Part shown: positions 1 through 64,000 of the stretch, one piece after another | How the letters are laid out: each line of letters opens with the position of its first letter | Position numbering within the stretch: position 1 is the stretch's first letter | Source of the DNA: an uncultured Flavobacteriales bacterium | GTDB lineage: Bacteria > Bacteroidota > Bacteroidia > Palsa-965 | Direction: 5' to 3' | Assembly (NCBI GenBank): GCA_903873905.1 | Contig: CAIQQJ010000145.1 | Location: 10,439 to 74,438, forward strand | DNA length: 64,000 bases | Position numbers and translations under genes: made by a program | Notes under the pieces: generated by a model | Seen by the model: the letters and a program-made list of their open reading frames with translations, nothing else | Told to the model about the DNA's origin: nothing | Databases searched by the model: none

Positions 1-1344
1 GCACAAAAAACCTATGATAATTTTTCAAGTCATATTCAAAAGAAGGAATTTTATTCTCTTTACAGTGATTGTGCATTCAATGATTTGAATACGCTTCGTA
101 ATTTCAAAAGTATTCCTGAAGAGAAAAAATTTGATTTGATTGACATTTATGTTTCGGCAGTCATGAATAATGTTCAGGAAGAATTGAATAGCTTATTGGA
201 TGGAAAGTTGACTGAGAAGGCTGCCGACTCCTATCAAATTCAATCTGTTTTAGATCTTGTATCGCTTCCCAAAGAAGAAATGCAAACCATTAAGGGAAAT
301 TATTATTTTTTCAAAGGGTGGGAATATTGTTATTATTCTTCACCTGAACTTTTGAATACCGGTCTCCTCTATTGTGATTCGGCCATTCAAATTATGCCCA
401 ATGCGGCTTACATCTATGACATACAAGGTTTAATTTATCAAGCACAAAAAAAATACGATGAAGCGCAAGTTTCTTTCAAAAAAGCCATACAGCTAGCGCC
501 CAATTGGACTTTTGCCTTGGGAAATCTTGGACACAATTATTCCAATTTGGGAGATGACTCAACAGCCTTGATTTTATATGATCGTGTTTTGAAATTGGAT
601 TCTACACTTTGGCCTGCTTATAATAATATTGGAGCAATTTATTTTCATAAATGGAGAATTTCTCAAGATGAAAACTATAAAAAGTTGGGAATAGAAAATT
701 ATGAAAAAGCAATCTTCTATGATTCCACGAGTTATGATGCGTATTATAACTTGTCGCTTTTTTATGAAAAGGATTCCATTCAAGACAAATACGTTTCCCT
801 ACTGCTAAAAGCTTTTCATGCGGATTCCACCAGAGCGCAAGTGCTTCAACCTTTGGCTGAATATTATTATGATAAAGAAAAATATTCCGAAGCCGCTTAT
901 TATTTTGGACAATGGTACTATGTCTCTTCGGATCCTATACACGAATACAATTGGGGCGTATCAGCATTGCTTGCAAAGGAGTATGATTACGCGATCAGAA
1001 TTTTTCTAAACTATTGTGACATCAACGTCCATGATTCAGATGGATTTTACATGTTAGGGAAATGTTATTACCAGAATTCAAATTACGATACGGCGCTTTA
1101 CTACTTTAAAACAGAAGAAAAAATAAATCCCAATCGTGTCAATTTGATTTACTACACAGGCATGACCTACAAATTATTGGGCAATAACCAAAAAGCCATT
1201 CCCTATTTTCGTAGGGAAATAAAAACCCATCCTAACAATGCATCTGCATGTTACTATGAACTTTCTCTAATCTATTCGGAAAAATTTCTTGGCAAGCGAA
1301 AATCGAAAAGGTATTGGGCAGAGTATGAAAAGTTGAAAGGGTAA
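1..1344 (+). CDS. TPR-repeat protein, 5'-truncated by the window edge; paralog of the C-terminal part of the caspase-TPR protein at 5112..8096
   Basis: Frame is open from base 1 (AQKTYDNF...), so the TTG start at 85 is probably not the true start. Multiple TPR motifs. Colinear similarity to 5112..8096 (YCDSAIQIMPNAAYIY vs YCDSSIKYQPNAAYIY; LAPNW in both). Confidence 0.85.
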   Translation, partial: AQKTYDNFSSHIQKKEFYSLYSDCAFNDLNTLRNFKSIPEEKKFDLIDIYVSAVMNNVQEELNSLLDGKLTEKAADSYQIQSVLDLVSLPKEEMQTIKGNYYFFKGWEYCYYSSPELLNTGLLYCDSAIQIMPNAAYIYDIQGLIYQAQKKYDEAQVSFKKAIQLAPNWTFALGNLGHNYSNLGDDSTALILYDRVLKLDSTLWPAYNNIGAIYFHKWRISQDENYKKLGIENYEKAIFYDSTSYDAYYNLSLFYEKDSIQDKYVSLLLKAFHADSTRAQVLQPLAEYYYDKEKYSEAAYYFGQWYYVSSDPIHEYNWGVSALLAKEYDYAIRIFLNYCDINVHDSDGFYMLGKCYYQNSNYDTALYYFKTEEKINPNRVNLIYYTGMTYKLLGNNQKAIPYFRREIKTHPNNASACYYELSLIYSEKFLGKRKSKRYWAEYEKLKG

Positions 1345-1415
1345 ATGATTAAGTGCCTATTGTTCAGACATTTCTTCTGCTGACTATAGTAAAACCTGTT
1401 AACGAGGATGAGTGC

Positions 1416-1448
1416 AATTTTTCAGAATTAATTTTTCAGAATTAATTT
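1416..1448. repeat. 14-bp tandem repeat (AATTTTTCAGAATT x2.3) upstream of the WD40-caspase gene
   Basis: Read directly from the sequence. Confidence 0.7.
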
Positions 1449-1499
1449 GAAATTTTTGGAACGAAATATTCAAAATCAAAAACAATAACCCCAATTGAT

Positions 1500-4400
1500 A
1501 TGATTTCTCCAAAACAATTTTTGCTTTGTGCAATTCTTTTCATTTGGAATTGTACATTTCTATTTTCACAACAGTCCGCAACCAATTCTTCGAAACCGGA
1601 GTTGGTATTACCATTAGGACACATTGATCCCATTGTATCTTGCGAATTTAGTCCTGATGGGAAAACCGTTCTTACTGGTGCGGAGGATCACACTGCAAAA
1701 ATCTGGGATGTTGTAAGTGGACGGATATTGAAATCCTTTAATGGACATACCACAACAGTTACACACGCAAGATTCAGTCCTGATGGAAAAACCATACTCA
1801 CATCCTCTTATGATAATACCGTAAAAACCTGGGATGTTCAATCTGGAAAATTGCTTTTGAATTTAATTGGCGCTGAAAAATTCAATGATGCACTTTTCAG
1901 CCCAGATGGAAAGAGATTTATCACATCCTCTGAGGATGCCAACTTGAAAATTTGGGATAGCAAGAGTGGTTTACTAATAATTGAATTGGAAGAAACCGAA
2001 GATTGGGGAACACAACCAAAATTCAGCCCCGATGGAAAAATAGTTTTGGCTCTTTCCCATGATCTTGTAAATCTTTGGGATTCACAAACCGGAAAATTAA
2101 TTCGTACACTGAAAGGACACTTCAGTACCATTTATGACGCAGAGTTTAGTCCCGATGGCAAAAGAATCGTTACCACTTCTGATGATAATAAAGCCAAAAC
2201 ATGGGATGTTGAATCCGGTAAAGTACTTCTTACTTTGGAGAAGCATCAGGAAACAGTTTATACAGGGAAATTCAGTCCCGATGGAAAAAAAATCATTACT
2301 GCATCGAGAGATGAATCAGTAATAGTTTGGGATGCATTGAATGGAAAAACCTTGATGCAAATAAATCCACTTTCCGGAAACTGGATCACAGCAGATTTCA
2401 GCCCTGATGGAAATACGATTATCACAAAAGCTTCTCTATTTGAAATAAAAACATGGGATGCAGTCACAGGAAGATTGCGACACACCTTCTCATTAAGCAA
2501 TGAAGGCCTCGCCGCTTTTAGTCCTGATGGAAAAAAATTGGTGACCGCGGCTAGCGATCATACAGGATCCATTTGGAATGTGGCAGAAGGAAAAATAGTT
2601 ACAAAACTTAAAGGGCATACATTCAGTATTTGGGACTGTGTCCTAAGTAAGGATGGTCACAAAATGATTACCACTTATTGGGGAAAGGCGGCACAAGTTT
2701 GGGATCTTACCAATGGAAAATTCGTGTCCAACATTGGAACGGATACCAATATTTTTTATGGAATGATATTCACGCTAGATGGCAAAAGTATCATTACCAC
2801 TTCAGATGATAACGATGTTTGTCTTTGGGATGTCGCAACAGGAAAACTGATCAGGAAATTTTCAGGACACACCAATCGTACCAGAGGAATAAAATTAAAT
2901 TCGAGTGGAACTATAATCCTTTCTTTTGCAACGGATAACACTGCAAGAACATGGGATCTCAAAACTGGAAAATCATTGCACATATTTGAAGGACATGAGG
3001 AATCAATCGAATACGCAGAATTCAGTCGTGATGACAAAAGCATATTAACGATGTCACAGGACAACACAGTAAAAATATGGGATGTGGAAAGCGGAAAATT
3101 AATTCATACGCTGAAAGAACATAATCGTTTTTGTTTTGCAGCACGCTTTTCACCAGATGGAAAACACATCGTTACAAGTGCTGAAGACAGTCTTGCGTCC
3201 GTTTGGGATGTTCAAAGTGGCAAAAAACTTTTTTCGCTTTATGAGCCGAATTTTGGTTGGATCAGTGCTATAGAATTTAATGCTGTAGGCGACGAAGTGG
3301 TGCTCAATTCACTTGATACGGTTGCAACAGTTTGGGATTTATCCAATGGCAAACTTTTACAAAGACTTCCTGGCATCTCTGATTTTGCTGAACTTTTTCC
3401 AAATGAAAAAAACAGGTTGACGTTTGCAAAAGACAATGCAATCATGATTGGCGACTTGCAAACATCGACAGTAAAACACACCATTAACTTTTCCGGACTT
3501 TTTAAATTCATCGATTGGCAAAATCACCGTTTGGCAACTACCGATAATTCCCTTCTTACGTTTTATGATACTGAATCAGGTCTTGAACTGTATAGCATGG
3601 CGGCAGTTGATGCAAAAGAATATGTATGGGTTCTTCCCTCTGGAGAATACATGACCACTCCTGATGCTGCAAAACATCTTGCCTGGGAAAATAATTTTCA
3701 ACTTTACGATTTCGATCAATGGGATTTGCAATACAATCGTCCCGATAAGGTTTTAATTGCATTGGGAAATACGGATACCCTCTTGACAAAATCTTACTAT
3801 GAAGCCTATTATAAACGCCTGCGAAAAATGGGCATTGATAGTACAATGTTCAATGGAGATTTCCATGTACCTGAAACGGAAATAACAAATGCAGAAGAAA
3901 TCCATGACAATACCAATCAATCATCAGTCAATCTAACCATAAGGGTTTCGGATTCAAATCCTCAAAATTTCATCAGGAAAATAATGGTTACGGTAAATGG
4001 CAATCCCATTTATGGAATGAAGGGAATGAATGTTGAAGCCACGAAACAAAATCAAATTTCATTGACAATTCCAATAACATTATCCAATGGAGTCAACAGC
4101 ATTAAAGTTTCGTGTTTAAATAATCATGCTGCTGCTTCCATCAAGCAAACGGCATACATCAATTATCAGCCGAAAGAAAAAATTGTTTCCAAAACCTATT
4201 ACATCGGCATTGGCGTTTCAGATTATCAGAATCCGAATTACAAATTGAATTACGCCGCCAAAGACGTGAACGATTTATCCAAGGGAATAAAAAAGAAATA
4301 TCCCGATGCTGAAATCCATTTGCTGACCAACAAGGATGCCACTCGTGAAAATATCAAGGCACTCAAGAAAGATATTTTGAGCAAGACCAATGTGGATGAT

Positions 4401-5012
4401 ATTGTCATTGTGTCTTTCAGTGGTCACGGTGTTGCCGACAAGAAAAATAATTTTTATTTCGGAACCTACGATATCAGTTTTGATGATCCTGCGAAAAGGG
4501 GTTTATCCTACGATGACATCGAATGGCTGCTCGATAGTATTCCTGCAAGAAAGAAATTGGTCATGATGGATGCGTGTCACAGTGGTGAATTGGATAAAGA
4601 GGATTTTTACGAAATAAAAAAAGACAGCTCCAATCTTTCGAATAACAATGTTGTCGCTTCAAGAGGTGTTTATATGGTTGCATCAGATCATCCGAAACTT
4701 GGAATGAAAAACAGTTTTACATTAATGCAGGATCTTTTTGCCAATGTGAGTGCCGGAAATGGCGCGACAATAATTTCCGCAGCAGCAGGAACCGAATTTG
4801 CCTTTGAGGGAAATGATTGGAAGAATGGCGTGTTCACCTATTGCGTTTTGCAAGGTTTGATAAATAGAAAAGCCGATGCGAATGCTGATTCAGAAATTAC
4901 CGTGAATGAATTGAAATCTTTTGTTGGTGAAGAAGTGCAAAAACTCACCAATGGAAAACAAAAGCCAACAGCACGCCAAGAGAATTTGGAATATGATTGG
5001 AGGATTTGGTGA
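1500..5012 (+). CDS. Secreted WD40-repeat beta-propeller protein with C-terminal caspase-family (peptidase C14) domain
   Basis: N-terminal signal peptide; about 14 GH...FSPDG...WD repeats; C14 dyad motifs FSGHG and MDACHSG; C-terminal NGVFTY...GKQKP...RQEN. Confidence 0.93.
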   Translation: MISPKQFLLCAILFIWNCTFLFSQQSATNSSKPELVLPLGHIDPIVSCEFSPDGKTVLTGAEDHTAKIWDVVSGRILKSFNGHTTTVTHARFSPDGKTILTSSYDNTVKTWDVQSGKLLLNLIGAEKFNDALFSPDGKRFITSSEDANLKIWDSKSGLLIIELEETEDWGTQPKFSPDGKIVLALSHDLVNLWDSQTGKLIRTLKGHFSTIYDAEFSPDGKRIVTTSDDNKAKTWDVESGKVLLTLEKHQETVYTGKFSPDGKKIITASRDESVIVWDALNGKTLMQINPLSGNWITADFSPDGNTIITKASLFEIKTWDAVTGRLRHTFSLSNEGLAAFSPDGKKLVTAASDHTGSIWNVAEGKIVTKLKGHTFSIWDCVLSKDGHKMITTYWGKAAQVWDLTNGKFVSNIGTDTNIFYGMIFTLDGKSIITTSDDNDVCLWDVATGKLIRKFSGHTNRTRGIKLNSSGTIILSFATDNTARTWDLKTGKSLHIFEGHEESIEYAEFSRDDKSILTMSQDNTVKIWDVESGKLIHTLKEHNRFCFAARFSPDGKHIVTSAEDSLASVWDVQSGKKLFSLYEPNFGWISAIEFNAVGDEVVLNSLDTVATVWDLSNGKLLQRLPGISDFAELFPNEKNRLTFAKDNAIMIGDLQTSTVKHTINFSGLFKFIDWQNHRLATTDNSLLTFYDTESGLELYSMAAVDAKEYVWVLPSGEYMTTPDAAKHLAWENNFQLYDFDQWDLQYNRPDKVLIALGNTDTLLTKSYYEAYYKRLRKMGIDSTMFNGDFHVPETEITNAEEIHDNTNQSSVNLTIRVSDSNPQNFIRKIMVTVNGNPIYGMKGMNVEATKQNQISLTIPITLSNGVNSIKVSCLNNHAAASIKQTAYINYQPKEKIVSKTYYIGIGVSDYQNPNYKLNYAAKDVNDLSKGIKKKYPDAEIHLLTNKDATRENIKALKKDILSKTNVDDIVIVSFSGHGVADKKNNFYFGTYDISFDDPAKRGLSYDDIEWLLDSIPARKKLVMMDACHSGELDKEDFYEIKKDSSNLSNNNVVASRGVYMVASDHPKLGMKNSFTLMQDLFANVSAGNGATIISAAAGTEFAFEGNDWKNGVFTYCVLQGLINRKADANADSEITVNELKSFVGEEVQKLTNGKQKPTARQENLEYDWRIW

Positions 5013-5111
5013 AAAATCAGACTGCAACTTTGCTTCCTAGGAAAGATGCGATGGTGAAGTATTGTTACTGTTAAAATATTAATAAATTACAATTCCCGAT
5101 ACAAATATCTA

Positions 5112-8096
5112 TTATTTCTTCCCAGTATTTTTCGCCACTTGCAACTCATCATATTTTCTCAAATATTTTTTTGCTTTCCCTTTCTTAAACGCTTTTTTCT
5201 GGTACAACTGCGACAAACACAAATAGGCTGTTGCAAAATCAGGTTTTTGTAAGGTGCAGTTTTCAAAATACTTTATTGCCCTATTATCGTCTCCTCGCAA
5301 TTGGTAAGCGCGGCCGAGTAAAAAACTTTTCTGGAAATCCTTTTCAGGACTTGGCATTGCTGGTCCAACAATCGCGATAACTGAATCATTGAATCCAGAT
5401 TGCAGAAATAGATTTCCTAATAATAATCTTCCATCCGCACTATTTGGGTGAGCAGCCACTTGTTCTTTTGCAACTTTGGTAGCACCTGGGATGTCACCGG
5501 ATTCCAATAAAGTATTGGCAATATAAATGCGGTAATCGGATTGTGGGATTTGCTTACCAGCTTTTTCATACCAGGAAATTGCTTCATTGTATTTTTTGTT
5601 ATAAGAACAAATCTGTCCAGCAAAATATTTCAATGAATTGTAATGCTCAATTTGTTCACGATAATAATTAATTAGTTGATAAGCAGAATCAAGGTTTTTA
5701 CCAATGATTTGGCAATCCATTTTCCTTCTAACCACTTCCTCTCCACGCGGCATGATGGAATCTCCTTTAGCAAGAAAAGTTGCATAAAGAGGATCTGATG
5801 GATTTATTTTCGCATAAAATCTGATAAGGCACAAAATATTAATCTGGTTATACGGAGCAATACGATAAGCCTTGGAATAATTTGCACGTGCTGAATAACC
5901 ATCTTCCTTTCTCAGAAAAATATCACCCTTCAATCGATAGAGATAATCTTTTGTAGAATCAACAGCGATAAGTCTATTGATGAATTTTATCGAAGCATCA
6001 TCTGCATTGTATTTTTGCCAATAATCCGTGAGGCAATACAAAGCATTTACATTCCAGTTATTTATTTTGAAAGCCTTCTTGTAATATTCATAAGCAATGG
6101 AATCATTTCCTCCGCGTTCAATCATTTGTCCAATGGCAGTATAAATTTCAGCTGAATCACCACCCAATGCAAGGCTCTTTGAAAAATAATTATTCGCAAG
6201 TGTAACATCTGAATTGCTGTAATAATCTCCAAGCATTTTAATGGTGTTCCAATTGGAGGAATCCTTACTATAAGCAAGATTCAGATAATGCAACACGCTG
6301 TCTGTTTTGTAATAAGAGTAATAATAGGATGCAAGTGAACGATAAGGGCTACTAAATTGTGGAGCAATAGCGATGCTCTTTTTCATACAAGCAATAGCAC
6401 GTGTATCATTATCTCCTCCGAAATTATTGTACATGCGATGATAGGTAGTACCCATCATATCATAAGCGGATGTAAAAGTAGAATCAACCGCCAATGCTTT
6501 TTTGCACCATGAAATTGCCGCATTGCAATTATTAAAATATTTCACTTCAATGGCAGCCATACCAACCATTGGGAAAACCCAATTGGGTGCAAGTGATAAA
6601 GCCTTGTTTACATCAGCAAGTGCTAGATCATACTCACCGAGACTTCCATGAAGCATTCCCCTGGTATTATAAATGTAAGCGGCATTGGGTTGATATTTTA
6701 TGGAAGAGTCACAATAGGTAATCCCCAATTCAAATTGTTCATTATGCAAACCAAATGTTTGTTCCCGTGCCATGAAGAAATAATACTTCCCCATGAAATT
6801 ATTTCTCTCGTTGCCTTCCAATACAACCATTCCTATAAGCGATTTCATTGCACCTGAAGCATTGAAGATGGATTGAGAAGAAAGTATAGTCCGATCACCA
6901 CCGAGATAATCATTCACCAAATCCTGGCAATAATTCATCACCTCATCGATATACAAATCTTTCAAATCTGATTTTCGTTCTTCGCTTACATTGGAAGAAG
7001 AGAGCAATTTGTTGAGTTGTGTAAATGCAGATTCAGATTTTCCAGCAATGTAATTTTGTTTATTCAACTCCGCTTGAAAACGCAGATAATCCTGTTGTGT
7101 GGTATAATCATCAAAATGAATCAAACCTGCACGCGTAATATTATCCGCCTTGGAATATGATTTTGGTTTGGTGTTGGGATGAATGGATTGTAGAGCCTTC
7201 GCTTTCATTTTGGCATCAACATGATCAGCTACGCGGTCAATTTTTGTTTCCTCACAAAAAAATGTAGGCGTTTGTTTGACAGTACCCGATGAGGATTTGG
7301 AATCAGCTCGAACACTATCGATAACATAGTTTTTCAATTCATACCACGAAACATTTCCATCATTATCCTTATCCGCCAATCCTGACATTCCGTTGACGAG
7401 ATGATAAGAAAACAAACCTCGTCCACCACCCCACGCTGCTCCTTCCATGGAAGTTTGATTGGCAGAACAGCTTGCAAACTGAATTTCACCAGCGTTCTCT
7501 TCCATAATTTTCGCATTCGTATAACGTATACCATTTACTTTTCCAGGTAAATCATTGGTACGACATGCATCCGTAATCAAAACCACCTCAGCACTTTTTG
7601 ACGTCATGTATTTGACTCTGTTTTTCAAATTAAAAACCTGAATTGTTCCTCCCGTGATATATAAATTATCATCACCGCCTGGAGGAGCATCATAGGCTAA
7701 CAGAAATGCTTCTTGTTCATCATAGGAATCGCCGTGACAGGCGAAATAAATATAAATGCGTGTATGAGGACTTGCACGTTTCGAGAGCCAAGACAAAGCA
7801 GTAGTTATACTTTGTGCTTTTGCATTTTCATTCAACAACAATTTAATATTTAGAGAATCTACATTTCCTCCTGCAGGTGAACGAAGAAAATTATAAAAGG
7901 CCTGAGCATCCGCATCTGCATACTGTAGCGATTGAACATTCTGGTATTTTGAAATCCCAACAACCAAAGCGTAGGTTGTATCATATTGACCTTGCTCTTG
8001 TTGTTGCACAGGAATTGGCCCACGCGCCTGCTGTGCTGAAATATCAAAAGTGATATGCATTAACAACAGCAAAACAAGAGTTCTTCTGATTTTCAT
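5112..8096 (-). CDS. Secreted caspase-family (C14) protease with long C-terminal TPR array
   Basis: Signal peptide; YALVVGISKY...LQYADADA; FACHG and TDACR dyad motifs; GLFSYHL...GLAD; many TPRs. Confidence 0.92.
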   Translation of the reverse strand: MKIRRTLVLLLLMHITFDISAQQARGPIPVQQQEQGQYDTTYALVVGISKYQNVQSLQYADADAQAFYNFLRSPAGGNVDSLNIKLLLNENAKAQSITTALSWLSKRASPHTRIYIYFACHGDSYDEQEAFLLAYDAPPGGDDNLYITGGTIQVFNLKNRVKYMTSKSAEVVLITDACRTNDLPGKVNGIRYTNAKIMEENAGEIQFASCSANQTSMEGAAWGGGRGLFSYHLVNGMSGLADKDNDGNVSWYELKNYVIDSVRADSKSSSGTVKQTPTFFCEETKIDRVADHVDAKMKAKALQSIHPNTKPKSYSKADNITRAGLIHFDDYTTQQDYLRFQAELNKQNYIAGKSESAFTQLNKLLSSSNVSEERKSDLKDLYIDEVMNYCQDLVNDYLGGDRTILSSQSIFNASGAMKSLIGMVVLEGNERNNFMGKYYFFMAREQTFGLHNEQFELGITYCDSSIKYQPNAAYIYNTRGMLHGSLGEYDLALADVNKALSLAPNWVFPMVGMAAIEVKYFNNCNAAISWCKKALAVDSTFTSAYDMMGTTYHRMYNNFGGDNDTRAIACMKKSIAIAPQFSSPYRSLASYYYSYYKTDSVLHYLNLAYSKDSSNWNTIKMLGDYYSNSDVTLANNYFSKSLALGGDSAEIYTAIGQMIERGGNDSIAYEYYKKAFKINNWNVNALYCLTDYWQKYNADDASIKFINRLIAVDSTKDYLYRLKGDIFLRKEDGYSARANYSKAYRIAPYNQINILCLIRFYAKINPSDPLYATFLAKGDSIMPRGEEVVRRKMDCQIIGKNLDSAYQLINYYREQIEHYNSLKYFAGQICSYNKKYNEAISWYEKAGKQIPQSDYRIYIANTLLESGDIPGATKVAKEQVAAHPNSADGRLLLGNLFLQSGFNDSVIAIVGPAMPSPEKDFQKSFLLGRAYQLRGDDNRAIKYFENCTLQKPDFATAYLCLSQLYQKKAFKKGKAKKYLRKYDELQVAKNTGKK

Positions 8097-8125
8097 TTAT
8101 TTCTTATAAAATATTTGAAACTAAA

Positions 8126-10405
8126 TTATTTCCCTTTAGGAAGACTCTGGAAAGTAAATTTCTGAATTGACCAATGCGTAACGACAGGAGGTTTCGGTTT
8201 TGGCGCTCTGGTTTGTGCACCATTATCCATAAGTAAATCATCAAGTGGTCCTTTTGTCCCTCTTATGCCACGCGTCATAACGCCTTTACTTTCAAATACA
8301 CTAGTCGAAACTGCTACGTCAGAAGTCAACAGGAAATAAGTGTCATTCCCAAAAGGAGGACCAATTGTAAAATTTACTGAATCATTCACAGGTAATACAT
8401 TCATCAGCATTGGAGAACTTCCAGGAATATATTTTATCAAGTTACTTTCAGCGCCATATTCTCCAGAAGGATAAAACAATGTCATTTGTCCCGTTGCATC
8501 AATGGTGAAAATATAACAATAACGTGGGATGATTCTGCTTGAAGGTGCATTTGCCGAATCAAGTTTCAATGCGAAGTGATATTCTTGCTCTTCGATCATT
8601 TTCTCTCCTGGCTGAACAATTTGTTTTTTTCCATTCACCAAAACGAGAGAGTAAGGATAATTATCAGCTGGTGATTTCAAGTTTAGCCAAGAACTAATTT
8701 TTCCCAAACGAACCGCAAATACAGAAAGGCTATCAGCAGTTGTGTCAATTCCATAGCTGCACCAATTTGTTCGTACTGGAAATGAATTGCGAAAGGAAGA
8801 ATCCTGATCGGAAATATTTGGACGAATCAGTGAATAGGCCAATGAACCTTTTTCAGATCTTCCAACAAGAATATAATTTGCCAGCAATGGATTTTTTGTG
8901 AACTCAACTGCGGAATTAGGAGAACCAGGTCCAAGCTTTTTATTGAGTGCTAAAGTTAATTCAGTTGAAGGAGGAAGTTGTAGAAAAACTTCACTGCCTA
9001 TAGGTATAACAGCTTTGATGTTCGCAACTGTCAATGCGGAAAGAATATGCGATTCGTTATGCCCGGCCGATGTCACCAACCATTTTCCTTCATTGAATTG
9101 AATAACATTTGCAGGTGCCTTCTTTGTTGGATCACTTACTAATTTATAATTACTTCCTAAAAATGACATTACAGGAGCTATTTCTTTCTTGAGTTGAGCT
9201 GCTGTCATTGTTGTTTCAGGTGCCCAAATTCTCAAAGTTGGACCAGCAGGATTTACCCAGCTAACCATTTCAACTAAGTCTCCATTTTTTAGGTTGGAAA
9301 TATTTCCTTTACCAACAACAATTGCACTTGATTCCCCAATGCGTTCCACTTTAGTTACTTCAAGTGCAATCGTATCCTTTCCTGTCACTTTAATAAAACG
9401 ACATCCTTCATAAATTGATAGTTCATGTCCTCCTCTTAAAGTCACCTGAGTCGCTGTTACATTCATCACGGCAATAAAAGTTTTTGCAGAATTTTCAGTG
9501 ACTTTATCATTAAAAATTCCGGCTTTTTTTCGTTCATCAGTTCCTCCCATAATCGGATCTTGAAAAGTAGGTCCCTGATCTGATTTTATTATTCCAAGAA
9601 TGGAAGTGTAAAGTCTTTCTGCACTTTGATTGGCGGAAGAAGAATTAATTGCTTTTATCAAAGCAAGAGTAAATGCACCATGTGCAGTTCCATCAAGGTC
9701 TGCTGCTTCCTTTGCGGTTTGATTACGTTGCGCGGCTGAAAATAGCAATGCACCTCGTTTTTCAGGTACAATTTGTTCTTTCGAATCGTCGTTAGCATCC
9801 CAATCAACTGGAGGTGCTTTTCTTTCTTTAAAAGTCACGGGCAAACTATTTCCTCTTGCAATTGCACCGCTATGACAACTGTCAAAAATCAGTGTAAGTG
9901 TAACACCCTTATCTAAAAGTTGATTGAATAATTTTGAAAGTTCCTTGTTGCGAATATCCCACAAATCAGCAGGAACAATAGTTTGATCCCAACCTGTTCC
10001 ATCATAAGACTTGCTGTTTTTTACTTGTGAGCCATGTCCTGCATAATAAAAAAACACAACATCGCCAGGTTGAGAGGTATTGATCAATTTTTGAATTCCA
10101 TCAAGAATACCTTGACGTGAAGCCTTTTGATTGAACAATGTGTCAATGTTATTTTCCATAAATCCATAACGCGCCATAATGATGGAACGCATAGATTTTG
10201 CATCGTTTAAACATCCGTTCAGATTTTCCCAACCAGAACGCTCATTGGCCTTCCCCCTATTTGCAAATACTTCTGGAGTAGTAGCTGTGGGCACGTAAAT
10301 ATCAATACCAATCAATAAGGCACGTTTGGTAATTGCAGACATTGTAAAAGAAGAAAAACACAATGTCAAAATAAAAAAAGCACGGGATAGGGGAAATGTT
10401 TTCAT
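8126..10405 (-). CDS. Secreted metacaspase/orthocaspase-like C14 protease with C-terminal DUF4384-like domain
   Basis: Signal peptide; KRALLIGID...LNGCLNDA; YAGHGS and FDSCHSG; HGAFT; C-terminal YIFTIDATGQMTLFYP...PPFGND pattern typical of DUF4384. Confidence 0.9.
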   Translation of the reverse strand: MKTFPLSRAFFILTLCFSSFTMSAITKRALLIGIDIYVPTATTPEVFANRGKANERSGWENLNGCLNDAKSMRSIIMARYGFMENNIDTLFNQKASRQGILDGIQKLINTSQPGDVVFFYYAGHGSQVKNSKSYDGTGWDQTIVPADLWDIRNKELSKLFNQLLDKGVTLTLIFDSCHSGAIARGNSLPVTFKERKAPPVDWDANDDSKEQIVPEKRGALLFSAAQRNQTAKEAADLDGTAHGAFTLALIKAINSSSANQSAERLYTSILGIIKSDQGPTFQDPIMGGTDERKKAGIFNDKVTENSAKTFIAVMNVTATQVTLRGGHELSIYEGCRFIKVTGKDTIALEVTKVERIGESSAIVVGKGNISNLKNGDLVEMVSWVNPAGPTLRIWAPETTMTAAQLKKEIAPVMSFLGSNYKLVSDPTKKAPANVIQFNEGKWLVTSAGHNESHILSALTVANIKAVIPIGSEVFLQLPPSTELTLALNKKLGPGSPNSAVEFTKNPLLANYILVGRSEKGSLAYSLIRPNISDQDSSFRNSFPVRTNWCSYGIDTTADSLSVFAVRLGKISSWLNLKSPADNYPYSLVLVNGKKQIVQPGEKMIEEQEYHFALKLDSANAPSSRIIPRYCYIFTIDATGQMTLFYPSGEYGAESNLIKYIPGSSPMLMNVLPVNDSVNFTIGPPFGNDTYFLLTSDVAVSTSVFESKGVMTRGIRGTKGPLDDLLMDNGAQTRAPKPKPPVVTHWSIQKFTFQSLPKGK

Positions 10406-10449
10406 AGAGTAATAAAGATAATCAAAGAAATTAGAAAAAAATTGAAGAC

Positions 10450-10481
10450 AAAAAAAAGAGCACTCCTAAAAAGAAGTGCTC
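10450..10481 (-). terminator. Intrinsic terminator between the small secreted protein and the caspase genes
   Basis: Minus strand GAGCACTTC-6 nt-GGAGTGCTC followed by a T run. Confidence 0.75.
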
Positions 10482-10500
10482 CTCAACAATATCAATTCAA

Positions 10501-10908
10501 TTATTTCAAGTTGATATGGTAGTCGCCACTGCAATCACCATTATCGGACCAAGAATAAGTTCCTCCGGCAGTCACGCAATAATAAGTTGTGTATCCACCA
10601 TACACTGTTACATCTCCAACACCGTAAGGAGCAACATCACCTTTGTAGTTTCCATCAACATAAACGTTGATCCAGTAACCAGTGTAATTGTCAAATGTAA
10701 TTGTGCAAAAATCAGTAGAACCACGTTGAGCTGGAGCTGGAGCAGCTACATCGGTAGTTGGTTTGTCAACTTTAATAGCAGCACCACGAGCTTTAGCATC
10801 AACTTTTGTCTGCTTTGGATCTTGAACGATCAATGGTTTTTTTACTTGAGCTGAAACGTACGATACAGACATTACTGTAAGGCAAATCATCAATAGATAC
10901 TTTTTCAT
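10501..10908 (-). CDS. Small secreted protein: low-complexity N-terminal segment with two RG motifs, then a small beta-rich Cys-containing domain
   Basis: Signal peptide (VSA/QV); KARGAA and AQRGST; CTITFDNYTGYWINVYVDG; has its own promoter and terminator. Confidence 0.85.
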   Translation of the reverse strand: MKKYLLMICLTVMSVSYVSAQVKKPLIVQDPKQTKVDAKARGAAIKVDKPTTDVAAPAPAQRGSTDFCTITFDNYTGYWINVYVDGNYKGDVAPYGVGDVTVYGGYTTYYCVTAGGTYSWSDNGDCSGDYHINLK

Positions 10909-10947
10909 AGGATAATTGGGTTTTGGTTTGGGTTAATTCGTGTAATG

Positions 10948-10955
10948 CAAATATA
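10948..10955 (-). promoter_or_regulatory. Bacteroidota sigma70 -7 box (TATATTTG) for the small protein/caspase operon
   Basis: Matches TAnnTTTG about 40 bp upstream of the ATG at 10908. Confidence 0.65.
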
Positions 10956-11230
10956 TTTAAAATTGTGAAGTACAAAATAAAACAAGTGATGTAAAGTCTT
11001 TTTTTACGTTTTTAATGAAAAAATTACGCTCTGAGGAAACTGCAAACAAAACTCTACCACTCTATATTTCAAATCTTTACGTTACAATTAATTTTTCAAG
11101 TGGTACTTGTTATGCTATGTTATTTTAAATGTACCAACACTCAAAACAATAAATTCTCCATTATTCGGATCTGACGAAAAGTAATGAGATAGATTTCTAT
11201 ATTTATGGCCAAACCCCAAAAAACAATTTC

Positions 11231-12136
11231 TTGCAAAAGCCCCACATCAGATTTTTTCTACATTCTATTCTTTCAAAGAGAAATTATTTTTTTCTATTTT
11301 TTTTTCTGTATAATTTCTCTTTAGAACTTTCTGCCCAACATAAAATTGATTTTCAGGTAAAATCTTGGACAGAGATTTTGAATCTTGCCAGAAAAGAGAA
11401 CAAGCCCATTTTTGTAGATGCGTTTACGAACTGGTGTGGTCCTTGTAAAAAAATGGCAGAAGATGTTTTTTCTGATTCAAGCGTGGTGCCATTTTTCAAT
11501 AAATCATTTGTCAATTACAGTGTCAATATTGAAACTCAGGAAGGAAAATTATTTGACTCCATCTTCAAAGTTTCGGCCTACCCCTCACTCTTATTTTTTG
11601 AAGCTAACGGAGAATTGATTTTCAGAGAAATTGGTTATAGGAATGTGTCAAAGTTTCTCGCACTTGGAGTGAGCGCAAAAAACAATCGAGCTTTCATGGA
11701 CTTTACAAAAAAAATGAGAACTGCCTACGAAAATGGATCTGCCAACAAACATTTACTCTATAAATACTTCCTGATTTTACGTGATAGTGGAAGGTCTGTT
11801 GATTCCGTTGCCGCTAGCATCATAAGCAAACTTGTACCTGAAGATCTTAAAAATGACACGGCATTCAACATCTGGTCTGATTATGATCAAAGGATGGATT
11901 CTCCTTTACTCGATTATTTCCTAGAACAAAAACAATGGTTCATTACGAATCGTTCACAAAATGACTTCGATCACAAATTGAATATGATTGTTGCAGAAAA
12001 CTTGTCCTCTTCGAAAAGCTCAAATGATTTAGCTCGCTATGAGAATTTGAAAACTTTCATTCGCCGCGTTTATGATGGCGATGAGGAACAACTTGTTCTG
12101 AATGGTGTGGATCGAAAGTTTAATAGCGAAAAATAA
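11231..12136 (+). CDS. Exported thioredoxin-family protein
   Basis: FVDAFTNWCGPCKKM motif; AYPSLLF cis-Pro motif; hydrophobic N-terminus ending LSA/Q. Start uncertain. Confidence 0.85.
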   Translation: MQKPHIRFFLHSILSKRNYFFLFFFLYNFSLELSAQHKIDFQVKSWTEILNLARKENKPIFVDAFTNWCGPCKKMAEDVFSDSSVVPFFNKSFVNYSVNIETQEGKLFDSIFKVSAYPSLLFFEANGELIFREIGYRNVSKFLALGVSAKNNRAFMDFTKKMRTAYENGSANKHLLYKYFLILRDSGRSVDSVAASIISKLVPEDLKNDTAFNIWSDYDQRMDSPLLDYFLEQKQWFITNRSQNDFDHKLNMIVAENLSSSKSSNDLARYENLKTFIRRVYDGDEEQLVLNGVDRKFNSEK

Positions 12137-12166
12137 TCCCTTCGTTTTACAAATTTCTATTTCACT

Positions 12167-13384
12167 ATGAAACCCCTTCTGTACCGAGACGCTTTTTTCG
12201 CCACCATTTTCGTAATAGCGCTCTATTTGCTTTTGAAACTTGTAATTCTGAATATCCATTTCCTAGAACCTGGACATGAAGAGAAAAAAGATTTTGAAAT
12301 GACTGATCTGGTTTATTCCAAATTCAGTAGTGAAAACAAAAATGGAGTTTCAGTTACAGATCGAGATACCAATATTGTAATGGTAAATATTGGAAATCTA
12401 ACCAGAAAAGAAATTGCAGAGTTATTGGATTCCATTAATTCACATAACCCAAAAGTCATTGCATTAGATGTATTATTCAGTGCAAATAAGCAGGATGATG
12501 ATACATCACTTGCAACAGTTCTTAAAAAAATATCGAACAAATTGGTAATGGTGGGAATGTTGGCATACGATGAACAGGAAAATGCATCAGGAATCGAATC
12601 TTCTCAATCACAATTTAATGTTGGGGCAAAAATTGGGTATACCAATTTCGTTACCAATTCAATGCTCAGTGTTGTCCGATATTTTGCACCATTTACAAAA
12701 GTTGGAAATGAAGAAGTGCCTGCATTTCCCGTTGCCATTGCAGAAAAATATAATCCAGCACTAATTGAAAAGCTGAAACGTCGTGGAAATGAAAAGGAAA
12801 TTATTAATTATCAGTACACGCAGAAAAACATTTATGCTTACGATCACAAGGACATCACGGATCAAAATAGCGGAGCGCTTTCAAATCTGATGGGGAAAAT
12901 TGTCTTGGTTGGCTATTTGGGTTCAGATCTGGATCATGTGGTTACCGAGGATTATCACTACACACCAATGAACGAGGGCAAAAATAAAAAAACTGATCCC
13001 GACATGAGTGGACTAGCCATTCATGCAAATATCATCAGTATGATTCTTCATGGAAAATACATTAGCCATGTTCCAAAATGGTTGATGTGGACGATTTCAA
13101 TTATCCTTTGTTTTTTACACATGATTTTTTTTATTCAATATTTTGTAAAAAAACATTTGTGGTTTCATTTGTATTTCAAAACCATTCAATTCGTCAGTTC
13201 TGCAATCATTATCGGTATTGCAGTTGGACTTTATGGCAAATGGGATTTGCGAATGGAAACCGAAATTTTGCTCGCCCCTATTCTACTATCGGTAGATGCG
13301 CTCTATTTCTTTGAACCACTTATGTTATGGCTTAATAAAAAGCGTGGAATAAAAACTTACTTAATCATGTTACATGACCACTAA
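12167..13384 (+). CDS. CHASE2-domain membrane protein with no cytoplasmic output domain
   Basis: N-terminal TM; IVMVNI...R.EIA.L...PKVIALDVLF; GKIVLVG...D.HYTP...MSGLAIHANII; three C-terminal TMs, then stop. Confidence 0.88.
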   Translation: MKPLLYRDAFFATIFVIALYLLLKLVILNIHFLEPGHEEKKDFEMTDLVYSKFSSENKNGVSVTDRDTNIVMVNIGNLTRKEIAELLDSINSHNPKVIALDVLFSANKQDDDTSLATVLKKISNKLVMVGMLAYDEQENASGIESSQSQFNVGAKIGYTNFVTNSMLSVVRYFAPFTKVGNEEVPAFPVAIAEKYNPALIEKLKRRGNEKEIINYQYTQKNIYAYDHKDITDQNSGALSNLMGKIVLVGYLGSDLDHVVTEDYHYTPMNEGKNKKTDPDMSGLAIHANIISMILHGKYISHVPKWLMWTISIILCFLHMIFFIQYFVKKHLWFHLYFKTIQFVSSAIIIGIAVGLYGKWDLRMETEILLAPILLSVDALYFFEPLMLWLNKKRGIKTYLIMLHDH

Positions 13385-14309
13385 AAAATATTTTCTTTCC
13401 GCGGTCTTTAGTTTTGTTTTGTTTGTTTCTGCAATTAATGCATTTGGACAAACGACAAGCATGCGTGTATTTTATTTCCGTGGGACTGTACAATACAAGA
13501 ATCCTGGATCAAACTACAATGCAATTAATCAAGTCAATATTATTCTCAAAGAAAATCAAACCGTTAAAGTTGGTACGAATTCTCAATTAGTTTTGATTCA
13601 TCCAAACGGGAAACAAATTACGCTTAGTAAACCAGTTGAAATTTTGGTAAGTGAATTAATCATAATGGGAAATGTATCCAATGGCCAATCACTGATTGAT
13701 TCTTACATTAATTTTCTCTGGAAGGAAACAACTGCAGGTCATCAGGAAATGGACCCGGGCAAAAAAGAATCAACTACACAAAAGGGAATGGTGGTGAGAG
13801 GGAATTGTGACGGTGTCCATTTGGATTTTCCTTATGACGGAAGTGAAGTGACCGATAGTATTCTCACTTTTAATTGGACACCGTACGTTGGAACTGCTTT
13901 TTCCTTCCGTGTTTACGATGCACAAGGCGGTCCTGATTGGCCAGCAATGTACTCACAGAAAGTTTCCACCCAATCCTTGACCATAAATTTGGATACTGGA
14001 ATTTTTGCAAAATATGATTCCTTGTATTGGGATGTCTATCAGGAAGGAATGTCGGAAAGTGAATGTCCGCATTATTTATATGTAAAAAGAGACGTTGCCT
14101 TTAATGACAACTTGAAAAAGGATTTTGCAAATTTGGATTTAAGTGCATACGATGCCCCAATGAAGGAATTGTTGTTGGGCGCATTTTACGAGAAGCATCG
14201 CATGTATTCCGAAGCGCGTGAGCATTATCAAGCCGCGGTCAAACTTGCTCCCGACAATGTCAACTTTTCAGAAACGCTGAAGAAGTTTGAGGAGCGTGTT
14301 GGGAAATAA
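13374..14309 (+). CDS. Secreted protein: FecR-like N-terminal beta domain, VVRG linker, DUF928/Ig-like region, C-terminal TPR
   Basis: Signal peptide; RGTVQY...QTVKVGTNSQLVL; GMVVRGNC...FP...TFNW; C-terminal EAREHYQAAVKLAPDN. Overlaps the CHASE2 stop codon. Confidence 0.7.
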   Translation: MTTKKYFLSAVFSFVLFVSAINAFGQTTSMRVFYFRGTVQYKNPGSNYNAINQVNIILKENQTVKVGTNSQLVLIHPNGKQITLSKPVEILVSELIIMGNVSNGQSLIDSYINFLWKETTAGHQEMDPGKKESTTQKGMVVRGNCDGVHLDFPYDGSEVTDSILTFNWTPYVGTAFSFRVYDAQGGPDWPAMYSQKVSTQSLTINLDTGIFAKYDSLYWDVYQEGMSESECPHYLYVKRDVAFNDNLKKDFANLDLSAYDAPMKELLLGAFYEKHRMYSEAREHYQAAVKLAPDNVNFSETLKKFEERVGK

Positions 14310-14695
14310 GAATTGATCGAAACTATCTAGGTCGGCATGAAGTGGAATGGGAATTTGTGATGTTGAAGAAAACGAAATGACAATATTTAATAAATGATAT
14401 GTAATCAATTATTTCTGTTTTACTTTTTCCCATTTCCACCCTTGTGCAATGCGAGCATTGAGACCTTGCTTTGAAACAAACAACTTTCGCAATTCCACAC
14501 GAATTGTGCACTTGCGAGTATGGACGTCCCTCATCCAATGTGGATGAATTTGAAAATAAATCCTGCGAATTAGAAAAAGCCAAGAGGCCTCAAGCATAAT
14601 CTCTAATTCCAGAGTCATTTCACCGCAAGACAAGAAATACCTGTTATAATAGAGTTTTAGAGATAATTCCATTTCCAATTCATCACCAAAATGGG

Positions 14696-14703
14696 TATTT
14701 TTG
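14696..14703 (+). promoter_or_regulatory. -7 box (TATTTTTG) upstream of moaA
   Basis: TAnnTTTG 10 bp before the ATG at 14713. Confidence 0.5.
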
Positions 14704-14712
14704 TACCTCCCA

Positions 14713-15696
14713 ATGCTTAAAGACAAATTCAATCGCGTTCATGATTATCTGAGGATTTCGGTCACGGATAAATGCAATTTGCGCTGCACGTATTGTTCTC
14801 CCGACGATTTGCCCAAAGGAGCTTTTGCTAATGCGCCTCGTATGACTGCGGATGAAATTGAACGCATAGCTTCCGTATTTGTAAAATCAGGTGTGAAAAA
14901 AATCCGAATTACAGGTGGTGAACCATTGGTAAGAAGAGATTTGAAAGAAATCATTCAACGGCTATCGAAATTTCCAGTGGAACTTGCTATTACAACAAAT
15001 GGCGTTTTTGTCAATGAGTTTGTGGAAACATTCAAAGAAGCAGGATTGAGATCTGTCAATGTCAGTTTGGATTCATTGCAAAAAGAAAAATATTTTTCCA
15101 TTACAAAACGTGATCAATTCAATCGCGTAATGGAAAATATCAATTTGTTGCTGACAAATAATTTTCATGTGAAAGTGAATGTTGTTGTGATGAAAGACGT
15201 CAATGACAATGAGATTCTGAACTTCATTGAATGGACAAAAGACTTTCCTATACATGTTCGTTTCATTGAATACATGCCATTTTCAGGAAACGAATGGAGC
15301 TCCGAAAAGGTTTTTTCACATGAAGAAATATTGAATGTCATTGCTGCAAAATATGAATTCGTCAAATTGCAAAATGAGACAAATGACACAGCAAAAAAAT
15401 TCTTTGTTCCCCAACACCAAGGAACTTTTGCGATTATCAGCACCATGAGTGAACCCTTTTGCAGTGGATGCAACCGCATGCGCCTTACATCCGATGGCAA
15501 AATGTATAACTGTCTTTTTGCAGAAAAAGAGACTGATCTACTCAGCAATCTGAGATTGGGAAATGACATTGAACCCTTGATCCAAAAATGTGTATTGGAA
15601 AAATCCGAAATGCTTGGTGGCAATAATGAAAATAAAAACTGGGGAAAAGAAAACACGGAAACTCGTGAGAGAAGTATGATAAATCTTGGTGGCTAA
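14713..15696 (+). CDS. moaA: GTP 3',8-cyclase MoaA
   Basis: YLRISVTDKCNLRCTYC radical-SAM motif; FCSGCNRMRLT..G...CL; C-terminal GG. ATG at 14713 preferred over TTG at 14701. Confidence 0.97.
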   Translation: MLKDKFNRVHDYLRISVTDKCNLRCTYCSPDDLPKGAFANAPRMTADEIERIASVFVKSGVKKIRITGGEPLVRRDLKEIIQRLSKFPVELAITTNGVFVNEFVETFKEAGLRSVNVSLDSLQKEKYFSITKRDQFNRVMENINLLLTNNFHVKVNVVVMKDVNDNEILNFIEWTKDFPIHVRFIEYMPFSGNEWSSEKVFSHEEILNVIAAKYEFVKLQNETNDTAKKFFVPQHQGTFAIISTMSEPFCSGCNRMRLTSDGKMYNCLFAEKETDLLSNLRLGNDIEPLIQKCVLEKSEMLGGNNENKNWGKENTETRERSMINLGG

Positions 15697-15710
15697 TTTT
15701 TTTTACCCAC

Positions 15711-15734
15711 CGTTATTACTAGAAAGACATAGCG
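15711..15734. promoter_or_regulatory. Putative ModE-type operator (CGTTATTAC-N6-GACATAGCG)
   Basis: 24-bp imperfect palindrome with the geometry of the ModE box CGnTATATA-N6-TATATAnCG, located just before moeA; a ModE-like gene is in the operon. Confidence 0.5.
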
Positions 15735-15744
15735 AATTATTTTT

Positions 15745-16935
15745 ATGATAACAGTAACTGAAGCAAAACGATTAACTACTGAAAATGCAAAAGCACTTGA
15801 GCCTTGCATCACTTCTTTATTGGATGCAAGCGGCTTCATTCTAGCAGAGGACATTTTCTCAACAATCGATGTACCTTCTTTTAACCAATCTGCAATGGAT
15901 GGATATGGATTTAGATTCGATGACTTAAAAGAAAATCAAGCACTTGAAATTACCGGTGAAATCCCTGCTGGTGTTTTTCCTACTGAGAAACTTTTGCCGA
16001 ATACAGCTGTCAGAATTTTCACAGGTGCAATGGTGCCAGACGGATGTGACACGATTGTGATGCAAGAAAAGGTTTCCGTTCAGCAAAACCAACTTTTGAT
16101 TCATGATGCGCAAATAAAAAAAGGAATGAACATCCGACTTCAAGGATCTCAAACCTTAAAAGGAAATCTTGCTTTAAAGGCAGGTAGTAAAATCACGCCA
16201 GGTGCCGCAGGTTTTTTAGCAGGAATTGGCTGTGATAAAATAAAAGTTTTTCGAAGGCCTTCAGTTTGTATTATTACCACGGGCAAAGAATTAAATAAGC
16301 CAGGACAAACTTTAGAACCTGGAAAAGTATTTGAATGCAATTCCTATAGCATAAATGCGGCATTAAGCGAATTGAATATCAAACCAAAAAACATTCTAAG
16401 TGTTGATGATGATGAAATTGAAATAAGTCAAGCAATTGAAAACAATTTGTCCGCATGCGATGTAATGATTCTTTCAGGAGGTGTTTCGGTGGGTGACTAT
16501 GATTTCGTCCATACAGCACTTGAAAAGTGCGGCGTTCAAAAGGTTTTCCATAAAGTGAAACAAAAACCAGGCAAGCCAATTTACTTCGGAAAATATAAAA
16601 ACACGTTGATATTCGGCTTACCAGGAAATCCATCTGCATTGTTGACTTGCTATTATGAATACATTGCTCCTGTGCTGAAAACAATGATGGGATTTCAAAT
16701 AAAAGACGAAACAAAACTTCAATTTCCTTTAGCAGCAGATTTCAGCAAAAAAGAAGGATTGACCTTTTTTCTTAAAGGAAAACTTTCTGAACATGAAGTT
16801 GCACCATTGCAAGGACAAGAATCCTATCAAATGAATTCTTTCGCTTTTGCCGATTGCATCATTCAACTGGAAGAAAATAAAACCGAGTTTCGAAAAGGTG
16901 ATTTAGTGGAAGTCCATTTGTTAAATCAACATTGA
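15745..16935 (+). CDS. moeA: Molybdopterin molybdotransferase MoeA
   Basis: SAMDGYG, RIFTGA, SGGVSVGDYD, KPGKP and GLPGNP motifs. Confidence 0.96.
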   Translation: MITVTEAKRLTTENAKALEPCITSLLDASGFILAEDIFSTIDVPSFNQSAMDGYGFRFDDLKENQALEITGEIPAGVFPTEKLLPNTAVRIFTGAMVPDGCDTIVMQEKVSVQQNQLLIHDAQIKKGMNIRLQGSQTLKGNLALKAGSKITPGAAGFLAGIGCDKIKVFRRPSVCIITTGKELNKPGQTLEPGKVFECNSYSINAALSELNIKPKNILSVDDDEIEISQAIENNLSACDVMILSGGVSVGDYDFVHTALEKCGVQKVFHKVKQKPGKPIYFGKYKNTLIFGLPGNPSALLTCYYEYIAPVLKTMMGFQIKDETKLQFPLAADFSKKEGLTFFLKGKLSEHEVAPLQGQESYQMNSFAFADCIIQLEENKTEFRKGDLVEVHLLNQH

Positions 16936-16936
16936 T

Positions 16937-17284
16937 ATGAGCTTGTTTCAGATAAAAGGAAATTTGTGGATGCAAGTTGCTGGAGTACATATTGGAAAAG
17001 GCCGCGCTCAATTATTGGAAAAAATCAAAGAACACGGCTCCATTTCAAAAGCTGCCCAAGCATTAAAAATATCATATCGACAAGCCTGGGCAATGATTAA
17101 TGAAATGAATCGCGCATCGAAAAAAAAGATTGTCATCAAAACAATTGGAGGCAGCAAAGGTGGCGGAACCATTTTGACAAATGAAGGAGAAATTCTTTTA
17201 AAACATTTCCATCAGTTAGAAGATGAGTTTCAAAAATTCAAATTAAAAATTGCGAATAAGCTCAATAAGAAAAGCATAAAATGA
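16937..17284 (+). CDS. modE: ModE-family winged-helix regulator (N-terminal domain only)
   Basis: GKGRAQLL..I...GSISKAA..L.ISYRQAW...GGSKGGGT.LT; no Mop/TOBE domains. Confidence 0.88.
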   Translation: MSLFQIKGNLWMQVAGVHIGKGRAQLLEKIKEHGSISKAAQALKISYRQAWAMINEMNRASKKKIVIKTIGGSKGGGTILTNEGEILLKHFHQLEDEFQKFKLKIANKLNKKSIK

Positions 17285-18015
17285 CCACATCGCTTATCCT
17301 CTTTTACATTATGTTGCTAATTAGTGCATTCTTATATGCCTCGGTGGGGCACGGCGGCGCAAGTGGTTACTTGGCATTGATGGCCTTCTTTTCATTCGCA
17401 CCCGCAACCATGCGACCAACAGCATTGTTATTGAATGTCTTCGTTTCTCTCATTGCATTTATACAATATTACAGAAGCGGCTATTTTAAATGGAATTTAT
17501 TTTGGCCATTCGCAATTGCATCTTTTCCTGCTGCATTTATTGGCGGATTGATTTCAGTCGATGCCAATTTGTACAAGAAATTTTTAGCTGTTTTGTTACT
17601 TTTTTCAGTTGTGAAACTACTTGGCGTCAAATTTAAAGTCAAAGAATTTGAAGTAAGGCAAAATACAGCACTTGCACTATTAATTGGAGCTGCAATTGGA
17701 TTGTTTTCAGGAATGATAGGAATTGGAGGTGGAATAATTTTAAGTCCTGTCATACTGCTCATGCGTTGGGCTGACATGAAACAAACAGCTGCCGTTTCCG
17801 CATTATTCATTTTCGTGAATTCACTTGCTGGACTTGCTGGACTTTTTTCAAAAGGATTCGAATTTAAAAATGAAATGGGAATAATGATTGGAATTGCGCT
17901 GGTTGGAGGATTGATTGGCTCTTATTTAGGCGCAAAGAAATTTGAGAGCCCTTTACTCAAGAAAATATTGGCCGTTGTATTAATTATGGCCGCTGTTAAA
18001 CTATTTACGACGTGA
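17281..18015 (+). CDS. TauE/SafE-family sulfite/sulfur-compound exporter
   Basis: VGHGGASGY and GMIGIGGGIILSP motifs; about 8 TM helices. Confidence 0.9.
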   Translation: MTTSLILFYIMLLISAFLYASVGHGGASGYLALMAFFSFAPATMRPTALLLNVFVSLIAFIQYYRSGYFKWNLFWPFAIASFPAAFIGGLISVDANLYKKFLAVLLLFSVVKLLGVKFKVKEFEVRQNTALALLIGAAIGLFSGMIGIGGGIILSPVILLMRWADMKQTAAVSALFIFVNSLAGLAGLFSKGFEFKNEMGIMIGIALVGGLIGSYLGAKKFESPLLKKILAVVLIMAAVKLFTT

Positions 18016-18620
18016 TTTCTAATTCGAAAAATATAAATACGATTACAGGATTTATCCTTGCAGGAGGGAAAAGTTCACGCATGGGCACGGACAAAGGACT
18101 GATTATTTTTAATGAGGAAACAATCATTCAACAGGTGATCGCGCAACTAAAACCAGTAGTAAATAATTTAGTTATCGTTTCTAATAACACCACTTATGAA
18201 AAATTCGGCTTGGAAGTTATTGGTGATATCATAAAAGATATTGGCCCAGCAGGAGGAATTCAATCTGCATTAAACCATTCCGAAACCAATTATAATTTTA
18301 TTGTGAGTTGCGATATGCCTTTCATAAAAACAAATGCGATTGAATTCATCATTCAGCAATCTTTTCAATCACAGATAACAATACCAATATTCCATCAAAA
18401 AGCAGAACCATTGTTTGGTGTTTACACAAAAGAATGTTTGCCAAAATGGACCGAACTAATTCAATTAGGAATCATAAAACTGACGGATATTGCAAGTAAT
18501 TTTCAATTGAACAAATTAAATGTCGATGACAATCCGCTATTTTCAGATGTTTTTTTCACCAACATAAATACGCAAAACGATTTTAATGACGCGCTAAAAA
18601 TATCGAAAAATGGAAATTAG
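18012..18620 (+). CDS. mobA: Molybdenum cofactor guanylyltransferase
   Basis: ILAGGKSSRMGTDKG, GPAGGI, SCDMP, EPL and NINT motifs. Confidence 0.94.
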   Translation: MISNSKNINTITGFILAGGKSSRMGTDKGLIIFNEETIIQQVIAQLKPVVNNLVIVSNNTTYEKFGLEVIGDIIKDIGPAGGIQSALNHSETNYNFIVSCDMPFIKTNAIEFIIQQSFQSQITIPIFHQKAEPLFGVYTKECLPKWTELIQLGIIKLTDIASNFQLNKLNVDDNPLFSDVFFTNINTQNDFNDALKISKNGN

Positions 18621-18843
18621 AATAATTGTCTTCGGTCAACTTACGGATATCATTGGGAAAACAGAACTTGCATTTTCAGATGTGAATAATACGGATGAGT
18701 TAAAACAAAAACTTTCTAATATGTTTCCTGAATTATCAAAAATTAAATATGCCATTGCAGTAAATAAAATAGTAGCACAAAACAATACAGCACTGATTGA
18801 AAAAGATTTGGTAGCCCTATTGCCACCATTTTCCGGAGGATAA
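18610..18843 (+). CDS. moaD: Molybdopterin synthase sulfur carrier subunit
   Basis: 77 aa ubiquitin-like protein ending LPPFSGG. Confidence 0.95.
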   Translation: MEIRIIVFGQLTDIIGKTELAFSDVNNTDELKQKLSNMFPELSKIKYAIAVNKIVAQNNTALIEKDLVALLPPFSGG

Positions 18844-18874
18844 AATTAAGAAGACAAAATATTGAGAAACAAAA

Positions 18875-19999
18875 ATGAATTCAACCAATAAATACAAACG
18901 CTACCAAAGGCAAATTCTGCTCCATGAATTTGGCGAAGCTGCGCAAGAGAAACTTCAGAATGCAAAAGTGCTTGTGATTGGCGCAGGAGGTCTGGGTTGT
19001 CCTGCACTTCAATACCTTGCAGCCGCCGGTGTTGGCACTATTGGAATTGTTGATTTTGATGTGGTGGATATTTCAAATCTTCAAAGACAAATTCTTTATA
19101 CGGTTGAGGATATCGGAAAATCAAAAGCGGAAACAGCTGTATCTAAATTAGCCGCATTGAATCCAGAAATACAAATACGAAGTTTCAATTTTCAAATTAC
19201 AAACGAGAATGCGCTCCAAATAATTTCAGATTTTGATTTGGTGATTGATGGTTCTGATAATTTCCCAACTCGCTATCTTGTAAACGACGCTTGCGTCATT
19301 CTTGATAAACCATTGGTATATGGTGCAGTTTTACGCTTTGAAGGACAAGTCGGCGTATTTAACCTTGCGGATAAACACTCAAACATCAAAACAAATTATC
19401 GTGATCTATTTCCTGAGTCTCCCGATTCAACTTCGAAACTAAGTTGTAATGAAGTGGGCGTTCTTGGCGTATTGCCAGGAATAATCGGAACCATGCAAGC
19501 AACAGAAGCGATAAAAATCATCGCAGGCGTAGGGCAAGTTCTTGCTAATAAAATAATTTCCTACAATGCGCTGAGTAACTCGTTTTATGATTTTGAAATA
19601 ACACCAGCAAAGAATGAAACAATTACATTTCCGAAAAACGAGAACGAATTTCTAAACTTCAATTACGAATGGTTCTGCAAATCCCAATCAATCAAGGGTG
19701 AGATTTCTATTTCTGAATTTGATGCGCTGAGAAGAATTGAAAAAATCACAATCATTGATGTACGTGAAATGGCCGAATTGCCATTGGTAGATGAGTTTTT
19801 ATATATACATATTCCCTTAGTAAACTTTGAAAAGTTCATTTCAACTATTCCACAAGAAAATAAAATTGTTATTTTTTGCAGATCGGGTAAACGCAGTTTG
19901 AAAGCACTTGAAATTTTGAATAAGAAACTTCCAAATTGTATTGCCTTTAGTTTAGCAGGTGGAATTGAATCCTGGAAAATAAATAATTCTAATTCCTGA
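18875..19999 (+). CDS. moeB: Molybdopterin-synthase adenylyltransferase with C-terminal rhodanese domain (MoeB/MoeZ)
   Basis: RYQRQI, GAGGLG, SNLQRQ, DGSDNF; rhodanese DVRE...CRSGKRS...LAGG. Confidence 0.94.
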   Translation: MNSTNKYKRYQRQILLHEFGEAAQEKLQNAKVLVIGAGGLGCPALQYLAAAGVGTIGIVDFDVVDISNLQRQILYTVEDIGKSKAETAVSKLAALNPEIQIRSFNFQITNENALQIISDFDLVIDGSDNFPTRYLVNDACVILDKPLVYGAVLRFEGQVGVFNLADKHSNIKTNYRDLFPESPDSTSKLSCNEVGVLGVLPGIIGTMQATEAIKIIAGVGQVLANKIISYNALSNSFYDFEITPAKNETITFPKNENEFLNFNYEWFCKSQSIKGEISISEFDALRRIEKITIIDVREMAELPLVDEFLYIHIPLVNFEKFISTIPQENKIVIFCRSGKRSLKALEILNKKLPNCIAFSLAGGIESWKINNSNS

Positions 20000-20005
20000 T
20001 TTATC

Positions 20006-20449
20006 ATGACTGAGAAAAAGAAACATAAGGTATTTAGACAAGGAGCCATAACTGCCAACTTCATTGCAGAAAGCATTGCAAAACACAGTGGGAAAACAAA
20101 TATTGGCGCTCATGATATTTTTTTAGGGCAAGTGCGAAATGATTTAATTGAAAACAAAACAGTCGTTGCAATTGACTATTCTGCATATGAGGAAATGGCG
20201 GAACAGAAATTCCATGAAATCCGTGAAGCTGCTTTTTCAAAATACAATTTGGTTTGCATGCACATATATCACAGTATAGGAATTGTAAAGGCTGGTGAAA
20301 TTTGTTTGTTTGTTTTTGTCTCTTCAAAACACAGAACAGATGCCTTTGATGCTTGCCGTGAAATTGTGGAGCAGATAAAAGCACAAGTTCCCATCTGGGG
20401 AAAAGAAATATTTGAGGACGAATCTCACGTGTGGAAAATAAATAACTGA
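20006..20449 (+). CDS. moaE: Molybdopterin synthase catalytic subunit
   Basis: F.GQVR...Y.AY.EMA...H..G....GE...SSKHR..AF...K..VPIWGKE. Confidence 0.95.
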
Positions 20450-20474
20450 AAATATATTTTTAAAATTTATTGAA

Positions 20475-21392
20475 ATGGTAGACATAACTTTCAAATCAAG
20501 CACACTTCGCACTGCAAAAGCACAGGCAATCCTAAAAGTCAGTAAAAAAGAAACTGTTGATGCAATCCTCAACAAAAGCGTTCCCAAGGGAGATGTTTTT
20601 GAAATGGCTAAAACCGCAGGTCTTTTTGCCGTCAAGCGAACCAGCGACATGATTCCCGATTGTCATCCCATGCCAATAGAATATACTGCTGTTCGATATG
20701 ACATTAAAGGTTTGGAAATTTTTATTGAAATAGAAGTTCATACCATTTATAAAACAGGAATTGAAGTCGAAGCGATGCATGGTGCATCTGTCGTTGCATT
20801 AACCATGTATGATATGTTGAAACCAATTGACAAGGGAATTGAAATTCACAGCATAAAATTATTGGAGAAAAAAGGTGGCAAGTCAGACTTCATAGATAAA
20901 TTCAGAACTGATTTGAAAGCAGCCGTAATTGTTTGTTCAGATAGTATTTCAGCAGGAAAAAAAACGGATAAAGCTGGAAAAGCAATTATCAATAAATTAG
21001 AATTGTGCAAAGTTTCCATATCTGATTATTCCATCATTCCAGATGACATTAAAGTGATTCAGGAAAAAGTATTGAGTTTATATGCTGCAAAAAATGACAT
21101 CATTATTTTAACTGGCGGCACAGGTCTTTCTCCTCGTGACAATTCTCCAGAAGCAATAAAACCATTGTTAGACAGAGAAGTTCCTGGCATAATGGAAGCC
21201 GCAAGAAATTACGGACAAGACCGCACGCCGTTTTCCATGTTATCTCGAGGCATTGCCGGAATGAAAGGCAACACGCTAATAATGACACTGCCAGGTTCAA
21301 CAAAAGGTGCGCAAGAATCAATGAACGCCTTGTTTCCTCCTATTCTACATATTTTTAGAATTGTTGAAGGCGCGCAACATTACGGGGAATAA
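20475..21392 (+). CDS. moaCB: Bifunctional MoaC/MoaB (MogA-like) protein
   Basis: MVDIT.K...KGDV...IPDCHP...TGIEVEAM (MoaC) fused to [12 protein letters not shown]...LPGS (MoaB/MogA). Confidence 0.95.
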
Positions 21393-21453
21393 ATTCCTTA
21401 AATGTTTTGAAAAAATACTTGCCACTGATTTATTGTGGTAATAAGCTTCATCA

Positions 21454-22668
21454 TTACTGAAGAATAAATTTTCTTGTTGCAATTACATTCCCCATCTCGT
21501 CATAAACAACGCAACAATAATTTCCAGACGGACAATTTCTAATTGTCACATCGAATGCATTTTCTCTTTTTTCCATTGCAAACATAGAAGTAACATCTCT
21601 TCCATCCATTGCCACTATTCTCAGAAATGAAAAGTTTCCCACAGTTGTACCAAAAGACAACGTAAACCTTTCTGATACAGGATTAGGACTCAACGAAATT
21701 TCCACGTTTGACAAACTCTCCTCTACTCCAACTATTCCTGAGTACGCAAAAAAATCACCCAGCATGTTTCCATTATAACCCGTTCCCAAATAAGCAACAC
21801 CATTTATCACAAATGAAATTGCATTCTTCCTTCCCGATGCAGGCAAACTTGTTCTTTGTATCCATTGATCCGTGAAATAATCATATTCCCAAACATCATT
21901 TTTGTAATTGAAATTGTTGTCTTCTCCAGTTGCGATGTAAGCATTGGGAAATATTCCCCAACCTGTTGCACCCGCACGTGGACTGCCAGGAAAATTTGTT
22001 TTCTGAACCCACATATTTTGAAATACAAGATATTGCCAGAAATCATTACGCATAATTCCATCGTAGCCTGTTCCAACGTAACCCTGAGCTCCCATTGATA
22101 ATCCAACAGCCTGTTTGCGTGGAGTACCTGCAAAATCTGAAACGTAGCCCCAAATATTATTTACAGGATCATATTTGAAAAAGTCCTTTCGCAATCCGCT
22201 TGCATCTTCACCCGTTCCTACATAAGCGATTCCATCAATTACAAATGCTACTGCACCTCTTCGTGCACTGCCCGGAAAGTCCGCCTTCTGGGTCCATACA
22301 TCCAATGAAGGATCATATTCCCAATTGTCTTTCAGAAAATCTGTGTTGTCGCCTTGTCCAGTACAAACATATCCTTTATTAAAAGCAGAGAATGCACATG
22401 CAGAACCTCGACTTAATCCGCCACCATTTACACCACCCATCGATTGCTCATTATCCCAATTGTCTTGAAGCACTTTGTAGGAATACATTTTGCGAATGAA
22501 CCCAGTGTTATCAAGTCCTGTTACAACCCAACCTTTTCCAATAGCAGTGAAAGCGGCACAGACGGTTTTGTTTGCTCCATTGATGGAATCTTTCTGCACC
22601 CAAGAATCCTGTGCACTCAGTGAGATGCCAATTGAAACTGAAAACAAAAAAATATAAAACTTCTTCAT
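21454..22668 (-). CDS. Kelch-repeat T9SS type A cargo protein (paralog 3)
   Basis: Repeated R..A.AF....GYVGTG...DFWEY....W.QK.DFPG; C-terminal SPNPV...G.Y...RKFI CTD. Confidence 0.9.
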   Translation of the reverse strand: MKKFYIFLFSVSIGISLSAQDSWVQKDSINGANKTVCAAFTAIGKGWVVTGLDNTGFIRKMYSYKVLQDNWDNEQSMGGVNGGGLSRGSACAFSAFNKGYVCTGQGDNTDFLKDNWEYDPSLDVWTQKADFPGSARRGAVAFVIDGIAYVGTGEDASGLRKDFFKYDPVNNIWGYVSDFAGTPRKQAVGLSMGAQGYVGTGYDGIMRNDFWQYLVFQNMWVQKTNFPGSPRAGATGWGIFPNAYIATGEDNNFNYKNDVWEYDYFTDQWIQRTSLPASGRKNAISFVINGVAYLGTGYNGNMLGDFFAYSGIVGVEESLSNVEISLSPNPVSERFTLSFGTTVGNFSFLRIVAMDGRDVTSMFAMEKRENAFDVTIRNCPSGNYCCVVYDEMGNVIATRKFILQ

Positions 22669-22671
22669 CGC

Positions 22672-23895
22672 TTAAAGGAATATCATTTTTTTCGTCCCAA
22701 CTCTATTACCACTTCTATCCTTTGCCACCAACAAATAAACACCTGAATCAATTCCATTTCGATCCAAATTATTGGTTGTATTATTACTCAACTCTACACT
22801 CCTAATTAATTTTCCTTCTAATGTAAAAAGTAAATAAATCACATTTTCATTTCTTCCATTCTCAATTGTAAATTGTTCACTAACTGGATTCGGGAAAACA
22901 AAAATTTCTTCTGCGGAATAACTTTCTTCCATTCCAAGAATCGAAACGGGCGAATATTCATATATGGTTTGTTTCTTTCCGCTGTAACCATTGCCAGTTC
23001 CGACAAATGCCCTTCCTCCAACAGCAAATGCCACCGCACATTTCCTTGCGCTGCCTCCATACGAAGCTCGTGATGTCCACGAATCTAAGAATGGATTGTA
23101 TTCCCACAAATCATTTTTCAATCCACCATCAACACCCAAACAAACAAATCCGCGTTCTCCCAATGTAAAAGTGCATGCAGATCCGCGTTCTCCTCCTGCA
23201 AAATCCGATTTCTGAATCCATGTATCAGAACCTGGATGGTATTCCCAAATATCTTTTTTGTAAACATTATAATCCACACCAAGTCCTACATATGCCAAAT
23301 TATCAATTACAAAACTGCTGAGTTGATAACGAACTCCTCCAGGGAAATCTGCGCGTTGAGTCCATTCATCTGTTGAAGGCTTGTATTCCCAAACTTCATC
23401 AATGTAAGTTGCGGAACCAACTTTTCCTCCGCAAACATATCCCTTATGATCTAGACAAAATGCCGTTGCAAAATAAACTCCACCTCCCGACCCACCAGGA
23501 TAACTCGCCTTTTGTGTCCACACATTAGATGCTGGATTATATTCCCAAAAATCACTATGAATTATTCCAGTAAAAGATTCTGTGCTGTCAACTCCCATTC
23601 CCACGTACCCTTTACCATCAATGGCGAAACCAATAGCATCTCTCCTTACAAAAGAAGGCAAATTTGCTTTTTGTGTCCATGTATCAAGCATAACATCATA
23701 TTCCCACAAATCATTGCAAACCGTTTCAGATGTATCCACTCCAGTAGCAATATATCCTTTCCCAAAAATCGAAAACGCAACAGCTCGCTCACGCTTCAAT
23801 GCACCGAAGTCCGCTTTTTTGGTCCAGAAATTTTCCGTCTGCGAAAAAGATGTTGCGCAAATGAAAATAAATAGGAATGCGAATATTCTGTTCAT
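22672..23895 (-). CDS. Kelch-repeat T9SS type A cargo protein (paralog 2)
   Basis: Six Kelch-like repeats; FPNP...SGVY...KKMI CTD. Confidence 0.9.
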   Translation of the reverse strand: MNRIFAFLFIFICATSFSQTENFWTKKADFGALKRERAVAFSIFGKGYIATGVDTSETVCNDLWEYDVMLDTWTQKANLPSFVRRDAIGFAIDGKGYVGMGVDSTESFTGIIHSDFWEYNPASNVWTQKASYPGGSGGGVYFATAFCLDHKGYVCGGKVGSATYIDEVWEYKPSTDEWTQRADFPGGVRYQLSSFVIDNLAYVGLGVDYNVYKKDIWEYHPGSDTWIQKSDFAGGERGSACTFTLGERGFVCLGVDGGLKNDLWEYNPFLDSWTSRASYGGSARKCAVAFAVGGRAFVGTGNGYSGKKQTIYEYSPVSILGMEESYSAEEIFVFPNPVSEQFTIENGRNENVIYLLFTLEGKLIRSVELSNNTTNNLDRNGIDSGVYLLVAKDRSGNRVGTKKMIFL

Positions 23896-23898
23896 CTT

Positions 23899-25050
23899 TT
23901 ATTCTCCGAAAATAATTTTTCCTGTACTGATTGTTTTTCCATCCAACAAAACCTGATAAATGTAAATGCCATCAGCTTTTCCGTTTCGTAAAATTTCACA
24001 GGATTGATCTGCAACAGTTACAACATCAGTAAGTTCACCGGATGCGGAATACATTCTCACTTCTGCTGCTTTTTCAATGTTCATTCCTTGAATCGTAAAT
24101 TTCACATATGCAGTGGCAGGATTTGGGAATGCATTTACACGAACTTTAGTTGAAGATAAATCGTTCACAGAAACATTGTCGTTCAACTCCCAAAAATCAT
24201 TCAAATTAATTCCATTTGTTCCTGTTCCAAAATAGCCGCGATTGTTGATGGTAAATGCCACAGAAAATCTTCTGCTTGTTCCAGGGAAATCATTCATTTG
24301 TGACCAAACATTGTTTCCAGGATTATATTCCCAAACTTCAGAGGTAACATTTGTAAGTGAACCAACAAAACCCGTAACAATGTATGCTTTGCCATCTCTC
24401 ACAAATGCTCCAGAACTGTTGGTTGCCAATCCTGGGAAATTTGATTTCAACAACCATTGATCATTCAGCGGTTTATATTCATATAATGTTGCTCCGCTTT
24501 TAATGTAACCACTCGCCCCCACATTAAACCCAACACACCATGTTGCAAATGAAATGGGTGCCGATTGTTTGATTGTCCAATTTCCTGTTGCAGGATCATA
24601 TTCATATAAATTATTTGCAAAAATTACATAGCCCTTATTATTCACAACAAAACATCCTTGATCACCAGGCGTACTCGGACAATTCTGAATGGCATTCCAT
24701 GTATTGGTTTGTGGATTGTATTCATAAAATTCACTTCCTAAAAAAGCTCCTCCTCCTGCATATCCACGCGTAGACGTTGCAAAAGAAATTGCCCCATAAT
24801 TAAGCGTTGGATAATCCGCCACTTGTGTCCAAGAATCGGATGAAGGATCATACGACCACCAATCTTTATACGCGATATTGATATTATTCCCATTCACATG
24901 ACCAAGTCCTACATATCCTCTATTACCAATGGCAAATGCACTCGAACGATGTCTTCCAACTCCTCCGAAATTGGTTCGTTGAATCCAAGCCTGGCTAAAT
25001 CCGGCTTGAAATAAAATCAGCAATCCAATAAGCAGAAAAAACTTCCTCAT
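23899..25050 (-). CDS. Kelch-repeat T9SS type A cargo protein (paralog 1)
   Basis: Kelch-like repeats; FPNPA...DGIY...GKII CTD. Confidence 0.9.
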   Translation of the reverse strand: MRKFFLLIGLLILFQAGFSQAWIQRTNFGGVGRHRSSAFAIGNRGYVGLGHVNGNNINIAYKDWWSYDPSSDSWTQVADYPTLNYGAISFATSTRGYAGGGAFLGSEFYEYNPQTNTWNAIQNCPSTPGDQGCFVVNNKGYVIFANNLYEYDPATGNWTIKQSAPISFATWCVGFNVGASGYIKSGATLYEYKPLNDQWLLKSNFPGLATNSSGAFVRDGKAYIVTGFVGSLTNVTSEVWEYNPGNNVWSQMNDFPGTSRRFSVAFTINNRGYFGTGTNGINLNDFWELNDNVSVNDLSSTKVRVNAFPNPATAYVKFTIQGMNIEKAAEVRMYSASGELTDVVTVADQSCEILRNGKADGIYIYQVLLDGKTISTGKIIFGE

Positions 25051-26186
25051 TCGGTGATGATTATTTTTTTGGAATAATTATTTCCAGCGCAAGTGAACTT
25101 AACAAAATAAATTCCCGGAGTAATTTCATTTGTGGAAATCTGCTCGCCATGATAATTTGAAATATGATCAACCGTATTTCCAATAAGATCAGTAATCATT
25201 ATTTCACCACTTACATTTCCAGTAATGGAAAAATAATTCTGAGCAGGATTCGGGAAAATAGAAAAATTACTTGGGGAATATTCCTCTACTCCCACAAAAT
25301 CCTCCGTGAGTTGAAGTGTGTAAAGTCCCATTTGCATTCCCCAACCTTCAACAATTACATAAGCGGTATCCACTCCAACCGTTGAAAAAGTAAGTTCACT
25401 CTGTGGTGCACAACTGCCTCCATCATCATTGTAAGTGATCACATTTCTTTGCGGATCAATCACGCTGAGAAAAGTGTCAAAATTAGAACCACACAAGGAT
25501 GCATGAATCGAACTTGAACCTGGAGAAGGAATGACACGATAGAAAACATCAGGTGAAGGATAAACTGGATTGCGATTGGAATAACAATAGGAATTATCTC
25601 CATTGTCGGTATAAGGAATACTTGCAACAATTTTCGGATCATTGATATCATCACCAACATATCCTGTACAATTCAATCCGCCAGTAATAACAATTGAAAA
25701 ATCCATCACAGAGCCCCATGAAAAAGCTCCACATGGATCAAGCGGAAGACTTCCTGCTTCATGTTGCATCACACGCATACGAGTGGTTCCATTATGTGCG
25801 CCGGCAGGAACTACAAAAGTGAAAACAGAAAGTGGAACGGGTGGTGTTCCGCTCCATGTTCCAACCGATTCACCTGCATCAAAAGTCATGCTTTGATCGT
25901 AATCAATCCAAACCTCGCCTGCACCAAGATAATTTCCATTGCAAGTTCCGAATTGAACATTCAGTGTATAAGAATTGGTTGCGTTTAATGTTGTACTTAG
26001 CACGGTCAAATCTTGAACGCCAATTACGCCTGGGCAACCAATATGAGAAATGGAGCCGGAGGAACCTGTCAATTGGACGGATTGCACATTGGAATCAACA
26101 GTAGAATTTGGACCGCCAGAAGTGCAGTATTGCGCATAGGAGAAACTGCTTAACAGCATCCCTGCAGTGATCAAAAAGATTTTCAT
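25047..26186 (-). CDS. GEVED-domain T9SS type A cargo protein
   Basis: YC.S...VWIDYDQ...F.VP...G.TRMRV...GSVMDF; second Cys-containing domain (CGSNFDT...NDD); FPNPA CTD. Confidence 0.88.
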   Translation of the reverse strand: MKIFLITAGMLLSSFSYAQYCTSGGPNSTVDSNVQSVQLTGSSGSISHIGCPGVIGVQDLTVLSTTLNATNSYTLNVQFGTCNGNYLGAGEVWIDYDQSMTFDAGESVGTWSGTPPVPLSVFTFVVPAGAHNGTTRMRVMQHEAGSLPLDPCGAFSWGSVMDFSIVITGGLNCTGYVGDDINDPKIVASIPYTDNGDNSYCYSNRNPVYPSPDVFYRVIPSPGSSSIHASLCGSNFDTFLSVIDPQRNVITYNDDGGSCAPQSELTFSTVGVDTAYVIVEGWGMQMGLYTLQLTEDFVGVEEYSPSNFSIFPNPAQNYFSITGNVSGEIMITDLIGNTVDHISNYHGEQISTNEITPGIYFVKFTCAGNNYSKKIIITE

Positions 26187-26419
26187 GTAAATGTGTTTCT
26201 GATCTAAAGTTAATTAATTAATCGTAAAAATCAGAATGGAATTCTTTTTGATTCTCAGAATTCTGCTTGAGACAACCTAATTAGCAGATGAAGAAAAATA
26301 AAATTTTGACGATTAAGTCCCTTTTGGAAAGTTAGATAGAAACATAAGCCTATTGGAAAATAGGTTGTTATATAATACAATCCTATTTCTCGCTAATTAA
26401 TTCTTTAGTAGGGCACAAT

Positions 26420-26686
26420 TTACTTCTCGAAAAATTCGCTAAGTCGAATGAATCTAGATTCAACCCAACGATCCAAATCTTTTTCATTTTTCAGAATCCG
26501 CATCACCATCGGCTCGTCCAATCCATGTCTATATTCAAAAATAACTTCTGCATCCATTCGCAATTCATAACGAACCGTTGCAATCAAAACTTTCATTCGT
26601 TCTGCCGCATCCAAATTTCCACGAGCAGTCAATTCCCGATAATCATCCTCCAACAACTGCAAATCATAATGACGAATCTCTGACAT
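26420..26686 (-). CDS. Hypothetical protein (88 aa)
   Basis: ATG-started ORF with natural composition and a TATATTCG promoter-like box upstream; no family recognised. Confidence 0.6.
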   Translation of the reverse strand: MSEIRHYDLQLLEDDYRELTARGNLDAAERMKVLIATVRYELRMDAEVIFEYRHGLDEPMVMRILKNEKDLDRWVESRFIRLSEFFEK

Positions 26687-26828
26687 ATTTCATTTCGAAT
26701 TTGCACGAATATACGAATCATTATAGGCCTTTATTGTAATTTAAAAAATCCCTATTTTATAAATGAAAATTTCTGTTTTAAACTATTTCGGAGCAGGGAA
26801 ATTTTAGTTCTCCACTTACACCTTTCGC

Positions 26829-26894
26829 GCTTTCCGCTGCAAGTCTCCCAACCCCAACAATTCTGTTGGGGTTGGGAGGCTTTACGCTGCAATC
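26829..26894. repeat. REP-like element: GCTTT(C/A)CGCTGCAA direct repeats bracketing a perfect 15-bp hairpin
   Basis: CTCCCAACCCCAACA (26845-26859), ATTC loop, TGTTGGGGTTGGGAG (26864-26878); flanking motif copies at 26829 and 26879. Confidence 0.75.
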
Positions 26895-26932
26895 ACGGCT
26901 ATTTCCGAACATCCCAGTTTCAAACAAAAAAC

Positions 26933-27060
26933 CACGGAGTCAAGGAGACACGGAGGAATTTCCATTTGTAATCCACACCTTTGTATGCACCAATTGGTAA
27001 TTGGTAATCCCGTAATTGGTAATTGTAATCTGCACATCTGTAATCTGTAATACGCACATC
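26933..27060. repeat. Short-period intergenic repeats (CACGGAGn x3; TAATTGG-type heptamers and TAATCTG/CACATCTG units)
   Basis: Read directly upstream of hrpB. Confidence 0.65.
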
Positions 27061-27066
27061 ATTTCA

Positions 27067-29544
27067 ATGAACACGAATCTCCCAATTCTTGAAATCATCC
27101 CCGATGTCAAAAAGGAATTGGCCTTACACAATACGCTCATCCTTCAAGCAGCTCCCGGCGCAGGAAAAAGCACTTACCTCCCACTCCAATTGCTACAAGA
27201 AGATTGGCTGAAAGGAAAAAAGATTTTGATGCTCGAGCCTCGAAGATTGGCTGCAAAAACAGTTGCTGCTCGTCTTGCCTTTCAATTGAATGAAGAAATC
27301 GGACAAACCGTTGGATATAAAATCCGTTTCGAAAATAAAACTTCAAAAACAACGCGACTGGAAATTCTCACCGAAGGAATTCTAACACGCATGTTGCAAA
27401 ACGATGGTGCACTGGAAGATGTTGGTCTGGTAATTTTTGATGAATTTCACGAAAGAAGTTTGCATGCCGATCTTGCGCTTGCATTATGTCGTGAAGTCCA
27501 AAATATTTTGCGTCCTGATTTAAGAATTTTGATCATGTCGGCAACACTGGATGGTGAAAAACTATCTTCCCTACTCGGCAATGCAAAAATTCTCACCAGC
27601 AAAGGCCGACAATTTCCAATCACCTTTCATTACGCTGGCTCCGACGAAAAAATTCCCTTGCACATTCAAATGACACGTCTCATCAAAAGAGCAATGTTAG
27701 AAAATGATGGTGATGTACTTGCTTTTTTTCCAGGAGCAGGAGAAATTTTACGAACGGCAGAATTACTAGAAGCAGAAAATGTTGCAGCAAAAATTTGTCC
27801 TTTGTTTGGCGATTTGCCATTTCAAGAACAACAACAGGCAATTCTTCCCAATAAAAATGGAATTAGAAAAATTGTTCTCGCAACTTCAATAGCTGAAACA
27901 AGTTTAACGATTGAAGGAATTAAAATTGTAATTGATTGCGGCATGTCGCGTGTACCGCGTTTTGATACACGATCCGGATTAACAAGATTGGAAACAATTC
28001 GTATCACCAAAGATGCTGCGGATCAACGTGCAGGTCGTGCGGGAAGATTAGGGCCTGGAGTGTGTTATCGTTTATGGACCGAAGGATTCAATCATCATTT
28101 GATTCCACATCGCTCTCCCGAAATTCTCGAAGCGGATCTTGCTCCACTCGTTCTTGAACTTTCCAATTGGGGAACACATGATTTGCAAGCACTCACTTGG
28201 CTCACGCCACCTCCAACAGGGACAATTTTTCAGGCGCAAGAACTCTTAGCGCAACTCGGAGCGCTTTCTGGTAGTAAAATAACACAACTTGGAAAGGAAA
28301 TGTTGCGTTTGCCCACACATCCACGTATTGCTCATTTGCTAACGCAGGCGCATGAAAAAAAATCATCTGCACTTGCCTGTGAAATTGCAGCGCTATTGGA
28401 AGAACGTGATCCACTTTCAAAAGATGCCGGTGCCGATTTGGTTTTACGAATTGAAGCGTTAAGAAAATTCCGAAAGAAAGAATTCGTCAATGCCGATCGA
28501 AAAAGATTGGAAAGAATTGAACGAGTCGCACAACAATGGAGAAAATTACTCAATACCGAAATTGATAATTCAGCACCTGTATCAGAAGAAGTTGGAAAAC
28601 TTTTGGCTGCAGCCTATCCCGAAAGAATCGCGAAACGAGAAAGTGGAAATCGTTATCGATTGGGTAATGGAAGAATGGCCAAATTAAGTGAAACGGATGC
28701 ACTCATTGGCGAAGATTGGATTTCAATTGCGGATTTGGAAGGTGTTGCCAATAAGGAAGGAAGAATTTTTCTCGCAGCAGCGCTTGATTCTGATGACATA
28801 AAACATCTTGCCATTGAAAAGAAAGTTTTGGAATGGGATCATCAAAAAGGAGAACTCATTGCGAGAATTGAAAAACGCGTGGGCGATATCATTCTTGAAA
28901 GCAAACCCTTAAAAATAATTTCTGAGGAAGACCGACTTGAAATTCTGCTCGATGCGGTTCGGACAAATGGTTTGGAATTATTGAATTGGTCGGAGGATGT
29001 AAATGTTTTTATTGCACGTGTCAGTTCCATTCGCAAATGGAGACCGGATGAAAATTGGCCCGATGTAAATCGTGTTCATTTACTTTCAATAGTTGAAGAA
29101 TGGCTTTCTCCCTATCTCCATAACATAAAGCGAAAAGATGATTTTCGAAAACTCGATTTGCATTTGATTTTATCTTCGTCTTTACCTTATGAAAAACAAA
29201 ATCAATTAGAAAAATTATTACCTCAAAAGATTTCAGTTCCGAGTGGCTCTGAAATCAAGATTCAATATCAGGAAGATGCCACAGCTCCGATTCTCGCGGT
29301 TCGCTTACAGGAAATTTTCGGAATGCTGGAAACACCTAGTATCAATGAAGGAAGAACAAAGTTGATGGTGCACTTGCTTTCTCCTGCCTACAGACCAGTA
29401 CAGGTAACACAGGACCTACACAGTTTTTGGAAAAATACCTACGCTGAAGTTAGAAAGGAATTACGCATGCGTTATCAAAAACATTCCTGGCCAGAAGATC
29501 CTTATACAGCCGTTGCCATTCGAGGTGCGAAAAAAAGGAAATAA
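27067..29544 (+). CDS. hrpB: ATP-dependent helicase HrpB
   Basis: APGAGKST, EPRRLAA, DEFHERS, MSAT, TSIAETSLTI and QRAGRAGR motifs; C-terminal LLSPA.RP.Q.T.DL..FW...Y.KH.WPEDP. Confidence 0.97.
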   Translation: MNTNLPILEIIPDVKKELALHNTLILQAAPGAGKSTYLPLQLLQEDWLKGKKILMLEPRRLAAKTVAARLAFQLNEEIGQTVGYKIRFENKTSKTTRLEILTEGILTRMLQNDGALEDVGLVIFDEFHERSLHADLALALCREVQNILRPDLRILIMSATLDGEKLSSLLGNAKILTSKGRQFPITFHYAGSDEKIPLHIQMTRLIKRAMLENDGDVLAFFPGAGEILRTAELLEAENVAAKICPLFGDLPFQEQQQAILPNKNGIRKIVLATSIAETSLTIEGIKIVIDCGMSRVPRFDTRSGLTRLETIRITKDAADQRAGRAGRLGPGVCYRLWTEGFNHHLIPHRSPEILEADLAPLVLELSNWGTHDLQALTWLTPPPTGTIFQAQELLAQLGALSGSKITQLGKEMLRLPTHPRIAHLLTQAHEKKSSALACEIAALLEERDPLSKDAGADLVLRIEALRKFRKKEFVNADRKRLERIERVAQQWRKLLNTEIDNSAPVSEEVGKLLAAAYPERIAKRESGNRYRLGNGRMAKLSETDALIGEDWISIADLEGVANKEGRIFLAAALDSDDIKHLAIEKKVLEWDHQKGELIARIEKRVGDIILESKPLKIISEEDRLEILLDAVRTNGLELLNWSEDVNVFIARVSSIRKWRPDENWPDVNRVHLLSIVEEWLSPYLHNIKRKDDFRKLDLHLILSSSLPYEKQNQLEKLLPQKISVPSGSEIKIQYQEDATAPILAVRLQEIFGMLETPSINEGRTKLMVHLLSPAYRPVQVTQDLHSFWKNTYAEVRKELRMRYQKHSWPEDPYTAVAIRGAKKRK

Positions 29545-29623
29545 TTGTTAATTGATGATTTGCATTAATCAAAATTTGCACAAGCAAATCACACTCCTCC
29601 ATCCTCAATCATCATATTTTCGG

Positions 29624-29631
29624 TAACTTTG
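29624..29631 (+). promoter_or_regulatory. -7 box TAACTTTG
   Basis: TAnnTTTG upstream of the CDS at 29667. Confidence 0.55.
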
Positions 29632-29666
29632 ATTTACCTCCCCATTAAAAATCAAATACTACAAGA

Positions 29667-30563
29667 ATGAAAAAAAATCTACTTTTTATCGCTGCAGTTA
29701 GCTTGATGAGTGCAGCTTCCTACGCGCAGACAATTCCTAATGCTGGATTTGAAAATTGGACTACCACCACTTTTTCAGATCCTGATAATTGGGGAACGTT
29801 CAATTCAACAACAGCTCCACTCGGTGCATCAACTGTTGAACAAGGAGCGCCTGGAAATCCTGGTAGTTTTTATATTAAAATAACTTCTAAAACAATTGCT
29901 CCATTAGGCATTGTTCCTGGTGTTGCAGTAACGGGAATTATCAACATTGCAACGCAATCCGTATCAGGTGGATTTCCAATTTCTTCACGTCCTGCTAAAC
30001 TCACAGGAAAATGGCAATACATGTCCTATGGCATAACGGATACGGGATCAGTTACCGTGTTGCTTTCGCATTGGAATACCATTACACACGCAAAAGACAC
30101 AGTTTCCTATACACATCGTTTGCTTACAGGAATGGTTATGTCTTGGGCTAGTTTTAACATTATACTCAACTATCAAAGTAGTTCATTAACTCCCGATACT
30201 GCAATGATTGTGCTTGCAGCAAGCAATGCAACACCTGCAAACAATAGTTATCTGTATGTTGATGCATTGGCATTTACAGGAGCTGTAGGAATAGATGAAA
30301 ATAGCTCTTCAGCAAATATGCTTTCTGTTTATCCAAATCCATCTAGCAATTTATTGAACGTTTCGTTTACACTTGAAAATTCTTCAAATGTAAAAGTTCA
30401 ACTACTGGACCTCAGCGGCAAACTATTACAAGAATTAAATTCCAAATCTTCGGTTGGGGAAAATACACTTTCAATGAATCTCGAAGGAATTGACAATGGA
30501 ATTTATTTCGTTCGACTTTTGACAGACAATGGAACTGAAACGAAAAAAATAGTTATTGAATAA
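29667..30563 (+). CDS. T9SS type A cargo protein with PCMD/carbohydrate-binding-like domain
   Basis: Signal peptide; QTIPNAGFENW...RP.KLTG...LYVD.L; YPNP...GIYFV...KKIV CTD. Confidence 0.85.
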   Translation: MKKNLLFIAAVSLMSAASYAQTIPNAGFENWTTTTFSDPDNWGTFNSTTAPLGASTVEQGAPGNPGSFYIKITSKTIAPLGIVPGVAVTGIINIATQSVSGGFPISSRPAKLTGKWQYMSYGITDTGSVTVLLSHWNTITHAKDTVSYTHRLLTGMVMSWASFNIILNYQSSSLTPDTAMIVLAASNATPANNSYLYVDALAFTGAVGIDENSSSANMLSVYPNPSSNLLNVSFTLENSSNVKVQLLDLSGKLLQELNSKSSVGENTLSMNLEGIDNGIYFVRLLTDNGTETKKIVIE

Positions 30564-30583
30564 TACCCTTCACACTATTTCAG

Positions 30584-30610
30584 AAAAGGCGGATTTTTTC
30601 GCCTTTTTTT
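30584..30610 (+). terminator. Intrinsic terminator
   Basis: AAAAGGCG...CGCCTTTT followed by a T run. Confidence 0.7.
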
Positions 30611-30694
30611 ATTCCCAAATAAGACTACTAGTCAATAGGATGCTAGCAGCTTCTTTGTTACATTTACTAACACAGAACCCCAAACTTTTCTCAT

Positions 30695-33600
30695 ATGAAA
30701 TGTAAACTTACTTTACTCGCCGTTTTATTGGCCGCCTCTTCCTTTGCAAAAATTTATTTAGGCGTTGAAGCAGCAAAACTTGTTCCTGGCACTGACAAAA
30801 TTATTGTGGATGACCAACGCCAGACATTTTCGTTTGTGCATTTCGGAACACAACCCGTTTCTGGAGATCACAACTCTTTTCTGAAACAGATTTTCGGATC
30901 TGAAAATGAAATAAGTTTCCAATTGTATTCAACCGAAGCTGATAAAATTGGATGGACAAATTACCGCTATTATCAATTGTACAAAAACATTCGTGTGGAA
31001 GGAGCGGTTTATTATGTGCATGTGAAAGATGGAAAAATAATCTCTGCGAATGGAGCGTATTATTCTGGGATTTCTGCAAATGTAAATCCAATAATTTCAT
31101 TTTCAGATGCAGTTATTACAGCGAAAAAAGATTTGAATTCAACGCGCCTTGGTGATGAAAAAAATATTGAAGCGCCTTATTTGGTTTTATTCCGTGATCA
31201 ACAAAATAAGTATCGCCTCTGTTGGAAAACGGATGCATGGTCACTTTCCCCAATGAAAAGATTCTATTATTTCGTGGATGCAATCACCGGAAAAATCATC
31301 GGAAAAAATTCACGCATTTGCGACAATGATAGTCATGGAACAGCGGTAACTGTATATAATGGTGTACATGCCATTACAACAGATAGTACTTCTCCAACAA
31401 ACTTTCGACTTGCAGAATCAGGCAGAAATATTTTAACACATGCACCTGGACCAGCAGATGTAATAGACAATGACAATTATTGGAACAACACTTCAAACCT
31501 TGACAACTATGCAACAGACGCACATTGGGGAATTGAAATGACCCATGATTTTTATTTGAATTCATTGGGAAGACTTGGACAAGACGGATTGGGTTTGCCA
31601 TGTGACATTCAAGTTCATGATGGATTATATGTCAATGCATATTGGTCAGGGACAGGAATTCTTTTTGGCGATGGCGATGGCACACAATACACACCGCTTA
31701 CTTCCTTGGAAATTGTTTCACATGAATATACACATGGCGTTACACAATACACAGCGAATCTAAATTACTCTGGAGAATCGGGAGCGCTCAACGAATCGTT
31801 CAGTGATGTTTTTGGAAACACAATGCGATTTACTTATTCTCCAAGCGTGGCATCGTGGTTGGTGGGTGATCAAATTGTAATTCCAAATATGGGCGGAACT
31901 CCTTTCCGCGACATGTCAAATCCAAATGCATTTCAATGCGCAGATACTTATGGTGGATTGTATTGGAACAATGGTGACATCGTACACTACGATAGTGGCG
32001 TTCAGAATTATTGGTATTATTTATTGGTAACTGGAGGATCAGGAACAAATGATATTGGAAATGCATTCAGTGTTTCTGGTATCGGATTGACAGATGCAAT
32101 TCAAATTGCCTATAGAAATCTTGCCACCTATCTCACTCCAAATTCAACTTTTGCTGATGCTGCAACTTTCGCTTCACAATCTGCAGATGATCTATTCGGT
32201 TCTTGTTCCAACCAATTGATTCAAACTGCAAATGCATGGTATGCATGTGGTGTTGGAACGCCATTTAGCGGAGTTGTTACTTCAGCTTTTGTTGCAAGTC
32301 CTGCAATCAGTTGTTCGGCTCCTGCAAATGTTTCATTCATCAATAACAGTTGGAATGCCACAACTTATAATTGGAATTTTGGAGATGGTAATTTTTCAAC
32401 AGCAACAAACCCTACGCACACCTATGCGCTTCCAGGAAATTACAATGTCACACTTATAGCAACAGGAGTTGGCAATTGTGTTGGTGCCGATACATTGCTG
32501 ATCAATGCAGCCGTTGTTGTGAATAATGTTCCAGGACCAGTTCCTACCTCTTGTAATCCTGCAACCACAAATTACTGTTGTGGATATGGAATTACCAATG
32601 TGAATTTTCATAGCATCAACTGGACTTCTGCAGATGCAATTGATGGTTATAGTGATTTCACCTGTGCAGATTCTACCTTGATCGTTGCTGGAAATCCCTA
32701 TCCATTTTCTGTTGCTGTCAATTCAAATTCACCCAATGGTTTTGGTGAAAGGGTGAGTGCTTGGATTGATTACAACAATGATGGTATTTTCAATAACACC
32801 AATGAACTTATTTATTCCGATTCAGGTTCTGCAGTTAGTATTCATAATGGAATTATACACACACCAACAACAGCAACATTGAATACGCGCTTACGCATGC
32901 GTGTCATTTCTGATGCACAAACAAACGTGATTACAGGAGCATGTTATTCACCTTTGAAAGGACAAGTGGAAGATTACATGGTTTATTTCATTGCAAATAC
33001 TTTGGCTCCTGATGCAATGTTCACCGCCAACATTACAACTGTTCCAGTAGGCAACACCGTTAATTTTACGGATTTATCCATGAATGCTCCAACCTCTTGG
33101 CATTGGATAATTACAGGAGGGTTTCCAGGAACATCTACGAATCAAAATCCTTCAAATATTCTTTATTCTACTGCTGGAATTTATCCAGTGAAATTGGTTG
33201 CAACAAATGGCTTTGGTTCAGATAGTTTGACTCAAATCTCCTATATCAATGTTGTGAATTCATCGAATATTTGTCAGAACACAACAATGAGTTCCAATTC
33301 AGGATTGATTTATGATTCAGGCGGACCAACAGGCGATTATATTGATCTTGAAAATTGCAGCTTTCTGATTAATCCATGCGGAGCAAATCTTCAACTCACA
33401 TTTTCAAATTTCAACTTGGAAACTTCGTATGACTTCCTCACGATTTACGATGGAACAAGTGCTGCTGCTCCATTGGTTGGTTCTTATACCGGCAATGCAC
33501 TTCCACCAGTTGTAAATTCAACTTCCGGAAAATTATTTCTCGTATTCACTTCCGATTATTCTGTCGTCTATTCTGGATTTGCTGCCAATTGGACCTCCAC

Positions 33601-34126
33601 TCCTATTGGAAATGCACCCGCTGCAAGCTTCAGTTATACACCGGCAGCTCCTGCCGCATTAATTCCAATTCAGTTTACAGATCAATCGCTCAATTCTCCA
33701 ACCTCTTGGTTCTGGGATTTTGGCGATTTGGGAAATTCTATCGTACAAAACCCATTACATGCTTATGCAAATTCAGGAACTTATACGGTAACGTTAATCG
33801 CAATGAATTGCATTTCCAGCGATACAACATCTTTTGTGCTTACTGTTTTGCCCAATGGAGTTGAAGAGAATTTTTCATCGAATGATTTCTCTGTTTATCC
33901 AAATCCATTTTCGTCCACAGCTACCATTCAGTTCAGCGATGTTGTTGATATTTCAAAATTGAAAATAGAACTCGTTGATCTTAGCGGAAGAGTTGTCCGT
34001 GTTATTACACCACAAAATCACAAAGTACAACTTGATCGTTCTGGGCTTTCTTCTGGAATGTATTTCATGAATGTTTATGCCAATGAGAAATTGGCGGGTA
34101 GCAGAAAAATTGTGCTGAATGATTAA
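30695..34126 (+). CDS. M4 (thermolysin-family) metalloprotease with FTP/PepSY propeptide, PKD, GEVED and CUB domains and T9SS CTD
   Basis: NAYW, HEYTH, GALNESFSD, VHYDSG; PKD WNFGDG; GQVEDY; CUB YDSGG...YDFLTIYDG...F.SD; YPNP CTD. Confidence 0.95.
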   Translation: MKCKLTLLAVLLAASSFAKIYLGVEAAKLVPGTDKIIVDDQRQTFSFVHFGTQPVSGDHNSFLKQIFGSENEISFQLYSTEADKIGWTNYRYYQLYKNIRVEGAVYYVHVKDGKIISANGAYYSGISANVNPIISFSDAVITAKKDLNSTRLGDEKNIEAPYLVLFRDQQNKYRLCWKTDAWSLSPMKRFYYFVDAITGKIIGKNSRICDNDSHGTAVTVYNGVHAITTDSTSPTNFRLAESGRNILTHAPGPADVIDNDNYWNNTSNLDNYATDAHWGIEMTHDFYLNSLGRLGQDGLGLPCDIQVHDGLYVNAYWSGTGILFGDGDGTQYTPLTSLEIVSHEYTHGVTQYTANLNYSGESGALNESFSDVFGNTMRFTYSPSVASWLVGDQIVIPNMGGTPFRDMSNPNAFQCADTYGGLYWNNGDIVHYDSGVQNYWYYLLVTGGSGTNDIGNAFSVSGIGLTDAIQIAYRNLATYLTPNSTFADAATFASQSADDLFGSCSNQLIQTANAWYACGVGTPFSGVVTSAFVASPAISCSAPANVSFINNSWNATTYNWNFGDGNFSTATNPTHTYALPGNYNVTLIATGVGNCVGADTLLINAAVVVNNVPGPVPTSCNPATTNYCCGYGITNVNFHSINWTSADAIDGYSDFTCADSTLIVAGNPYPFSVAVNSNSPNGFGERVSAWIDYNNDGIFNNTNELIYSDSGSAVSIHNGIIHTPTTATLNTRLRMRVISDAQTNVITGACYSPLKGQVEDYMVYFIANTLAPDAMFTANITTVPVGNTVNFTDLSMNAPTSWHWIITGGFPGTSTNQNPSNILYSTAGIYPVKLVATNGFGSDSLTQISYINVVNSSNICQNTTMSSNSGLIYDSGGPTGDYIDLENCSFLINPCGANLQLTFSNFNLETSYDFLTIYDGTSAAAPLVGSYTGNALPPVVNSTSGKLFLVFTSDYSVVYSGFAANWTSTPIGNAPAASFSYTPAAPAALIPIQFTDQSLNSPTSWFWDFGDLGNSIVQNPLHAYANSGTYTVTLIAMNCISSDTTSFVLTVLPNGVEENFSSNDFSVYPNPFSSTATIQFSDVVDISKLKIELVDLSGRVVRVITPQNHKVQLDRSGLSSGMYFMNVYANEKLAGSRKIVLND

Positions 34127-34159
34127 TTAAAAAATAAAACTCACAGAAAAAAATAGATT

Positions 34160-34732
34160 ATGTATAATTTGAAAATCATTTCTTCGACGATAAGACCAGG
34201 AAGAAAAGGCCCTATGATAGCTGGATGGATTGCTGAAAAGGCAATGCAATCAGGAAATTTCAATGTGGAAGTACTCGATCTCGGAGCAATCAATTTGCCG
34301 ATGATGAATGAAGCGAATCATCCAATTTTGAAAAAATACGAACATGAGCACACAAAAAAATGGAGTGCTAAAATTGAAGAAGCGGATGCATTTATTTTTG
34401 TAACTGCCGAATACGATTACAATTATCCTGCACCATTGAGAAATGCGATTGAATATCTCGTTCATGAATGGTCTTATAAAGCTGCGGGAATTGTTAGTTA
34501 TGGAGGCGTTTCAGCTGGAACAAGAGCGGCAAATAGTTTGAAAGCGGATCTGTCTACAATGAAAATTGTACCAATGATGGAAGCTGTGAATTTCCCTTTC
34601 TACAACAAATTAATCAATGACAATGGCGAATTCGTTCCCAATGAAACATCACACAAAGCAGCGGAAGCCATGCTAACAGAAATTGTTCGTTGGACAAAAG
34701 GCCTGAAACTTATTAAGGAAAATAAATTCTAA
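34160..34732 (+). CDS. NADPH-dependent FMN reductase
   Basis: STIRPGR, ADAFIFVTAEY...LRNAI, VSYGG.SAG.RA. Confidence 0.9.
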   Translation: MYNLKIISSTIRPGRKGPMIAGWIAEKAMQSGNFNVEVLDLGAINLPMMNEANHPILKKYEHEHTKKWSAKIEEADAFIFVTAEYDYNYPAPLRNAIEYLVHEWSYKAAGIVSYGGVSAGTRAANSLKADLSTMKIVPMMEAVNFPFYNKLINDNGEFVPNETSHKAAEAMLTEIVRWTKGLKLIKENKF

Positions 34733-34733
34733 A

Positions 34734-35372
34734 ATGAAAGTAGAAATCTGGTCGGATGTAATGTGTCCGTTCTGTTATATCGGGAAACGTAAATTTGAAA
34801 ATGCACTTTCAGAATTTGATCATAAAGGTGAGGTAGAAATTATCTGGAAAAGTTTTCAGTTGAATCCTGCAATGAAAACCGAGCCCGGAAAAAATATCAA
34901 TCAATATCTTGCAGAACTGAAAAGTTGGTCGATTGCAGAGGCGAAAGAAATGAACGATCGTGTTTCAGGAATGGCAAAGGAAGTTGGCTTGAATTATGAT
35001 TTCGACAAGGCGATTGTTGCGAATTCTTTTGATGCACATCGACTCATACAATTTGCCAAGACCAAGAAAAAAGGTGATGAGGCGGAAGAGCGAATTTTCA
35101 AAGCCTATTTCACTGAAGGGAAAAACACGGATGATCATTCAACACTTCTTCAACTTGGAAAAGAAATCGGATTGGATGAAAATGAATTGAAGGAAATATT
35201 GGAAAGTGAAAGGTTTTCACAGGAAGTCCATAATGACATCGAAGAGGCGCAACTAATTGGAGTAAGAGGTGTTCCTTTTTTTGTGTTTGATAGAAAGTTG
35301 GCTGTTTCCGGTGCACAACCTCAACAGGTTTTCATGGACACATTAAAGAAAGCTTGGAAAGAGAAAAATTGA
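34734..35372 (+). CDS. DsbA-family (FrnE-like) oxidoreductase
   Basis: WSDVMCPFCYIG; GVRGVPFFV...SGAQP. Confidence 0.93.
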   Translation: MKVEIWSDVMCPFCYIGKRKFENALSEFDHKGEVEIIWKSFQLNPAMKTEPGKNINQYLAELKSWSIAEAKEMNDRVSGMAKEVGLNYDFDKAIVANSFDAHRLIQFAKTKKKGDEAEERIFKAYFTEGKNTDDHSTLLQLGKEIGLDENELKEILESERFSQEVHNDIEEAQLIGVRGVPFFVFDRKLAVSGAQPQQVFMDTLKKAWKEKN

Positions 35373-35488
35373 AATGTCCTTAGTGGATTTTTTTGATTTT
35401 CAGGATATTTGGGTGTGATTAATGTTCCCAATACAGTGCAAATCAGTGATTCGCCAAAAAATCAAGGAATTATTTGACTAACGTTTTT

Positions 35489-35510
35489 TCCCGAAGGGAC
35501 CACCCTGTGG
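35489..35510 (-). repeat. 22-nt double-hairpin insert, copy 1 (inverted)
   Basis: TCCCGAAGGGACCACCCTGTGG is the reverse complement of CCACAGGGTGGTCCCTTCGGGA; absent from the intact repeat copy. Confidence 0.95.
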
Positions 35511-35540
35511 TAATACGATCTGTTTATTATTTTTGCGACG

Positions 35541-35562
35541 CCACATAGTGGTCCCTTCGGGA
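35541..35562 (+). repeat. 22-nt double-hairpin insert, copy 2 (loop variant ATA)
   Basis: CCACATAGTGGTCCCTTCGGGA between tRNA G1 and G2 of the duplicated fragment. Confidence 0.95.
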
Positions 35563-35597
35563 GAGAAATGGCAGAGTGGTCGATCGCGGTAGTCTTG

Positions 35598-35619
35598 CCA
35601 CAGGGTGGTCCCTTCGGGA
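35598..35619 (+). repeat. 22-nt double-hairpin insert, copy 3
   Basis: CCACAGGGTGGTCCCTTCGGGA inside the anticodon (TG^A) of the duplicated fragment. Confidence 0.95.
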
Positions 35620-35652
35620 AAAACTATTGACTGTAACAATAAATTTTATTTT

Positions 35653-35895
35653 ATGTTTTTTACATATATCCTGTTAAGCAAGGTGGATGGGAAATATTAT
35701 TATGGAAGTTGTGCTAATATTGAAATAAGGTTGAAGGCCCATAACAGTGGTAAAGTTCGATCAACAAAAGGACGTCGGCCACTTGTGCTACATTACCAAG
35801 AATCCTTTGACACAAAATCTGACGCAATAAGACGAGAAAACTTTTTTAAATCCATTGACGGCTATAATTGGCTAAAAAATCAAGGAATTATTTGA
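35653..35895 (+). CDS. Small GIY-YIG nuclease (UPF0213/YhbQ/Slx1-like), 80 aa
   Basis: FTYIL.S....YYYGS.....RL..HNSG....TK.RRP....E.F.....A..RE...K pattern; ATG at 35653. Confidence 0.92.
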   Translation: MFFTYILLSKVDGKYYYGSCANIEIRLKAHNSGKVRSTKGRRPLVLHYQESFDTKSDAIRRENFFKSIDGYNWLKNQGII

Positions 35896-35923
35896 CTAAC
35901 GTTTTTTAATACGATCTGTTTAT

Positions 35924-35931
35924 TACTTTTG
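35924..35931 (+). promoter_or_regulatory. -7 box TACTTTTG of tRNA-Ser
   Basis: TAnnTTTG 5 bp upstream of the tRNA. Confidence 0.7.
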
Positions 35932-35935
35932 CGAC

Positions 35936-36020
35936 GGAGAAATGGCAGAGTGGTCGATCGCGGTAGTCTTGAAAACTATTGACTGTAATAGGTCCGGGGG
36001 TTCGAATCCCTCTTTCTCCG
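35936..36020 (+). tRNA. tRNA-Ser (anticodon TGA), CCA not encoded
   Basis: Acceptor stem GGAGAAA/TTTCTCC; D arm GCAGAGTGGTCGATCGC; anticodon arm GTAGT-CTTGAAA-ACTAT; long variable arm; GGGGG-TTCGAAT-CCCTC; discriminator G. Confidence 0.97.
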
Positions 36021-36026
36021 CGGAAT

Positions 36027-36072
36027 AAATGAAAAATCCTTTGAACTCGAGAGTTTAAAGGATTTTTCATTT
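36027..36072. terminator. Long hairpin, probable terminator after tRNA-Ser
   Basis: AAATGAAAAATCCTTTGAACTC-GA-GAGTTTAAAGGATTTTTCATTT. Confidence 0.75.
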
Positions 36073-36161
36073 TAAGACTTTTTGATCACAAAATTGCTCG
36101 ATTAGAAAAAACCCCCTCTTTTCAGAAGGGATTTTCATTAAACAGGATACTTAAATTCCAT

Positions 36162-36434
36162 TTAATTCGCGGACTTCAAAAACTCGACAATTTTATCCGT
36201 TTCCATTTTTGTAAGATTGGCACGATCCTGCATGTGTAATCCAATCGTTTTCCATTGTTCGTCGTTGAATTCGGTTGGAGAAGGTCCATTATGACAGCGG
36301 ATGCAATTTTCCGCCCAAAGTTGTGCGCCAGATTTGGCTTCAACAATCTGTTTTGCAGATGAACAACCTTGAGCAATTATGATTGTCATCAAAAGAGAAA
36401 ACAGAAATCCAATTATATATTTTGATTTTTTCAT
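36162..36434 (-). CDS. Small monoheme cytochrome c lipoprotein
   Basis: Lipobox AQGC; GAQLWAENCIRCH; distal HM. Confidence 0.88.
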   Translation of the reverse strand: MKKSKYIIGFLFSLLMTIIIAQGCSSAKQIVEAKSGAQLWAENCIRCHNGPSPTEFNDEQWKTIGLHMQDRANLTKMETDKIVEFLKSAN

Positions 36435-36453
36435 GGCTATATATTTTAATTTT

Positions 36454-37683
36454 TTACAATCCTGTTGCTACGTGAATGAGAAACATACTTGTCTTCATGC
36501 CGCTCATACCTGGCATATTTCCCATTCCCGATCCTCCCATAGCACCATCGGAAATTTGGTAGCTGATTTTTAAAACTGTTCTCCATACAAACCAGTAATT
36601 CAGGCCGACCTCTATTTGTGATTGATTGCTGTACCATAGCGACCCTTTCGGTGTATTGTAAACGGAATATCTACCAACCAACTCAAAGTTCCTGAGCACA
36701 TTATTAGCAACCAAAGCAGGCCGATAAGCGAGCTGCACATAATAGGAGGAACATTTATTTGTAAATGTGTAACGAGTGGTATCCTCCGGATTAAGGTAAG
36801 TGGCTTTACTCACATTTGAAATATTGTGCTGCCCTTTAATGTCAATAGTCCCTTTGATAAGGTTAATGACTTTTATGTAAGCCACATCACCAGCAAAAAG
36901 CAAAGCCGTAACATCTTTATAATTTAAATCCTCATTAAGAGTATCGCCAGCAAATGGAGACGTTTTTGATCCAGGTTTTGCATAATATCCAGAAACCCCA
37001 ATTTCCAAAGATGAATTTGAAAAAGGCAAAAAACCAATTCTAGCTCCAACAGCCTTGTTGTTATTATTATCATTTGCATTTTCAAACGACAACATTCCTG
37101 CTTCGGTTGGTTCTTCAGTTCCATCTTTTATCCTAGGACCATTTACACAAAACAAGGAATAGCTCAATTTGGATTTTCCAACTTGCAATCCTCCTCGCAC
37201 CTCAACACCAATATCCGCCATCGGCAACATACCATCATGACCAACACCAAGAGGAGCCGAACTGAATTTATTTACCCATGATGGATGAAATTTTTCACCA
37301 AAAGTTCCAAAAGGAATTAGAATCTTCCCAACTTTCACAACGACACCTTTTGAAACAACAAAGGATGCATTGGCATAACCCAAATTCAAACCAAATTGGT
37401 TCGACATGTATTCCATTTCCAATTCACTTTCAAAAAGGAAACGATCTCCTTGTCGCCACAACAAAACCGGATTAAAAGATGTCATATTAAAATTCACATT
37501 ATCGGATCCTGCATCCAATCCAAATTGTGAAAAACCGCGAATCATGAAATTTGTATTCGGATCTCTTTTTAAAGTTGTGACATCATCCTTTAAATTATTG
37601 ATTTGGTCTTGAATAGTATCCTGTGCTTTAAGAGCACCAAAACACAAAACAAACCCTCCTGCTAAAATCAGTTTTTGTAGCAT
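36454..37683 (-). CDS. Outer-membrane beta-barrel (porin-like) with Met-rich loop
   Basis: Signal peptide; short coiled coil; alternating beta strands (FESELE, VKVGKILIPFG, LVGRY, GLNYW); GAMGGSGMGNMPGMSGMK near the C-terminus. Confidence 0.8.
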   Translation of the reverse strand: MLQKLILAGGFVLCFGALKAQDTIQDQINNLKDDVTTLKRDPNTNFMIRGFSQFGLDAGSDNVNFNMTSFNPVLLWRQGDRFLFESELEMEYMSNQFGLNLGYANASFVVSKGVVVKVGKILIPFGTFGEKFHPSWVNKFSSAPLGVGHDGMLPMADIGVEVRGGLQVGKSKLSYSLFCVNGPRIKDGTEEPTEAGMLSFENANDNNNNKAVGARIGFLPFSNSSLEIGVSGYYAKPGSKTSPFAGDTLNEDLNYKDVTALLFAGDVAYIKVINLIKGTIDIKGQHNISNVSKATYLNPEDTTRYTFTNKCSSYYVQLAYRPALVANNVLRNFELVGRYSVYNTPKGSLWYSNQSQIEVGLNYWFVWRTVLKISYQISDGAMGGSGMGNMPGMSGMKTSMFLIHVATGL

Positions 37684-37687
37684 GATT

Positions 37688-38086
37688 CTATTTTTTAAAA
37701 GTTCTTAAATAATTTACCAATTGCCAGCGTTGAGTTTCTGTCAGCAAAGCTTTGTAACTCGCCATTGGTGCGCGTCCTGTAGTCATTTTCCAAAATAGTG
37801 AACCGTCGCTTTCTGCTTGTACTTTTGGAAGGGTGTAATTTGCTGGACGTGGAGTAAGTGCAAGTCCTGCTACTCCATCGCCTTTTCCCTTTTCACCATG
37901 ACACATAACACACATGGCTGTGTAGGTCTTTTTTCCTTCTGCTGTTGCAGTTTCATTTCCTTTCAATGGATTAACCAAAGTATCAACGACTGAAGGTGCA
38001 ACCCATGGTGTGTAAGCAAAACAAAACACAGCAATAGAAAAGCTGAGTACAACAATAATCCCTAGTGAATAAATTAATTTTCTCAT
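37688..38086 (-). CDS. Monoheme c-type cytochrome
   Basis: NPL....EGKK.Y...CVMCHG.KGKGDG...SDGSLFWK...G..PM..Y...W.LVNYLR. Confidence 0.93.
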   Translation of the reverse strand: MRKLIYSLGIIVVLSFSIAVFCFAYTPWVAPSVVDTLVNPLKGNETATAEGKKTYTAMCVMCHGEKGKGDGVAGLALTPRPANYTLPKVQAESDGSLFWKMTTGRAPMASYKALLTETQRWQLVNYLRTFKK

Positions 38087-38097
38087 TATTTCTAGAA

Positions 38098-38409
38098 TTA
38101 GTTAATGGTAACGGTCTTTGTCGTCTCGTCCATTTTTTTTCCATTCTTACTCATGGCCATAATCTTTACAGTATAGGTTCCTGCTGTAGTGTAGGTATGA
38201 GAAGGATTTGCTTCAGTTGGAGTACCTCCATCGCCAAAATCCCAACTGTAATTATCTGCATCCATACTGCAAGTTGAACTGAAACTCATTGCTGTTCCTA
38301 CGGTTCCAGTTGAAGCAAAATCGCAGCATGCCATTGGCTTTTTCATACAACCTGTAGAAGCAAGGATGAGTACGAACAATACATTGAGGAATATTAATTT
38401 GGTCTTCAT
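38098..38409 (-). CDS. PKD-domain lipoprotein
   Basis: Start at MKTKLIF; lipobox STGC; YSWDFGDG...NPSHTY..AGTYTV. Confidence 0.85.
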   Translation of the reverse strand: MKTKLIFLNVLFVLILASTGCMKKPMACCDFASTGTVGTAMSFSSTCSMDADNYSWDFGDGGTPTEANPSHTYTTAGTYTVKIMAMSKNGKKMDETTKTVTIN

Positions 38410-38545
38410 GTTATCTTGATTTTTAATATTAATAGGAAGGGTTATTAATAGAACAATAGGCTTGCGGAAAGCAAGCAAAAATAAAATACAAAAGTCCCAC
38501 ACACTCTTCAATCTGAAGAGCAGAAGAAATTCTGTTTAGGAAAAT

Positions 38546-38968
38546 TTAAATCCGGAAAACCGCTATGAATGGCAGATGCACCGATGAAAGATCGGGAGGT
38601 GGTCGATAACAAACGAAATTCTTAAATTCAAAAACTTGCGGAACAAAAATATAGTCAAGTTGTATTGTTGCATGACTAAAATCGAAAAGGCCTAAAGCAA
38701 ATTTATCAGGTGAATAAAAAACATCAGAATTTATTTTCTGAAATTGATCATGACAACATTGGGCATTGTCAATTGTTGTGGTTGAAAAATTATGGCAGTT
38801 GGTTCTGCAATTGTTTTTATGCCCTTCCATTCCACAAGTCGCTTGGCCATAACCAAAAACGATTTTGAATTGAGCCAAATGATTGCCGCAAAAATGAAAT
38901 GCAATACCCATTCTCAACGAAAGCTCGAGAATTAGGAATGCCATGGAAAATGCAATTGTCCTTTTCAT
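38546..38968 (-). CDS. HYC_CC_PP-family protein (metal-associated)
   Basis: HFCG...CGM...CC...RPPP...VFRI pattern. Confidence 0.85.
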   Translation of the reverse strand: MKRTIAFSMAFLILELSLRMGIAFHFCGNHLAQFKIVFGYGQATCGMEGHKNNCRTNCHNFSTTTIDNAQCCHDQFQKINSDVFYSPDKFALGLFDFSHATIQLDYIFVPQVFEFKNFVCYRPPPDLSSVHLPFIAVFRI

Positions 38969-39302
38969 TTTTTATTTAATGAAATAAAGGTATTCAAAAA
39001 ACGTATCGATTTTTTAAGAGAGAAATCATCTTTTCTGTAAAATATTTCCAATTTTTAAATGAAAAAGTTCCAACTCCTAGTATGTTTTGCAATTAGCAAC
39101 TTACAAAAGCAAAAATAGAAATAGCTCAAATGCTCAATCAACACATGAATAATTCACCACATATCCAGAGTAAATTGCCATTTATGAAGAGAAGCAACCT
39201 TTGCGCTAATCCATTCAGAAATCAGCCCTGTTTTTCGTAACTTAGTGCATTAATGTTTTTGGTCACGCCTCCCGTCCAATTGGGTAAAAAAAATATCATT
39301 CC

Positions 39303-40805
39303 ATGAAAAGGATTATCATGTTTGCTTCGCTGCTTTTTGCTGTAGGCAATTCGTTCGCAAGGGAAATCACAGCCAATCTTTCCTGTTGCGCATTCAGCAC
39401 AGCCGATAGTAAAAGTTATGTTGAAACTTATATTTCCATTATTGGTAATTCCGTGACGTACAACAAAAAACCAAATGGGAAATATTCCGCTGCAGTAGAC
39501 GTCGTGATGACTTTTACCAGTAATGATTCCATTCGTTCAGCACAACGTTATATTCTGAACAGTCCTGAAGTAGATGATTCCTCAAAAGCAGTAAATTTTC
39601 TAGACCTCCAACGAATTCCTCTACCTGCAGGATATTATTACTTGCAGGTTTCACTTACCGATTTGAATCGTCAGCCTCAACATCCAATTTCAAATAAAAG
39701 ATCAATTCTTGTTTCCATTGATCAAGATTCTGTCAATCTTTCGGATGTGGAATTGCTGGACAATTATTACAAATCAACAACACAGGGATTGCTAACTAAA
39801 AGCGGTTATGATCTTGTTCCTTATGTTTCTTCCTTTTATCCGCCGAATCTTTCTCAACTTAGTTTTTACTCAGAAATTTATAATACAAGCAAGGTATTAA
39901 AGCCTGAAGAAAAATTTCTTGTCCTGTACTATATCGAATCCGCAGTGAATGGCAATAAAATGTCAGGATTCAGTTCATTTATTAAACCAACACCTGAAAA
40001 AGTCATTCCACTTTTATTTTCATTTAATGTCACCTCATTGCCTTCCGGTAGTTATTATCTCGTAGTGGAAGTTCGTAATGCATCCAATCGATTATTGTCA
40101 ATGCACAAAACTTCGTTCGAACGATTCAATCCTGGTGTGATTTATAAATTGGATGATTTGGCGGCAATTGACATTGCAAATACATTTGCCGGGAAAATAA
40201 AAAATGGAGATTCTCTGGTAGATGTAATTCGAAGTCTTCGTCCCATTAGCAGTTCTTCCGAAATTGAATTTGCGGAAAATAGAATAAAAGCTGGCGACAT
40301 AAAATTAATGCAGCAATATCTTTACAATTTTTGGCTAGCTAGAAACGAACCGAATCCACAAGCTGCTTGGGATAAATACAACAGTGAAGTACAAAGAGTC
40401 AACAAAGAATTTGGAACTCAAATTATGAAAGGTTATGATTCAGACCGTGGCCGCGTTTATTTGCAATATGGACCTCCTGATCAACGTGTGGTAATGAATG
40501 AGGAGCCGAGTGCCTATCCTTATGAAATTTGGCAATACTACAGCATTCGAAACAACCCGAACATTTCAGAAATCAATCAGCCAGATAATGTCACGCAAAC
40601 AAACAAGAAATTTGTTTTTGCAGATTTCGATCTTGTAACAAATAAATACCAACTCATTCATTCCGATGCAAGAGGAGAAACGCGTGATGACAATTGGAAA
40701 CTGCGTTTGGTTAAACGTGACAATGCAACGCACAGCCTCGATCAACAAAATGGAAATCCACAATATGGTGGTCACTCAAATGATTGGTACACTAATCCGC
40801 ATTAA
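39303..40805 (+). CDS. GWxTD-domain protein
   Basis: FW...P...N..F....KGYDSDRGRVYLQYGPPD...PYEIWQY; signal peptide. Confidence 0.9.
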   Translation: MKRIIMFASLLFAVGNSFAREITANLSCCAFSTADSKSYVETYISIIGNSVTYNKKPNGKYSAAVDVVMTFTSNDSIRSAQRYILNSPEVDDSSKAVNFLDLQRIPLPAGYYYLQVSLTDLNRQPQHPISNKRSILVSIDQDSVNLSDVELLDNYYKSTTQGLLTKSGYDLVPYVSSFYPPNLSQLSFYSEIYNTSKVLKPEEKFLVLYYIESAVNGNKMSGFSSFIKPTPEKVIPLLFSFNVTSLPSGSYYLVVEVRNASNRLLSMHKTSFERFNPGVIYKLDDLAAIDIANTFAGKIKNGDSLVDVIRSLRPISSSSEIEFAENRIKAGDIKLMQQYLYNFWLARNEPNPQAAWDKYNSEVQRVNKEFGTQIMKGYDSDRGRVYLQYGPPDQRVVMNEEPSAYPYEIWQYYSIRNNPNISEINQPDNVTQTNKKFVFADFDLVTNKYQLIHSDARGETRDDNWKLRLVKRDNATHSLDQQNGNPQYGGHSNDWYTNPH

Positions 40806-40869
40806 TAAATTCGAAAGTCAAGGATCTGTTAATTGGAATCATTGAATTTTTGAATTTTTGAATTTTTTT

Positions 40870-41904
40870 ATGTCAAAAGTCGCTGTCGTAATTCTGAATT
40901 GGAACGGAAGAAAATTTCTGGAACAATTCCTGCCGTCCGTAATAAATAATAACCCCGACTTTTCCGAAATAATTATTGCAGACAACGCTTCAACCGACGA
41001 TTCTATCGATTGGCTGAAAAACAATTATCCTTCAATTCGCATCATCAGCAATGCCTCCAATTTTGGATTTTCAAAAGGCTATAATGAATCACTAAAACAA
41101 GTTGATGCAGAATATTTTGTGCTGTTGAATTCGGATGTTGAAGTTACTTCTGGATGGCTGGAACCAGTTATTAAATTAATGGACAGTGATTCCAAAATTG
41201 CAGCATGCCAACCAAAAATTCGCGCATTTCATGAGCCCGAAAAATTTGAATATGCAGGAGCAGCAGGAGGATTTATTGATAAATGGGGATATCCATTTTG
41301 CCGAGGAAGAATTTTTGACACCTACGAAACGGATGAAGGCCAATACAATGATTCATGCGAAGTTTTCTGGGCAACTGGCGCCTGTTTATTTGTTCGTGCA
41401 AATGCGTGGAAAGAAGTGAGCGGATTAGACGAAGATTTTTTCGCACATATGGAGGAAATTGATTTGTGTTGGAGAATGCGTAACCACGGATGGAAAGTGA
41501 TGTATTGCGGAGACTCCTCCGTTTTTCACGTGGGCGGTGGAACATTGGCAAAACAAAACCCCAAAAAAACATTTCTGAATTTCAGAAACAACCTTCTTCT
41601 TCTTGTAAAAAATCATTCCACACGATTTTTTATTTTGAAAATTTTTCTAAGAATGTGTTTGGATGGAATTGCAGGGATGAAATTTTTGTTGAGCGGGGAA
41701 ATCAATCATTGCTTTGCAGTCATCCATGCGCATTTTAGTTTTTATGGCATGTTAGGAAAAACCCTGAGCAAAAGAAATGCGATGAAAAAGGAAATTGAAA
41801 AATACGCCACCACCTGCATCTATGAAAAAACATTGATCATGGAATATTTTTTCAGAGGCAAGAAAAAATTCAGTGATTTAGATAAAGCGAAATTCAGTAA
41901 ATAA
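40870..41904 (+). CDS. Glycosyltransferase family 2
   Basis: VVILNWNG, DNASTDDS, LLNSDVE, WATGAC and EEIDLCWR motifs. Confidence 0.93.
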   Translation: MSKVAVVILNWNGRKFLEQFLPSVINNNPDFSEIIIADNASTDDSIDWLKNNYPSIRIISNASNFGFSKGYNESLKQVDAEYFVLLNSDVEVTSGWLEPVIKLMDSDSKIAACQPKIRAFHEPEKFEYAGAAGGFIDKWGYPFCRGRIFDTYETDEGQYNDSCEVFWATGACLFVRANAWKEVSGLDEDFFAHMEEIDLCWRMRNHGWKVMYCGDSSVFHVGGGTLAKQNPKKTFLNFRNNLLLLVKNHSTRFFILKIFLRMCLDGIAGMKFLLSGEINHCFAVIHAHFSFYGMLGKTLSKRNAMKKEIEKYATTCIYEKTLIMEYFFRGKKKFSDLDKAKFSK

Positions 41905-41987
41905 TAAATTGCCTATTTATTAATTTCCAATTCCAGTTTTTTTGAACCTCTTCAATTCGAAATTGGCGATCACCAAATTGCAAATCG

Positions 41988-42740
41988 CTACTTCTCACCC
42001 AAAATCCCAACGGGTCTCATTTTAGTTCTCAATTTGAATTTTTCAATCGCTTTTATTTGAAGCCAATTCATTGCTTCTTCCACCGAATCGGTAAACAGAA
42101 TGATTTCCAAATCGGCTCTTGCGATTGTACCTTCAGCAATCATCATTTCAAAGTGTTCTCTTAACTTTTTGTGATAATCCATTCCCATTACCACAATTGG
42201 GAAATGAAGCATTTTCCCGGTTTGCACCAAAGTTACGGCTTCAAAAAGTTCATCAAGGGTACCAAAACCTCCTGGCATCACCACATAAGCATAGGAATAT
42301 TTCGAGAGCAAGACTTTCCGCACAAAAAAGAATCGAATATCCACCCAAGTATCCAAATAAGGATTCGGGTGCTGTTCATGGGGTAGTATTATATTACAAC
42401 CAACGGACCTCCCACCCTCTTCCTTTGCACCACGATTGGCCGCTTCCATTATTCCTGGACCACCACCCGTCATGACTGTAAATCCCAATTTTGCGATTCC
42501 TTTTCCGGCTTCACGAGCAAGCTCATAATATTGATGGCCTTCCTTAAATCGTGCCGATCCAAAAACAGTAACACAAGGGCCAACGAAATGTAATTTTCGT
42601 AATCCTCGAATAAATTCCCACAAAACTTTAATAACGAAAACAAATTCTTTTTTCCGTGAACGTGGCCCTTCTAAAAATGCCCTTTCCTGCTTGACCCTTT
42701 CAACTGATTCTTCAGCCACTTTTTTCACATCGATTTCCAT
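41988..42740 (-). CDS. LOG-family (TIGR00730) nucleotide phosphoribohydrolase
   Basis: VFGSAR, TGGGPGIMEAAN, FFVRK and PGGFGTLDE motifs. Confidence 0.93.
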   Translation of the reverse strand: MEIDVKKVAEESVERVKQERAFLEGPRSRKKEFVFVIKVLWEFIRGLRKLHFVGPCVTVFGSARFKEGHQYYELAREAGKGIAKLGFTVMTGGGPGIMEAANRGAKEEGGRSVGCNIILPHEQHPNPYLDTWVDIRFFFVRKVLLSKYSYAYVVMPGGFGTLDELFEAVTLVQTGKMLHFPIVVMGMDYHKKLREHFEMMIAEGTIARADLEIILFTDSVEEAMNWLQIKAIEKFKLRTKMRPVGILGEK

Positions 42741-42840
42741 TCCGGTAATTGGTTCTTAAAAATAATTAAGAAATACTGTATGATAGCGGATACAAAAAAG
42801 CCGCTTCTGTAGGAAACGGCTCTTCTGAATATTGCTGAAA

Positions 42841-43932
42841 TTATTTGACACATTCTTTTAGAAATTCCGTTGCGTCCGGATTTCCCAATTGTGATGCTCT
42901 TCCAAAATCCTTACAGGCTTTTCCACTGTCTTTCATTTCACGTTCAAGCAAAGCACGACGGTAATAAGCTTCAGGGTCAGAAGGGCGAAGTGAAATTGCC
43001 TGACCATAATCGTAAATGGCTGAAGTCTGTTGATTTTTTCTTTCGCAACATTGAGCACGAAAAACATAAGCATCATAATTCATAGGATCTCTTGTAATGG
43101 TCTTTGTAAGAAAGTCGAAAGCCTTTTCAAAATTTTCAAGATTGAAATAATACACTCCCAATTGGTAATAACCATCAGGATTAGTTGGAGAAAGTTCTGT
43201 TGCTTTCGTGAAATCTTCTAGCGCTTGTTCATTTTTCTTCAACCCTTCATAAGCTTGACCACGTTTTGAATAATAGGCGCCAGAATCTGTACAAAGAGCA
43301 ATGGCCTGATTCAACGAAACAATTGCCTCATCATATTTACGAAGTGTAAGATTAGAACATCCATCTTTATAATGTTGCTGAGCTGTATTCCAACAAAAGT
43401 TGTCATCAAATGCAACTTTTGCCTTCTCACTTCCAAGTGATGCGGCTTTGCTCATATCAATACAAGCATTTTCCCTGTTGTCTTTAGAATTGATAATCAA
43501 TGCACGTTGGTAATAGGCATCAGCAAATGAACTGTTCAAACAAATTGCAATACCCAAATCAGGTGTTGCTTCTACCTTTTTCATCAATGAAACATTGCAC
43601 ATGGCACGGCCATAATACAATTTCGCCCAATCGGAATAATTCTTTTTCACTTCATCCTGATTCTGATTTGCTTTCTCAAACTCACTCATCTTATCATAAT
43701 CAGTTTTGAGTTTGACAATCCTTTGCACATCCGCATCAATCTTGGTGATCTCGGTGGTGTAATCAGCAATCGCACCAGTGAAATCGCCCTTGTCGCGTTT
43801 CATATCACCAGAAGCAGACGGACCTGAATAAACAACGGTCTGTTTTGAAGGAGGAGTTTGTGCCTTTAAGTCAGAAACAAAAATGTTCAAACCGACAAAA
43901 ACAGAAATGAGAAGTAAGTAATTCTTATTCAT
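42841..43932 (-). CDS. Exported TPR-repeat protein
   Basis: Signal peptide; repeated A..DY.KAI.L.P...AY..R; ACKDF..A..LG. Confidence 0.88.
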   Translation of the reverse strand: MNKNYLLLISVFVGLNIFVSDLKAQTPPSKQTVVYSGPSASGDMKRDKGDFTGAIADYTTEITKIDADVQRIVKLKTDYDKMSEFEKANQNQDEVKKNYSDWAKLYYGRAMCNVSLMKKVEATPDLGIAICLNSSFADAYYQRALIINSKDNRENACIDMSKAASLGSEKAKVAFDDNFCWNTAQQHYKDGCSNLTLRKYDEAIVSLNQAIALCTDSGAYYSKRGQAYEGLKKNEQALEDFTKATELSPTNPDGYYQLGVYYFNLENFEKAFDFLTKTITRDPMNYDAYVFRAQCCERKNQQTSAIYDYGQAISLRPSDPEAYYRRALLEREMKDSGKACKDFGRASQLGNPDATEFLKECVK

Positions 43933-44057
43933 GCAATTAGTTTTAAATTATGGGACAAAGCTATTCAAATTCAGCCAATCAGGAAAAACTGTAATGGTCT
44001 TTCAGCAAAATGCATGGACGTTATTCTGAAAGAACCATGCCAATTTTGAAAATCAGC

Positions 44058-45845
44058 TCACATCCTTTCTGGAACATCAATTCCAAGCATGTTAAAAGCG
44101 GATTTAATAGTCCTCGCAACCGAAATAGAAAGTGCCAAGCGGAAATCTCTAAGTGCTCCATTTTCCTCCTTTAACACTGGACAAACATCATAAAACTGAT
44201 TGAAAGTTTTCGCCAATTCATAAGTGAAATTCGCAATCAATGCGGGCGACAATTCTTTGGCGGCATCAGCAATTGATTTTGGAAAACCGAAAAGATGTTT
44301 AATCAATTCTTTTTCTTTGGGATGGATGGCGACTGACAAATCTAATTGGGGAATTTCTTTCAATTCTGATTTTTTCCAAATGCTGCGAATCCGCGCATGC
44401 GTGTATTGTATGAAAGGGCCTGTGTTACCATGCAGGTCAATGCTTTCTTTGGGGTCAAAAAGCATTTTCTTTTTTGGATCAACTTTTAGGATAAAATATT
44501 TCAATGCTGCCATTCCAATCATATGGGAAAGTGCGGCCTTTTCGGTTTCACTCATTCCCTCCACCAAACCTTTTTGTTCCGACAATTCCAAGGCATCATT
44601 CTCCATCTTCTCAATCAAATCATCCGCGTCAACAACAGTTCCTTCACGCGATTTCATTTTCCCTTCTGGTAATTCCACCATTCCATAGGACAAGTGATAA
44701 AGACCTTTCGCCCAATCATAACCCAATTTCTCCAAACACATTTTCAAAACCTTGAAATGATAGTCCTGTTCATTTCCAACAGTGTAAACCAATTTTTCAA
44801 ATGGAAATTCTTTGTGCCGTTCAACTGCAGTTCCCAAATCCTGCGTCATATAAACTGAGGTGCCATCGCTACGCAATAAAACTTTCTCATCTAGTTTCTC
44901 TGCGGTAAGGTCAATTATTACAGCTCCATCAGCACGCTTCACAAAAACATTTTTTTTCAGACCTTCTTCAATAATTTCTTTTCCAAGAATGTAAGTATTG
45001 GATTCGTAATAGATTTTATCAAATTCAACACCGAGCTTTTCATACGTTTTCGCAAACCCATCATAAACCCACCCATTCATTTTTGACCACAATTCTTTTA
45101 CCTCTGTATCACCAGCTTCCCATTTCTGAAGCATTTCCTGTGCTTCCAAAATCAGAGGTGCATTTTTTTCCGCTTCCTCAGCACTTTTTCCACTTGATTT
45201 TAGACTTTCTATTTGGGACTTATAGTGTTTATCAAATTCAACATAATATTTCCCTACCAAATGATCCCCTTTCAGTCCGCTTAGTTCAGGGGTTTCGCCA
45301 TTTCCCCACTTTTGCCAGGCCAACATGCTCTTACAAATGTGAATTCCCCGGTCATTGACCAGATTAACCATCATAACATTATTCCCATCCGCCTTTAGTA
45401 TCTGACTAACAGAATAACCCAAGAGGTTGTTGCGGACATGACCTAAATGAAGTGGTTTATTGGTGTTGGGTGAACTGTATTCAACCATCACAAGGGGCGC
45501 GGATGGCACTAGTTTTTTTATTCCAAACGTATCGTCTTTTACAATTTCCTTGAATTGTTCCTTCCAAAAGTCATCGGTAAAGACCAAATTAAGGAAACCC
45601 TTGACCACATTATAGCTTTCTATTTCAGTAACGGAATTCTTTAGGAAATCGCCAATTATTTGCCCCGTCTGTTCCGGCCCTTTGCCAGCCAGCTTTACAT
45701 AGGGGAAAACAACCAATGTAATATCACCTTCAAACTGGGGATTTGTATTGCTGAATAAAATAGTTGAAGGGTCAATTTTTGAACCAAAAAGGTTCTCAAT
45801 GGCATTTGTAACCGGTATGGAAAGTAGAGATTCTAGAGATTGCAT
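44058..45845 (-). CDS. argS: Arginine--tRNA ligase
   Basis: VEYSSPNTNKPLHLGH; KMKSREG; GNTGPFIQYTHAR; C-terminal PERM. Confidence 0.98.
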   Translation of the reverse strand: MQSLESLLSIPVTNAIENLFGSKIDPSTILFSNTNPQFEGDITLVVFPYVKLAGKGPEQTGQIIGDFLKNSVTEIESYNVVKGFLNLVFTDDFWKEQFKEIVKDDTFGIKKLVPSAPLVMVEYSSPNTNKPLHLGHVRNNLLGYSVSQILKADGNNVMMVNLVNDRGIHICKSMLAWQKWGNGETPELSGLKGDHLVGKYYVEFDKHYKSQIESLKSSGKSAEEAEKNAPLILEAQEMLQKWEAGDTEVKELWSKMNGWVYDGFAKTYEKLGVEFDKIYYESNTYILGKEIIEEGLKKNVFVKRADGAVIIDLTAEKLDEKVLLRSDGTSVYMTQDLGTAVERHKEFPFEKLVYTVGNEQDYHFKVLKMCLEKLGYDWAKGLYHLSYGMVELPEGKMKSREGTVVDADDLIEKMENDALELSEQKGLVEGMSETEKAALSHMIGMAALKYFILKVDPKKKMLFDPKESIDLHGNTGPFIQYTHARIRSIWKKSELKEIPQLDLSVAIHPKEKELIKHLFGFPKSIADAAKELSPALIANFTYELAKTFNQFYDVCPVLKEENGALRDFRLALSISVARTIKSAFNMLGIDVPERM

Positions 45846-45848
45846 AAA

Positions 45849-46799
45849 TTAATTGGTAAGTTGAGCTACTACTTTGGTGAGGATTTCAAAAGTGTTTTCG
45901 GCCATTAAATTCTCCTTATCAAGTGTTGGATTGACTTCGCAGACTTCAAAACAACAAACTTTCTCATTCTGAATAAGTCTCACCAATAAGGAACCCGCTT
46001 CTTTTTCAGTTATTCCGTTTCTAACCGGTGTTCCTGTTCCCTTAGAAATGGAGGAGTCCATACAATCCACATCAAATGAAATGTATATAAGGCTACACTG
46101 GTTTAAGTGGGATAAAGTATCGCGTGCAATTCGCTCAACTCCATGTCGCTTCACTTCCGCCGTGGTGAACATTTTAACATGATGTTTCTTAAGTAGCGAT
46201 GTTTCTTCTGGTTCGACATCGCGAACACCAATATAAACAAGGTCGCGATAATTGATTTTTGGAACAATTCCCCCTATTTCTTTCAACTTTTTCCAATGTT
46301 CCACGGTCTCTTTATCGGGCTTATTCATCTTATTCCCAATGTTGTCTTCGGCTAAAGATGCCGCAATCGGCATGCCATGGAGATTGCCAGAAGGGGAGGT
46401 CCATGGAGAATGAATATCAGCATGAGCATCAATCCAAATCACACCAAGTCTAGCTTTTGGATAAGCCATTCTGATCCCGGCAATGGTCCCTCCAGCCGTA
46501 CTATGATCGCCAGCTAGTATCAAAGGGAAGCCATTTGACTTAAGTGTTTTTTGAACTTCAAGCCCAATTCTATCATACATCGTTATTAAACCCTTGATCC
46601 TCTTGGCATAAGGACTTCCTGGCGATTCAAAAAGGAGATGATTCTCATTTTTAATTTCGACCGTTTCAAAGGTTTTAAACATATTGGAACCATAGTCCAA
46701 AGCCGCAATTTTAATGGCATCTACGCCAAGACTGGCACCTCGCGTACCAGCCCCAATTTCGGACTTCACTTCAACGAACTTTATTTTTCGATTTGCCAT
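45849..46799 (-). CDS. rocF: Arginase
   Basis: GDHS, DAHADIH, SGNLHGMP, SFDVD, GTP and EVNP motifs. Confidence 0.95.
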   Translation of the reverse strand: MANRKIKFVEVKSEIGAGTRGASLGVDAIKIAALDYGSNMFKTFETVEIKNENHLLFESPGSPYAKRIKGLITMYDRIGLEVQKTLKSNGFPLILAGDHSTAGGTIAGIRMAYPKARLGVIWIDAHADIHSPWTSPSGNLHGMPIAASLAEDNIGNKMNKPDKETVEHWKKLKEIGGIVPKINYRDLVYIGVRDVEPEETSLLKKHHVKMFTTAEVKRHGVERIARDTLSHLNQCSLIYISFDVDCMDSSISKGTGTPVRNGITEKEAGSLLVRLIQNEKVCCFEVCEVNPTLDKENLMAENTFEILTKVVAQLTN

Positions 46800-46840
46800 G
46801 ATTTAGGCGTTTTATTGACATATTTTTAATCCAAGTCACT

Positions 46841-46848
46841 TACATTTG
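46841..46848 (+). promoter_or_regulatory. -7 box TACATTTG for speA
   Basis: TAnnTTTG upstream of the ATG at 46903. Confidence 0.55.
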
Positions 46849-46902
46849 CATAACATGTATACAAGTAACTCACCCGCTTCACAGAAAGCACATTCGGTAG
46901 CG

Positions 46903-48300
46903 ATGGAAAACACCTACCAGAAGTTAATCGAACAGACGTTTAACTTTCCACAAGAAGGCTTCTCTGTTGCCGACAATGAACTGTATTTCAATGATATTCC
47001 CTTGATGGATATTATTAAAAAATATGGAACGCCATTGAAAATCACTTATCTGCCAAAAATTAGTCAACAGATCCAAAAAGCCAAACGCTTATTTAATGTC
47101 GCAATGGCCAAAGTGGATTACAAAGGTAGTTATACCTACTGTTATTGCACTAAAAGTTCCCATTTTTCATTTGTTATGGAAGAAGCGTTGAAGAACGATA
47201 TCCACATTGAAACTTCTTCGGCTTACGACATTTATATCATCAAGGAACTTTTCAAAAAAGGTTTAATAAAAAAAGACCGTTTTATTGTTTGTAATGGATA
47301 CAAACGCAAACAATACCAGCAGCTCATTACTGAATTAGCAAATGACGGCTTTAATGTACTTCCTGTTCTGGACAACAAAACTGAAATCGATTATTACTCG
47401 AAGAATATCAAAGCACCAAAAATGAAAATTGGTATTCGGATTGCGTCTGAGGAAGAACCTAATTTTCAGTTTTACACTTCACGTTTGGGAATACGCCATA
47501 GTGAGATTGTCCAATACTACAAGGATAAAATTCTCAGCAATCCGAAATTTGAATTGAAGATGCTCCACTTCTTCATCAATACTGGAATCAAAGACACCAT
47601 CTATTATTGGACAGAATTGGCCAAGTGCATGAAAGTATATTGGGAATTAAAAAGCATTTGCCCAACACTTGATTCATTGAACATCGGAGGAGGAATGCCT
47701 ATAAAAACATCTTTGGGTTTCGAATACGATTATGAATACATGATTGAAGAAATCATTTCTCAAATCAAGAATTTCTGCGACAATAATGATATTCCAGAGC
47801 CGAATATTTTTACTGAATTCGGATCTTTCACTGTAAGCGAAAGCGGTGCTGCCCTTTATTCTGTTGTTGACATTAAGCTCCAGAATGATCGAGAGCTTTG
47901 GTATATGATTGACAGTTCCTTCATCACCACTTTGCCAGATACATGGGGAATAAATCAGCGCTTCATTTTGCTTGCAATTAACAATTGGGAAAGGGAATAT
48001 CAACCTGTCAATTTGGGTGGACTTACCTGTGATAGCATGGACTATTACAATACGGAAGCGCATGCCAACAATGTCTATCTTCCCAAATTAAATCCAAATG
48101 CCAAAGACCCGCTTTACATTGGATTTTTCCATACTGGTGCTTATCAAGAATCACTAGGTGGCTATGGTGGAATTCAACACTGCTTGATGCCTGCTCCGAA
48201 ACATGTCATTATTGACAGAGATGAAGACGGTGAAATTACAACCAGATTATTCGCCAAAGAGCAGAGTTATAAATCAATGTTGAAGACTTTGGGTTATTAG
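46903..48300 (+). CDS. speA: Arginine decarboxylase (short Bacteroidota type, group IV PLP enzyme)
   Basis: YCYCTKS (PLP Lys), CNGYK, SRLG, NIGGG, LTCDS.DYY and GAYQ motifs. Confidence 0.9.
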   Translation: MENTYQKLIEQTFNFPQEGFSVADNELYFNDIPLMDIIKKYGTPLKITYLPKISQQIQKAKRLFNVAMAKVDYKGSYTYCYCTKSSHFSFVMEEALKNDIHIETSSAYDIYIIKELFKKGLIKKDRFIVCNGYKRKQYQQLITELANDGFNVLPVLDNKTEIDYYSKNIKAPKMKIGIRIASEEEPNFQFYTSRLGIRHSEIVQYYKDKILSNPKFELKMLHFFINTGIKDTIYYWTELAKCMKVYWELKSICPTLDSLNIGGGMPIKTSLGFEYDYEYMIEEIISQIKNFCDNNDIPEPNIFTEFGSFTVSESGAALYSVVDIKLQNDRELWYMIDSSFITTLPDTWGINQRFILLAINNWEREYQPVNLGGLTCDSMDYYNTEAHANNVYLPKLNPNAKDPLYIGFFHTGAYQESLGGYGGIQHCLMPAPKHVIIDRDEDGEITTRLFAKEQSYKSMLKTLGY

Positions 48301-48467
48301 AATTCCCCAATTTATAGTTATGATTTGATGCGGCTGATTTATCGAATCAAAAAAAACAGCAATTCGTAATTCCCTCATTGCACATCATTTAAAATTAATC
48401 TTTACCTTGCCCATCCGATGAAATAAATCTGTTTTAATAGAACTGATTTATTTCGAAGAAGAATGAT

Positions 48468-49193
48468 ATGAAAACCAGTTTAACCCCAACAATTTGCCTT
48501 TTTTTCCTTGCATTGCTTTTGCTAACTCAGGCATGCACTGGGATATTCAAAAAAGACATCAAAGAAGGCATAATTGAATTCAAAGCAGAAGCGGTGGATT
48601 CAAAAGAGCATGCCTCCATGACCGTTCCGGATAAGATGATTGTGAAATTCAAAAACGATTTTTCAGCAGCAGAACTGGAAGCTGGATTGGGATTTGCCAA
48701 AATGAAATTCATATCCGATCCTGTCAAAAAACAGTTTAGATCCCAAGTTTTCTTTTTTGAGAAGAAGCAAAGCACTATGAATTTGGCAGAAGTTCAAAAA
48801 ACAAATTATTACCTACCAGATTACGATGTTGTTTATGGAAATACAACAAAAGAATTTGCGGGATACAAATGCAGAAATGCAACGATTAAATTCAAGGACG
48901 GAACACCTTCTTATGATGTTTGGTTTACAAAAGATATCGGAATAAAAAACCCTAATTGGTCCAACGCTTATTACAAAATAGATGGTGTGCTAATGGATTA
49001 CCGCTTGAGAAAGTATGGATTGGAATTGCATTTTACTGCAACTAGCGTATCCCCAGCAACAATAGATGATGCATATTTTACAATTCCTGCAGAATTTGAA
49101 CCCGTAAAGAATTCAGAATTGGAGAATATGTTTGAAGGTTTCTATTCGAGTATAAAACCAAAATCGAGCAATTATTCCCTCGCTAGCCTTTAA
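48468..49193 (+). CDS. Lipoprotein, GLPGLI/DUF4412-like
   Basis: Lipobox TQAC; TKEFAGYKC..A...VWFT.DI...GVLM.Y...F.IP. Confidence 0.7.
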   Translation: MKTSLTPTICLFFLALLLLTQACTGIFKKDIKEGIIEFKAEAVDSKEHASMTVPDKMIVKFKNDFSAAELEAGLGFAKMKFISDPVKKQFRSQVFFFEKKQSTMNLAEVQKTNYYLPDYDVVYGNTTKEFAGYKCRNATIKFKDGTPSYDVWFTKDIGIKNPNWSNAYYKIDGVLMDYRLRKYGLELHFTATSVSPATIDDAYFTIPAEFEPVKNSELENMFEGFYSSIKPKSSNYSLASL

Positions 49194-49215
49194 TTTTCAA
49201 TCCAATTTCGCCTCT

Positions 49216-49241
49216 AAAAGCCTCTATTTGGAGGCTTTTTT
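49216..49241 (+). terminator. Intrinsic terminator
   Basis: AAAAGCCTC-6 nt-GAGGCTTTTTT. Confidence 0.75.
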
Positions 49242-49355
49242 GTTTAAACACCGTTTCGTTCATAACATTTCAAGTTCACAGAGACCTCCGCAATGGCTTT
49301 CCCTATTTTTGTTTAAATGGACTCCTTATGAGTTTGTTCGAAATGCAATTATAAA

Positions 49356-52031
49356 ATGGCCGAAAAGGAACCTGAGAAGAAAACAAACAAACTCCGAAAC
49401 GAAGTAAAAGACCGTGTGGAGAGAAAACCTGTTTCGCTTACTGATATTGAAGAGCCGATAGAAAAGAAAGTCGAGAAAAATTCTTCAAAAAAATCAACAT
49501 CGGAAAAAATCAATTCCATAAAAGAGGAATCGAAAGATGAGAAGAATCCTTCAACAGATTCTGTTCAGAAAAAAACTGAAAAAAAATCACCAAAACCTCC
49601 ACGTGTCAATCCAGTTTCTGCATTCATTCAGCGCATTCGAGAAAATGAAAGACTGCATAAACTTACTGGGGCTTTTCTTCTTTTCATCGTAACACCCTAT
49701 CTCGCCGTAGCTTTTGCTTCTTACTTTTTCACTTGGCAGGCAGACCAGGACAAAGTGATGGGGCCATTGGGAACATTGTTTCTCTCCGACGTTCATGTAG
49801 ACAATATTCTCGGAAAATTCGGCGCACTCATTTCACATTTTTTCATTCACAATTGTTTTGGCGCAACCTCCTTTTTCTTCCCATTAATCTCTTTTGTTGC
49901 AGGATTAAGATTACTCACTGAAATAAAAATCCTGCCTATTGGAAAAACTTTTCGTCTAGGATTATTTTTCATGCTCTTCGGTTCTGTCGCACTTGGATTT
50001 ATTTTTCGCGATGCCTTTTTTTATATCGGAGGCGTGTTCGGATTTGAAGTCAGTTCTTACTTGAATGAAGTTGTTGGTCCACTTGGAACAGGATTTTTAT
50101 TGTTTTTTGTTTTTCTTTCCTGGCTAATAATTTCTTTCAATGTTTCTTTCAAGCTTTTTTCAAAAAAGCCTTTACCTGTTGTGTTGGATGAAACTATTAT
50201 TGAGGAACCGCTTGAATTGCGCAACACGCTTTTAACAAATGAAGAAGACGAAGAAAACATTGACCCATCAGAAGTTCCCGAACCTATCTTGGTAAATCCT
50301 ATTGATGAAATTGATAATGGTGAATGGGACAAAGTGGTTGCAGAAAAAGTGATTCCAAATCCAACCATTGTTCCAGTCGAAACAGTGACTACTGATTTAA
50401 CTTCCGGAGGCGACATTCAATTTACAGTTGAGAAAAAAGAAGAAGGAGGAGAATTAAGTGCAGATGAAATTGGCGCAAAGGCAGAAGATCTCGTCCGTGA
50501 ATTTGGTGAGTATGACCCAACACTTGATCTTTCAGGATATCAGTTCCCTCCTATTGATTTATTGGAAAGTTATGGTGGCGGAAAAGAGCCTAATGTAAAT
50601 ACAGAAGAGCTTACACTGAACAAAAATCGAATCGTTGAGACACTTGGAAATTATGGAATCGCCATTGACAAAATCAAGGCAACCATTGGGCCAACGGTAA
50701 CACTTTACGAAATTATTCCTGCCGCAGGAGTTCGTATTTCCAAAATAAAAAACCTTGAGGATGACATCGCATTGAGTTTATCCGCATTGGGAATTCGAAT
50801 CATTGCTCCTATCCCTGGAAAAGGAACAATCGGAATTGAGGTCCCAAATTTGAATCCAGAAATGGTTCCAATGCGCCATTTAATGGCTTCGGAAAAATTC
50901 CAGAATACAGGATTTGATTTGCCGGTTGCATTGGGAAAAACAATTTCAAACGAAATTTTCATTGCAGATTTGGCGAAAATGCCCCATTTATTGATGGCGG
51001 GAGCAACAGGACAAGGGAAATCTGTTGGATTGAATGCAATTCTAGTTTCACTTCTTTATAAAAAACATCCTGCGCAAATAAAATTTGTTCTCGTTGATCC
51101 GAAAAAAGTGGAATTGACATTATTCAACAAGATTGAAAGACATTTCCTTGCAAAACTTCCAGATTCTGCTGAAGCAATTATTACGGATACAAAAAAAGTA
51201 GTGCACACTTTAAATTCGTTGTGCATTGAAATGGATTCTAGGTACGATTTATTGAAAGATGCTGAAGTCAGAAATATCAAGGAATACAACGCTAAATTTA
51301 TCCAACGAAAATTAAATCCGAACAATGGGCACAAGTATTTGCCTTACATCGTTCTTGTTGTCGATGAGTTTGCCGATTTAATCATGACTGCAGGTAAAGA
51401 AGTGGAAGCTCCAATAGCAAGACTTGCGCAATTGGCACGTGCGATAGGAATTCATTTGATCATTGCTACACAAAGACCTTCGGTAAATATTATTACAGGA
51501 ACAATTAAGGCCAATTTCCCTTCGAGAATTGCTTTCCGTGTCACTTCAAGAATCGACTCGAGAACCATTCTTGATTCAGGTGGTGCGGAACAATTAATTG
51601 GTAAAGGCGACATGCTTTATTCCACTGGTAACGATTTAATTCGCTTACAATGTGCTTTTGTGGATACGCCTGAAGTTGAAAAAATCACTTCATTTATTGG
51701 CGGACAGAAAGGTTATCCTGAAGCTTTCCAATTGCCAGAATTTATTGATGAAAATGAAACCAAACTGGAAATTGATGACGGCGATCGCGACTCCTTATTC
51801 GAAGATGCTGCACGAATAATTGTTAGTCACCAACAAGGCTCTGCTTCTTTGCTTCAACGGAAACTAAAACTCGGGTACAATAGAGCGGGCAGAATTGTAG
51901 ATCAATTGGAAGCAGCAGGAATAATTGGGCAATTTGAAGGAAGTAAAGCAAGAGAAGTTTTAATCAAGGATCCTGTGACACTTGAGGAGAAACTTGCGGC
52001 CATGGCCAACAAGAAAAATGACCTTTTTTGA
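49356..52031 (+). CDS. ftsK: DNA translocase FtsK
   Basis: N-terminal TMs; PHLLMAGATGQGKS; DEFADL; ATQRPS; gamma domain LQRKLKLGYNRAGR. Confidence 0.98.
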   Translation: MAEKEPEKKTNKLRNEVKDRVERKPVSLTDIEEPIEKKVEKNSSKKSTSEKINSIKEESKDEKNPSTDSVQKKTEKKSPKPPRVNPVSAFIQRIRENERLHKLTGAFLLFIVTPYLAVAFASYFFTWQADQDKVMGPLGTLFLSDVHVDNILGKFGALISHFFIHNCFGATSFFFPLISFVAGLRLLTEIKILPIGKTFRLGLFFMLFGSVALGFIFRDAFFYIGGVFGFEVSSYLNEVVGPLGTGFLLFFVFLSWLIISFNVSFKLFSKKPLPVVLDETIIEEPLELRNTLLTNEEDEENIDPSEVPEPILVNPIDEIDNGEWDKVVAEKVIPNPTIVPVETVTTDLTSGGDIQFTVEKKEEGGELSADEIGAKAEDLVREFGEYDPTLDLSGYQFPPIDLLESYGGGKEPNVNTEELTLNKNRIVETLGNYGIAIDKIKATIGPTVTLYEIIPAAGVRISKIKNLEDDIALSLSALGIRIIAPIPGKGTIGIEVPNLNPEMVPMRHLMASEKFQNTGFDLPVALGKTISNEIFIADLAKMPHLLMAGATGQGKSVGLNAILVSLLYKKHPAQIKFVLVDPKKVELTLFNKIERHFLAKLPDSAEAIITDTKKVVHTLNSLCIEMDSRYDLLKDAEVRNIKEYNAKFIQRKLNPNNGHKYLPYIVLVVDEFADLIMTAGKEVEAPIARLAQLARAIGIHLIIATQRPSVNIITGTIKANFPSRIAFRVTSRIDSRTILDSGGAEQLIGKGDMLYSTGNDLIRLQCAFVDTPEVEKITSFIGGQKGYPEAFQLPEFIDENETKLEIDDGDRDSLFEDAARIIVSHQQGSASLLQRKLKLGYNRAGRIVDQLEAAGIIGQFEGSKAREVLIKDPVTLEEKLAAMANKKNDLF

Positions 52032-52153
52032 GTTAACGGATAAACCTTGAATCTCAGTGGTTTCAATTACCGGTTTTACTAGAAATCCAAACAAACTAGT
52101 GGTTTCGTATCTTTGGAACGCTTTTTGAAAGTACCGACTAAACAACACTACCA

Positions 52154-52873
52154 ATGACCATGAAGCCTTTTATTAAATCACTCTTTGCAATCCCCATTTT
52201 CCTTCTTGTTTTTCCAACAATAACAAAAGCCCAGGATCCAAATTACGATCCGAAAGCAAAACTTATTCTGGATGACGTAAGCAAAACGGCAAAAGCCTAC
52301 ACTACTATTACCGCCACTTTTTCAATTACCATAAAAAAAGCGGACAATACTTCTGATGTGAAAAATGGAAGTATCATAATGAAAAGTGGCAAGTATAAAA
52401 TCACCTTGGAAAACAAAGTGAAAGAGGTGATCAAAAAAGAGGAATACTATAACGATGGAAAAACAACTTGGGTATATAGCGAAAAGGACAAAGAGGTAAA
52501 TGTTGACAATTTTGATCCCAACAAAAAGAAGACGGAGAACTCCATTTCCCCAAATGATATTTTCACCATTCATGAAAAAGGTTTCAAGTACAAATTCATT
52601 AAGGAAGAAATACAAAATGGCAAAACGGTTCAATTGATAGATTTATACCCTGAAAAACCAGACAAAAAAAATTATCACACCGTAAAACTGACGATTGACA
52701 AAGTGAAAAAACAAATCATCAATGTTGTTTTTCTCAATAAGGACGGAAGTACTACTACCTACACAGTAAAAACATTCACACCAAATCTTGACGTTCCCGA
52801 TAGCACTTTTCAATTTGACATAAAAACACACCCAGGTGTTTCCGTTATTGATTTGCGTGATGATGGAAAATAA
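52154..52873 (+). CDS. lolA: Outer-membrane lipoprotein carrier LolA
   Basis: Follows ftsK; G...MK..KY...DGKT.W.Y.....EV...F.F...P....IDLR. Confidence 0.88.
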   Translation: MTMKPFIKSLFAIPIFLLVFPTITKAQDPNYDPKAKLILDDVSKTAKAYTTITATFSITIKKADNTSDVKNGSIIMKSGKYKITLENKVKEVIKKEEYYNDGKTTWVYSEKDKEVNVDNFDPNKKKTENSISPNDIFTIHEKGFKYKFIKEEIQNGKTVQLIDLYPEKPDKKNYHTVKLTIDKVKKQIINVVFLNKDGSTTTYTVKTFTPNLDVPDSTFQFDIKTHPGVSVIDLRDDGK

Positions 52874-52903
52874 GGATTGTTGATTTTAGATTATTTATTT
52901 GAT

Positions 52904-52934
52904 AAATGGGCATTGCTGTAAACGTGCCCATTTT
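52904..52934 (+). terminator. Intrinsic terminator
   Basis: AAATGGGCA...TGCCCATTTT. Confidence 0.6.
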
Positions 52935-53062
52935 CATTATTTTAACATTCCTATTTAAAAACACCATCTGCACACCTACTTAATGACTGTTTTAACCGGC
53001 ATTATTCATACTAATGGAATCATAATCTTATCTTTGGCTTTCCAAAAAATCATTCGCTTCTT

Positions 53063-54121
53063 TTGAAATTCAACAAACTATTTTTCTTTCTTGTTTCAGG
53101 ATTATTTATTTCCGCTACCATAGCAGGCCAAACGCTTACTGCAAATGCTGGAAATAACACAATGATTTGCCCTGGCACCACTTATACGGTTGGAGGAACT
53201 CCAACTGCAACAGGCGGAATTCCTCCATACACTTATCACTGGACTCCTAATGTGAATATCAGTAATGTCAATGTTGCCAATCCTATTGTGAATCCAGCAG
53301 TCCCAACTTGGTATTTTGTAAGAGTAACTGATTCGACCGGTGCTTCAAAAACCGATTCTGTTGGAGTAGATTTAAATCCAGTTTATGCATATGATGGAGG
53401 AATGGACACTTCAATTTGTATTGGAGGAACTGCAACCATTGGTGGGATTCATAACAGTTTAACAGGTGGAGTTACTTATTCTTGGACACCGGGAACTGCT
53501 TTATCAAGTACAACTGCACCAAATCCAATTTCAACAACAACTGTTACAATTACTTACTCCGTTACCATTACAAGTCCTGCTTGTCCGAGCAAATCTTTTA
53601 TGGTTACTGTAACGGTGAATCCACTTCCAACAATTAGTGCTTGTTGCCCAGCAACCATTTTGGAAGGAGAATCAGTAACATTAACTGCCACTGGTGGCGT
53701 TCTGTATTATTGGACTCCAGGAAGTACCATTTCAAATCAAAGTGCTTCACCAACTACAGCAGAACCCATTACCACAACAACTTATTTTGTTATTGGTGAA
53801 GATGCGAATAGTTGTCAAAATTGGGATACTGTTACCATAAATGTAATACCAAGTTCCGAAATCATTTTTTACAATACATTTTCACCAAATGGAGATGGAA
53901 TCAATGACTATTTCTATATCGGAAATGCATATAAATATCCTGCTTGCAGATTAGAAGTCTATTCCCGAACAGGTCAATTGGTTTATGCCAAAACCGGTTA
54001 TGATAATTTGTGGGATGGAACAAATTACGGAGACAAACTACCGGAAGCGACTTATTATTTCAGGTTTGATCCCGGTGATGGAACCGCAACAAAATTTGGA
54101 AACGTCACAATCGTCCGATGA
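53063..54121 (+). CDS. T9SS type B (gliding-motility-associated C-terminal domain) protein
   Basis: ANAG/YSW.P Ig-like repeats; NTFSPNGDGIND.F...WDGT...LPEATYY...G.VTIVR. Confidence 0.92.
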   Translation: MKFNKLFFFLVSGLFISATIAGQTLTANAGNNTMICPGTTYTVGGTPTATGGIPPYTYHWTPNVNISNVNVANPIVNPAVPTWYFVRVTDSTGASKTDSVGVDLNPVYAYDGGMDTSICIGGTATIGGIHNSLTGGVTYSWTPGTALSSTTAPNPISTTTVTITYSVTITSPACPSKSFMVTVTVNPLPTISACCPATILEGESVTLTATGGVLYYWTPGSTISNQSASPTTAEPITTTTYFVIGEDANSCQNWDTVTINVIPSSEIIFYNTFSPNGDGINDYFYIGNAYKYPACRLEVYSRTGQLVYAKTGYDNLWDGTNYGDKLPEATYYFRFDPGDGTATKFGNVTIVR

Positions 54122-55083
54122 AAAAGAACTCTTTCCTACTTATTTCTTTCTTCAGTTTCATTGCAATTAATTTTTGCTTTGGACAACAATTGCCAGATTA
54201 CACACAATATCCTTCTATGTTATGGCAATTAAATCCTGCCTACACAGGAACAAAATCGAATATTGATGCGCGGATTAATTATCGCAAGCAATGGGTTGGA
54301 TATGATGGCGCTCCTGTGACGCAATTCGCTGGCTTGAGTAGCCGTTTATGGAAAGGCAGAATCGGAGTTGGCGCAACAATGTATAAAGATGTTACTGGGC
54401 CTTCTGAAAGATCGAATTACGGATTTACAGCAGCCTATCATCTTCGTTTCCCTGATGTGGAATTTTCAATTGGAATGGGTGTTAATTTCAACAAATACAC
54501 CATCAATGGACCGATGATGACCACACATTGGACAGGTGATCCGGCGGTTGACATTTCAGTTGTTGATTATGATAAAACTAAGAATGCAATGGCCGGCCTT
54601 TTACTTTACAACGACCGTTTTCATTTCGGACTAGGTGTTGTAAATATTGCTGATAATAAAGCACAGTTTTATATTGCTGATACCGCTAAATACAGTCAGG
54701 TAACTTTTGCGCAACATTTCTATTTTACGTGTGGTTATAATTTCAACGCCAATCCTGCTTTTGTATGGGAAAATAATTTAATGGCCCTTTATGTTTCAGG
54801 ACTTCCTATGACAATAAATTACAACTTGCGCGTTCATTACAAGGAAAAAATTATTGCTGGCGCAGGTTGGAGATTGAAGGATGATATTTATTTGCAAGCT
54901 GGATATGTTTTCCTAAAAAGTATTCAATTGTTGTACTCCTACGATATTGGAATTTCTAATTTACAAAAAGGGCATTCTGGTTCGCATGAGGTAATGATTG
55001 GCTACAGATGGGATTTGCATGCTCAGAAGGGAAATTATAAAGGATTTCAAGATTTCCAGAAACAGAGATATCATATTTTCTAA
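54118..55083 (+). CDS. PorP/SprF-family T9SS membrane protein
   Basis: QQ.P.YTQY....LNPAY.G...YRKQW.G..GAP...YSYD...GSHE; overlaps the type B cargo gene. Confidence 0.93.
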   Translation: MKKNSFLLISFFSFIAINFCFGQQLPDYTQYPSMLWQLNPAYTGTKSNIDARINYRKQWVGYDGAPVTQFAGLSSRLWKGRIGVGATMYKDVTGPSERSNYGFTAAYHLRFPDVEFSIGMGVNFNKYTINGPMMTTHWTGDPAVDISVVDYDKTKNAMAGLLLYNDRFHFGLGVVNIADNKAQFYIADTAKYSQVTFAQHFYFTCGYNFNANPAFVWENNLMALYVSGLPMTINYNLRVHYKEKIIAGAGWRLKDDIYLQAGYVFLKSIQLLYSYDIGISNLQKGHSGSHEVMIGYRWDLHAQKGNYKGFQDFQKQRYHIF

Positions 55084-55142
55084 AAAATCAGATTCAAAAT
55101 AATAGATCCTGAATTATCATTTGGTATTTACAATCTGAATTC

Positions 55143-55913
55143 TCACTCAACAATTTGGTATTTCGTTGCGGCAACTTCTCGAGTGCAGGAATTAAAATGC
55201 CACCACTCCGTTTGTATTCCAAAAAATCCGGCGCTACGCATCACATTTCTGAGCGTTTGACGATTACTAATTTCATTTTTAGTTAATTCTCCCGTAGCAA
55301 GAAATTCCTGCTCTTTAATTGGATGCGCTTTTTCACCGAAAAAATCAAATGGCGTTCCCATATCCAATTGCATTCCATTTTCATCAACAATACTAATATC
55401 AACCGCCGCACCATAATTGTGAAGTGAGAAATGTTTTGGGTTGGATAAATATTTTATTTTTTCTCCAGGAGGTAACGCAATGGTGTCCCACATTTTTTGT
55501 TGAATATGCAATGGTCGTACAGCATCAAAAACCACCAATGAATAAGTTGGAAATTTAGTTTTGAGATACTTTTCCGCAGCGACAAGTTTAATGGCCACAT
55601 CCTGCTGCAAAAAACATTTATCAAAATTGCCATAAACATCAAGTCCAATAAAATTATCCAATGTTGAATATTTTAGGTCCACATTAATGGATGAGTCCAA
55701 ATCGTGGATATTGACCAAACCCAAAGCACGTAGTTGCTTTTCAAGATCAGAAACAATCCCAACAACGGAATCAGACTTGACCGTATACACACTATCGTAT
55801 TTCGTCAATCTTTTTGAAGAGTCGATAATTACCAATGGCTTTTTCACTGGAGGATTTCCACCACAGCCTGTTATAATAATTACCAGGACTAGAAAAATTT
55901 GTATTCGAATCAC
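55143..55913 (-). CDS. D-alanyl-D-alanine dipeptidase (M15D, VanX/DdpX-like) lipoprotein
   Basis: DLKY.T.DNF, FDAVRP, SLHNYGAAVD, DMGTPFD and EWWHF motifs. GTG at 55913 gives a lipobox (ITGC) and follows a TACATTTG box. Confidence 0.9.
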   Translation of the reverse strand: MIRIQIFLVLVIIITGCGGNPPVKKPLVIIDSSKRLTKYDSVYTVKSDSVVGIVSDLEKQLRALGLVNIHDLDSSINVDLKYSTLDNFIGLDVYGNFDKCFLQQDVAIKLVAAEKYLKTKFPTYSLVVFDAVRPLHIQQKMWDTIALPPGEKIKYLSNPKHFSLHNYGAAVDISIVDENGMQLDMGTPFDFFGEKAHPIKEQEFLATGELTKNEISNRQTLRNVMRSAGFFGIQTEWWHFNSCTREVAATKYQIVE

Positions 55914-56063
55914 ACGCAAATGTAGGAAGGACTTGGGACAGGTGAAGGAGCAGGTCCCTCCTAGTACCTGAATAGCCATTCACCCCTTTATTAAGCCGTT
56001 CACAAAAGGATCGATTTCCGTACCTCGATTATGCCTATTTTCGAGGCTCAAATCCAAAAAAAA

Positions 56064-58112
56064 ATGAAACGTCAAACTCTTATTCTTGGACTTTTGCTTG
56101 GTGCGGGTATTTGTACTCTAGCATTTAAGGAAAACATCAATGCTGATGGAACCTTTAAAGCAATCGATCTTTCTAATTTCAATACAACCGTTCGCGCGCA
56201 GGACGATTTTTATGAATATGTAAATGGCAATTGGATAAAAAACAATCCGATTCCTGCTACTGAAACCAGCTGGGGAAACTTTAATGTGCTGCACGAAAAA
56301 AGTCAGAAAGCGCTTCGTGCCATTTGTGAAGAAGCTGCAAATAATAAAACTTCTGCAGCAGGATCAAATGATCAGAAAATCGGAGACTTTTTTGCATCCG
56401 GCATGGATTCTATTTCTATTGAAAATGAAAAATTCACTCCAATTCAACCGCTGATTGACAAGATCAACCAGATGAAAACGAGTGCTGACATCACAACTAC
56501 GCTTGCTGAATTGCACAAAATTCAAACCTCTGCAGGTTTTGGATTTTATGTTATGGCCGACATGAAAGACAGCAAAGTGAACATGCCTTATCTTTTCCAA
56601 TCTGGAACAGGTTTACCTGAAAAGGATTATTATTTCAATGATGAGCTGAAAATGTTCCGCGAAGGATATCAGAAACATCTTGGAAATATGTTCAAGTTGA
56701 TGGGTGACAACGAAGCCAATTCAAATTTGAACGCAACAAAAGTTTTCAGTTTTGAAAAGCAACTTGCTGATTCATCCATGTCAGCTGTTGAAATGCGCGA
56801 CCAGGAAAAGCAATACAACAAAATGAGTATGGCCGATCTCAAAAAACTTTGTCCAAATTTTGATTGGGCAGTTTACTTCAAAACATTGGGAGCTCCGGAT
56901 ATGGCAAACATCATCGTTTCTCAACCTGCTTTCATGCGTCAATTCAACTCCATGATTGCAACTGAACCGATTGAAGCCTGGAAAGCCTATTTCCGTTGGC
57001 AATTGATTCGTTCTTGTGCACCAAAATTGCACAAGGCTGTATGTGATGAAAATTTTAATTTTTATGGAACTGTTTTATCCGGTGCGCAAAAACAAAATCC
57101 AAGATGGAAAAGAGTCCTGTCTACAACTGACGGTGCGCTTGGTGAAGCGGTCGGACAATTATATGTTGCAAGAAATTTTTCAGAAGAATCAAAAAAACGT
57201 GTGAATATTATGGTGGACAATTTAATGGCCGCCTATACCGAAAGAATCAAATCGCGTGATTGGATGAGTGAAGCAACCAAAACAGCTGCACTTACCAAAC
57301 TTGGAACTATTTTGCGCAAACTTGGTTATCCAGACAAATGGCGTGATTATTCAGGATTGATGATCAATCGTAAATCATACGTATTGAATTTTCTTCACTC
57401 CAATACGTTTGATGTTGAATATAACATCTCAAAATTAAAAGAACCAGTTGATCGTATGGAATGGGGAATGACTCCTGCAACGATTAATGCCTATTACAAT
57501 CCTTCCAACAATGAAATCGTTTTCCCTGCTGGAATCATGCAAACTCCTTTTTTCGACGCGCGAGCAGATGATGCGGTGAATTATGGTGGAATGGGTGCTA
57601 TTATCGGTCACGAATTAACTCATGGTTTTGATGATCAAGGTTCAATGTTTGATTCTGAAGGAAACATGAAAAACTGGTGGACCTCAGAAGACACCAAGAA
57701 TTTCCAAGCACGAACAAAAAAACTCGTTGACCAATTCAGTGCATTTGTTGTTATTGACAGCATGAATCTTCATGTAAATGGTGAATTGACATTAGGAGAA
57801 AATATCGCTGACTTGGGTGGATTGACAATTGCTTATTTCGCATACAAACATTCACTTATCGGAAAACCTGCTCCTGCGAAAATAGATGGATTTACAGGAG
57901 AGCAACGCTTCTTTATTTCATGGGCGCAATCATGGCGTAACAGCATGCGTCAGAAATCCCTCATTAATCAGGTGAAAACAAATCCACATTCTCCAGCTAA
58001 ATTCCGTGTGTTAGGACCACTTTCCAACATTCAGGAGTTTTATGATGCATTTGACATTAAACCAACCGACAAAATGTACCGTAAGCCAGAAGACAGAGTA
58101 CTGATCTGGTAA
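56064..58112 (+). CDS. M13-family metallopeptidase (PepO/neprilysin-like)
   Basis: DDFY.YVNG.W, NAYY, GHELTHGFDDQG, GENIADLGG and HSP..R motifs. Confidence 0.96.
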   Translation: MKRQTLILGLLLGAGICTLAFKENINADGTFKAIDLSNFNTTVRAQDDFYEYVNGNWIKNNPIPATETSWGNFNVLHEKSQKALRAICEEAANNKTSAAGSNDQKIGDFFASGMDSISIENEKFTPIQPLIDKINQMKTSADITTTLAELHKIQTSAGFGFYVMADMKDSKVNMPYLFQSGTGLPEKDYYFNDELKMFREGYQKHLGNMFKLMGDNEANSNLNATKVFSFEKQLADSSMSAVEMRDQEKQYNKMSMADLKKLCPNFDWAVYFKTLGAPDMANIIVSQPAFMRQFNSMIATEPIEAWKAYFRWQLIRSCAPKLHKAVCDENFNFYGTVLSGAQKQNPRWKRVLSTTDGALGEAVGQLYVARNFSEESKKRVNIMVDNLMAAYTERIKSRDWMSEATKTAALTKLGTILRKLGYPDKWRDYSGLMINRKSYVLNFLHSNTFDVEYNISKLKEPVDRMEWGMTPATINAYYNPSNNEIVFPAGIMQTPFFDARADDAVNYGGMGAIIGHELTHGFDDQGSMFDSEGNMKNWWTSEDTKNFQARTKKLVDQFSAFVVIDSMNLHVNGELTLGENIADLGGLTIAYFAYKHSLIGKPAPAKIDGFTGEQRFFISWAQSWRNSMRQKSLINQVKTNPHSPAKFRVLGPLSNIQEFYDAFDIKPTDKMYRKPEDRVLIW

Positions 58113-58133
58113 GAGATCGTCTTAAATTTGAGA

Positions 58134-58170
58134 GAACCCGTTCATAAAAGAGCGGGTTTTTCTTTTTTTT
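58134..58170 (+). terminator. Intrinsic terminator
   Basis: GAACCCGTTC...GAGCGGGTTT followed by a T run. Confidence 0.75.
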
Positions 58171-58342
58171 GTTCAATGGCTCTTTGGCTGCATTAGTCAG
58201 AAATTGAGAATTTTCGGCTATTTAAAATTTTAATTAACCGAAAACGACCATATAAAACATAGGTTAACTTGTCGCAAACCACCCGTCAATTGCCACTTTT
58301 CCTAGTATCTTTGCGCCCATTCAAAACAAGTACAATTTATCA

Positions 58343-60274
58343 ATGGACAGGAAATCGATTATAGGCTTTATTCTCATCGCAGTAATTCTTACTGTATGGA
58401 TGACGATTAATTCGAACAATAACGCGAAAGAAGCCATCGTTCTCAAGCACACACAGGACTCGCTTGCGAAACTTGATTCTTCACAACGCGCAGTGGATGC
58501 CGTTAGAACAAAACGTATTGCCGATAGCATGATGGCTATTGTAGCAAAGGATACAACACTAAGTCTTGATTCAGTTGTTGCAGCAAAACACGATCAAGTT
58601 TTGGGAGTTTTTAAAGCCGCGACTACTGGGGAAAATAAAACCCTTGTCATTCAGAATGAAAAACTGAAAGCCACCATTTATCCATTGGGAGGAAGAATTG
58701 GTCAAGTTGAATTGAAAGGAATCAAAACATCTTCCGGAAAACCTTTAATCCTTTTCAGAAGCGATTCCACACATTTCGGACTGGCTTTTTTTGATAAACA
58801 GCGTAGACGTTTCAGTACTGATTCACTTTATTTCCGAACCGCTGGCAAAGAATTTTCTGTAAGTGGAAATGATTCAAATTCCATTGCCTTCAGATTATAT
58901 TCCGACAGTTCAACGGATGCTCATCCAATTTACATCGAGTACCTCTACTCTCTTCGTGGAAATTCATACATGCTCGGATGCGCTATTTCATTTGTTGGAT
59001 TCAATGAAGTTTTCCCTAGCGATCAATCTTATGTAGATCTGAATTGGGGAATGAATACACCTGCTCAGGAAAAAAACATTGACAATGAACGTCAAGTTGC
59101 TTCTGTGTTTTACAATTTTGATGGTGAAGAAGGAATTGAAAATTTAAAAGAAAGTGGTAATGAAAACAAATCACTCACAACAGGTGAAATAAAATGGGTA
59201 TCGTTCAAGCAACAATATTTTTCATCGATCCTTATTGCCAACACAAAATTTGCCAGTGGATCTGAGTTAAGCGTAAGAACACCTTTAGATCCTTTCACTG
59301 TCAAAGCGATGAACACAACTCTTTCAATTCCTTTTGGAAGAACTGCAAAAGAAACTTTCCCTATGCGCTTTTATTTCGGACCAAATAAGTTTTCCGAATT
59401 AAAATCACACAACCTACATCTTGAACGTGAAATAAATTTGGGAAGCAGCATTTTCGGTTGGTTGAATCGTTATGTTTTTGTTCCACTTTTCGCTTTTCTA
59501 GGAGCTCATTTTGCGAGTTATGGTCTTGTCATTCTTCTCCTGACCATCATCGTGAAAATTGTTTTATTCCCAATTGCATACAAATCGTTTTTGTCTGCTG
59601 CGAAAATGAGGGTGATGAAACCGGAGATTGATGAGATCAATGAGAAATTTGGAAAAGAAGATCCGATGAAAAAACAGCAAGCCACCATGGCGCTGTATAA
59701 AAAAGCGGGAATTAATCCTGCTGCGGGTTGTATTCCATTATTGTTGCAAATTCCAATTCTCTTTACGCTCATCCGACTTTTCCCTGCTGCGTATGAATTG
59801 CGTCAACAACCATTTCTTTGGGCAACCGATCTTTCCACGTATGATTCTGTTTGGGATTTCGGTTTCAATATTCCAATGTATGGTGACCACATGAGTTTGT
59901 TTGCATTACTCATGACCGTTTCAACAATTCTTTATACATGGATGAATCAACAGATGCTAACACCTGGCAGCACACAAATGCCAGGAATGAAATGGCTGAT
60001 TTATTTGATGCCGGTATTCTTCTTGTTTGCACTGAATAAATATTCATCGGCACTGAGTTATTACTACTTCGTAAGTAACATCATCACCTTCGGTCAAATG
60101 TGGCTCATGCGTCGTTATGTGGATCATGATGCGATTCGTGCAAAGATTGACCAGCATAAATTGAAACCTGTGAAACAATCAGGATTCATGCAACGCCTCG
60201 AACAAGCACAACGTCAACGCATGGAACAAGTAAAGAAGCAGCAAGGAACCAGCAATAAAGGGAAGAAAAAATGA
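58343..60274 (+). CDS. yidC: Membrane protein insertase YidC
   Basis: MDRKSIIG..LI; YFGP; S.AKM...KPE; LY.KAG.NP..GC.P...Q.P; FLW..DLS. -7 box TATCTTTG at 58306. Confidence 0.97.
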   Translation: MDRKSIIGFILIAVILTVWMTINSNNNAKEAIVLKHTQDSLAKLDSSQRAVDAVRTKRIADSMMAIVAKDTTLSLDSVVAAKHDQVLGVFKAATTGENKTLVIQNEKLKATIYPLGGRIGQVELKGIKTSSGKPLILFRSDSTHFGLAFFDKQRRRFSTDSLYFRTAGKEFSVSGNDSNSIAFRLYSDSSTDAHPIYIEYLYSLRGNSYMLGCAISFVGFNEVFPSDQSYVDLNWGMNTPAQEKNIDNERQVASVFYNFDGEEGIENLKESGNENKSLTTGEIKWVSFKQQYFSSILIANTKFASGSELSVRTPLDPFTVKAMNTTLSIPFGRTAKETFPMRFYFGPNKFSELKSHNLHLEREINLGSSIFGWLNRYVFVPLFAFLGAHFASYGLVILLLTIIVKIVLFPIAYKSFLSAAKMRVMKPEIDEINEKFGKEDPMKKQQATMALYKKAGINPAAGCIPLLLQIPILFTLIRLFPAAYELRQQPFLWATDLSTYDSVWDFGFNIPMYGDHMSLFALLMTVSTILYTWMNQQMLTPGSTQMPGMKWLIYLMPVFFLFALNKYSSALSYYYFVSNIITFGQMWLMRRYVDHDAIRAKIDQHKLKPVKQSGFMQRLEQAQRQRMEQVKKQQGTSNKGKKK

Positions 60275-60323
60275 TGAATTGATGTGCAGATTTCAGATGT
60301 GCAGATCAGCAATATAAAATTAG

Positions 60324-60352
60324 AACAGCTTCAGAAATGGGGCTGTTTTTTT
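60324..60352 (+). terminator. Intrinsic terminator after yidC
   Basis: AACAGCTTCA-GAAA-TGGGGCTGTT followed by a T run. Confidence 0.75.
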
Positions 60353-60516
60353 GTTGGAAAATCAATTAATTCATTTGGGCGTGTCCCCAATCCCTCACGC
60401 AAAACTATAATGGAAAAAATCAACTGAAAATCAATTTTCACTTTGTAGCAATTAAATGCCAACGAAATAAATCCAACAGCACATCAGCATAACGAAAAAA
60501 CAGCACATCATTTTTA

Positions 60517-61482
60517 TCAATAATATTTTTTCTCTTTCAAATAATTCTGCACGTAATCTGTAATGCCATCCTCCAATGAATAGAAATCTTTTTTATAACC
60601 GGCATTTTTCAACTTCGTCATATTCGCCTCTGTGAAATACTGGTATTTATCGCGAATGTCAATGGGCGTGTCAACGAAAGAAATATTTTCTTCTTTCTGC
60701 ATTGCAGTGAATGTGTTTTTTGCAAGATCGAGAAACGACCTGGCTTTTCCAGTTCCCAAATTATACAAACCGGAAGTGGGAAGTTTTTTAGAAAGGAACA
60801 AACAAACTTCAATGACATCTTTCACGTAAATGAAATCACGCAATTGTTCTCCATCTTTATAATCAGGATTATGAGAACGGAAAAGTTTCATTGCAGCAGA
60901 TGTTGAAATTTGATTGAAGGCGTGGAAAATTACAGAAGCCATTCTTCCCTTATGAAATTCATTCGGACCGTAAACGTTGAAGAATTTCAAACCGTACCAA
61001 TGTGGTGGAAATGTTTTCTGATTCAAAACCCATTTATCAAAATCGTTCTTCGATTCTCCATAAGGATTAAGTGGCTTCAATTTGGAAACAATCGCATGAT
61101 CATCCTCATAACCGAATTCTCCCAAACCATAAGTTGCTGCCGAAGAAGCATAAATGAGTGGAATTTGAAATTCTGTACAAACTTTCCAAATTGCTTTTGA
61201 ATAATTCAGGTTCAGTTTATCGAAAATGGATTTGTCGAATTCAGTTGTATCCGTTCGGGCACCAATATGAAAAACAACTCTTATTTCATTTGCATGTTCA
61301 CTGAACCATTCCAAGAATTCTTCGCGATCAATTCTATCAATGTATTTCTTTCCTTCCAGATTATGGTTCTTGTTTTCATTGGAAAAATCATCCACCAACA
61401 GCAGATCTTCATGTCCTTCTTCATTCAAACGACTTACAAGACATGAACCAATAAATCCTGCGGCACCTGTTACTATTATCAT
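60517..61482 (-). CDS. rfaD: ADP-L-glycero-D-manno-heptose 6-epimerase
   Basis: MIIVTGAAGFIGS, YASSAATYG, PLNPYG.SK, FNVYGPNE.HKGRMAS and YQYFTEA motifs. Confidence 0.95.
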   Translation of the reverse strand: MIIVTGAAGFIGSCLVSRLNEEGHEDLLLVDDFSNENKNHNLEGKKYIDRIDREEFLEWFSEHANEIRVVFHIGARTDTTEFDKSIFDKLNLNYSKAIWKVCTEFQIPLIYASSAATYGLGEFGYEDDHAIVSKLKPLNPYGESKNDFDKWVLNQKTFPPHWYGLKFFNVYGPNEFHKGRMASVIFHAFNQISTSAAMKLFRSHNPDYKDGEQLRDFIYVKDVIEVCLFLSKKLPTSGLYNLGTGKARSFLDLAKNTFTAMQKEENISFVDTPIDIRDKYQYFTEANMTKLKNAGYKKDFYSLEDGITDYVQNYLKEKKYY

Positions 61483-61540
61483 TTTGGATTATGGATTTTA
61501 GATTTTAGATTTTAGAAGGTTCAACTTTTTATTAAACAAA

Positions 61541-61621
61541 GGTATCTGGTATCAGGTATCAAGGATCAGGTAGTGTATCAAATATTTTCAAGGTCAAAAC
61601 TGATACATGATACCAGATACC
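61541..61621. repeat. Inverted repeat built from GGTATC(T/A) heptamers; adjacent GATTTTA heptamer run at about 61483-61516
   Basis: Arms 61541-61561 and 61601-61621 pair at 20 of 21 positions. Confidence 0.8.
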
Positions 61622-61667
61622 CTTTCCAAAAAACAGATCAGACCAGCATGAAATAAATAGCTTTAAA

Positions 61668-62432
61668 TTATTTAGACTTTTTCGGCCAACCTAACAATTT
61701 CGAAGTGATGATTGGCAATACAAAAACAGAAACCGTCATGATAGAAATATACAGATCAGCTTTCTGACTGTCGAGGAAAATGGCGACCGCGGAGAAAGGC
61801 GCAAAGTGTGTCCAGAGGGTAATGGTGAGTTTTATTCCCAGAATAAAAATGACAAGAAATGCAGCTTGTTCCAAAAAATGATATTTCTCCATCAACTTCA
61901 CAAATATTCCAGCGACAAAACGCATGGCCAAAATACCAATGAAAACTCCAATACAAATAAGCCAAATATTATTGGTGAATGCTACTGCAGCAAAAACATT
62001 GTCAATGGAAAATGCCATGTCCATAATTTCTACCATCACCACTGTTGCCCATAATGGGCCGAGCATTCCCAATGTGTGTTTGTAAAACCAACTTTGCTTT
62101 TTGTTCAACGTATCATCGTCAGTTTCAGGTGTAGCTTTCGTCACAAAATAATTTACAGCGAGATACAACAGGTAAACACCACCAGCCGCTTTCAACCACC
62201 AAACTTTAATTAGAAAAGAAGCAAGCACTAAACTAATTCCACGAAAAACATAGGCTCCGATAATTCCATATTTCAAGGCTTTCCCTCTCTGTTCCTTCGG
62301 AAGATCCATGACCATGGTGGCCAACACAGCCGCATTGTCAACTGAAAGCAAACTCTCTATGAGAATCAGATTCAGTACAATCAGCAAGGCTTTTATCGGG
62401 TCATCACCGATAATGTGGTGGAGGAATTCCAT
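61668..62432 (-). CDS. TerC-family membrane protein
   Basis: IESLLSVDNA, G..GAY.FR, DMAFSIDNV.A and MRF motifs. Confidence 0.93.
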   Translation of the reverse strand: MEFLHHIIGDDPIKALLIVLNLILIESLLSVDNAAVLATMVMDLPKEQRGKALKYGIIGAYVFRGISLVLASFLIKVWWLKAAGGVYLLYLAVNYFVTKATPETDDDTLNKKQSWFYKHTLGMLGPLWATVVMVEIMDMAFSIDNVFAAVAFTNNIWLICIGVFIGILAMRFVAGIFVKLMEKYHFLEQAAFLVIFILGIKLTITLWTHFAPFSAVAIFLDSQKADLYISIMTVSVFVLPIITSKLLGWPKKSK

Positions 62433-62451
62433 TTATATTTTCTAAAATTAA

Positions 62452-63288
62452 TCAATCCAAAAATATTTTTCTGTCGTTTGGCGGAATCACACCAAGATCT
62501 TTTGCCTTCTTGAATAAAGTTGTAACTGCCCTTCTTCCTTCTTTTCCCAAATCAACAGAAAAATCATTTACATAAAGATCGATGTGCTTGTACATAACAT
62601 CTTCACTCATTTCCTGTGCATGTGCTCGCACATAAGGAAGACTTGCTGCACGATTTTCAAAAGCATATTCTACACTCTTTCTAAGAACACGATTTACTTT
62701 TGTTTTTATTTCATCCGACAAAGAACGTTTGATGACAATTCCTCCCAATGGAATTGGTGACTTTGTTGTCTTTTCCCAAAACTCACCGAGATCAATTATT
62801 TTCTTCAATCCTTTATCTTCATACGTAAATCTATTTTCATGGATGATCAATCCTGCATCAAACACCCCATTCAAAACTGCATTTTCAATTTCAGAAAAAA
62901 GCATTTCCGTTTTATTTTCAGCATTGGGATAAGCAAGACCAAGTAAAAAATTCGCCGTTGTATATTTTCCTGGAATCGCAATTTCCAATTCGCCTTCAGC
63001 AAGTTCTTCCTTGGAAATAGTTCTTTTGGAAATCAACAAAGGCCCACAATTCCTGCCCAATGCACTTCCTGCATCCAACAAAACATAATTCTCGGTGCAA
63101 TAGGCATACGCATGATAACTCAGTTTTGTGATCTCAATTTCTCCAGCGAAAGCTTCCTTGTTAAGTGTTTCCACATCCGCAAGTTTCACATCAAATTCCA
63201 AACCTTCCAAATCAATTCGATTATTTACAATCGCATCAAAGATGAAACAGTCGTTGGGGCAAGGGGAAAATCCTAAGGTTAGAAGCAT
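62452..63288 (-). CDS. mqnD: 1,4-dihydroxy-6-naphthoate synthase (futalosine pathway)
   Basis: LGFSPCPNDCFIF, DVETLN, GSALG...GP, PG..TTA, IIHE.RFTY, PIPLG and HI.LYVN motifs; start at 63288. Confidence 0.95.
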   Translation of the reverse strand: MLLTLGFSPCPNDCFIFDAIVNNRIDLEGLEFDVKLADVETLNKEAFAGEIEITKLSYHAYAYCTENYVLLDAGSALGRNCGPLLISKRTISKEELAEGELEIAIPGKYTTANFLLGLAYPNAENKTEMLFSEIENAVLNGVFDAGLIIHENRFTYEDKGLKKIIDLGEFWEKTTKSPIPLGGIVIKRSLSDEIKTKVNRVLRKSVEYAFENRAASLPYVRAHAQEMSEDVMYKHIDLYVNDFSVDLGKEGRRAVTTLFKKAKDLGVIPPNDRKIFLD

Positions 63289-63353
63289 ATTTTTTTGTGT
63301 GGCTTGTGCGCTGTGCACTGTGATGTGCAAAACAGTGCACAGTCCCAAAATTG

Positions 63354-64000
63354 TTAAATATGATTTATAATATCAGTCGCTACTTCATTCAAATTTTTAA
63401 TCGCAAGTGCCATATTCCAATGTTCGCGATTTCTTTTTTCAATGACATTTGAAACGGCACGAATTTGTGCGCAGGGAATTTTCTCAACCATGCAAGCATA
63501 AAAAAATGCAGCGCCTTCCATACTTTCAATATGAGGATTCACACGTTTTACAATTTTCTCAATGCTGGAAATATTGCCATGAGCAGTATTGACAGAAATT
63601 CCATTCACTCCTGTCAACTTTAAAATAGTTTCATAATTCGGAAGTGATTGATTGACGAGTTGGCCCCACATGAAAGGAAACTCATTTTCACCGAGCAAAT
63701 TCATTTCGTGAATTGACAGAAATTTTTCATCATCCTCAGCACCAAGTTCAGGAATGCGATCAGTCAAAACATTCACCACTTTTCCTATTTCGAGCGATTT
63801 GTCAAAACTTCCACAAACACCGAAATTAATTGCCGCATCATATTTTTTCTTGCTCAAGGAAAGTGCAGTCCAGGTAGCGGTTGCAACCATTCCAACTCCA
63901 GTAATCAACACATCAATTTCATTTTTCCCTGAAGAATAAAATTTCATCCGATGATCATTTTCGGAAATGAATTTTAGTTTCGCAAGCAATGGAGCTATTT
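63354..64000 (-). CDS. mqnB: Futalosine hydrolase, 5'-truncated by the window edge
   Basis: ITGVGMVAT, ESMEGAAF and RAVSN....R...W motifs; adjacent to mqnD; frame open to the window end. Confidence 0.92.
   Translation of the reverse strand, partial: IAPLLAKLKFISENDHRMKFYSSGKNEIDVLITGVGMVATATWTALSLSKKKYDAAINFGVCGSFDKSLEIGKVVNVLTDRIPELGAEDDEKFLSIHEMNLLGENEFPFMWGQLVNQSLPNYETILKLTGVNGISVNTAHGNISSIEKIVKRVNPHIESMEGAAFFYACMVEKIPCAQIRAVSNVIEKRNREHWNMALAIKNLNEVATDIINHI

What the first reader, a model, noticed from the sequence alone, without database searches (positions are those of the whole stretch)
1..14309. Extracytoplasmic multi-caspase / CHASE2 locus: candidate proteolytic signalling or defence cascade
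Seen: three C14 proteases with intact His/Cys dyads and different accessory domains (WD40, TPR, DUF4384-like), plus a probable fourth truncated at the window edge. They cluster with a small secreted protein, an exported thioredoxin, a CHASE2 membrane protein and a FecR/DUF928-like TPR protein. The soluble members visible in full have signal peptides and I see no T9SS CTD, which suggests a periplasmic location. Established: characterised bacterial caspase-like proteases in immunity (gasdermin-associated, type III CRISPR-associated) are cytoplasmic, and orthocaspases/metacaspases cleave after basic residues. Inference: this is an envelope-localised zymogen cascade in which WD40/TPR sensors activate proteases that process a ligand read by CHASE2.
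Basis: partly seen in the sequence, partly recalled or inferred. Interest (0 to 1): 0.8.

Follow-up and report, generated by a model that had tools for sequence, protein, structure and literature searches.

The report
Exported caspase cluster beside CHASE2 pair
Four exported caspase-like proteases sit next to a membrane CHASE2 protein and its secreted MtxA-like partner, a combination that recurs in other Bacteroidota and probably forms an uncharacterised protein-cutting switch in the cell envelope.

Summary
The locus encodes four Peptidase_C14 proteins with His/Cys dyads: two caspase-TPR, one WD40-caspase and one caspase-DUF4384-like. The fourth is completed 1 kb upstream of the window. It also encodes a 135-aa secreted protein, an exported thioredoxin, a stand-alone CHASE2 membrane protein and a 311-aa secreted protein (p311).

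The soluble proteins have signal-peptide-like N-termini, and none has a T9SS tail.

Comparative data show a real module. A p311-like gene lies beside stand-alone CHASE2 in 35 of 43 fetched Bacteroidota loci. Exported C14 or TPR-CHAT proteases lie within 10 kb in 15 of 43 loci (7 other genera). One genus has a tight operon: caspase-DUF4384, CHASE2, p311, caspase-TPR.

p311 is not FecR by Pfam. Its fold and gene context match MtxA, the magnetotaxis protein encoded next to a CHASE2 cyclase. Its disordered linker carries a near-invariant TG[AS]VxR[GAS] motif.

My reading is inference: a periplasmic regulated-proteolysis module that works like LapD/LapG, in which Arg-directed caspase-fold proteases cut p311 and the small protein. 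CHASE2 has no cytoplasmic output domain and would act as membrane regulator or scaffold.

The cascade and the "ligand read by CHASE2" steps are untested. The thioredoxin is not conserved.

The parts
1..1344 (+). C-terminal 447 aa (TPR region) of caspase-TPR1. The full protein is 782 aa and starts 1005 bases upstream of the window (G000:C145:9434-11782). Its C14 domain lies outside the window.
1500..5012 (+). WD40-caspase, 1170 aa: signal-peptide-like N-terminus, WD40 repeats (about aa 14-590), Ig-like stretch, C-terminal Peptidase_C14 (His976 at nt 4425-4427, Cys1026 at nt 4575-4577).
5112..8096 (-). Caspase-TPR2, 994 aa: signal-peptide-like N-terminus, N-terminal Peptidase_C14 (His121, Cys178), long TPR region.
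8126..10405 (-). Caspase-DUF4384-like, 759 aa: signal-peptide-like N-terminus, metacaspase-like C14 (His124, Cys177), conserved 450-aa C-terminal region with a sub-threshold DUF4384 match.
10455..10484 (-). Terminator-like hairpin (13 pairs followed by a T run) between the small-protein gene and the caspase-DUF4384-like gene. It may act as a partial terminator.
   Evidence: The total count of such sites is not above shuffles (11 against 10.3), but this is the longest stem.
10501..10908 (-). small135: signal peptide, disordered linker with two invariant Arg-Gly pairs (R41-G42 and R62-G63, nt 10720-10788), C-terminal 7-strand beta-sandwich (aa 64-135).
11231..12136 (+). Exported thioredoxin-like protein, 301 aa, 30 nt upstream of CHASE2. 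Not conserved in related loci.
12167..13384 (+). [quoted passage not shown]
13374..14309 (+). p311, an MtxA-like secreted protein that overlaps the CHASE2 gene by 11 nt. It has a signal peptide, an N-terminal beta domain (aa 29-91), a disordered linker (aa 107-157), an Ig-like domain (163-238) and TPR-like helices (241-309).
13782..13802 (+). Codons for p311 residues 137-143 (KGMVVRG), the family motif TG[AS]VxR[GAS] in the disordered linker. Candidate protease site or docking motif.

Best explanation
SHOWN.
- The locus joins two conserved gene sets of Bacteroidota.
- Set A is a stand-alone CHASE2 inner-membrane protein translationally coupled to a roughly 300-aa secreted MtxA-like partner (p311).
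- Set B is a group of exported caspase-fold proteases (caspase-DUF4384-like, caspase-TPR, WD40-caspase) with a small secreted protein and a putative lipoprotein.
- In other lineages set A sits in one operon with the same caspase families, or next to exported TPR-CHAT proteases.

INFERRED.
- Together they form an extracytoplasmic regulated-proteolysis module that works like LapD/LapG.
- The CHASE2 protein has no cytoplasmic output domain. It would act as a membrane-anchored regulator or scaffold through its periplasmic domain.
- p311 would be its partner and a protease substrate, cut after the near-invariant Arg of TG[AS]VxR[GAS] in its disordered linker. That would separate the N-terminal beta domain from the Ig-TPR part.
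- small135, with two invariant Arg-Gly pairs in its disordered linker, would be a second substrate or precursor.
- TPR, WD40 and DUF4384-like regions would select targets.
- The physiological output (envelope remodelling, stress response or conflict) is unknown.
For: CHASE2-p311 pairing:
- 35 of 43 fetched stand-alone CHASE2 loci have a p311-like gene next to CHASE2 by profile. BLAST clustering gave 33 of 44 including the window.
- The two genes overlap by 11 nt here.

Proteases near CHASE2:
- C14 genes lie near CHASE2 in 9 of 43 loci and TPR-CHAT in 6 of 43, so 15 of 43 loci in 7 other genera.
- In genus g90, 7 of 7 loci read caspase-DUF4384-like > CHASE2 > p311, and 5 of 7 continue with caspase-TPR. 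These are flanked by housekeeping genes.

Genome-level co-occurrence:
- C14 is present in 30 of 47 genomes with stand-alone CHASE2, against 118 of 354 without. Relatedness inflates this contrast.

Conserved protease set:
- A second genome (G233, another family) has small135, caspase-DUF4384-like, the lipoprotein homologue, caspase-TPR and further WD40/C14 genes together.
- All partner proteases start with signal-peptide-like N-termini.

p311 structure:
- Foldseek's best hit is MtxA 4z29 (E 2.9e-5, TM-target 0.56). VIA gives Z 8.8 with 145 residues aligned.
- The N-domain matches 5ix9 at Z 10.0 with 75 of 76 residues aligned.
- mtxA is followed by a CHASE2-cyclase gene, and MtxA's flexible linker is cut by trypsin to give a delta1-141 fragment (passages of PMC4439547).
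- 5ix9 is the template used for LapA's retention module, after which LapG cuts (passages of bioRxiv 10.1101/198937).

Motif:
- R142 is kept in 147 of 148, G138 in 143 of 148 and V140 in 138 of 148 family sequences.
- The motif lies in a stretch with pLDDT under 50.

Specificity and fusion:
- Non-caspase C14 enzymes cleave after Arg/Lys (passage of PMC5756287).
- All four enzymes keep Asp two residues before the catalytic Cys.
- A published metacaspase-CHASE2 fusion exists in Trichodesmium.
Against: - No cleavage, binding or localisation has been measured.
- In 28 of 43 CHASE2 loci no C14 or CHAT gene lies within about 10 kb. The linker motif is conserved there too, so it may be a CHASE2-docking motif rather than a cleavage site.
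- Two same-genus genomes (G006, G019) and G302 carry caspase-DUF4384-like genes, but no stand-alone CHASE2 was found in them with my queries.
- In G233 and G403 caspase-DUF4384-like lies on a different contig from CHASE2.
- WD40-caspase paralogues lie on three other contigs of this genome, with no CHASE2 there by the search.
- In the published caspase-CHASE2 fusions the caspase is predicted to be cytoplasmic, the opposite side from here.
- Sequence-level kinship of p311 to MtxA is marginal (MtxA_C in 2 of 22 and 5 of 100 members, all weak).
Confidence: 0.4

Rival explanations
1. Two unrelated modules that merely lie side by side here. One is a multi-caspase island with its own role, such as periplasmic protein turnover. 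The other is a CHASE2/MtxA-like envelope sensor pair that needs no protease.
For: - The pair stands alone among housekeeping genes in many lineages (28 of 43 loci without a protease).
- Caspase islands exist without an adjacent CHASE2 (G006, G233 contig C19).
- The two sets are transcribed divergently in the window.
Against: - The four-gene operon of genus g90 interleaves the two sets.
- A different protease family of the same fold (TPR-CHAT) also sits beside the pair in 6 loci of 5 genera.
- C14 is found about twice as often in genomes with stand-alone CHASE2.
Confidence: 0.2
2. An envelope zymogen cascade in which WD40/TPR sensors activate proteases, which then make a ligand that CHASE2 reads and signals into the cell.
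For: - There are several proteases with different repeat domains.
- small135 looks like a precursor: a disordered linker with invariant Arg-Gly pairs, then a folded domain, and a hairpin after its gene.
- CHASE2 is a sensor domain in other receptors.
Against: - This CHASE2 protein has no kinase, cyclase or other output domain.
- In a sample of 120 listed homologues of 300-458 aa, only PF05226 is precomputed.
- small135 was found in only 3 other loci, and in none of the 43 CHASE2 loci.
- Nothing shows that one protease activates another.
Confidence: 0.12
3. A conflict or defence system (phage, predator or kin discrimination) that senses envelope damage or invasion and answers with destructive periplasmic proteolysis.
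For: - Distribution is patchy. The CHASE2 gene was not found in 26 of 26 same-genus genomes, and the caspase-DUF4384-like region was found in 2 of 11.
- C14 genes show paralogue expansion.
- Caspase-fold proteases act in known bacterial immunity (recalled).
Against: - PADLOC models matched only the generic caspase domain. They matched nothing for CHASE2, p311, small135, the thioredoxin or the lipoprotein.
- The EACC1-type caspase model scores 44.8-78.3 bits against a cut-off of 140.
- In g90 and g49 the module sits in a fixed housekeeping context across all sampled species, unlike typical defence islands.
- No mobile-element genes were seen in the flanks I annotated.
Confidence: 0.15
4. The clan-CD enzymes mature or attach surface proteins as transpeptidases, in the way PorU or GPI transamidase do. 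p311 and small135 would be cargo or adaptors.
For: - Clan-CD relatives can act as sortase-like enzymes (recalled).
- T9SS cargo genes and PorP/SprF lie just upstream.
Against: - No T9SS tail was found on any locus protein.
- The upstream T9SS genes are not conserved with the module in other loci.
- There is no sorting-signal-like C-terminal motif shared by p311 and small135.
Confidence: 0.08

Closest known systems
MtxA plus CHASE2-adenylate cyclase gene pair of magnetotactic bacteria (PDB 4z29; PMC4439547, passages read)
   Same: - A secreted protein of about 310 aa with a signal peptide, an N-terminal beta region, a protease-sensitive flexible linker, an Ig-like domain and a TPR domain.
- It is encoded next to a CHASE2 membrane protein.
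- The fold match is Foldseek E 2.9e-5 and VIA Z 8.8.
   Different: - Here CHASE2 has no cyclase or any other output domain.
- The pair is joined by exported caspase-fold proteases.
- Sequence similarity to Pfam MtxA_C is absent for the window's protein and weak in a few relatives.
LapD / LapG / LapA periplasmic proteolytic switch (bioRxiv 10.1101/198937, passages read)
   Same: - An inner-membrane protein with a periplasmic domain, a periplasmic cysteine protease, and a substrate.
- The substrate has a folded N-terminal beta module (template 5ix9) followed by a flexible stretch that holds the cleavage motif.
- p311's N-domain is the best VIA match to 5ix9 (Z 10.0, 75 of 76 aligned).
   Different: - The protease fold differs (C14 caspase-like rather than the LapG family).
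- There is no c-di-GMP receptor domain, no RTX adhesin and no T1SS.
- The candidate site is an Arg motif, not di-alanine.
- The likeness is one of working principle only, and it is inferred.
FecR/LysM protein plus CHASE2 histidine kinase operon of Burkholderia and Pseudomonas (PMC5192318, passages read)
   Same: A secreted accessory protein encoded directly beside a CHASE2 membrane protein.
   Different: - p311 does not match Pfam FecR.
- There is no kinase or response regulator here.
- Proteases are present here.
Metacaspase/orthocaspase-CHASE2 fusions (Trichodesmium; EACC2 systems) and the WD40-CHASE2-DUF928 cluster noted in Nostoc punctiforme (PMC3501461, PMC2853523, PMC8195603, PMC5587647; passages read)
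   Same: The same domain families (C14, WD40, CHASE2, a DUF928-like protein) are linked by fusion or by neighbourhood.
   Different: - In the fusions the caspase precedes the first membrane helix and is predicted to be cytoplasmic. Here the proteases are separate and exported.
- None of these papers, in the passages I read, describes a mechanism or the Bacteroidota operons.

Membership tests
Peptidase_C14 (PF00656) | Domain match above Pfam's cut-off (21.4 bits) | tested here: met
   88.2, 71.4, 60.7 and 62.7 bits for the four proteins. Two of them scored only when the domain region was scanned alone.
Peptidase_C14 (PF00656) | Catalytic His and Cys in the (S/A)GHG and D-x-C motifs | tested here: met
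   H129/C186, H976/C1026, H121/C178 and H124/C177. The motifs align to metacaspase-9 chains.
Metacaspase/orthocaspase type (Arg/Lys-specific) | Acidic S1 pocket and cleavage after basic residues | not testable with these tools
   Asp two residues before the catalytic Cys, and an upstream Asp motif, are present in all four. The mapping to pocket residues is recalled. The specificity rule comes from PMC5756287.
CHASE2 (PF05226) receptors | [quoted passage not shown] | tested here: met
   94 bits against a cut-off of 26.3. Hydrophobic segments lie at about 4-33, 302-320, 335-353 and 367-385.
CHASE2 (PF05226) receptors | Cytoplasmic output domain (kinase, cyclase, GGDEF/EAL) | tested here: not met
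   The protein is 405 aa and has only the CHASE2 family in Pfam. The homologues listed are 300-458 aa with PF05226 only.
MtxA family (PF22121 MtxA_C, PF22433) | Pfam match | tested here: not met
   No match for the window's p311. Weak sub-threshold MtxA_C matches appear in 2 of 22 and 5 of 100 relatives. Atlas neighbours carry MtxA families at 21% (a lead only).
MtxA family | Ig-like plus TPR fold, overall architecture, and a neighbouring CHASE2 gene | tested here: met
   4z29 is the best Foldseek hit (prob 1.00, E 2.9e-5). VIA Z 8.8 with 145 aligned. Architecture. Gene context.
FecR (PF04773) | Pfam match on p311 or its relatives | tested here: not met
   0 of 22 and 0 of 100 members. The six-frame search of 5 genomes hit other genes but never the p311 genes.
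DUF928 (PF06051) | Pfam match | tested here: inconclusive
   1 of 22 members (E 0.083) and 1 of 100 (E 7e-4). Atlas neighbour clusters carry DUF928 at 22-26%.
DUF4384 (PF14326) | Pfam match above the cut-off of 27 bits | tested here: inconclusive
   25.2 bits for the full protein and 26.3 bits for its C-terminal part, at aa 627-695.
T9SS cargo | C-terminal sorting domain (CHU_C / Por_Secre_tail) | tested here: not met
   None was reported for the locus proteins. The same library found these domains on two upstream genes.
Known anti-phage systems (PADLOC-DB 2.0) | Matches to system-specific components | tested here: not met
   Only the generic 'caspase' model matched (E 1e-10 to 5e-20). Nothing matched the five non-protease proteins.
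EACC1-associated caspases (NF047832) | Score above the curated cut-off of 140 bits | tested here: not met
   44.8 to 78.3 bits.
LapD/LapG system | LapG-family protease and LapD receptor | not tested
   I made no search with those families. No such family appeared in the Pfam scans of the locus. Only the substrate-like layout of p311 resembles this system.

The most novel reading that the evidence does not exclude
A widespread, unnamed envelope switch. A stand-alone CHASE2 protein and its MtxA-like partner form a family with at least 815 clusters at 50% identity scoring E <= 1e-30. Together they would control exported caspase-fold proteases (C14 or CHAT). These would cut the partner at its invariant TG[AS]VxR motif. 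That would make it a caspase-based counterpart of LapD/LapG and the first assigned job for CHASE2 without an output domain. It would also be a case of bacterial caspase homologues working outside the cytoplasm.
Probability: 0.3. Interest if true: 0.8.

Novelty: new variant of a known kind. Interest (0 to 1): 0.62.

Why it matters
- CHASE2 has been known as a sensor domain for two decades, yet one of the papers read states that what it recognises is not known.
- Bacterial caspase homologues are mostly discussed as cytoplasmic death or immunity enzymes.
- This locus and its relatives give a concrete, testable set of partners: a membrane CHASE2 protein, one conserved secreted partner with a single near-invariant Arg motif in a floppy linker, and exported proteases expected to cut after Arg.
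- If the link holds, it gives CHASE2 biology a handle and a function for the large unannotated p311 family. It also gives an example of caspase-fold proteases acting in the periplasm.
- If it does not hold, the CHASE2-p311 pairing alone (35 of 43 loci) is still a solid annotation gain.

Tried and rejected
- The search for related loci with the CHASE2 protein found no relative. I switched to the genome search.
- The word-based homologue search with p311 returned only itself. The profile search of representatives then found the family.
- A profile search of PDB sequences with p311 gave only generic TPR and Fn3 hits. MtxA scored E 0.47, and the linker/Ig part alone did not find MtxA. I therefore could not check whether MtxA carries the same Arg motif.
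- Complex prediction of the CHASE2 periplasmic domain with p311 gave no verdict (score 0.01). This is evidence neither way.
- I looked for fusions of p311 with proteases or CHASE2 among the best 150 representatives. All are proteins of about 300 aa, except one 3818-aa repeat protein and one 231-aa protein.
- The small135 fold search gave only generic beta-sandwich matches (best Z 7.8). The Atlas label 'beta/gamma crystallin' was not confirmed.
- The sigma-70 promoter scan is uninformative (65 sites against 52.6 in shuffles).
- No ECF sigma, cyclase or CHAT gene lies in the 10 kb upstream.
- Literature searches: CHASE2+caspase (10 papers), CHASE2+'CHAT domain' (0), CHASE2+CHAT (3, 1 relevant), CHASE2+FecR (4), DUF4384 (7), DUF928 (1), orthocaspase+periplasm (4). 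None described this operon in the listings and passages I read.

Full report
WHAT IS THERE.

The window is G000:C145:10439-74438. The region 1-14309, together with 1 kb upstream, encodes nine proteins.

On the plus strand:
- A 324-aa putative lipoprotein (lipo324, upstream of the window).
- Caspase-TPR1, 782 aa. Only its last 447 aa lie in the window.
- WD40-caspase, 1170 aa, at 1500-5012.

Converging on these from the minus strand:
- small135, at 10501-10908.
- Caspase-DUF4384-like, 759 aa, at 8126-10405.
- Caspase-TPR2, 994 aa, at 5112-8096.

Diverging from small135 across a 322-bp spacer, on the plus strand:
- An exported thioredoxin-like protein, at 11231-12136.
- A stand-alone CHASE2 protein, 405 aa, at 12167-13384.
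- p311, at 13374-14309. It overlaps the CHASE2 gene by 11 nt.

Molybdenum-cofactor genes follow. T9SS cargo genes and PorP/SprF precede the locus.

Peptidase_C14 is above Pfam's cut-off in all four proteases. Two of them showed the domain only when that region was scanned alone. The full-length scan of caspase-TPR2 listed only TPR families. The six-frame genome search also missed it, whereas my HMM found it. The His/Cys dyads are intact. Four of the genome's nine C14 ORFs lie within 11.4 kb.

LOCATION.

All eight soluble proteins have a charged N-terminus, a hydrophobic core and a small-residue cleavage pattern, typically ...SA/FS|Q. Orthologues elsewhere keep this pattern. [quoted passage not shown]

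No T9SS tail was found on the locus proteins, although the same library finds such tails on neighbouring genes. This supports a periplasmic or membrane-proximal location. It is a heuristic, not a SignalP result or an experiment.

IS IT A CONSERVED SYSTEM?

The CHASE2 protein was not found in 26 of 26 same-genus genomes or in 8 of 8 other genomes of the family. A profile finds stand-alone CHASE2 in 47 of 401 genomes of the class, in 22 of 202 genera.

I fetched about 20 kb around 43 such places: all rows except the window's own and five second pieces of split matches. The findings are:
- A p311-like gene lies next to CHASE2 in 35 of 43 loci. BLAST clustering gave 33 of 44 with the window included. 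Of the eight loci without it, four hold the weakest CHASE2 matches.
- C14 genes of the same two families as here lie beside the pair in 9 loci, and TPR-CHAT genes in 6. That is 15 of 43 loci, in 7 genera.
- In genus g90 all 7 loci read caspase-DUF4384-like > CHASE2 > p311 with gaps of a few bases. In 5 of 7 caspase-TPR follows. The block sits between PheS and RsmF.
- In g130, caspase-TPR diverges from CHASE2-p311.
- In L046 the order is CHASE2 > p311-like > TPR-CHAT.

C14 occurs in 148 of 401 genomes overall. It occurs in 30 of 47 genomes with stand-alone CHASE2, against 118 of 354 without (odds ratio 3.5). Relatives are not independent, so the p-value overstates. Of five 'pair-only' genomes, 4 have C14 and 5 have CHAT elsewhere.

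The protease set is itself conserved:
- The non-caspase part of caspase-DUF4384-like occurs in 13 of 401 genomes.
- small135 sits next to it in G006, G019 and G233.
- G233 has small135, caspase-DUF4384-like, a lipo324 homologue (E 1e-59) and a caspase-TPR. It also has a 736-aa C14 protein, a WD40 protein, two further large C14 proteins and a DUF4136 gene, all in one island.

Evidence against a strict link:
- G006, G019 and G302 have caspase-DUF4384-like genes, but no stand-alone CHASE2 was found with my queries.
- In G233 and G403 the two sets lie on different contigs.
- 28 of 43 loci have no nearby protease.
- The thioredoxin was found in none of the 48 other loci.

WHAT IS p311?

Pfam sees only a C-terminal TPR. 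FecR is not matched in 22 or in 100 family members, nor at the p311 genes of five genomes.

The AlphaFold2 model (22-row alignment, mean pLDDT 75.7) shows four parts:
- A confident N-terminal beta domain (aa 29-91).
- A disordered stretch (aa 107-157, pLDDT under 50).
- An Ig-like sandwich (aa 163-238).
- TPR-like helices (aa 241-309).

Foldseek's best PDB hit is the C-terminal Ig+TPR fragment of the magnetotaxis protein MtxA (4z29; E 2.9e-5, prob 1.00, TM-target 0.56). VIA-align gives Z 8.8 with 145 aligned residues for 4z29. For the N-domain it gives Z 10.0 (rmsd 2.9, 75 of 76 aligned) to 5ix9, a 'cell surface anchoring domain'.

The passages I read of PMC4439547 say the following. MtxA is 313 aa with a signal peptide. 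It has a beta region and a flexible linker at which trypsin produced a delta1-141 fragment. It then has Ig-like and TPR domains. mtxA is followed by a gene with CHASE2 and adenylate-cyclase similarity.

The Atlas places p311 near Bacteroidota clusters that carry MtxA families (21%) or DUF928 (22-26%) (a lead only). By Pfam the family is essentially unannotated: MtxA_C in 5 of 100 members and DUF928 in 1 of 100, all weak. The family is large: 8090 representatives at E <= 0.001 and 815 at E <= 1e-30.

Across the window's protein plus 147 representatives, the most conserved positions include a linear motif in the disordered linker. I dropped one 231-aa row from that set, and a 3818-aa repeat protein was not included. 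The counts are T137 128, G138 143, V140 138 and R142 147, each of 148, followed by G, A or S.

small135 has a similar layout. It has a disordered first half with two invariant Arg-Gly pairs in 4 of 4 homologues, then a seven-strand sandwich. A 13-pair hairpin with a T run follows its gene.

MECHANISM (inference).

Non-caspase C14 enzymes cut after Arg or Lys (PMC5756287, passage). All four enzymes here keep an Asp two residues before the catalytic Cys. The mapping of that Asp to the S1 pocket is recalled.

The closest working analogue is LapD/LapG/LapA. There, a periplasmic cysteine protease is held by an inner-membrane protein. It cuts a motif in the flexible stretch that follows LapA's N-terminal retention module, which was modelled on 5ix9 (bioRxiv 10.1101/198937, passages).

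I therefore propose three things:
- CHASE2 here is a membrane regulator or scaffold, since it lacks any output domain.
- p311 is its partner and a substrate cut after R142.
- small135 is a second substrate or precursor.

The alternative for the motif, a docking site for CHASE2, is equally compatible with its conservation in loci without proteases. Nothing tests a cascade among the proteases.

COMPARISON AND NOVELTY.

These were already in print, in the passages I read:
- MtxA next to a CHASE2 cyclase.
- FecR/LysM next to CHASE2 kinases.
- A WD40-CHASE2-DUF928 cluster noted in Nostoc punctiforme.
- Caspase-CHASE2 fusions.

I did not find the following in my seven literature searches:
- Operons of stand-alone CHASE2 and an MtxA-like protein with exported C14 or CHAT proteases.
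- The linker motif.
- Any mechanism.

Supplements were closed and subscription journals are not held, so prior description cannot be excluded. PADLOC and the EACC1 model do not claim the locus.

I rate it a new variant of a known kind, namely a periplasmic sensor-partner pair combined with regulated proteolysis. My confidence that the gene association is real is about 0.85. My confidence in the proposed mechanism is about 0.4.

Noticed in passing
G000 contigs C150:159-8944, C60:7110-11151, C7:23159-26938: Five further C14 ORFs, four of them WD40-caspase-like paralogues of 1149-1732 aa. Their C-terminal caspase parts are 72-97% identical among three of them. There is also a 176-aa fragment that is 97% identical to its neighbour's C-terminus. 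This suggests recent duplication or recombination.
   Followed up: partly
L060/L062 (G233:C19:40100-71900): A larger island in another family. It holds small135, caspase-DUF4384-like, a lipo324 homologue, caspase-TPR, a 736-aa C14 protein, a WD40 protein and two more large C14 proteins. It ends at a DUF4136 gene, a family that also closes the Burkholderia FecR-CHASE2 kinase operon.
   Followed up: partly
L016:7362-9253 and L038:10718-12576: Two tandem p311-like paralogues (300 and 291 aa) follow CHASE2 in these two genomes of one genus (g15).
   Followed up: no
L015, L031, L032, L035: In family f15 the TPR-CHAT gene beside CHASE2/p311 is preceded by conserved DUF3352-like and DUF5723 genes. 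In two of these loci an AhpC peroxiredoxin lies between CHAT and p311. That is a thioredoxin-fold neighbour, as in the window, but not a homologue of the window's thioredoxin.
   Followed up: partly
window 26819-26904 (-) and 35936-36020 (+): A Flavo-1 RNA (53.7 bits against a gathering score of 42) and a tRNA were found by Rfam.
   Followed up: no
L009:449-7881 (upstream of the window): Two SBBP-repeat proteins with T9SS tails (CHU_C, Por_Secre_tail), a PorP/SprF gene, a YceI-like lipoprotein and a small CarboxypepD_reg-like protein.
   Followed up: partly
window 14701-16935: MoaA-like radical SAM and MoeA molybdopterin genes start directly after p311. They mark the end of the locus.
   Followed up: no
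P0124: A 3818-aa protein matches the p311 profile in 33 stretches through its Ig-like part only. It is probably a repeat adhesin rather than a relative.
   Followed up: no
window 8126-10405, alignment: The caspase-DUF4384-like family keeps an Arg-Gly three residues after the CHSG catalytic motif. It also keeps conserved GV...R and TR motifs in its C-terminal tail. These are possible self-processing or regulatory sites.
   Followed up: no

Follow-up and report, generated by a model that had tools for sequence, protein, structure and literature searches.

Conserved basic residue-glycine motifs as candidate processing sites in a cluster of exported C14 caspase-type proteases and a neighboring secreted protein

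The bacterial C14 protease MaOC1 of Microcystis aeruginosa PCC 7806 autoprocesses, according to its published description, at Arg219 (PMC7475262), and in vitro it is described as degrading the product of a neighboring gene (PMC7935541). As set out in PMC5756287, type II metacaspases and caspases become active when the linker joining the large and small portions of their fold is cut, and type II metacaspases are calcium-dependent and restricted to the green lineage. In the same account, all characterized C14 proteases other than caspases are reported to have a strict preference for a basic residue at P1, and the term orthocaspase, strictly used, covers prokaryotic enzymes without a p10 domain (PMC5756287). 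Here, we describe a gene cluster from an uncultured Flavobacteriales bacterium in which dipeptides of the form [K/R]-Gly are, we think on balance, probable processing sites of Arg/Lys-specific C14 proteases, with a small secreted protein as the candidate pro-protein substrate of the caspase encoded next to it. These motifs point to a possible natural substrate for a group of poorly understood enzymes.

The gene cluster and its protein families

The window, i.e., the whole stretch of DNA analyzed, comprises 64,000 nt (GCA_903873905.1 CAIQQJ010000145.1:10439-74438), and all coordinates below are window positions on it. The original prediction, covering 4640-13810, held that an Arg-Gly motif in the linkers of five proteins forms a common cleavage code. 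Four genes code for what appear, from their sequences, to be Sec-exported C14 (metacaspase/orthocaspase-type) cysteine proteases. Gene A (1500-5012, plus strand) specifies an exported protein of 1170 aa with a signal-peptide-like N-terminus ending in FSQ, repeats matching the WD40 families, and a C14 caspase domain matched by the Pfam model PF00656 at C145:14647-15426 (window 4209-4988). Gene B (5112-8096, minus strand) codes for an exported 994-aa caspase-TPR protein with matches to TPR families. Its 782-aa caspase-TPR paralog B', 51% identical to the N-terminal 340 aa of B, is represented by the 3' part of its gene (1-1344, plus strand), the full gene (G000:C145:9434-11782) starting 1005 bases before the window. 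Gene C (8126-10405, minus strand) specifies an exported C14 caspase of 759 aa, with a middle region and a C-terminus resembling DUF4384 (PF14326; residues 627-695, 25.2 bits, E 1.8e-5, against a curated cut-off of 27 bits). With PF00656 and its curated cut-off of 21.4 bits as the measure of C14 membership, C scores 88.2 bits, B' 62.7 and A 60.9. B itself is not matched by this model even at E<=10; the model is precomputed on most of the 120 relatives listed for B, and the His motif ACHGD is present in its sequence. The view of A, B and C as otherwise unrelated is rejected, for all three have C14 caspase domains and are paralogous. The safer label for these caspases is "C14 metacaspase/orthocaspase-type" instead of a strict "orthocaspase"; the segment of C past the linker (ALLFSAAQRNQTAKE...HGAFT) appears to resemble metacaspase p10 motifs.

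The catalytic Cys and the Asp two residues before it are invariant in the families of all three enzymes. They are seen at Cys1026 of A (MDACHSGE; 4575-4577, plus strand; both residues 120/120), at Cys178 of B (TDACRT; 7563-7565, minus strand; both 120/120) and at Cys177 of C (DSCHSG; 9875-9877, minus strand; both 7/7), where the catalytic His124 (10034-10036, minus strand) is likewise kept in 7/7. With these residues intact, the cluster enzymes look active. The Asp presumably lines the acidic S1 pocket that would confer Arg/Lys specificity at P1, as in the TbMCA2 structure.

Gene D (10501-10908, minus strand) codes for a secreted protein of 135 aa composed of a signal peptide, an N-terminal region bearing K-[S/T]-R-G twice and a C-terminal β-sandwich with a conserved Cys pair (C68 and C126). 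Its family, for which there is no Pfam model, has 192 cluster representatives at E<=1e-3. D matches no Pfam family, and among 50 members searched at E<=1 no Pfam family is common to more than four. The AF2 model of D (mean pLDDT 90) gave no structural match in Foldseek at E<=0.001; with VIA-align, the best Z of 7.4 falls in the range that the tool calls common for unrelated β-sandwiches, and there is no clear fold match. The D family is therefore undescribed, matching no described family in Pfam or by fold.

The remaining genes lie on the plus strand. E (11231-12136) codes for an exported thioredoxin-like protein with no RG, and F (12167-13384) for a membrane protein with a CHASE2 domain (PF05226, residues 76-315; 94 bits against a cut-off of 26.3), no recognizable output domain, and RG at residues 206 and 393. 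G (13374-14309) specifies an exported protein of 311 aa with weak C-terminal TPR matches below their cut-offs; it had been called FecR-like, a label that is not borne out, since no Pfam FecR family is matched at E<=0.01 or even E<=10. Its motif R142-G143 (GMVVRGNC; 13797-13802) is compared across three distant homologs only, with Arg in 4/4 and Gly in 2/4, the surrounding segment being conserved throughout. In the genus relatives, synteny around C-D does not extend to A, B, E, F or G, and so a code common to five proteins does not amount to one conserved operon.

Frequency, placement and conservation of the motif

Every motif string originally quoted for A, B, C, D and G is found at its place. 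Taken together, these five proteins have 19 RG dipeptides where their individual compositions predict 7.1 (about 6-7 overall), with a calibrated Poisson p of 2e-5; across the genome RG is under-represented (observed/expected 0.81-0.85 in 2900 crudely called ORFs). The proposed comparison with exported proteins points the same way: 5.64 RG per 1000 aa versus 1.68 in 437 exported-like proteins, which were chosen by a crude signal-peptide/Q-rule heuristic and are generally RG-poor (observed/expected 0.79). Among the 400 dipeptides, RG ranks second by enrichment in the five proteins, after the WD of WD40 repeats, and first in B, C and D combined. When a seven-gene frame is slid along the genome, none of its 2006 positions shows a stronger RG enrichment than genes A-G, which have 21 RG where 6.8 are expected (p 9e-6). 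The TPR repeat consensus accounts for some of the raw excess: the TPR region of B holds four of its six RGs, at least two of them in an "..N-x-RG" context that recurs among the RG-richest proteins of the genome; by eye, these resemble TPR repeat proteins (9 RG versus 0.8 expected). Leaving out that region, 15 RG are observed against 4.8 expected (p 1.5e-4). Protein by protein, the excess has p of only 0.01-0.23, and RG was a post hoc choice in the original prediction.

Conservation, on which that prediction had staked itself, is where it fares best: the positions in A, B, C and D are kept in homologs while their flanks drift, and because they stay fixed as the surrounding sequence changes, the [K/R]-G motifs are likely protease cutting sites. 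The motif itself has to be redrawn. A basic residue followed by Gly is conserved, but its true form is [K/R]-G, with Lys dominant at the sites of the WD40- and TPR-caspase families (shares of 75/100, 52/74 and 50/68) and Arg in the C and D families. The first position alternates between K and R alone, which fits the basic P1 preference of metacaspases and orthocaspases and the autocatalysis of MaOC1 at Arg219. At P2, C and D conform to the small-or-aliphatic rule (S/T/A), whereas the A family, in which Y and F are common there, does not. Placement in flexible linkers is predicted for the low-pLDDT segments of C but not for the N-terminal part of D, which is predicted to be ordered, and location of a candidate activation site after the catalytic Cys applies to A and C but not to the B family. 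The further suggestion that the new Gly N-termini act as tethered ligands finds no support in anything analyzed here. As we see it, the [K/R]-Gly dipeptides would be the P1-P1' bonds at which the cluster's own Arg/Lys-specific proteases carry out limited proteolysis; the cutting of these bonds, the acting enzyme and the consequence we infer from the presence, enrichment and conservation of the motif, the gene linkage and the catalytic residues.

In A, the candidate autoprocessing site R1055-G1056 (VVASRGV; 4662-4667, plus strand) lies in the variable post-Cys loop, 29 residues past Cys1026. The family column at R1055 has K79 and R31 (basic in 110/118), followed by G in 108/119, and the site's information content of 3.1 and 3.7 bits, against 0.5-1.4 bits in the flanks, makes it the second strongest conserved island among 501 columns. 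A cut at R1055|G would part the large from the small portion of the caspase fold, i.e., activate the zymogen. In the alignment of the B family, the post-Cys loop lacks a conserved basic residue, and the sites instead flank the protease domain. One of these, R25-G26 of B (QQARGP; 8019-8024, minus strand), stands four residues in from the mature N-terminus that A|Q signal cleavage would create. The family has K52 and R22 in 79 occupied cells, then G in 77/79 (island rank 4 of 473); of the 114 members with [AGS]Q, 76 show a [KR]G no more than 12 residues away, which in 46 of them stands at Q+3, and the site is missing in 41 of the 120 members. The other, R322-A323-G324 (NITRAG; 7125-7133, minus strand), in the stretch that links the caspase domain to the TPR region, is offset by one residue from the family [K/R]-G site, which shows K61 and R27 of 96, then G74, S10 and A3 of 88 (island ranks 5 and 7 of 473). 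B' has K-G at the first of these places and K-K-G at the second. Cuts in this family would trim the N-terminus and free the protease from the TPR part; a four-residue N-terminal trim has no obvious purpose, which counts against cleavage there.

The orthologs of C have Arg in 7/7 at five sites, of which R184, R217, R712 and R733 are kept down to 36% identity; all sites are on the minus strand. R50-G51 (FANRGK; 10253-10258), in an insert that follows the first strand and has low pLDDT in a weak model, is RG in the query and in 6/6 genus orthologs, one of them indel-shifted, and the 36%-identical homolog in L060 has G-R-S at this position. R184-G185 (AIARGN; 9851-9856) is invariant in 7/7, including that homolog, and has a T-R-G equivalent in a 709-aa caspase of L061; it is just 7 residues past Cys177, close for a scissile loop, which counts against cleavage there. 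R217-G218 (9752-9757; R 7/7, G 6/7) lies 40 residues past Cys177, at the end of a variable, low-pLDDT linker (186-216) and directly before the strand ALLFSAAQ, and we rank it first as the best candidate activation site. Cuts at R184|G, and above all at R217|G, would part the large from the small portion of the caspase fold. In the C-terminal loop (705-743, pLDDT <50), VMTRGIRG (8258-8272) contains R712-G713, with R in 7/7 followed by G, D, A or E, and R715-G716, conserved in just 1/7; R733-A734 (AQTRAP; 8204-8209) is T-R-small, with R in 7/7 and A, G or S next in all 7. Hence, of the sites first proposed for C, R50, R184, R712 and R733 survive with Arg in 7/7 and R715-G716 falls away. The model of C has pLDDT <50 over 39-63, 176-248 and 705-743, which include 6/7 of the RG/RA sites examined, and is itself of low confidence (mean pLDDT 59, built on 7 sequences). 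C has a further dipeptide that was not on the original list, R324-G325; it is part of a folded, conserved domain and says nothing either way.

In D, site 1 is R41-G42 (AKARGA; 10783-10788, minus strand), with R105 and K16 of 133 in the family (121 basic), G in 113/130 and S, T or A preceding. Site 2 is R62-G63 (AQRGS; 10720-10725, minus strand), from which the first conserved Cys is 5 residues further on, with R98 and K16 of 140 (114 basic) and [KR]G within 6 residues in 104/143. The two family sites are thus about 81-91% basic, and each is kept in 9/10 genus copies. Both occur in 78 of the 143 members under a strict [KR]G test, and in these 78 they bound a segment of 13-38 residues (19-37 in 76 of them; mode 21) with a conserved core of [N/D]-P-N-I-x-K and P-T-x-D. 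Cutting would strip the N-terminal region from the disulfide-bonded β-sandwich or excise about 21 residues from it; were both sites cut, the segment G42-R62 (10723-10785, minus strand; 21 residues) would be freed. The N-terminal region is predicted to be ordered (pLDDT 85-92), with R41-G42 modeled in a short helix and not in an exposed loop, and this predicted order counts against the cleavage reading.

The D profile matches exactly those 7 of 61 related genomes that have a full-length C, and C and D adjoin in 7/7 of these; the C-D genomes are not independent, all this co-occurrence being among relatives from one genus. A D-profile search of 401 genomes of the phylum adds two more, each with D beside a C-like caspase in a multi-caspase cluster, so that C or a C-like caspase and D adjoin in all nine caspase-cluster loci examined. 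RG recurs at equivalent places in the two further genomes, the 709-aa caspase having 8 RG against 1.7 expected. Two dispersed D paralogs, for which BLAST detects no caspase closer than 14 and 9.5 kb, have kept site 1 and lost site 2. The K-[S/T]-R-G sites of D have Arg in 91/104 and 89/104, the C sites in 7/7; since D shares this Arg preference with the Arg-only sites of its obligate neighbor, it is a candidate for the dedicated pro-protein substrate of C.

Alternative readings of the motif

That composition, repeat consensus and the picking of a dipeptide after the fact account for the pattern is a reading to which we give hardly any credence: the post hoc choice, the share of B's RGs that falls in its TPR region (4/6, in the same context as in the genome's RG-richest proteins) and the per-protein p of 0.01-0.23 speak for it, but the enrichment outlasts both removal of the TPR region (15 versus 4.8, p 1.5e-4) and comparison with all 400 dipeptides. 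Column-wise conservation over 120-143 diverged homologs in four families is beyond chance, the homologs being 33-55% identical and not near-copies, and the alignments largely refute this account. There is a slim chance that the sites are cut by some other Arg/Lys-specific envelope protease, whether housekeeping or secreted, and that the gene linkage reflects a different functional tie. Processing at basic residues is common among exported pro-proteins, and the two D paralogs away from detected caspases still have site 1. The same paralogs lack site 2, though, and the motif is concentrated in or beside caspase genes (top of 2006 windows) in a genome whose exported-like proteins are RG-poor (0.79). 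The strict co-occurrence and adjacency of C and D and a preference for Arg or Lys that follows the caspase subfamily also argue for the cluster's own enzymes.

A more substantial alternative, though we still regard it as rather unlikely, is that [K/R]-Gly is kept for a non-proteolytic reason, either as an uncut pseudo-substrate or latch in the acidic S1 pocket or as a folding or docking motif (a short turn or strand-start, or docking to the WD40, TPR or DUF4384 modules). It gains from the conservation of the prime side, where Gly at P1' is kept as well as P1 (108/119 in A, 77/79 in B, 113/130 in D) and hydrophobic residues at P2' and P4' in the A and B families suggest a strand. Caspase-type proteases read mainly the non-prime side, and the motif may therefore have a part in docking or folding, in addition to cutting or in its place. 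The N-terminal region of D, modeled as ordered against its domain, and R142 of G, in a segment conserved as a whole, lean the same way. Against this stand the alternation between K and R alone at fast-evolving, length-variable positions, as expected of a basic-specific P1, and the recurrence of the same word twice in D and repeatedly in the loops of C. Moreover, latch and cleavage site can coexist: in Arabidopsis metacaspase 4, a linker Lys occupies the pocket and is then cut.

Comparison with known proteolytic systems

The A and C sites lie at the linker position cut in type II metacaspases and animal caspases, the classical place of zymogen activation; the B family differs from both in that no basic residue is conserved there. 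Animal caspases cut after Asp, whereas the motif here is basic, and we know of no near-invariant P1' Gly in type II metacaspases or animal caspases. The gingipains of Porphyromonas (clan CD, family C25) are Arg- or Lys-specific exported proteases with a caspase-like fold and a pro-domain removed after Arg. They resemble the cluster caspases as exported cysteine proteases of Bacteroidota with such a fold, but they belong to C25 and not C14, are secreted by the type IX C-terminal domain route, and serve virulence and nutrition. For D, a parallel comes from Arabidopsis metacaspase 4, whose cleavage after Arg frees the short signaling peptide Pep1 from PROPEP1. D may likewise be a small precursor, in which two matched sites bound a conserved segment; the plant system is eukaryotic and cytosolic, and one cut there sets free a peptide from the C-terminus, whereas D is extracytoplasmic, with two putative cuts and an internal segment.

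MaOC1 shares with the cluster caspases the bacterial C14 family and the His-Cys dyad, its Arg/Lys preference at P1 being predicted here for them, and the Arg at which it cuts itself, C-terminal to the catalytic Cys, corresponds to the A and C sites as placed by sequence comparison. The cleavage sites in its substrate were not mapped in PMC7935541, and so it offers no P1' rule for comparison. The proteins here differ from it in having signal peptides and WD40, TPR or DUF4384-like modules, and in an exported, multi-paralog setting, without which MaOC1 is described in the papers cited. The candidate substrate is a secreted β-sandwich protein in place of MaOC1's antitoxin. The degradation of a neighboring gene's product by MaOC1, as described for it in vitro, provides a precedent for D as a substrate of the caspase encoded beside it.

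The caspase genes and their exported neighbors

Gene A (1500-5012, forward strand) specifies a protein of 1170 residues that combines WD40 repeats with a caspase domain at the C-terminus (60.9 bits for PF00656 in a scan of the whole genome). Next to it on the reverse strand lie B (5112-8096; 994 residues), with a caspase-like N-terminal domain followed by TPRs; C (8126-10405; 759 residues), with a PF00656 match of 88.2 bits and a C-terminal DUF4384 match that, at 25.2 bits, is slightly below the cut-off; and D (10501-10908; 135 residues), a small secreted protein. These are followed on the forward strand by E (11231-12136), an exported thioredoxin-like protein by Pfam, F (12167-13384; 405 residues), with a CHASE2 domain at 94 bits, and G (13374-14309; 311 residues). 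The label “FecR-like” previously applied to G is not borne out, as Pfam gives it weak C-terminal TPR matches only. The F stop and the G start lie within an 11-base overlap of the two genes, which therefore look co-translated; F ends in hydrophobic segments without a recognizable output domain. A further caspase-TPR protein of 782 residues, the B paralog B’ (G000:C145:9434 to window base 1344, forward strand), shares 51% identity with B across the protease domain. Its gene opens 1005 bases upstream of the window and runs across the window edge, so that the cluster of caspases is larger than originally delimited. Directly upstream of B’ is an ORF for a lipoprotein-like protein of 324 residues (L056, 8197-9171 of G000:C145, forward strand), whose leader ends in Cys and which has no Pfam match. 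The genome as a whole contains at least eight PF00656 matches on four contigs.

Hydrophobic leaders ending in [S/G/A]-Q can be read in A, B, D, E and G, a context described for Bacteroidetes signal peptidase as the “Q-rule” (PMC5837995, PMC10653852), while the leader of C ends in MSA|I. Judging from these leaders, we predict that A, B, C, D, E and G are exported, the Q-rule context being what speaks for all of them other than C.

Conserved basic-glycine sites in three caspase families

The original prediction saw a shared Arg-Gly motif in otherwise unrelated proteins of this cluster and took it for a common cleavage code. The quoted RG strings were all recovered at the places given for them, and site conservation, the test set beforehand, came out in favor: columns of a basic residue followed by Gly hold in the homologs of A, B, C and D. 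The proteins are less disparate than supposed, since three of the five are paralogous caspases. A cleavage code is plausible and can now be tested. The motif is [K/R]-G rather than RG and its preference differs by subfamily.

For the A family, we took the best 120 of 2479 relatives at E<=1e-10 and aligned 119 of these with A over the final 500 residues (identities 41-55%). The catalytic Cys1026 is invariant and is followed by about 35 nearly random columns (0.5-1.5 bits), amid which the R1055-G1056 columns stand out with Lys in 79 and Arg in 31 of 118 sequences (3.1 bits) and Gly in 108 of 119 (3.7 bits). In a scan for conserved columns in unconserved surroundings, that of Gly1056 ranks second of 501. 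The B family (the best 120 of 190 relatives at E<=1e-10, with the first 480 residues of 119 aligned with B) shows sites on either side of the protease domain. The N-terminal one directly follows the invariant signal-cleavage Gln (111/113) and has Lys in 52 and Arg in 22 of 79 occupied cells, then Gly in 77 of 79. As 41 sequences have a gap here, an alignment-free count is also given: among 114 sequences with [AGS]Q, 76 have [KR]G no more than 12 residues further on, and in 46 of the 76 it lies at Q+3 precisely. The second site, at the border between protease and TPRs, has Lys in 61 and Arg in 27 of 96 sequences, then Gly in 74, Ser in 10 and Ala in 3 of 88. The site columns of this family rank fourth, fifth and seventh of 473 in the same scan. 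In B, the second site is R-A-G, one residue out of register, and B’ has K-G at both. In the loop following the catalytic Cys178, the B family has no conserved basic residue.

C is a much narrower family, with full-length orthologs in six of the 60 other genomes searched, all of the same genus and at 49-65% identity, and one further homolog from another family at about 36%. The seven-row alignment leaves out one of the six genus orthologs (that of the unpublished genome G012, which is also among the seven co-occurrence genomes below) and gives the same picture. R184-G185, just downstream of the catalytic Cys177, is invariant (7/7), and R217 is present in all seven with Gly next in six; the stretch between the two is variable and the next conserved strand starts right after R217. 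R712 and R733 are likewise found in 7/7, the former followed by Gly, Asp, Ala or Glu, the latter by Ala, Gly or Ser. R50-G51 occurs in all genus members (once shifted by an indel) and is replaced by G-R-S in the distant homolog, R715-G716 is seen in one of seven, and R324-G325 lies inside a conserved folded segment and is uninformative. An AlphaFold2 model of full-length C, built from seven sequences, is weak, with a mean pLDDT of 59. Six of the seven RG/RA sites examined fall in its low-confidence stretches (39-63, 176-248 and 705-743), which gives only a hint that these might be flexible or poorly ordered.

The basic residue is Lys in 70-75% of cases at the A and B family sites and Arg at those of C and D. 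On the prime side, conservation matches that of P1, and the A and B families have hydrophobic P2’ and P4’ residues. G contributes little to this picture: a word-indexed protein search retrieved no relative besides itself, and three distant homologs, too small a set for a verdict on its RG, come from two of 60 genomes. With G included, R142-G143 has Arg in 4/4 and Gly in 2/4, within a stretch that is conserved throughout. Two of the G homologs occur in tandem downstream of a 440-residue ORF (L055 in G046:C3, ORFs 488-1363 and 1477-2379, reverse strand), in a genome whose caspases are on other contigs.

A, B, C, D and G together contain 19 RG dipeptides, where the Arg and Gly composition of the individual proteins predicts 7.1, in a genome that avoids this dipeptide (observed/expected 0.81 over 2900 ORFs, or 0.85 with the expectation summed per protein; crude ORF calls of at least 120 residues with an ATG start and overlaps removed). 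The genome-calibrated p is 2e-5. By enrichment in these five proteins, RG is second of 400 dipeptides after WD, which, like the next two, GK and GH, is a product of the WD40 repeats; in B, C and D alone it comes first (14 versus 4.0 expected, p 8e-5). A to G also top the 2006 sliding windows of seven consecutive ORFs (21 versus 6.8 expected, p 9e-6). The five proteins have 5.64 RG per 1000 residues versus 1.68 in 437 exported-like proteins chosen by a crude heuristic. Four of the six RG in B sit in its TPR region, without which the count is 15 versus 4.8 expected (p 1.5e-4). The genome's RG-richest proteins (G000:C138:1860-3494, forward strand, 9 versus 0.8 expected; G000:C176:22292-23560, forward strand, 5 versus 0.5) resemble, by eye, exported TPR repeat proteins with RG in the repeat start “..N-x-RG....LG”. 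This repeat start is a trivial source of RG, to be discounted in any dipeptide scan. Owing to this TPR contribution, we no longer count the neighborhood enrichment as main evidence; the compositional signal is real but moderate, the dipeptide having been picked post hoc.

A small secreted family paired with one caspase subfamily

An exhaustive profile-free search of 1.84 billion sequences yielded 192 cluster representatives of the D family at E<=1e-3. From the best 150, the 142 of 100-175 residues were aligned with D, eight being dropped for length. Site 1 (R41-G42 in D) has Arg in 105 and Lys in 16 of 133, then Gly in 113 of 130, with Ser, Thr or Ala before the basic residue. Site 2 (R62-G63) has Arg in 98 and Lys in 16 of 140, again followed by Gly, which occupies a single column in 69 of 121 because the alignment smears there. 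A column-free count places [KR]G within six residues of each site in 104 of 143. The word K-[S/T]-R-G is common to the two sites: of the 104 sequences at either site, 54 have Lys at P3, 66 and 67 have Ser or Thr at P2, and 91 and 89 have Arg at P1. The Arg and Gly columns of the sites carry as much information as those in the core of the C-terminal domain. The two are present together in 78 of 143 sequences, where they bound a segment of 13-38 residues (76/78 at 19-37, mode 21) with a conserved core of [N/D]-P-N-I-x-K and P-T-x-D; from site 2 to the first Cys are 3-6 residues in 67 of 78. The order of residues in P-T-x-D is unlike that of the Bacteroidota O-glycosylation sequon, and that identification was rejected.

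Residues 61-135 of D are modeled as a seven-stranded β-sandwich with a conserved Cys pair, and the N-terminal region, modeled at pLDDT 85-92, places R41-G42 within a short helix. With this model, Foldseek found no structure at E<=0.001, only weak rows resembling the pVHL β-domain (TM 0.35-0.42), and VIA-align no convincing relative, its best Z of 7.4 falling on transthyretin-like and carboxypeptidase-regulatory-like rows. We regard these likenesses as those of a generic β-sandwich and draw no function from them. Pfam has no family for D and none common to 50 members of its family; Inhibitor_I36 (2/50) and DUF6520 (4/50), scattered weak matches at E<=1, were rejected as noise. The ESM Atlas offers unnamed Bacteroidota clusters only, plus one automatic “beta/gamma crystallin” name. 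The exported thioredoxin-like E is encoded beside this protein with its Cys pair (C68/C126), and a role for it in disulfide formation of D is conceivable.

C and D behave as a pair. D adjoins C in all seven genomes with a full-length C, and the D-family profile matches exactly those seven of the 61 genomes, which, being of one genus, do not count as independent. When the phylum was sampled evenly with 401 genomes, D was found in three only, this one included; the two others are from different families, and in both (loci L060 and L061) D adjoins a C-like caspase (747 residues at about 35% identity and 709 at 24%) inside a cluster with TPR- and WD40-type caspases. The L060 caspase has HSGSLSRG and two T/A-R-G sites in a C-terminal loop, in places as in C; that of L061 has 8 RG versus 1.7 expected, and the D homologs of these loci contain N-R-G, P-R-G and S-R-G. 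None of A, B, E, F and G was found beside C in the genus relatives (some contigs being short), and hence the five-protein “cluster” is not one conserved operon. A complex prediction for C 24-759 with D 21-135 scored 0.00 without controls and is neutral on binding.

Beside the C ortholog, D occurs in three tandem copies in one genome (L034, G007:C50:1422-3038) and in two in another (L036, G015:C3), each array with one copy devoid of one of the two R-G sites. Dispersed paralogs (L062, G006:C15:4158-4571; L063, G007:C127:7999-8406) are found in genomes that also hold a C-D pair. They share a non-caspase gene context, BLAST finding no caspase within 14 and 9.5 kb, respectively, and have kept site 1 and lost site 2, with extra Cys residues instead.

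Limited proteolysis as the probable role of the sites

Activation of C14 proteases through cleavage at a basic residue downstream of the catalytic Cys is already established. As described in PMC5756287, the characterized members other than animal caspases cleave strictly after Arg or Lys. MaOC1 activates itself by cleavage after Arg219 (PMC7475262) and degrades the product of a neighboring gene, at sites that were not determined (PMC7935541). The sequence patterns make it fairly probable, in our judgment, that the [K/R]-G sites mark limited proteolysis by the cluster's own C14 proteases and that D is the pro-protein substrate of C. Alternation between Lys and Arg only, location in the post-Cys loop (A and C) or at domain borders (B), and the word repeated in D are all as expected of scissile P1-P1’ bonds. 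Cleavage at R217|G (and R184|G) of C and R1055|G of A would then be activating, the B sites would serve trimming and release, and D would be cut by C at K-[S/T]-R|G, an assignment supported by the split between Arg in C and D versus Lys in the A and B families. Since the two sites of D bound a segment, a double cut would release a defined peptide along with a trimmed domain. Reasons for caution are the confidently modeled N-terminal region of D, with R41-G42 in a helix, and the conserved prime side, which may reflect docking or a strand, perhaps besides cutting. Should proteolysis be the wrong explanation, what is left in the four families is a set of conserved short linear motifs still in want of an explanation.

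Caspase fusions to WD40, TPR, CHASE2 and DUF4384 have been catalogued (PMC3501461, PMC7475262). Our search of the main texts of articles found no description of a basic-Gly motif, of the D family or of caspases exported in Bacteroidota. As far as it shows, the following are new: a nearly invariant Gly next to the basic residue; conserved sites either side of the TPR-caspase domain; the exported setting of these caspases; and a D family whose two sites match and which is strictly linked to a single caspase subfamily. Bacterial caspase homologs are widespread; a 2017 review counted only one as biochemically characterized (PMC5756287), and the literature found names only one in-vitro substrate. 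If true, the proteolytic reading would supply three large caspase families of Bacteroidota with concrete scissile bonds that can be tested, suggest a requirement for Gly at P1’ to guide substrate and probe design, and put forward, as candidate natural substrate, a family of secreted proteins that is linked genetically and lacks a Pfam model, with enzyme and substrate side by side and co-expressible. The extracytoplasmic setting, with its signal peptides and Q-rule N-termini, argues against a simple role in programmed cell death and points towards envelope or extracellular signaling or maturation.

The earlier idea that new Gly N-termini act as tethered ligands is pure speculation. It can be kept in testable form within a bolder extension of the double cut in D, which we think improbable: that D is a precursor whose C-released peptide or unmasked β-sandwich signals, and that caspase neo-N-termini switch the enzymes on. 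C would cut both K-[S/T]-R|G bonds, freeing a segment of mostly 19-38 residues of the form G-x-[N/D]-P-N-I-x-K...P-T-x-D...K-S-R, with its new Gly N-terminus first. This peptide or the unmasked β-sandwich would be an extracytoplasmic signal for sensors such as the adjacent CHASE2 protein, and the G-hydrophobic-x-hydrophobic neo-N-termini of the caspases would insert into the enzyme, turning activity on. D would then be a bacterial counterpart to the plant Pep peptides freed by metacaspase, and the inserted caspase neo-N-terminus would resemble the new N-terminus in trypsinogen activation.

Follow-up and report, generated by a model that had tools for sequence, protein, structure and literature searches.

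The closest described counterparts of the arrangement reported here are free-standing GIY-YIG elements. In the mitochondrion of Allomyces macrogynus, Paquin and Lang reportedly found such an element, atp6-ORF360, which brings with it a replacement piece of its target gene, and phage T4 SegB is a free-standing GIY-YIG homing endonuclease gene situated in a tRNA gene cluster. A second class of counterparts consists of integrase-driven islands, which usually duplicate the 3' end of the tRNA gene that they enter. Finally, the small dispersed repeats of cyanobacteria, said to have been treated by Elhai in 2008, and double-hairpin elements of fungal mitochondria (mentioned in PMC2800124) are short palindromic sequences of the kind that we find scattered in our locus.

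The locus lies in a window of 64 kb (the whole stretch of DNA that was analysed) and shares with the homing elements a GIY-YIG ORF beside or inside an essential gene, inserted DNA that substitutes for a displaced gene part left behind as a pseudo-fragment, the occurrence of intact, decayed and lost states among relatives, and small double-hairpin repeats in the same genomes. It differs from them in that its protein is an 80-aa catalytic domain only, its hosts are bacterial chromosomes, its family targets tRNA genes of many isotypes and forms tandem arrays, and homing is predicted from sequence. With a probability of about one half, we read the region as a selfish, minimal GIY-YIG cassette that resides in a tRNA operon and behaves like a homing endonuclease gene. 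Our literature search, which had limited coverage of subscription journals and does not imply absence from print, found no published account of bacterial tRNA-linked small GIY-YIG genes.

The sole tRNA gene of the window, tRNA-Ser(TGA), was recovered by both ARAGORN and Rfam (35936-36020 or 36021, forward strand; 52.3 bits), is followed by a terminator-like hairpin (36027-36072, forward strand; 22-nt arms, 95% complementary) and is single-copy, there being no second gene with the same anticodon in the assembly. The right repeat (35867-35988, forward strand) comprises the end of the nuclease ORF, the tRNA promoter with a -7 box at 35924-35931, and tRNA nt 1-53, and its copy occupies 35449-35636. 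The preliminary description had announced 115-bp direct repeats and an intact downstream tRNA, and both points held: minus three inserts, 35456-35636 is identical to 35874-35988 at 114 of 115 positions, and the downstream gene is complete. The repeat reaches a further 7 nt to the left (to 35449 versus 35867, 5 of 7 identical) and thus takes in the final nine codons of the nuclease ORF together with its stop; a search for further GIY-YIG remnants upstream of 35449 found none.

Four segments, all on the forward strand, make up the left repeat: (i) 35449-35489, about 30 nt of the ORF end and the pre-promoter region (95% identical, with two mismatches in the first 7 nt), (ii) 35512-35540, the promoter copy, whose -7 box (35528-35535) contains the only mismatch of the 115-bp core and whose last base is tRNA nt 1, (iii) 35563-35597, pseudo-tRNA-Ser nt 2-36 (35/35 identical to the intact gene) and (iv) 35620-35636, pseudo-tRNA-Ser nt 37-53 (17/17 identical), ending in the variable arm. 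In both repeats the promoter assignment follows a -7 box of the TAnnTTTG type, which we take to be the relevant consensus; the duplicated box upstream of the nuclease ORF is intact. The unique stretch between the repeats (35637-35873) is indeed 237 bp long and consists of an A+T-rich 16-nt leader (35637-35652, forward strand) followed by the UPF0213-type GIY-YIG nuclease ORF short of its repeated end (entire ORF 35653-35895, forward strand; 80 aa plus stop). Nothing else lies there, and Pfam searches agreed with the earlier statement that integrase, transposase and reverse transcriptase are absent, neighbours included: the adjacent ORFs encode no recombinase but an FMN reductase, a DsbA-like protein, cytochromes c and an M4 peptidase.

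Since tRNA genes are classic island targets and the source genome (3.9 Mb) is a draft of 181 contigs, the duplication might be taken for the att site of an integrase-driven tRNA island or for an assembly artefact, either of which we regard as scarcely credible. Such islands do share with the window a tRNA target, a direct repeat that includes part of the tRNA, and a restored intact tRNA gene. However, the repeat starts here are 418 bp apart, with no recombinase between them or in the neighbouring genes, the cargo is one 243-nt ORF, and the duplicated part is the promoter and 5' portion, with junctions that are not fixed among relatives. An assembly duplication had been named as a possible refutation, and independent lake-metagenome contigs speak against it: Logan contigs from runs of three studies (X1, X7 and X14) cover the unique junctions with 0 differences and at a depth close to that of the flanks. 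Both junctions (35460-35592 and 35568-35903) are covered in X1 and the second alone in X14, and a single 448-nt contig of X7 spans 35456-35903 without a difference. Island and artefact were accordingly rejected on the absence of a recombinase, the variable junctions and the independent contigs. No within-species polymorphism at the locus was seen in four runs. A further run, X17, was left out (35710-35925 uncovered, a loose end at 35657, a 335-nt joint with a shorter side of 31 nt, and low depth); its pattern may come from a variant or from another organism. A joint of 35564 to 36391 with a side of 18-20 nt is probably spurious and was disregarded.

The nuclease ORF matches Pfam PF01541 over residues 1-66 (50.8 bits against a cut-off of 22.6; E 2.2e-13). 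Its nearest solved structures are the UPF0213/COG2827 proteins 1ywl (EF2693) and 1zg2 (BH0048), with E-values of 1.7e-7 and 1.4e-5 over residues 3-68; they are of the same size class and share the domain, and both entries are structural-genomics proteins named without an assigned function. Residues Y5, Y16, G18, R26, H30 and E62, which we take from work on I-TevI and UvrC to be the predicted catalytic residues, are invariant in 20 aligned relatives and all present in the window protein, as is K66, likewise invariant in the family. We infer from its sequence that the 80-aa protein is an active nuclease. It is a catalytic domain only, and the DNA-binding module expected for a long specific target is absent; known homing enzymes have an added DNA-binding domain for long targets, and its absence here is a point against the homing-like reading. 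A further point against it is that the nuclease would also target the adjacent intact tRNA gene, unless the sequence recognised spans a junction. NCBIfam returned just a sub-threshold match to a group I intron endonuclease (19.4 bits versus 56), and PADLOC found no match at the locus.

Matches to a UPF0213-type GIY profile occurred in 187 of 301 sampled Bacteroidota genomes (62%), the other 114 giving none at E 1e-10, and in 28 of 41 relatives. Phage and plasmid collections yielded one weak family match each, and the family therefore has no known vector. To describe the surroundings of these genes we examined 85 loci, the best matches to a Ser-dominated profile with related genomes included, so that the counts are not independent. 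They contained 125 GIY copies, of which 78 had an intact tRNA no more than 500 nt away; every one of these 78 is on the same strand as the tRNA. The GIY ATG lies 1-10 nt past the tRNA 3' end in 12 cases, the GIY stop 0-10 nt ahead of the tRNA 5' end in seven, and 47 of 65 tRNA-linked loci contain a partial copy of the linked tRNA. In one set of 32 loci, a tRNA was present in 22. Tandem arrays include one of 14 near-identical units of 299 bp (L117) and another (L118) consisting of five full GIY copies at 382-bp spacing and a truncated sixth. A survey for small GIY-YIG genes with tRNA-fragment duplications or tandem arrays had been proposed, and both proved common, as predicted: the window cassette is one member of a large, widespread tRNA-linked family.

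On the GIY tree, tRNA isotypes are clustered (10 changes for Ser versus 29.3 when shuffled, with 0 of 500 shuffles as low), and one 53-row group, itself weakly supported (85/80) and drawn unresolved, takes in 38 rows linked to Ser, whose members come from Bacteroidota, Ignavibacteriota and Fidelibacterota. Junctions of the partial copies vary from nt 33 to 80 in 5' copies and from nt 13 to 59 in 3' copies, and there is therefore no precise insertion site. That the 5' part is duplicated, as first described, is correct for the window but fails as a rule, being one of two common layouts, and the closest relatives duplicate the 3' part. Many other pseudo-copies are full-length, with inserts confined to loops or with another hairpin in place of the anticodon arm (L047, L050, L116 and L118).

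Some of these features would also suit a domesticated host gene for a small structure-specific nuclease, retained in tRNA operons for the sake of expression or to maintain heavily transcribed tRNA genes, whose neighbouring pseudo-copies act as RNase P/Z 'punctuation' signals that release the mRNA. The invariant strand, the start or stop codons often within 10 nt of a tRNA end, the conserved catalytic residues and the wide distribution all point this way, and loop-only inserts or a swapped anticodon arm would keep a tRNA-like fold while blocking decoding. Against this, the window pseudo-copy has neither a T arm nor a 3' acceptor strand and so cannot fold as a tRNA; pseudogenes, truncations, losses and 14-unit arrays are atypical of a housekeeping gene; and 114 of the sampled genomes gave no match at E 1e-10. 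We therefore consider domestication improbable.

The tRNA-Ser(TGA) site is variably occupied among congeners. The GIY gene is intact in the window, G018 and G012 and decayed in G023 (stop codon) and in G022 and G006 (both truncated), and two congeners have GIY-less syntenic sites (G019:C2 and G008:C24). These intact, decayed and lost states resemble the life cycle of homing endonucleases. The empty site proposed as a check on relatives was thus found in part: the GIY-less sites exist, but both are scarred, G019:C2 by a block of about 20 nt alignable with the 3' end of GIY, G008:C24 by a degenerate 3' tRNA fragment, and neither is pristine. Four further congeners have the DsbA orthologue without a tRNA after it, and when metagenomes were searched for the DsbA-like neighbour, the 80 loci recovered (59-72% identity; GIY in 0/80, tRNA in 1/80, a Met) included no closer empty site. 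The flanks are informative as well. In G018 the native downstream flank is found behind the pseudo-copy, with a score of 118 there against 23 behind the intact tRNA, whose terminator is unlike the native one; in the window it is the pseudo-copy that adjoins the native DsbA side.

An unlikely reading, but one to be taken seriously, is that of an old, vertically inherited GIY-tRNA operon in which slippage or unequal crossing-over produced a purely local tandem duplication, the nuclease playing no role in spread; the block of GIY, promoter and tRNA nt 1-53 would have been doubled and the first GIY then deleted save for its last 30 nt. G022 is one witness: it has a 5'-truncated GIY at the corresponding position upstream of the tRNA, where a duplication was not detected, and residence may therefore be old. 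The preliminary description had held that a nuclease inherited vertically without a duplication would refute an insertion, and G022 goes part of the way, vertical descent itself being only possible. In the same direction point a GIY 3'-end-like block that precedes tRNA-Ser(TGA) in each of the six aligned congener loci (those with a downstream GIY included), the frequency of tandem arrays of similar units, the presence of the family in 62% of the Bacteroidota genomes sampled together with its scarcity in phage and plasmid records, and partial tRNA copies at other tRNAs without a GIY gene. Yet local duplication requires two steps, and the deleted GIY 5' part has left no trace; the non-native terminator of the intact tRNA in G018 indicates foreign insertion rather than duplication of a resident; occupancy is patchy within the genus; and the 14 near-identical units of L117 point to active amplification. 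The varying junctions, the want of a pristine empty site and the fit of G022 to old vertical residence were also counted against the homing-like reading.

Near-identity of the window repeats had been taken to imply a recent event. This did not survive comparison: in very divergent lineages, too, partial copies are 95-100% identical to the adjacent tRNA, yet inserts interrupt them at the same positions. The near-identity could just as well stem from gene conversion or from repeated re-creation, and it is an unreliable clock. Annotators should thus be warned not to date insertions as recent from near-identical tRNA-fragment repeats.

Under the homing-like reading, the cassette would consist solely of the 80-aa stand-alone nuclease gene and a replacement piece of the host tRNA gene, in the window the promoter and tRNA nt 1-53. 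On entry, or on duplication, at tRNA-Ser(TGA), the resident promoter and 5' part would be displaced upstream to become a redundant pseudo-copy, and the single essential tRNA would be reconstituted downstream of the nuclease. The displaced tRNA promoter probably drives the nuclease, with read-through into the tRNA; no RNA runs containing the locus were listed among 24 runs. For spread and array growth, the conserved tRNA sequence would most likely serve as the route of recombination, which cuts made by the nuclease in alleles lacking GIY may stimulate; nuclease-stimulated recombination and plain duplication are both candidate mechanisms, as are the small-circle integration and nick-driven duplication put forward in the preliminary description. 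Four other tRNA genes of the source genome have hairpin-bearing or plain partial copies with a GIY gene neither between nor beside them, and formation of pseudo-tRNAs therefore need not require the cassette.

Were this reading true, most sampled Bacteroidota would carry an undescribed minimal selfish cassette, a bare nuclease domain with a borrowed piece of tRNA gene, that shows how small homing-type elements can be. It would also account for many genes annotated as 'GIY-YIG family protein' and for unannotated tRNA fragments in these genomes, and would offer a natural system in which to study the survival of essential single-copy tRNA genes that have been invaded.

The three inserts that interrupt the left repeat are copies of one 22-nt unit, hereafter DH (double hairpin), composed of two hairpins side by side, both with a stem of 4 bp and a loop of 3 nt, and identical in form on both strands. 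Insert 1 (35490-35511, boundary +/-1 nt) is inverted, on the reverse strand, lies at the expected -33 promoter region and has a loop variant, AGG, that among the genome's copies it has in common only with insert 3. Insert 2 (35541-35562, forward strand), between tRNA nt 1 and 2, is the genome's most frequent sequence variant, and insert 3 (35598-35619, forward strand) splits the anticodon loop at nt 36|37, a position that recurs in tRNA-Ser pseudo-copies of other genomes and phyla. The window contains the 15-nt core of DH three times, where 0.03 occurrences would be expected and none of 100 shuffles yielded as many; genome-wide, 45 perfect copies of DH were counted, compared with 2-4 in shuffled sequence. 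Across aligned copies 97.1% of cells are paired versus 78% when shuffled, and both sides have changed in 25 cells versus 6.5 (0 of 500 shuffles as high), with covariation seen in six of eight pairs. When a single unit is folded as DNA, the two hairpins do form, but with weak z-scores (-0.7 to -1.6); the structure is supported by covariation, not by folding energy. The inserts are a dispersed, structured mini-repeat, palindromic, over-represented and separate from the nuclease. Their dispersed, structured nature had been missed in the preliminary description.

DH enters otherwise conserved sequence, other repeats and RNA genes included, without target duplication, and in 19 of the 37 contexts the bases on its 5' side are TG (about 14% expected). 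It is strongly enriched in pseudo-tRNA loops. Among tRNA-Ser pseudo-copies, 52 of 56 inserts of at least 15 nt are confined to three places, 25 of them in the anticodon loop, 15 in the T loop and 12 in the D-arm region, those of the anticodon loop always at 36|37 and those of the T loop clustering within a few nt. DH, which is REP/SDR-like, may favour sites such as ...TG|RAA, present in the tRNA-Ser anticodon loop, and could persist only in a redundant copy of the tRNA. As a side effect, the inserts would inactivate the pseudo-copy and reduce the uninterrupted repeat homology from 122 nt to 41 nt or less.

This concentration raises the question of whether nuclease and hairpins form one system, in which the enzyme mobilises or leaves the hairpins (compare REP/RAYT) or the hairpins are an immunity or anti-deletion device under selection. 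We think this distinctly unlikely, and hold just as doubtful the specific proposal that GIY-YIG genes and GC-rich hairpins are a two-part mobile system targeting tRNA genes in Bacteroidota, Ignavibacteriota and neighbouring phyla. In such a system the nuclease would introduce nicks where the anticodon, T and D loops of tRNA-gene DNA are exposed, the hairpins would be the moved DNA or its footprints, and tRNA-like pseudo-genes and tandem arrays could result. The loop preferences just given favour a single system, as do three DH within 188 bp beside the gene when the whole genome has 45 perfect copies, and the sameness of DH on both strands, which would suit a dimeric enzyme. An identical 22-mer at 36|37 in one Bacteroidota genome (G012) and two Ignavibacteriaceae MAGs also fits, and hairpin type tracks GIY/tRNA type even inside a single genome: in G008 the hairpins at Ser(GGA) are double and 20-21 nt long, whereas those at Arg(CCT) are of the CCCGCCCG type and 61 nt long. 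However, two of the three window inserts are outside tRNA loops, most DH copies of the source genome are in Flavo-1-like repeats far from GIY genes, and DH-bearing pseudo-tRNAs exist without a GIY gene. Counts of TCCCTTYGGGA across the 41 relatives likewise show no clear relation to the presence of Ser-type GIY (25 copies in G021, which has distant GIY paralogues only, and one in G008). More conventional candidates for moving hairpins are the three PF01797 (Y1, RAYT/IS200-like) transposase homologues of the source genome, one of them flanked by TCCC-N4-GGGA hairpins; no DH was found beside the three, other hairpins being present there.

DH is short, palindromic and dispersed like REP/REPIN-RAYT sequences, cyanobacterial 'small dispersed repeats' and mitochondrial hairpin elements (compare PMC3116915 and PMC2800124). 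It differs from REP/RAYT and similar repeats in being two adjacent hairpins and in that the Y1 homologues here are flanked by other hairpins. At 22 nt, DH is among the smallest structured mobile repeats, with a definable target preference and a clear read-out in pseudo-tRNA loops, and the long-open question of how mini-repeats move is therefore directly testable. In the window, the inverted inserts 1 and 3 together form a 29-bp stem (-76.8 kcal/mol, z -8.2) with no U-tract 3' of it.

The commonest carrier of DH resembles Flavo-1 (RF01705), although at 29.2 and 26.8 bits against a gathering score of 42 this is a resemblance only. Flavo-1 is listed with no known function (PMC2864571), and in F. 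psychrophilum its matches, according to PMC9723704, lie sense or antisense to transcribed regions or outside them. The carrier differs from Flavo-1 in that DH forms an extra 22 nt between AGTAGTG and GAAAGCC, and the sub-threshold Flavo-1 matches fall on carrier copies that are free of the insert.

The only tRNA gene in the window, tRNA-Ser(TGA) at 35936-36020/21, is preceded by an 80-codon GIY-YIG ORF (35653-35895; hereafter GIY), and upstream of that ORF lies a left repeat (35449-35636) that copies 35867-35988. The repeat holds the last nine codons of the ORF and its stop, the pre-promoter region, a -7 box of the TAnnTTTG type, which we take to be the Bacteroidota promoter consensus, and tRNA nucleotides 1-53. 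Once three inserts are taken out, the repeat core is identical at 114 of 115 positions, confirming the near-identity reported in the preliminary description; the sole mismatch falls within the -7 box and still keeps the TAnnTTTG motif. The repeat continues leftward for seven bases beyond the core (5/7 identical), and nothing ORF-like was found upstream of 35449. A single 22-nt unit, a double hairpin with 4-bp stems and 3-nt loops, accounts for all three inserts: the first, inverted, sits in the promoter region (35490-35511), the second between tRNA nucleotides 1 and 2 (35541-35562) and the third in the anticodon loop, between nucleotides 36 and 37 (35598-35619). Together they split the 122-nt repeat homology into blocks of 41, 29, 35 and 17 nt. 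The adjacent genes are ordinary chromosomal ones, encoding an FMN reductase, a DsbA-like protein, two cytochromes c and an M4 peptidase with a type IX secretion sorting tail. As first noted from the sequence, the locus lacks an integrase, transposase or reverse transcriptase, and no recombinase, transposase or reverse transcriptase was found among its neighbour genes either.

This arrangement is not an assembly artefact, a doubt that the preliminary description had raised. The stretch is present in 20 listed lake or freshwater metagenome runs from eight studies, and four of 24 listed runs (X1, X7, X14 and X17) were compared in detail. Short contigs of X1 span the unique junctions 35460-35592 and 35568-35903, X14 has a contig spanning 35568-35903, and a single 448-nt contig of X7 spans 35456-35903, all with no differences and at a depth close to that of the flanks. 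While the best-matching run may be the sample of origin, three studies agree nonetheless. X17 is incomplete over the locus and was left out of this evidence; its low-depth contigs either split from the window at 35657, just inside the GIY ORF, or link 35599 to 35935, and may represent either a strain variant or a different organism.

The ORF encodes a GIY-YIG domain (PF01541, E 2.2e-13) whose nearest solved structures are the UPF0213 stand-alone proteins 1ywl (E 1.7e-7) and 1zg2 (E 1.4e-5). In an alignment with 20 relatives Y5, Y16, G18, R26, H30, E62 and K66 are invariant, presumably matching the catalytic set of other GIY-YIG enzymes; the protein is probably an active nuclease. Its 80 residues include no second domain, and NCBIfam and PADLOC gave no above-threshold match.

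Small GIY genes of this kind are widespread. The window protein matched in 28 of 41 related genomes, including 18 of 24 of its genus (E 1e-5), and a 20-member profile matched in 187 of 301 Bacteroidota genomes, all at least 90% complete, and in 106 of 144 genera (E 1e-10). Metagenome-assembled genomes (MAGs) with close relatives include some named Bacteroidia, Flavobacteriales, Saprospiraceae, Ignavibacteriaceae, Melioribacteraceae, Balneolaceae, Neomarinimicrobiota, Saganbacteria and Patescibacteria. Linkage to tRNA genes was assessed in 85 loci with 125 GIY hits, the window locus included and nine repeat loci removed. An intact tRNA lay within 500 nt of 78 of the 125 hits, on the same strand in all 78, where we estimate chance adjacency at about 1% (some 40 tRNAs per 4 Mb); by locus, 65 of 85 hold such a pair. 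The two can be tightly packed, with the ATG 1-10 nt past the tRNA 3' end in 12 hits and the stop codon 0-10 nt ahead of the tRNA 5' end in seven. Ser predominates among linked isotypes (46/78), followed by Ala and Arg (nine each). The survey proposed at the outset bore out the association with tRNA-fragment duplications: a partial copy of the adjoining tRNA occurs in 47 of the 65 linked loci. Because the loci are the top matches to a profile weighted towards Ser, and relatives are among them, these counts describe a pattern rather than independent trials. Tandem arrays occur as well. L117 (G111:C2:364300-369156) comprises 14 near-identical 299-bp units reaching the contig end. In each, a small GIY-YIG ORF is joined to a 3' tRNA fragment that bears a GGCGCC-TCT-GGCGCC hairpin, and the ATG lies 2-3 nt past the tRNA-like 3' end. 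L118, at tRNA-Asn, has five full GIY copies at 382-bp spacing and a truncated sixth. A third small GIY-YIG gene of the window's own genome, G000 (L011, G000:C15:15576-17702), has no nearby tRNA and is bordered on both sides by another repeat of about 90 nt (GACTGAGTAGCCGAC...).

Two layouts recur. In layout A, a 5' pseudo-copy (a partial tRNA copy) is followed by GIY and the intact tRNA, as in the window and the Ser(GGA) loci L035, L059 and L037; in layout B, the intact tRNA is followed by a terminator, GIY and a 3' pseudo-copy, as in L032 (G018), L033 (G012), L036 and, as a tandem pair, L034. In the GIY tree, which rests on few columns and leaves many forks unresolved, the window clusters with the G012 and G018 genes, both of layout B (bootstrap 100, SH-aLRT 75-76, and hence not starred); the layouts are thus alternative outcomes in one lineage. 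The tRNA isotype label is strongly clustered on this tree: the Ser label requires 10 changes against 29.3 on shuffling and the Arg label four against 7.8 (0/500 as low in each case). A weakly supported group (85/80, drawn unresolved) of 53 rows, 38 of them Ser-linked, reaches across three phyla. G012 is an unpublished genome, and on it depend L033 with its anticodon- and T-loop inserts, two rows in alignments A2 and A3, one tree row, a motif count of 21, a DsbA locus without a tRNA (L018) and a 22-mer identical to that of two Ignavibacteriaceae MAGs; every general statement is also backed by other genomes.

Within the genus, the tRNA-Ser(TGA) site is found in several states. The cassette is intact in the window, G018 and G012; GIY has an in-frame stop in G023, is truncated in G006, and in G022 is 5'-truncated and lies immediately upstream of promoter and tRNA, with no duplication detected. 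Two sites, G019:C2 and G008:C24, are GIY-less, and they alone of six located have the tRNA after the DsbA orthologue, as in the window. Neither is the pristine empty site that was sought in relatives: G019:C2 retains a block of about 20 nt aligning to the end of the GIY ORF, and G008:C24 has, past the terminator, a degenerate fragment of tRNA nucleotides 54-84 (25/31 identical; score 29, where shuffles reach at most 22). Since each of the six aligned loci, layout-B loci included, has an A-rich block comparable to that of G019:C2 5' of its promoter, this block is either a scar of former occupancy or a native upstream element into which the ORF reads.

Which copy is resident can be judged from the flanks. 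In G018, the flank homologous to the downstream side of G019:C2 follows the pseudo-copy (score 118) and not the intact tRNA (23), and the terminator of the intact tRNA differs from the native one; there, the foreign DNA is the tRNA 3' part, terminator and GIY, with the resident 3' part displaced. The window follows the same logic, its pseudo-copy adjoining the native DsbA side, as for elements that supply their own version of whatever gene part they push aside. Taken by itself, the window would look the same after a local tandem duplication and deletion of the first GIY copy.

The double hairpins are a separate, structured dispersed repeat with a target preference. Allowing one mismatch at most, the genome has 26 occurrences of their 15-nt core and none of the reversed control. 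When any pair of neighbouring hairpins with G+C-rich 4-bp stems and 3-nt loops was sought, 45 perfect copies came out, compared with 2-4 in five block shuffles. In a set of 17 different 22-mers taken from the pseudo-tRNA-Ser copies of many genomes, pairing holds in 97.1% of stem cells (78.0% shuffled), both sides of a stem changed in 25 cells (6.5 shuffled) and six of eight pairs covary; the covariation score was equalled in 0/500 shuffles, and slid controls drop to 23-57% paired. Of 37 distinct flanking contexts, 19 have TG just 5' of the insert (about 14% expected), and RAA(A) often follows it, a context that the tRNA-Ser anticodon loop (...YTNG|AAA) fits. Among 56 tRNA-Ser pseudo-copy inserts of at least 15 nt, 25 are in the anticodon loop, always at 36|37 (ARAGORN numbering), 15 close together in the T loop, no more than a few nucleotides apart, 12 in the D-arm region and four elsewhere. 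Of the commonest variant, 17 aligned copies lie in a Flavo-1-like repeat (L001:1494-1515 plus 16 further sites in G000), to which they add 22 nt at one fixed internal position; most copies of the repeat carry the double hairpin there, and the remaining double hairpins lie in other contexts. Insert-free copies of that repeat give sub-threshold matches to Rfam Flavo-1. This family of mosaic, roughly 150-200-nt repeats with interchangeable hairpin modules looks like a BIME-type repeat rather than a conventional sRNA gene.

The kind of hairpin follows the GIY/tRNA type, even inside the single genome G008. Ala-linked types carry TCCCG-N8-CGGGA hairpins and Arg- and Met-linked types 27- or 61-nt CCCGCCCG-type hairpins; at tRNA-Arg(CCT) (L040 and L060, of G001 and G008), beside a different GIY clade, pseudo-copies have one or two 61-nt CCCGCCCG...CGGGCGGG hairpins after D-loop nucleotide 17, far larger than the Ser-type inserts and in an equivalent place.

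Several observations argue against a tight link between GIY and hairpins. Five of 33 tRNA genes in G000 have nearby partial copies, with GIY in between only at Ser(TGA). Immediately before the intact tRNA-Arg(TCT) gene stand tandem 5' pseudo-copies, with no GIY between; every one has a promoter, and its anticodon loop houses a 22-nt double hairpin. This array splits the assembly into two contigs (L122:31-109 and L125; G000:C62 start and G000:C89 end). At tRNA-Arg(CCG) (L124, G000:C66:36750-37250, minus strand) a 5' pseudo-copy directly upstream has a double hairpin in its D loop and no GIY gene nearby, and at tRNA-Cys (L123, G000:C66:21250-21750, minus strand) a 3' pseudo-copy including the terminator has its anticodon arm swapped for a 20-nt TCCCAACAG...GTTGGGA hairpin, of a kind also seen in Flavo-1-like repeats. 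Some of these GIY-less loci end contigs, and GIY may there be lost or unassembled. Across 41 genomes, motif counts did not track the presence of Ser-type GIY. G000 also has three Y1 transposase homologues. One (PF01797, RAYT/IS200-like; L126:1-300, G000:C137), flanked by repeated TCCC-N4-GGGA hairpins, is preceded by TCCC-GTTA-GGGA and TCCC-TTTA-GGGA, which resemble, but differ from, the 22-nt double hairpin; the others are on C23 and on C106, the latter flanked by GTGTCGGGTC...GACCCGACAC hairpins.

Free-standing GIY-YIG homing genes that bring a substitute gene part are known from fungal mitochondria, and phage T4 SegB lies in a tRNA cluster. Such genes and the tRNA-targeting integrase islands are the nearest analogues of the window cassette, which differs in its bare, 80-aa enzyme, and its family in having bacterial chromosomal tRNA targets of many isotypes, in forming arrays and in pseudo-tRNA loops regularly loaded with hairpins. 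No published account of bacterial tRNA-linked small GIY-YIG genes was found in the full text searched, which covers part of the literature. For the double hairpins, the nearest analogues are REP/RAYT elements, the small dispersed repeats of cyanobacteria and hairpin elements of mitochondria. Work on repeats of these kinds includes PMC2800124 and PMC3116915.

We propose that cassettes enter and multiply by recombination via conserved tRNA sequence, perhaps after cuts by the nuclease. GIY would be transcribed from the displaced tRNA promoter, as suggested by the retained -7 box and the lack of a terminator between ORF and tRNA; the -33 region of that promoter is replaced by insert 1. Double hairpins would build up in the spare copy because a hit in the sole tRNA-Ser(TGA) gene would be lethal. 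Recombination depends on homology length, and by breaking the 122-nt homology the inserts should lower deletion through the repeats, but this cannot be the whole story, because other loci retain uninterrupted blocks of 50-71 nt. The near-identity of the repeats had been read as a sign of a recent event, which it need not be: pseudo-copies in distant lineages, with shared insert positions, are 95-100% identical to their own neighbour tRNA, so that gene conversion or re-creation accounts for the identity better than youth does. In the window, inverted inserts 1 and 3 and their flanks (35485-35623) would also pair as a 29-bp stem enclosing the displaced promoter and tRNA nucleotides 1-36, with a predicted RNA fold of -76.8 kcal/mol (z -8.2).
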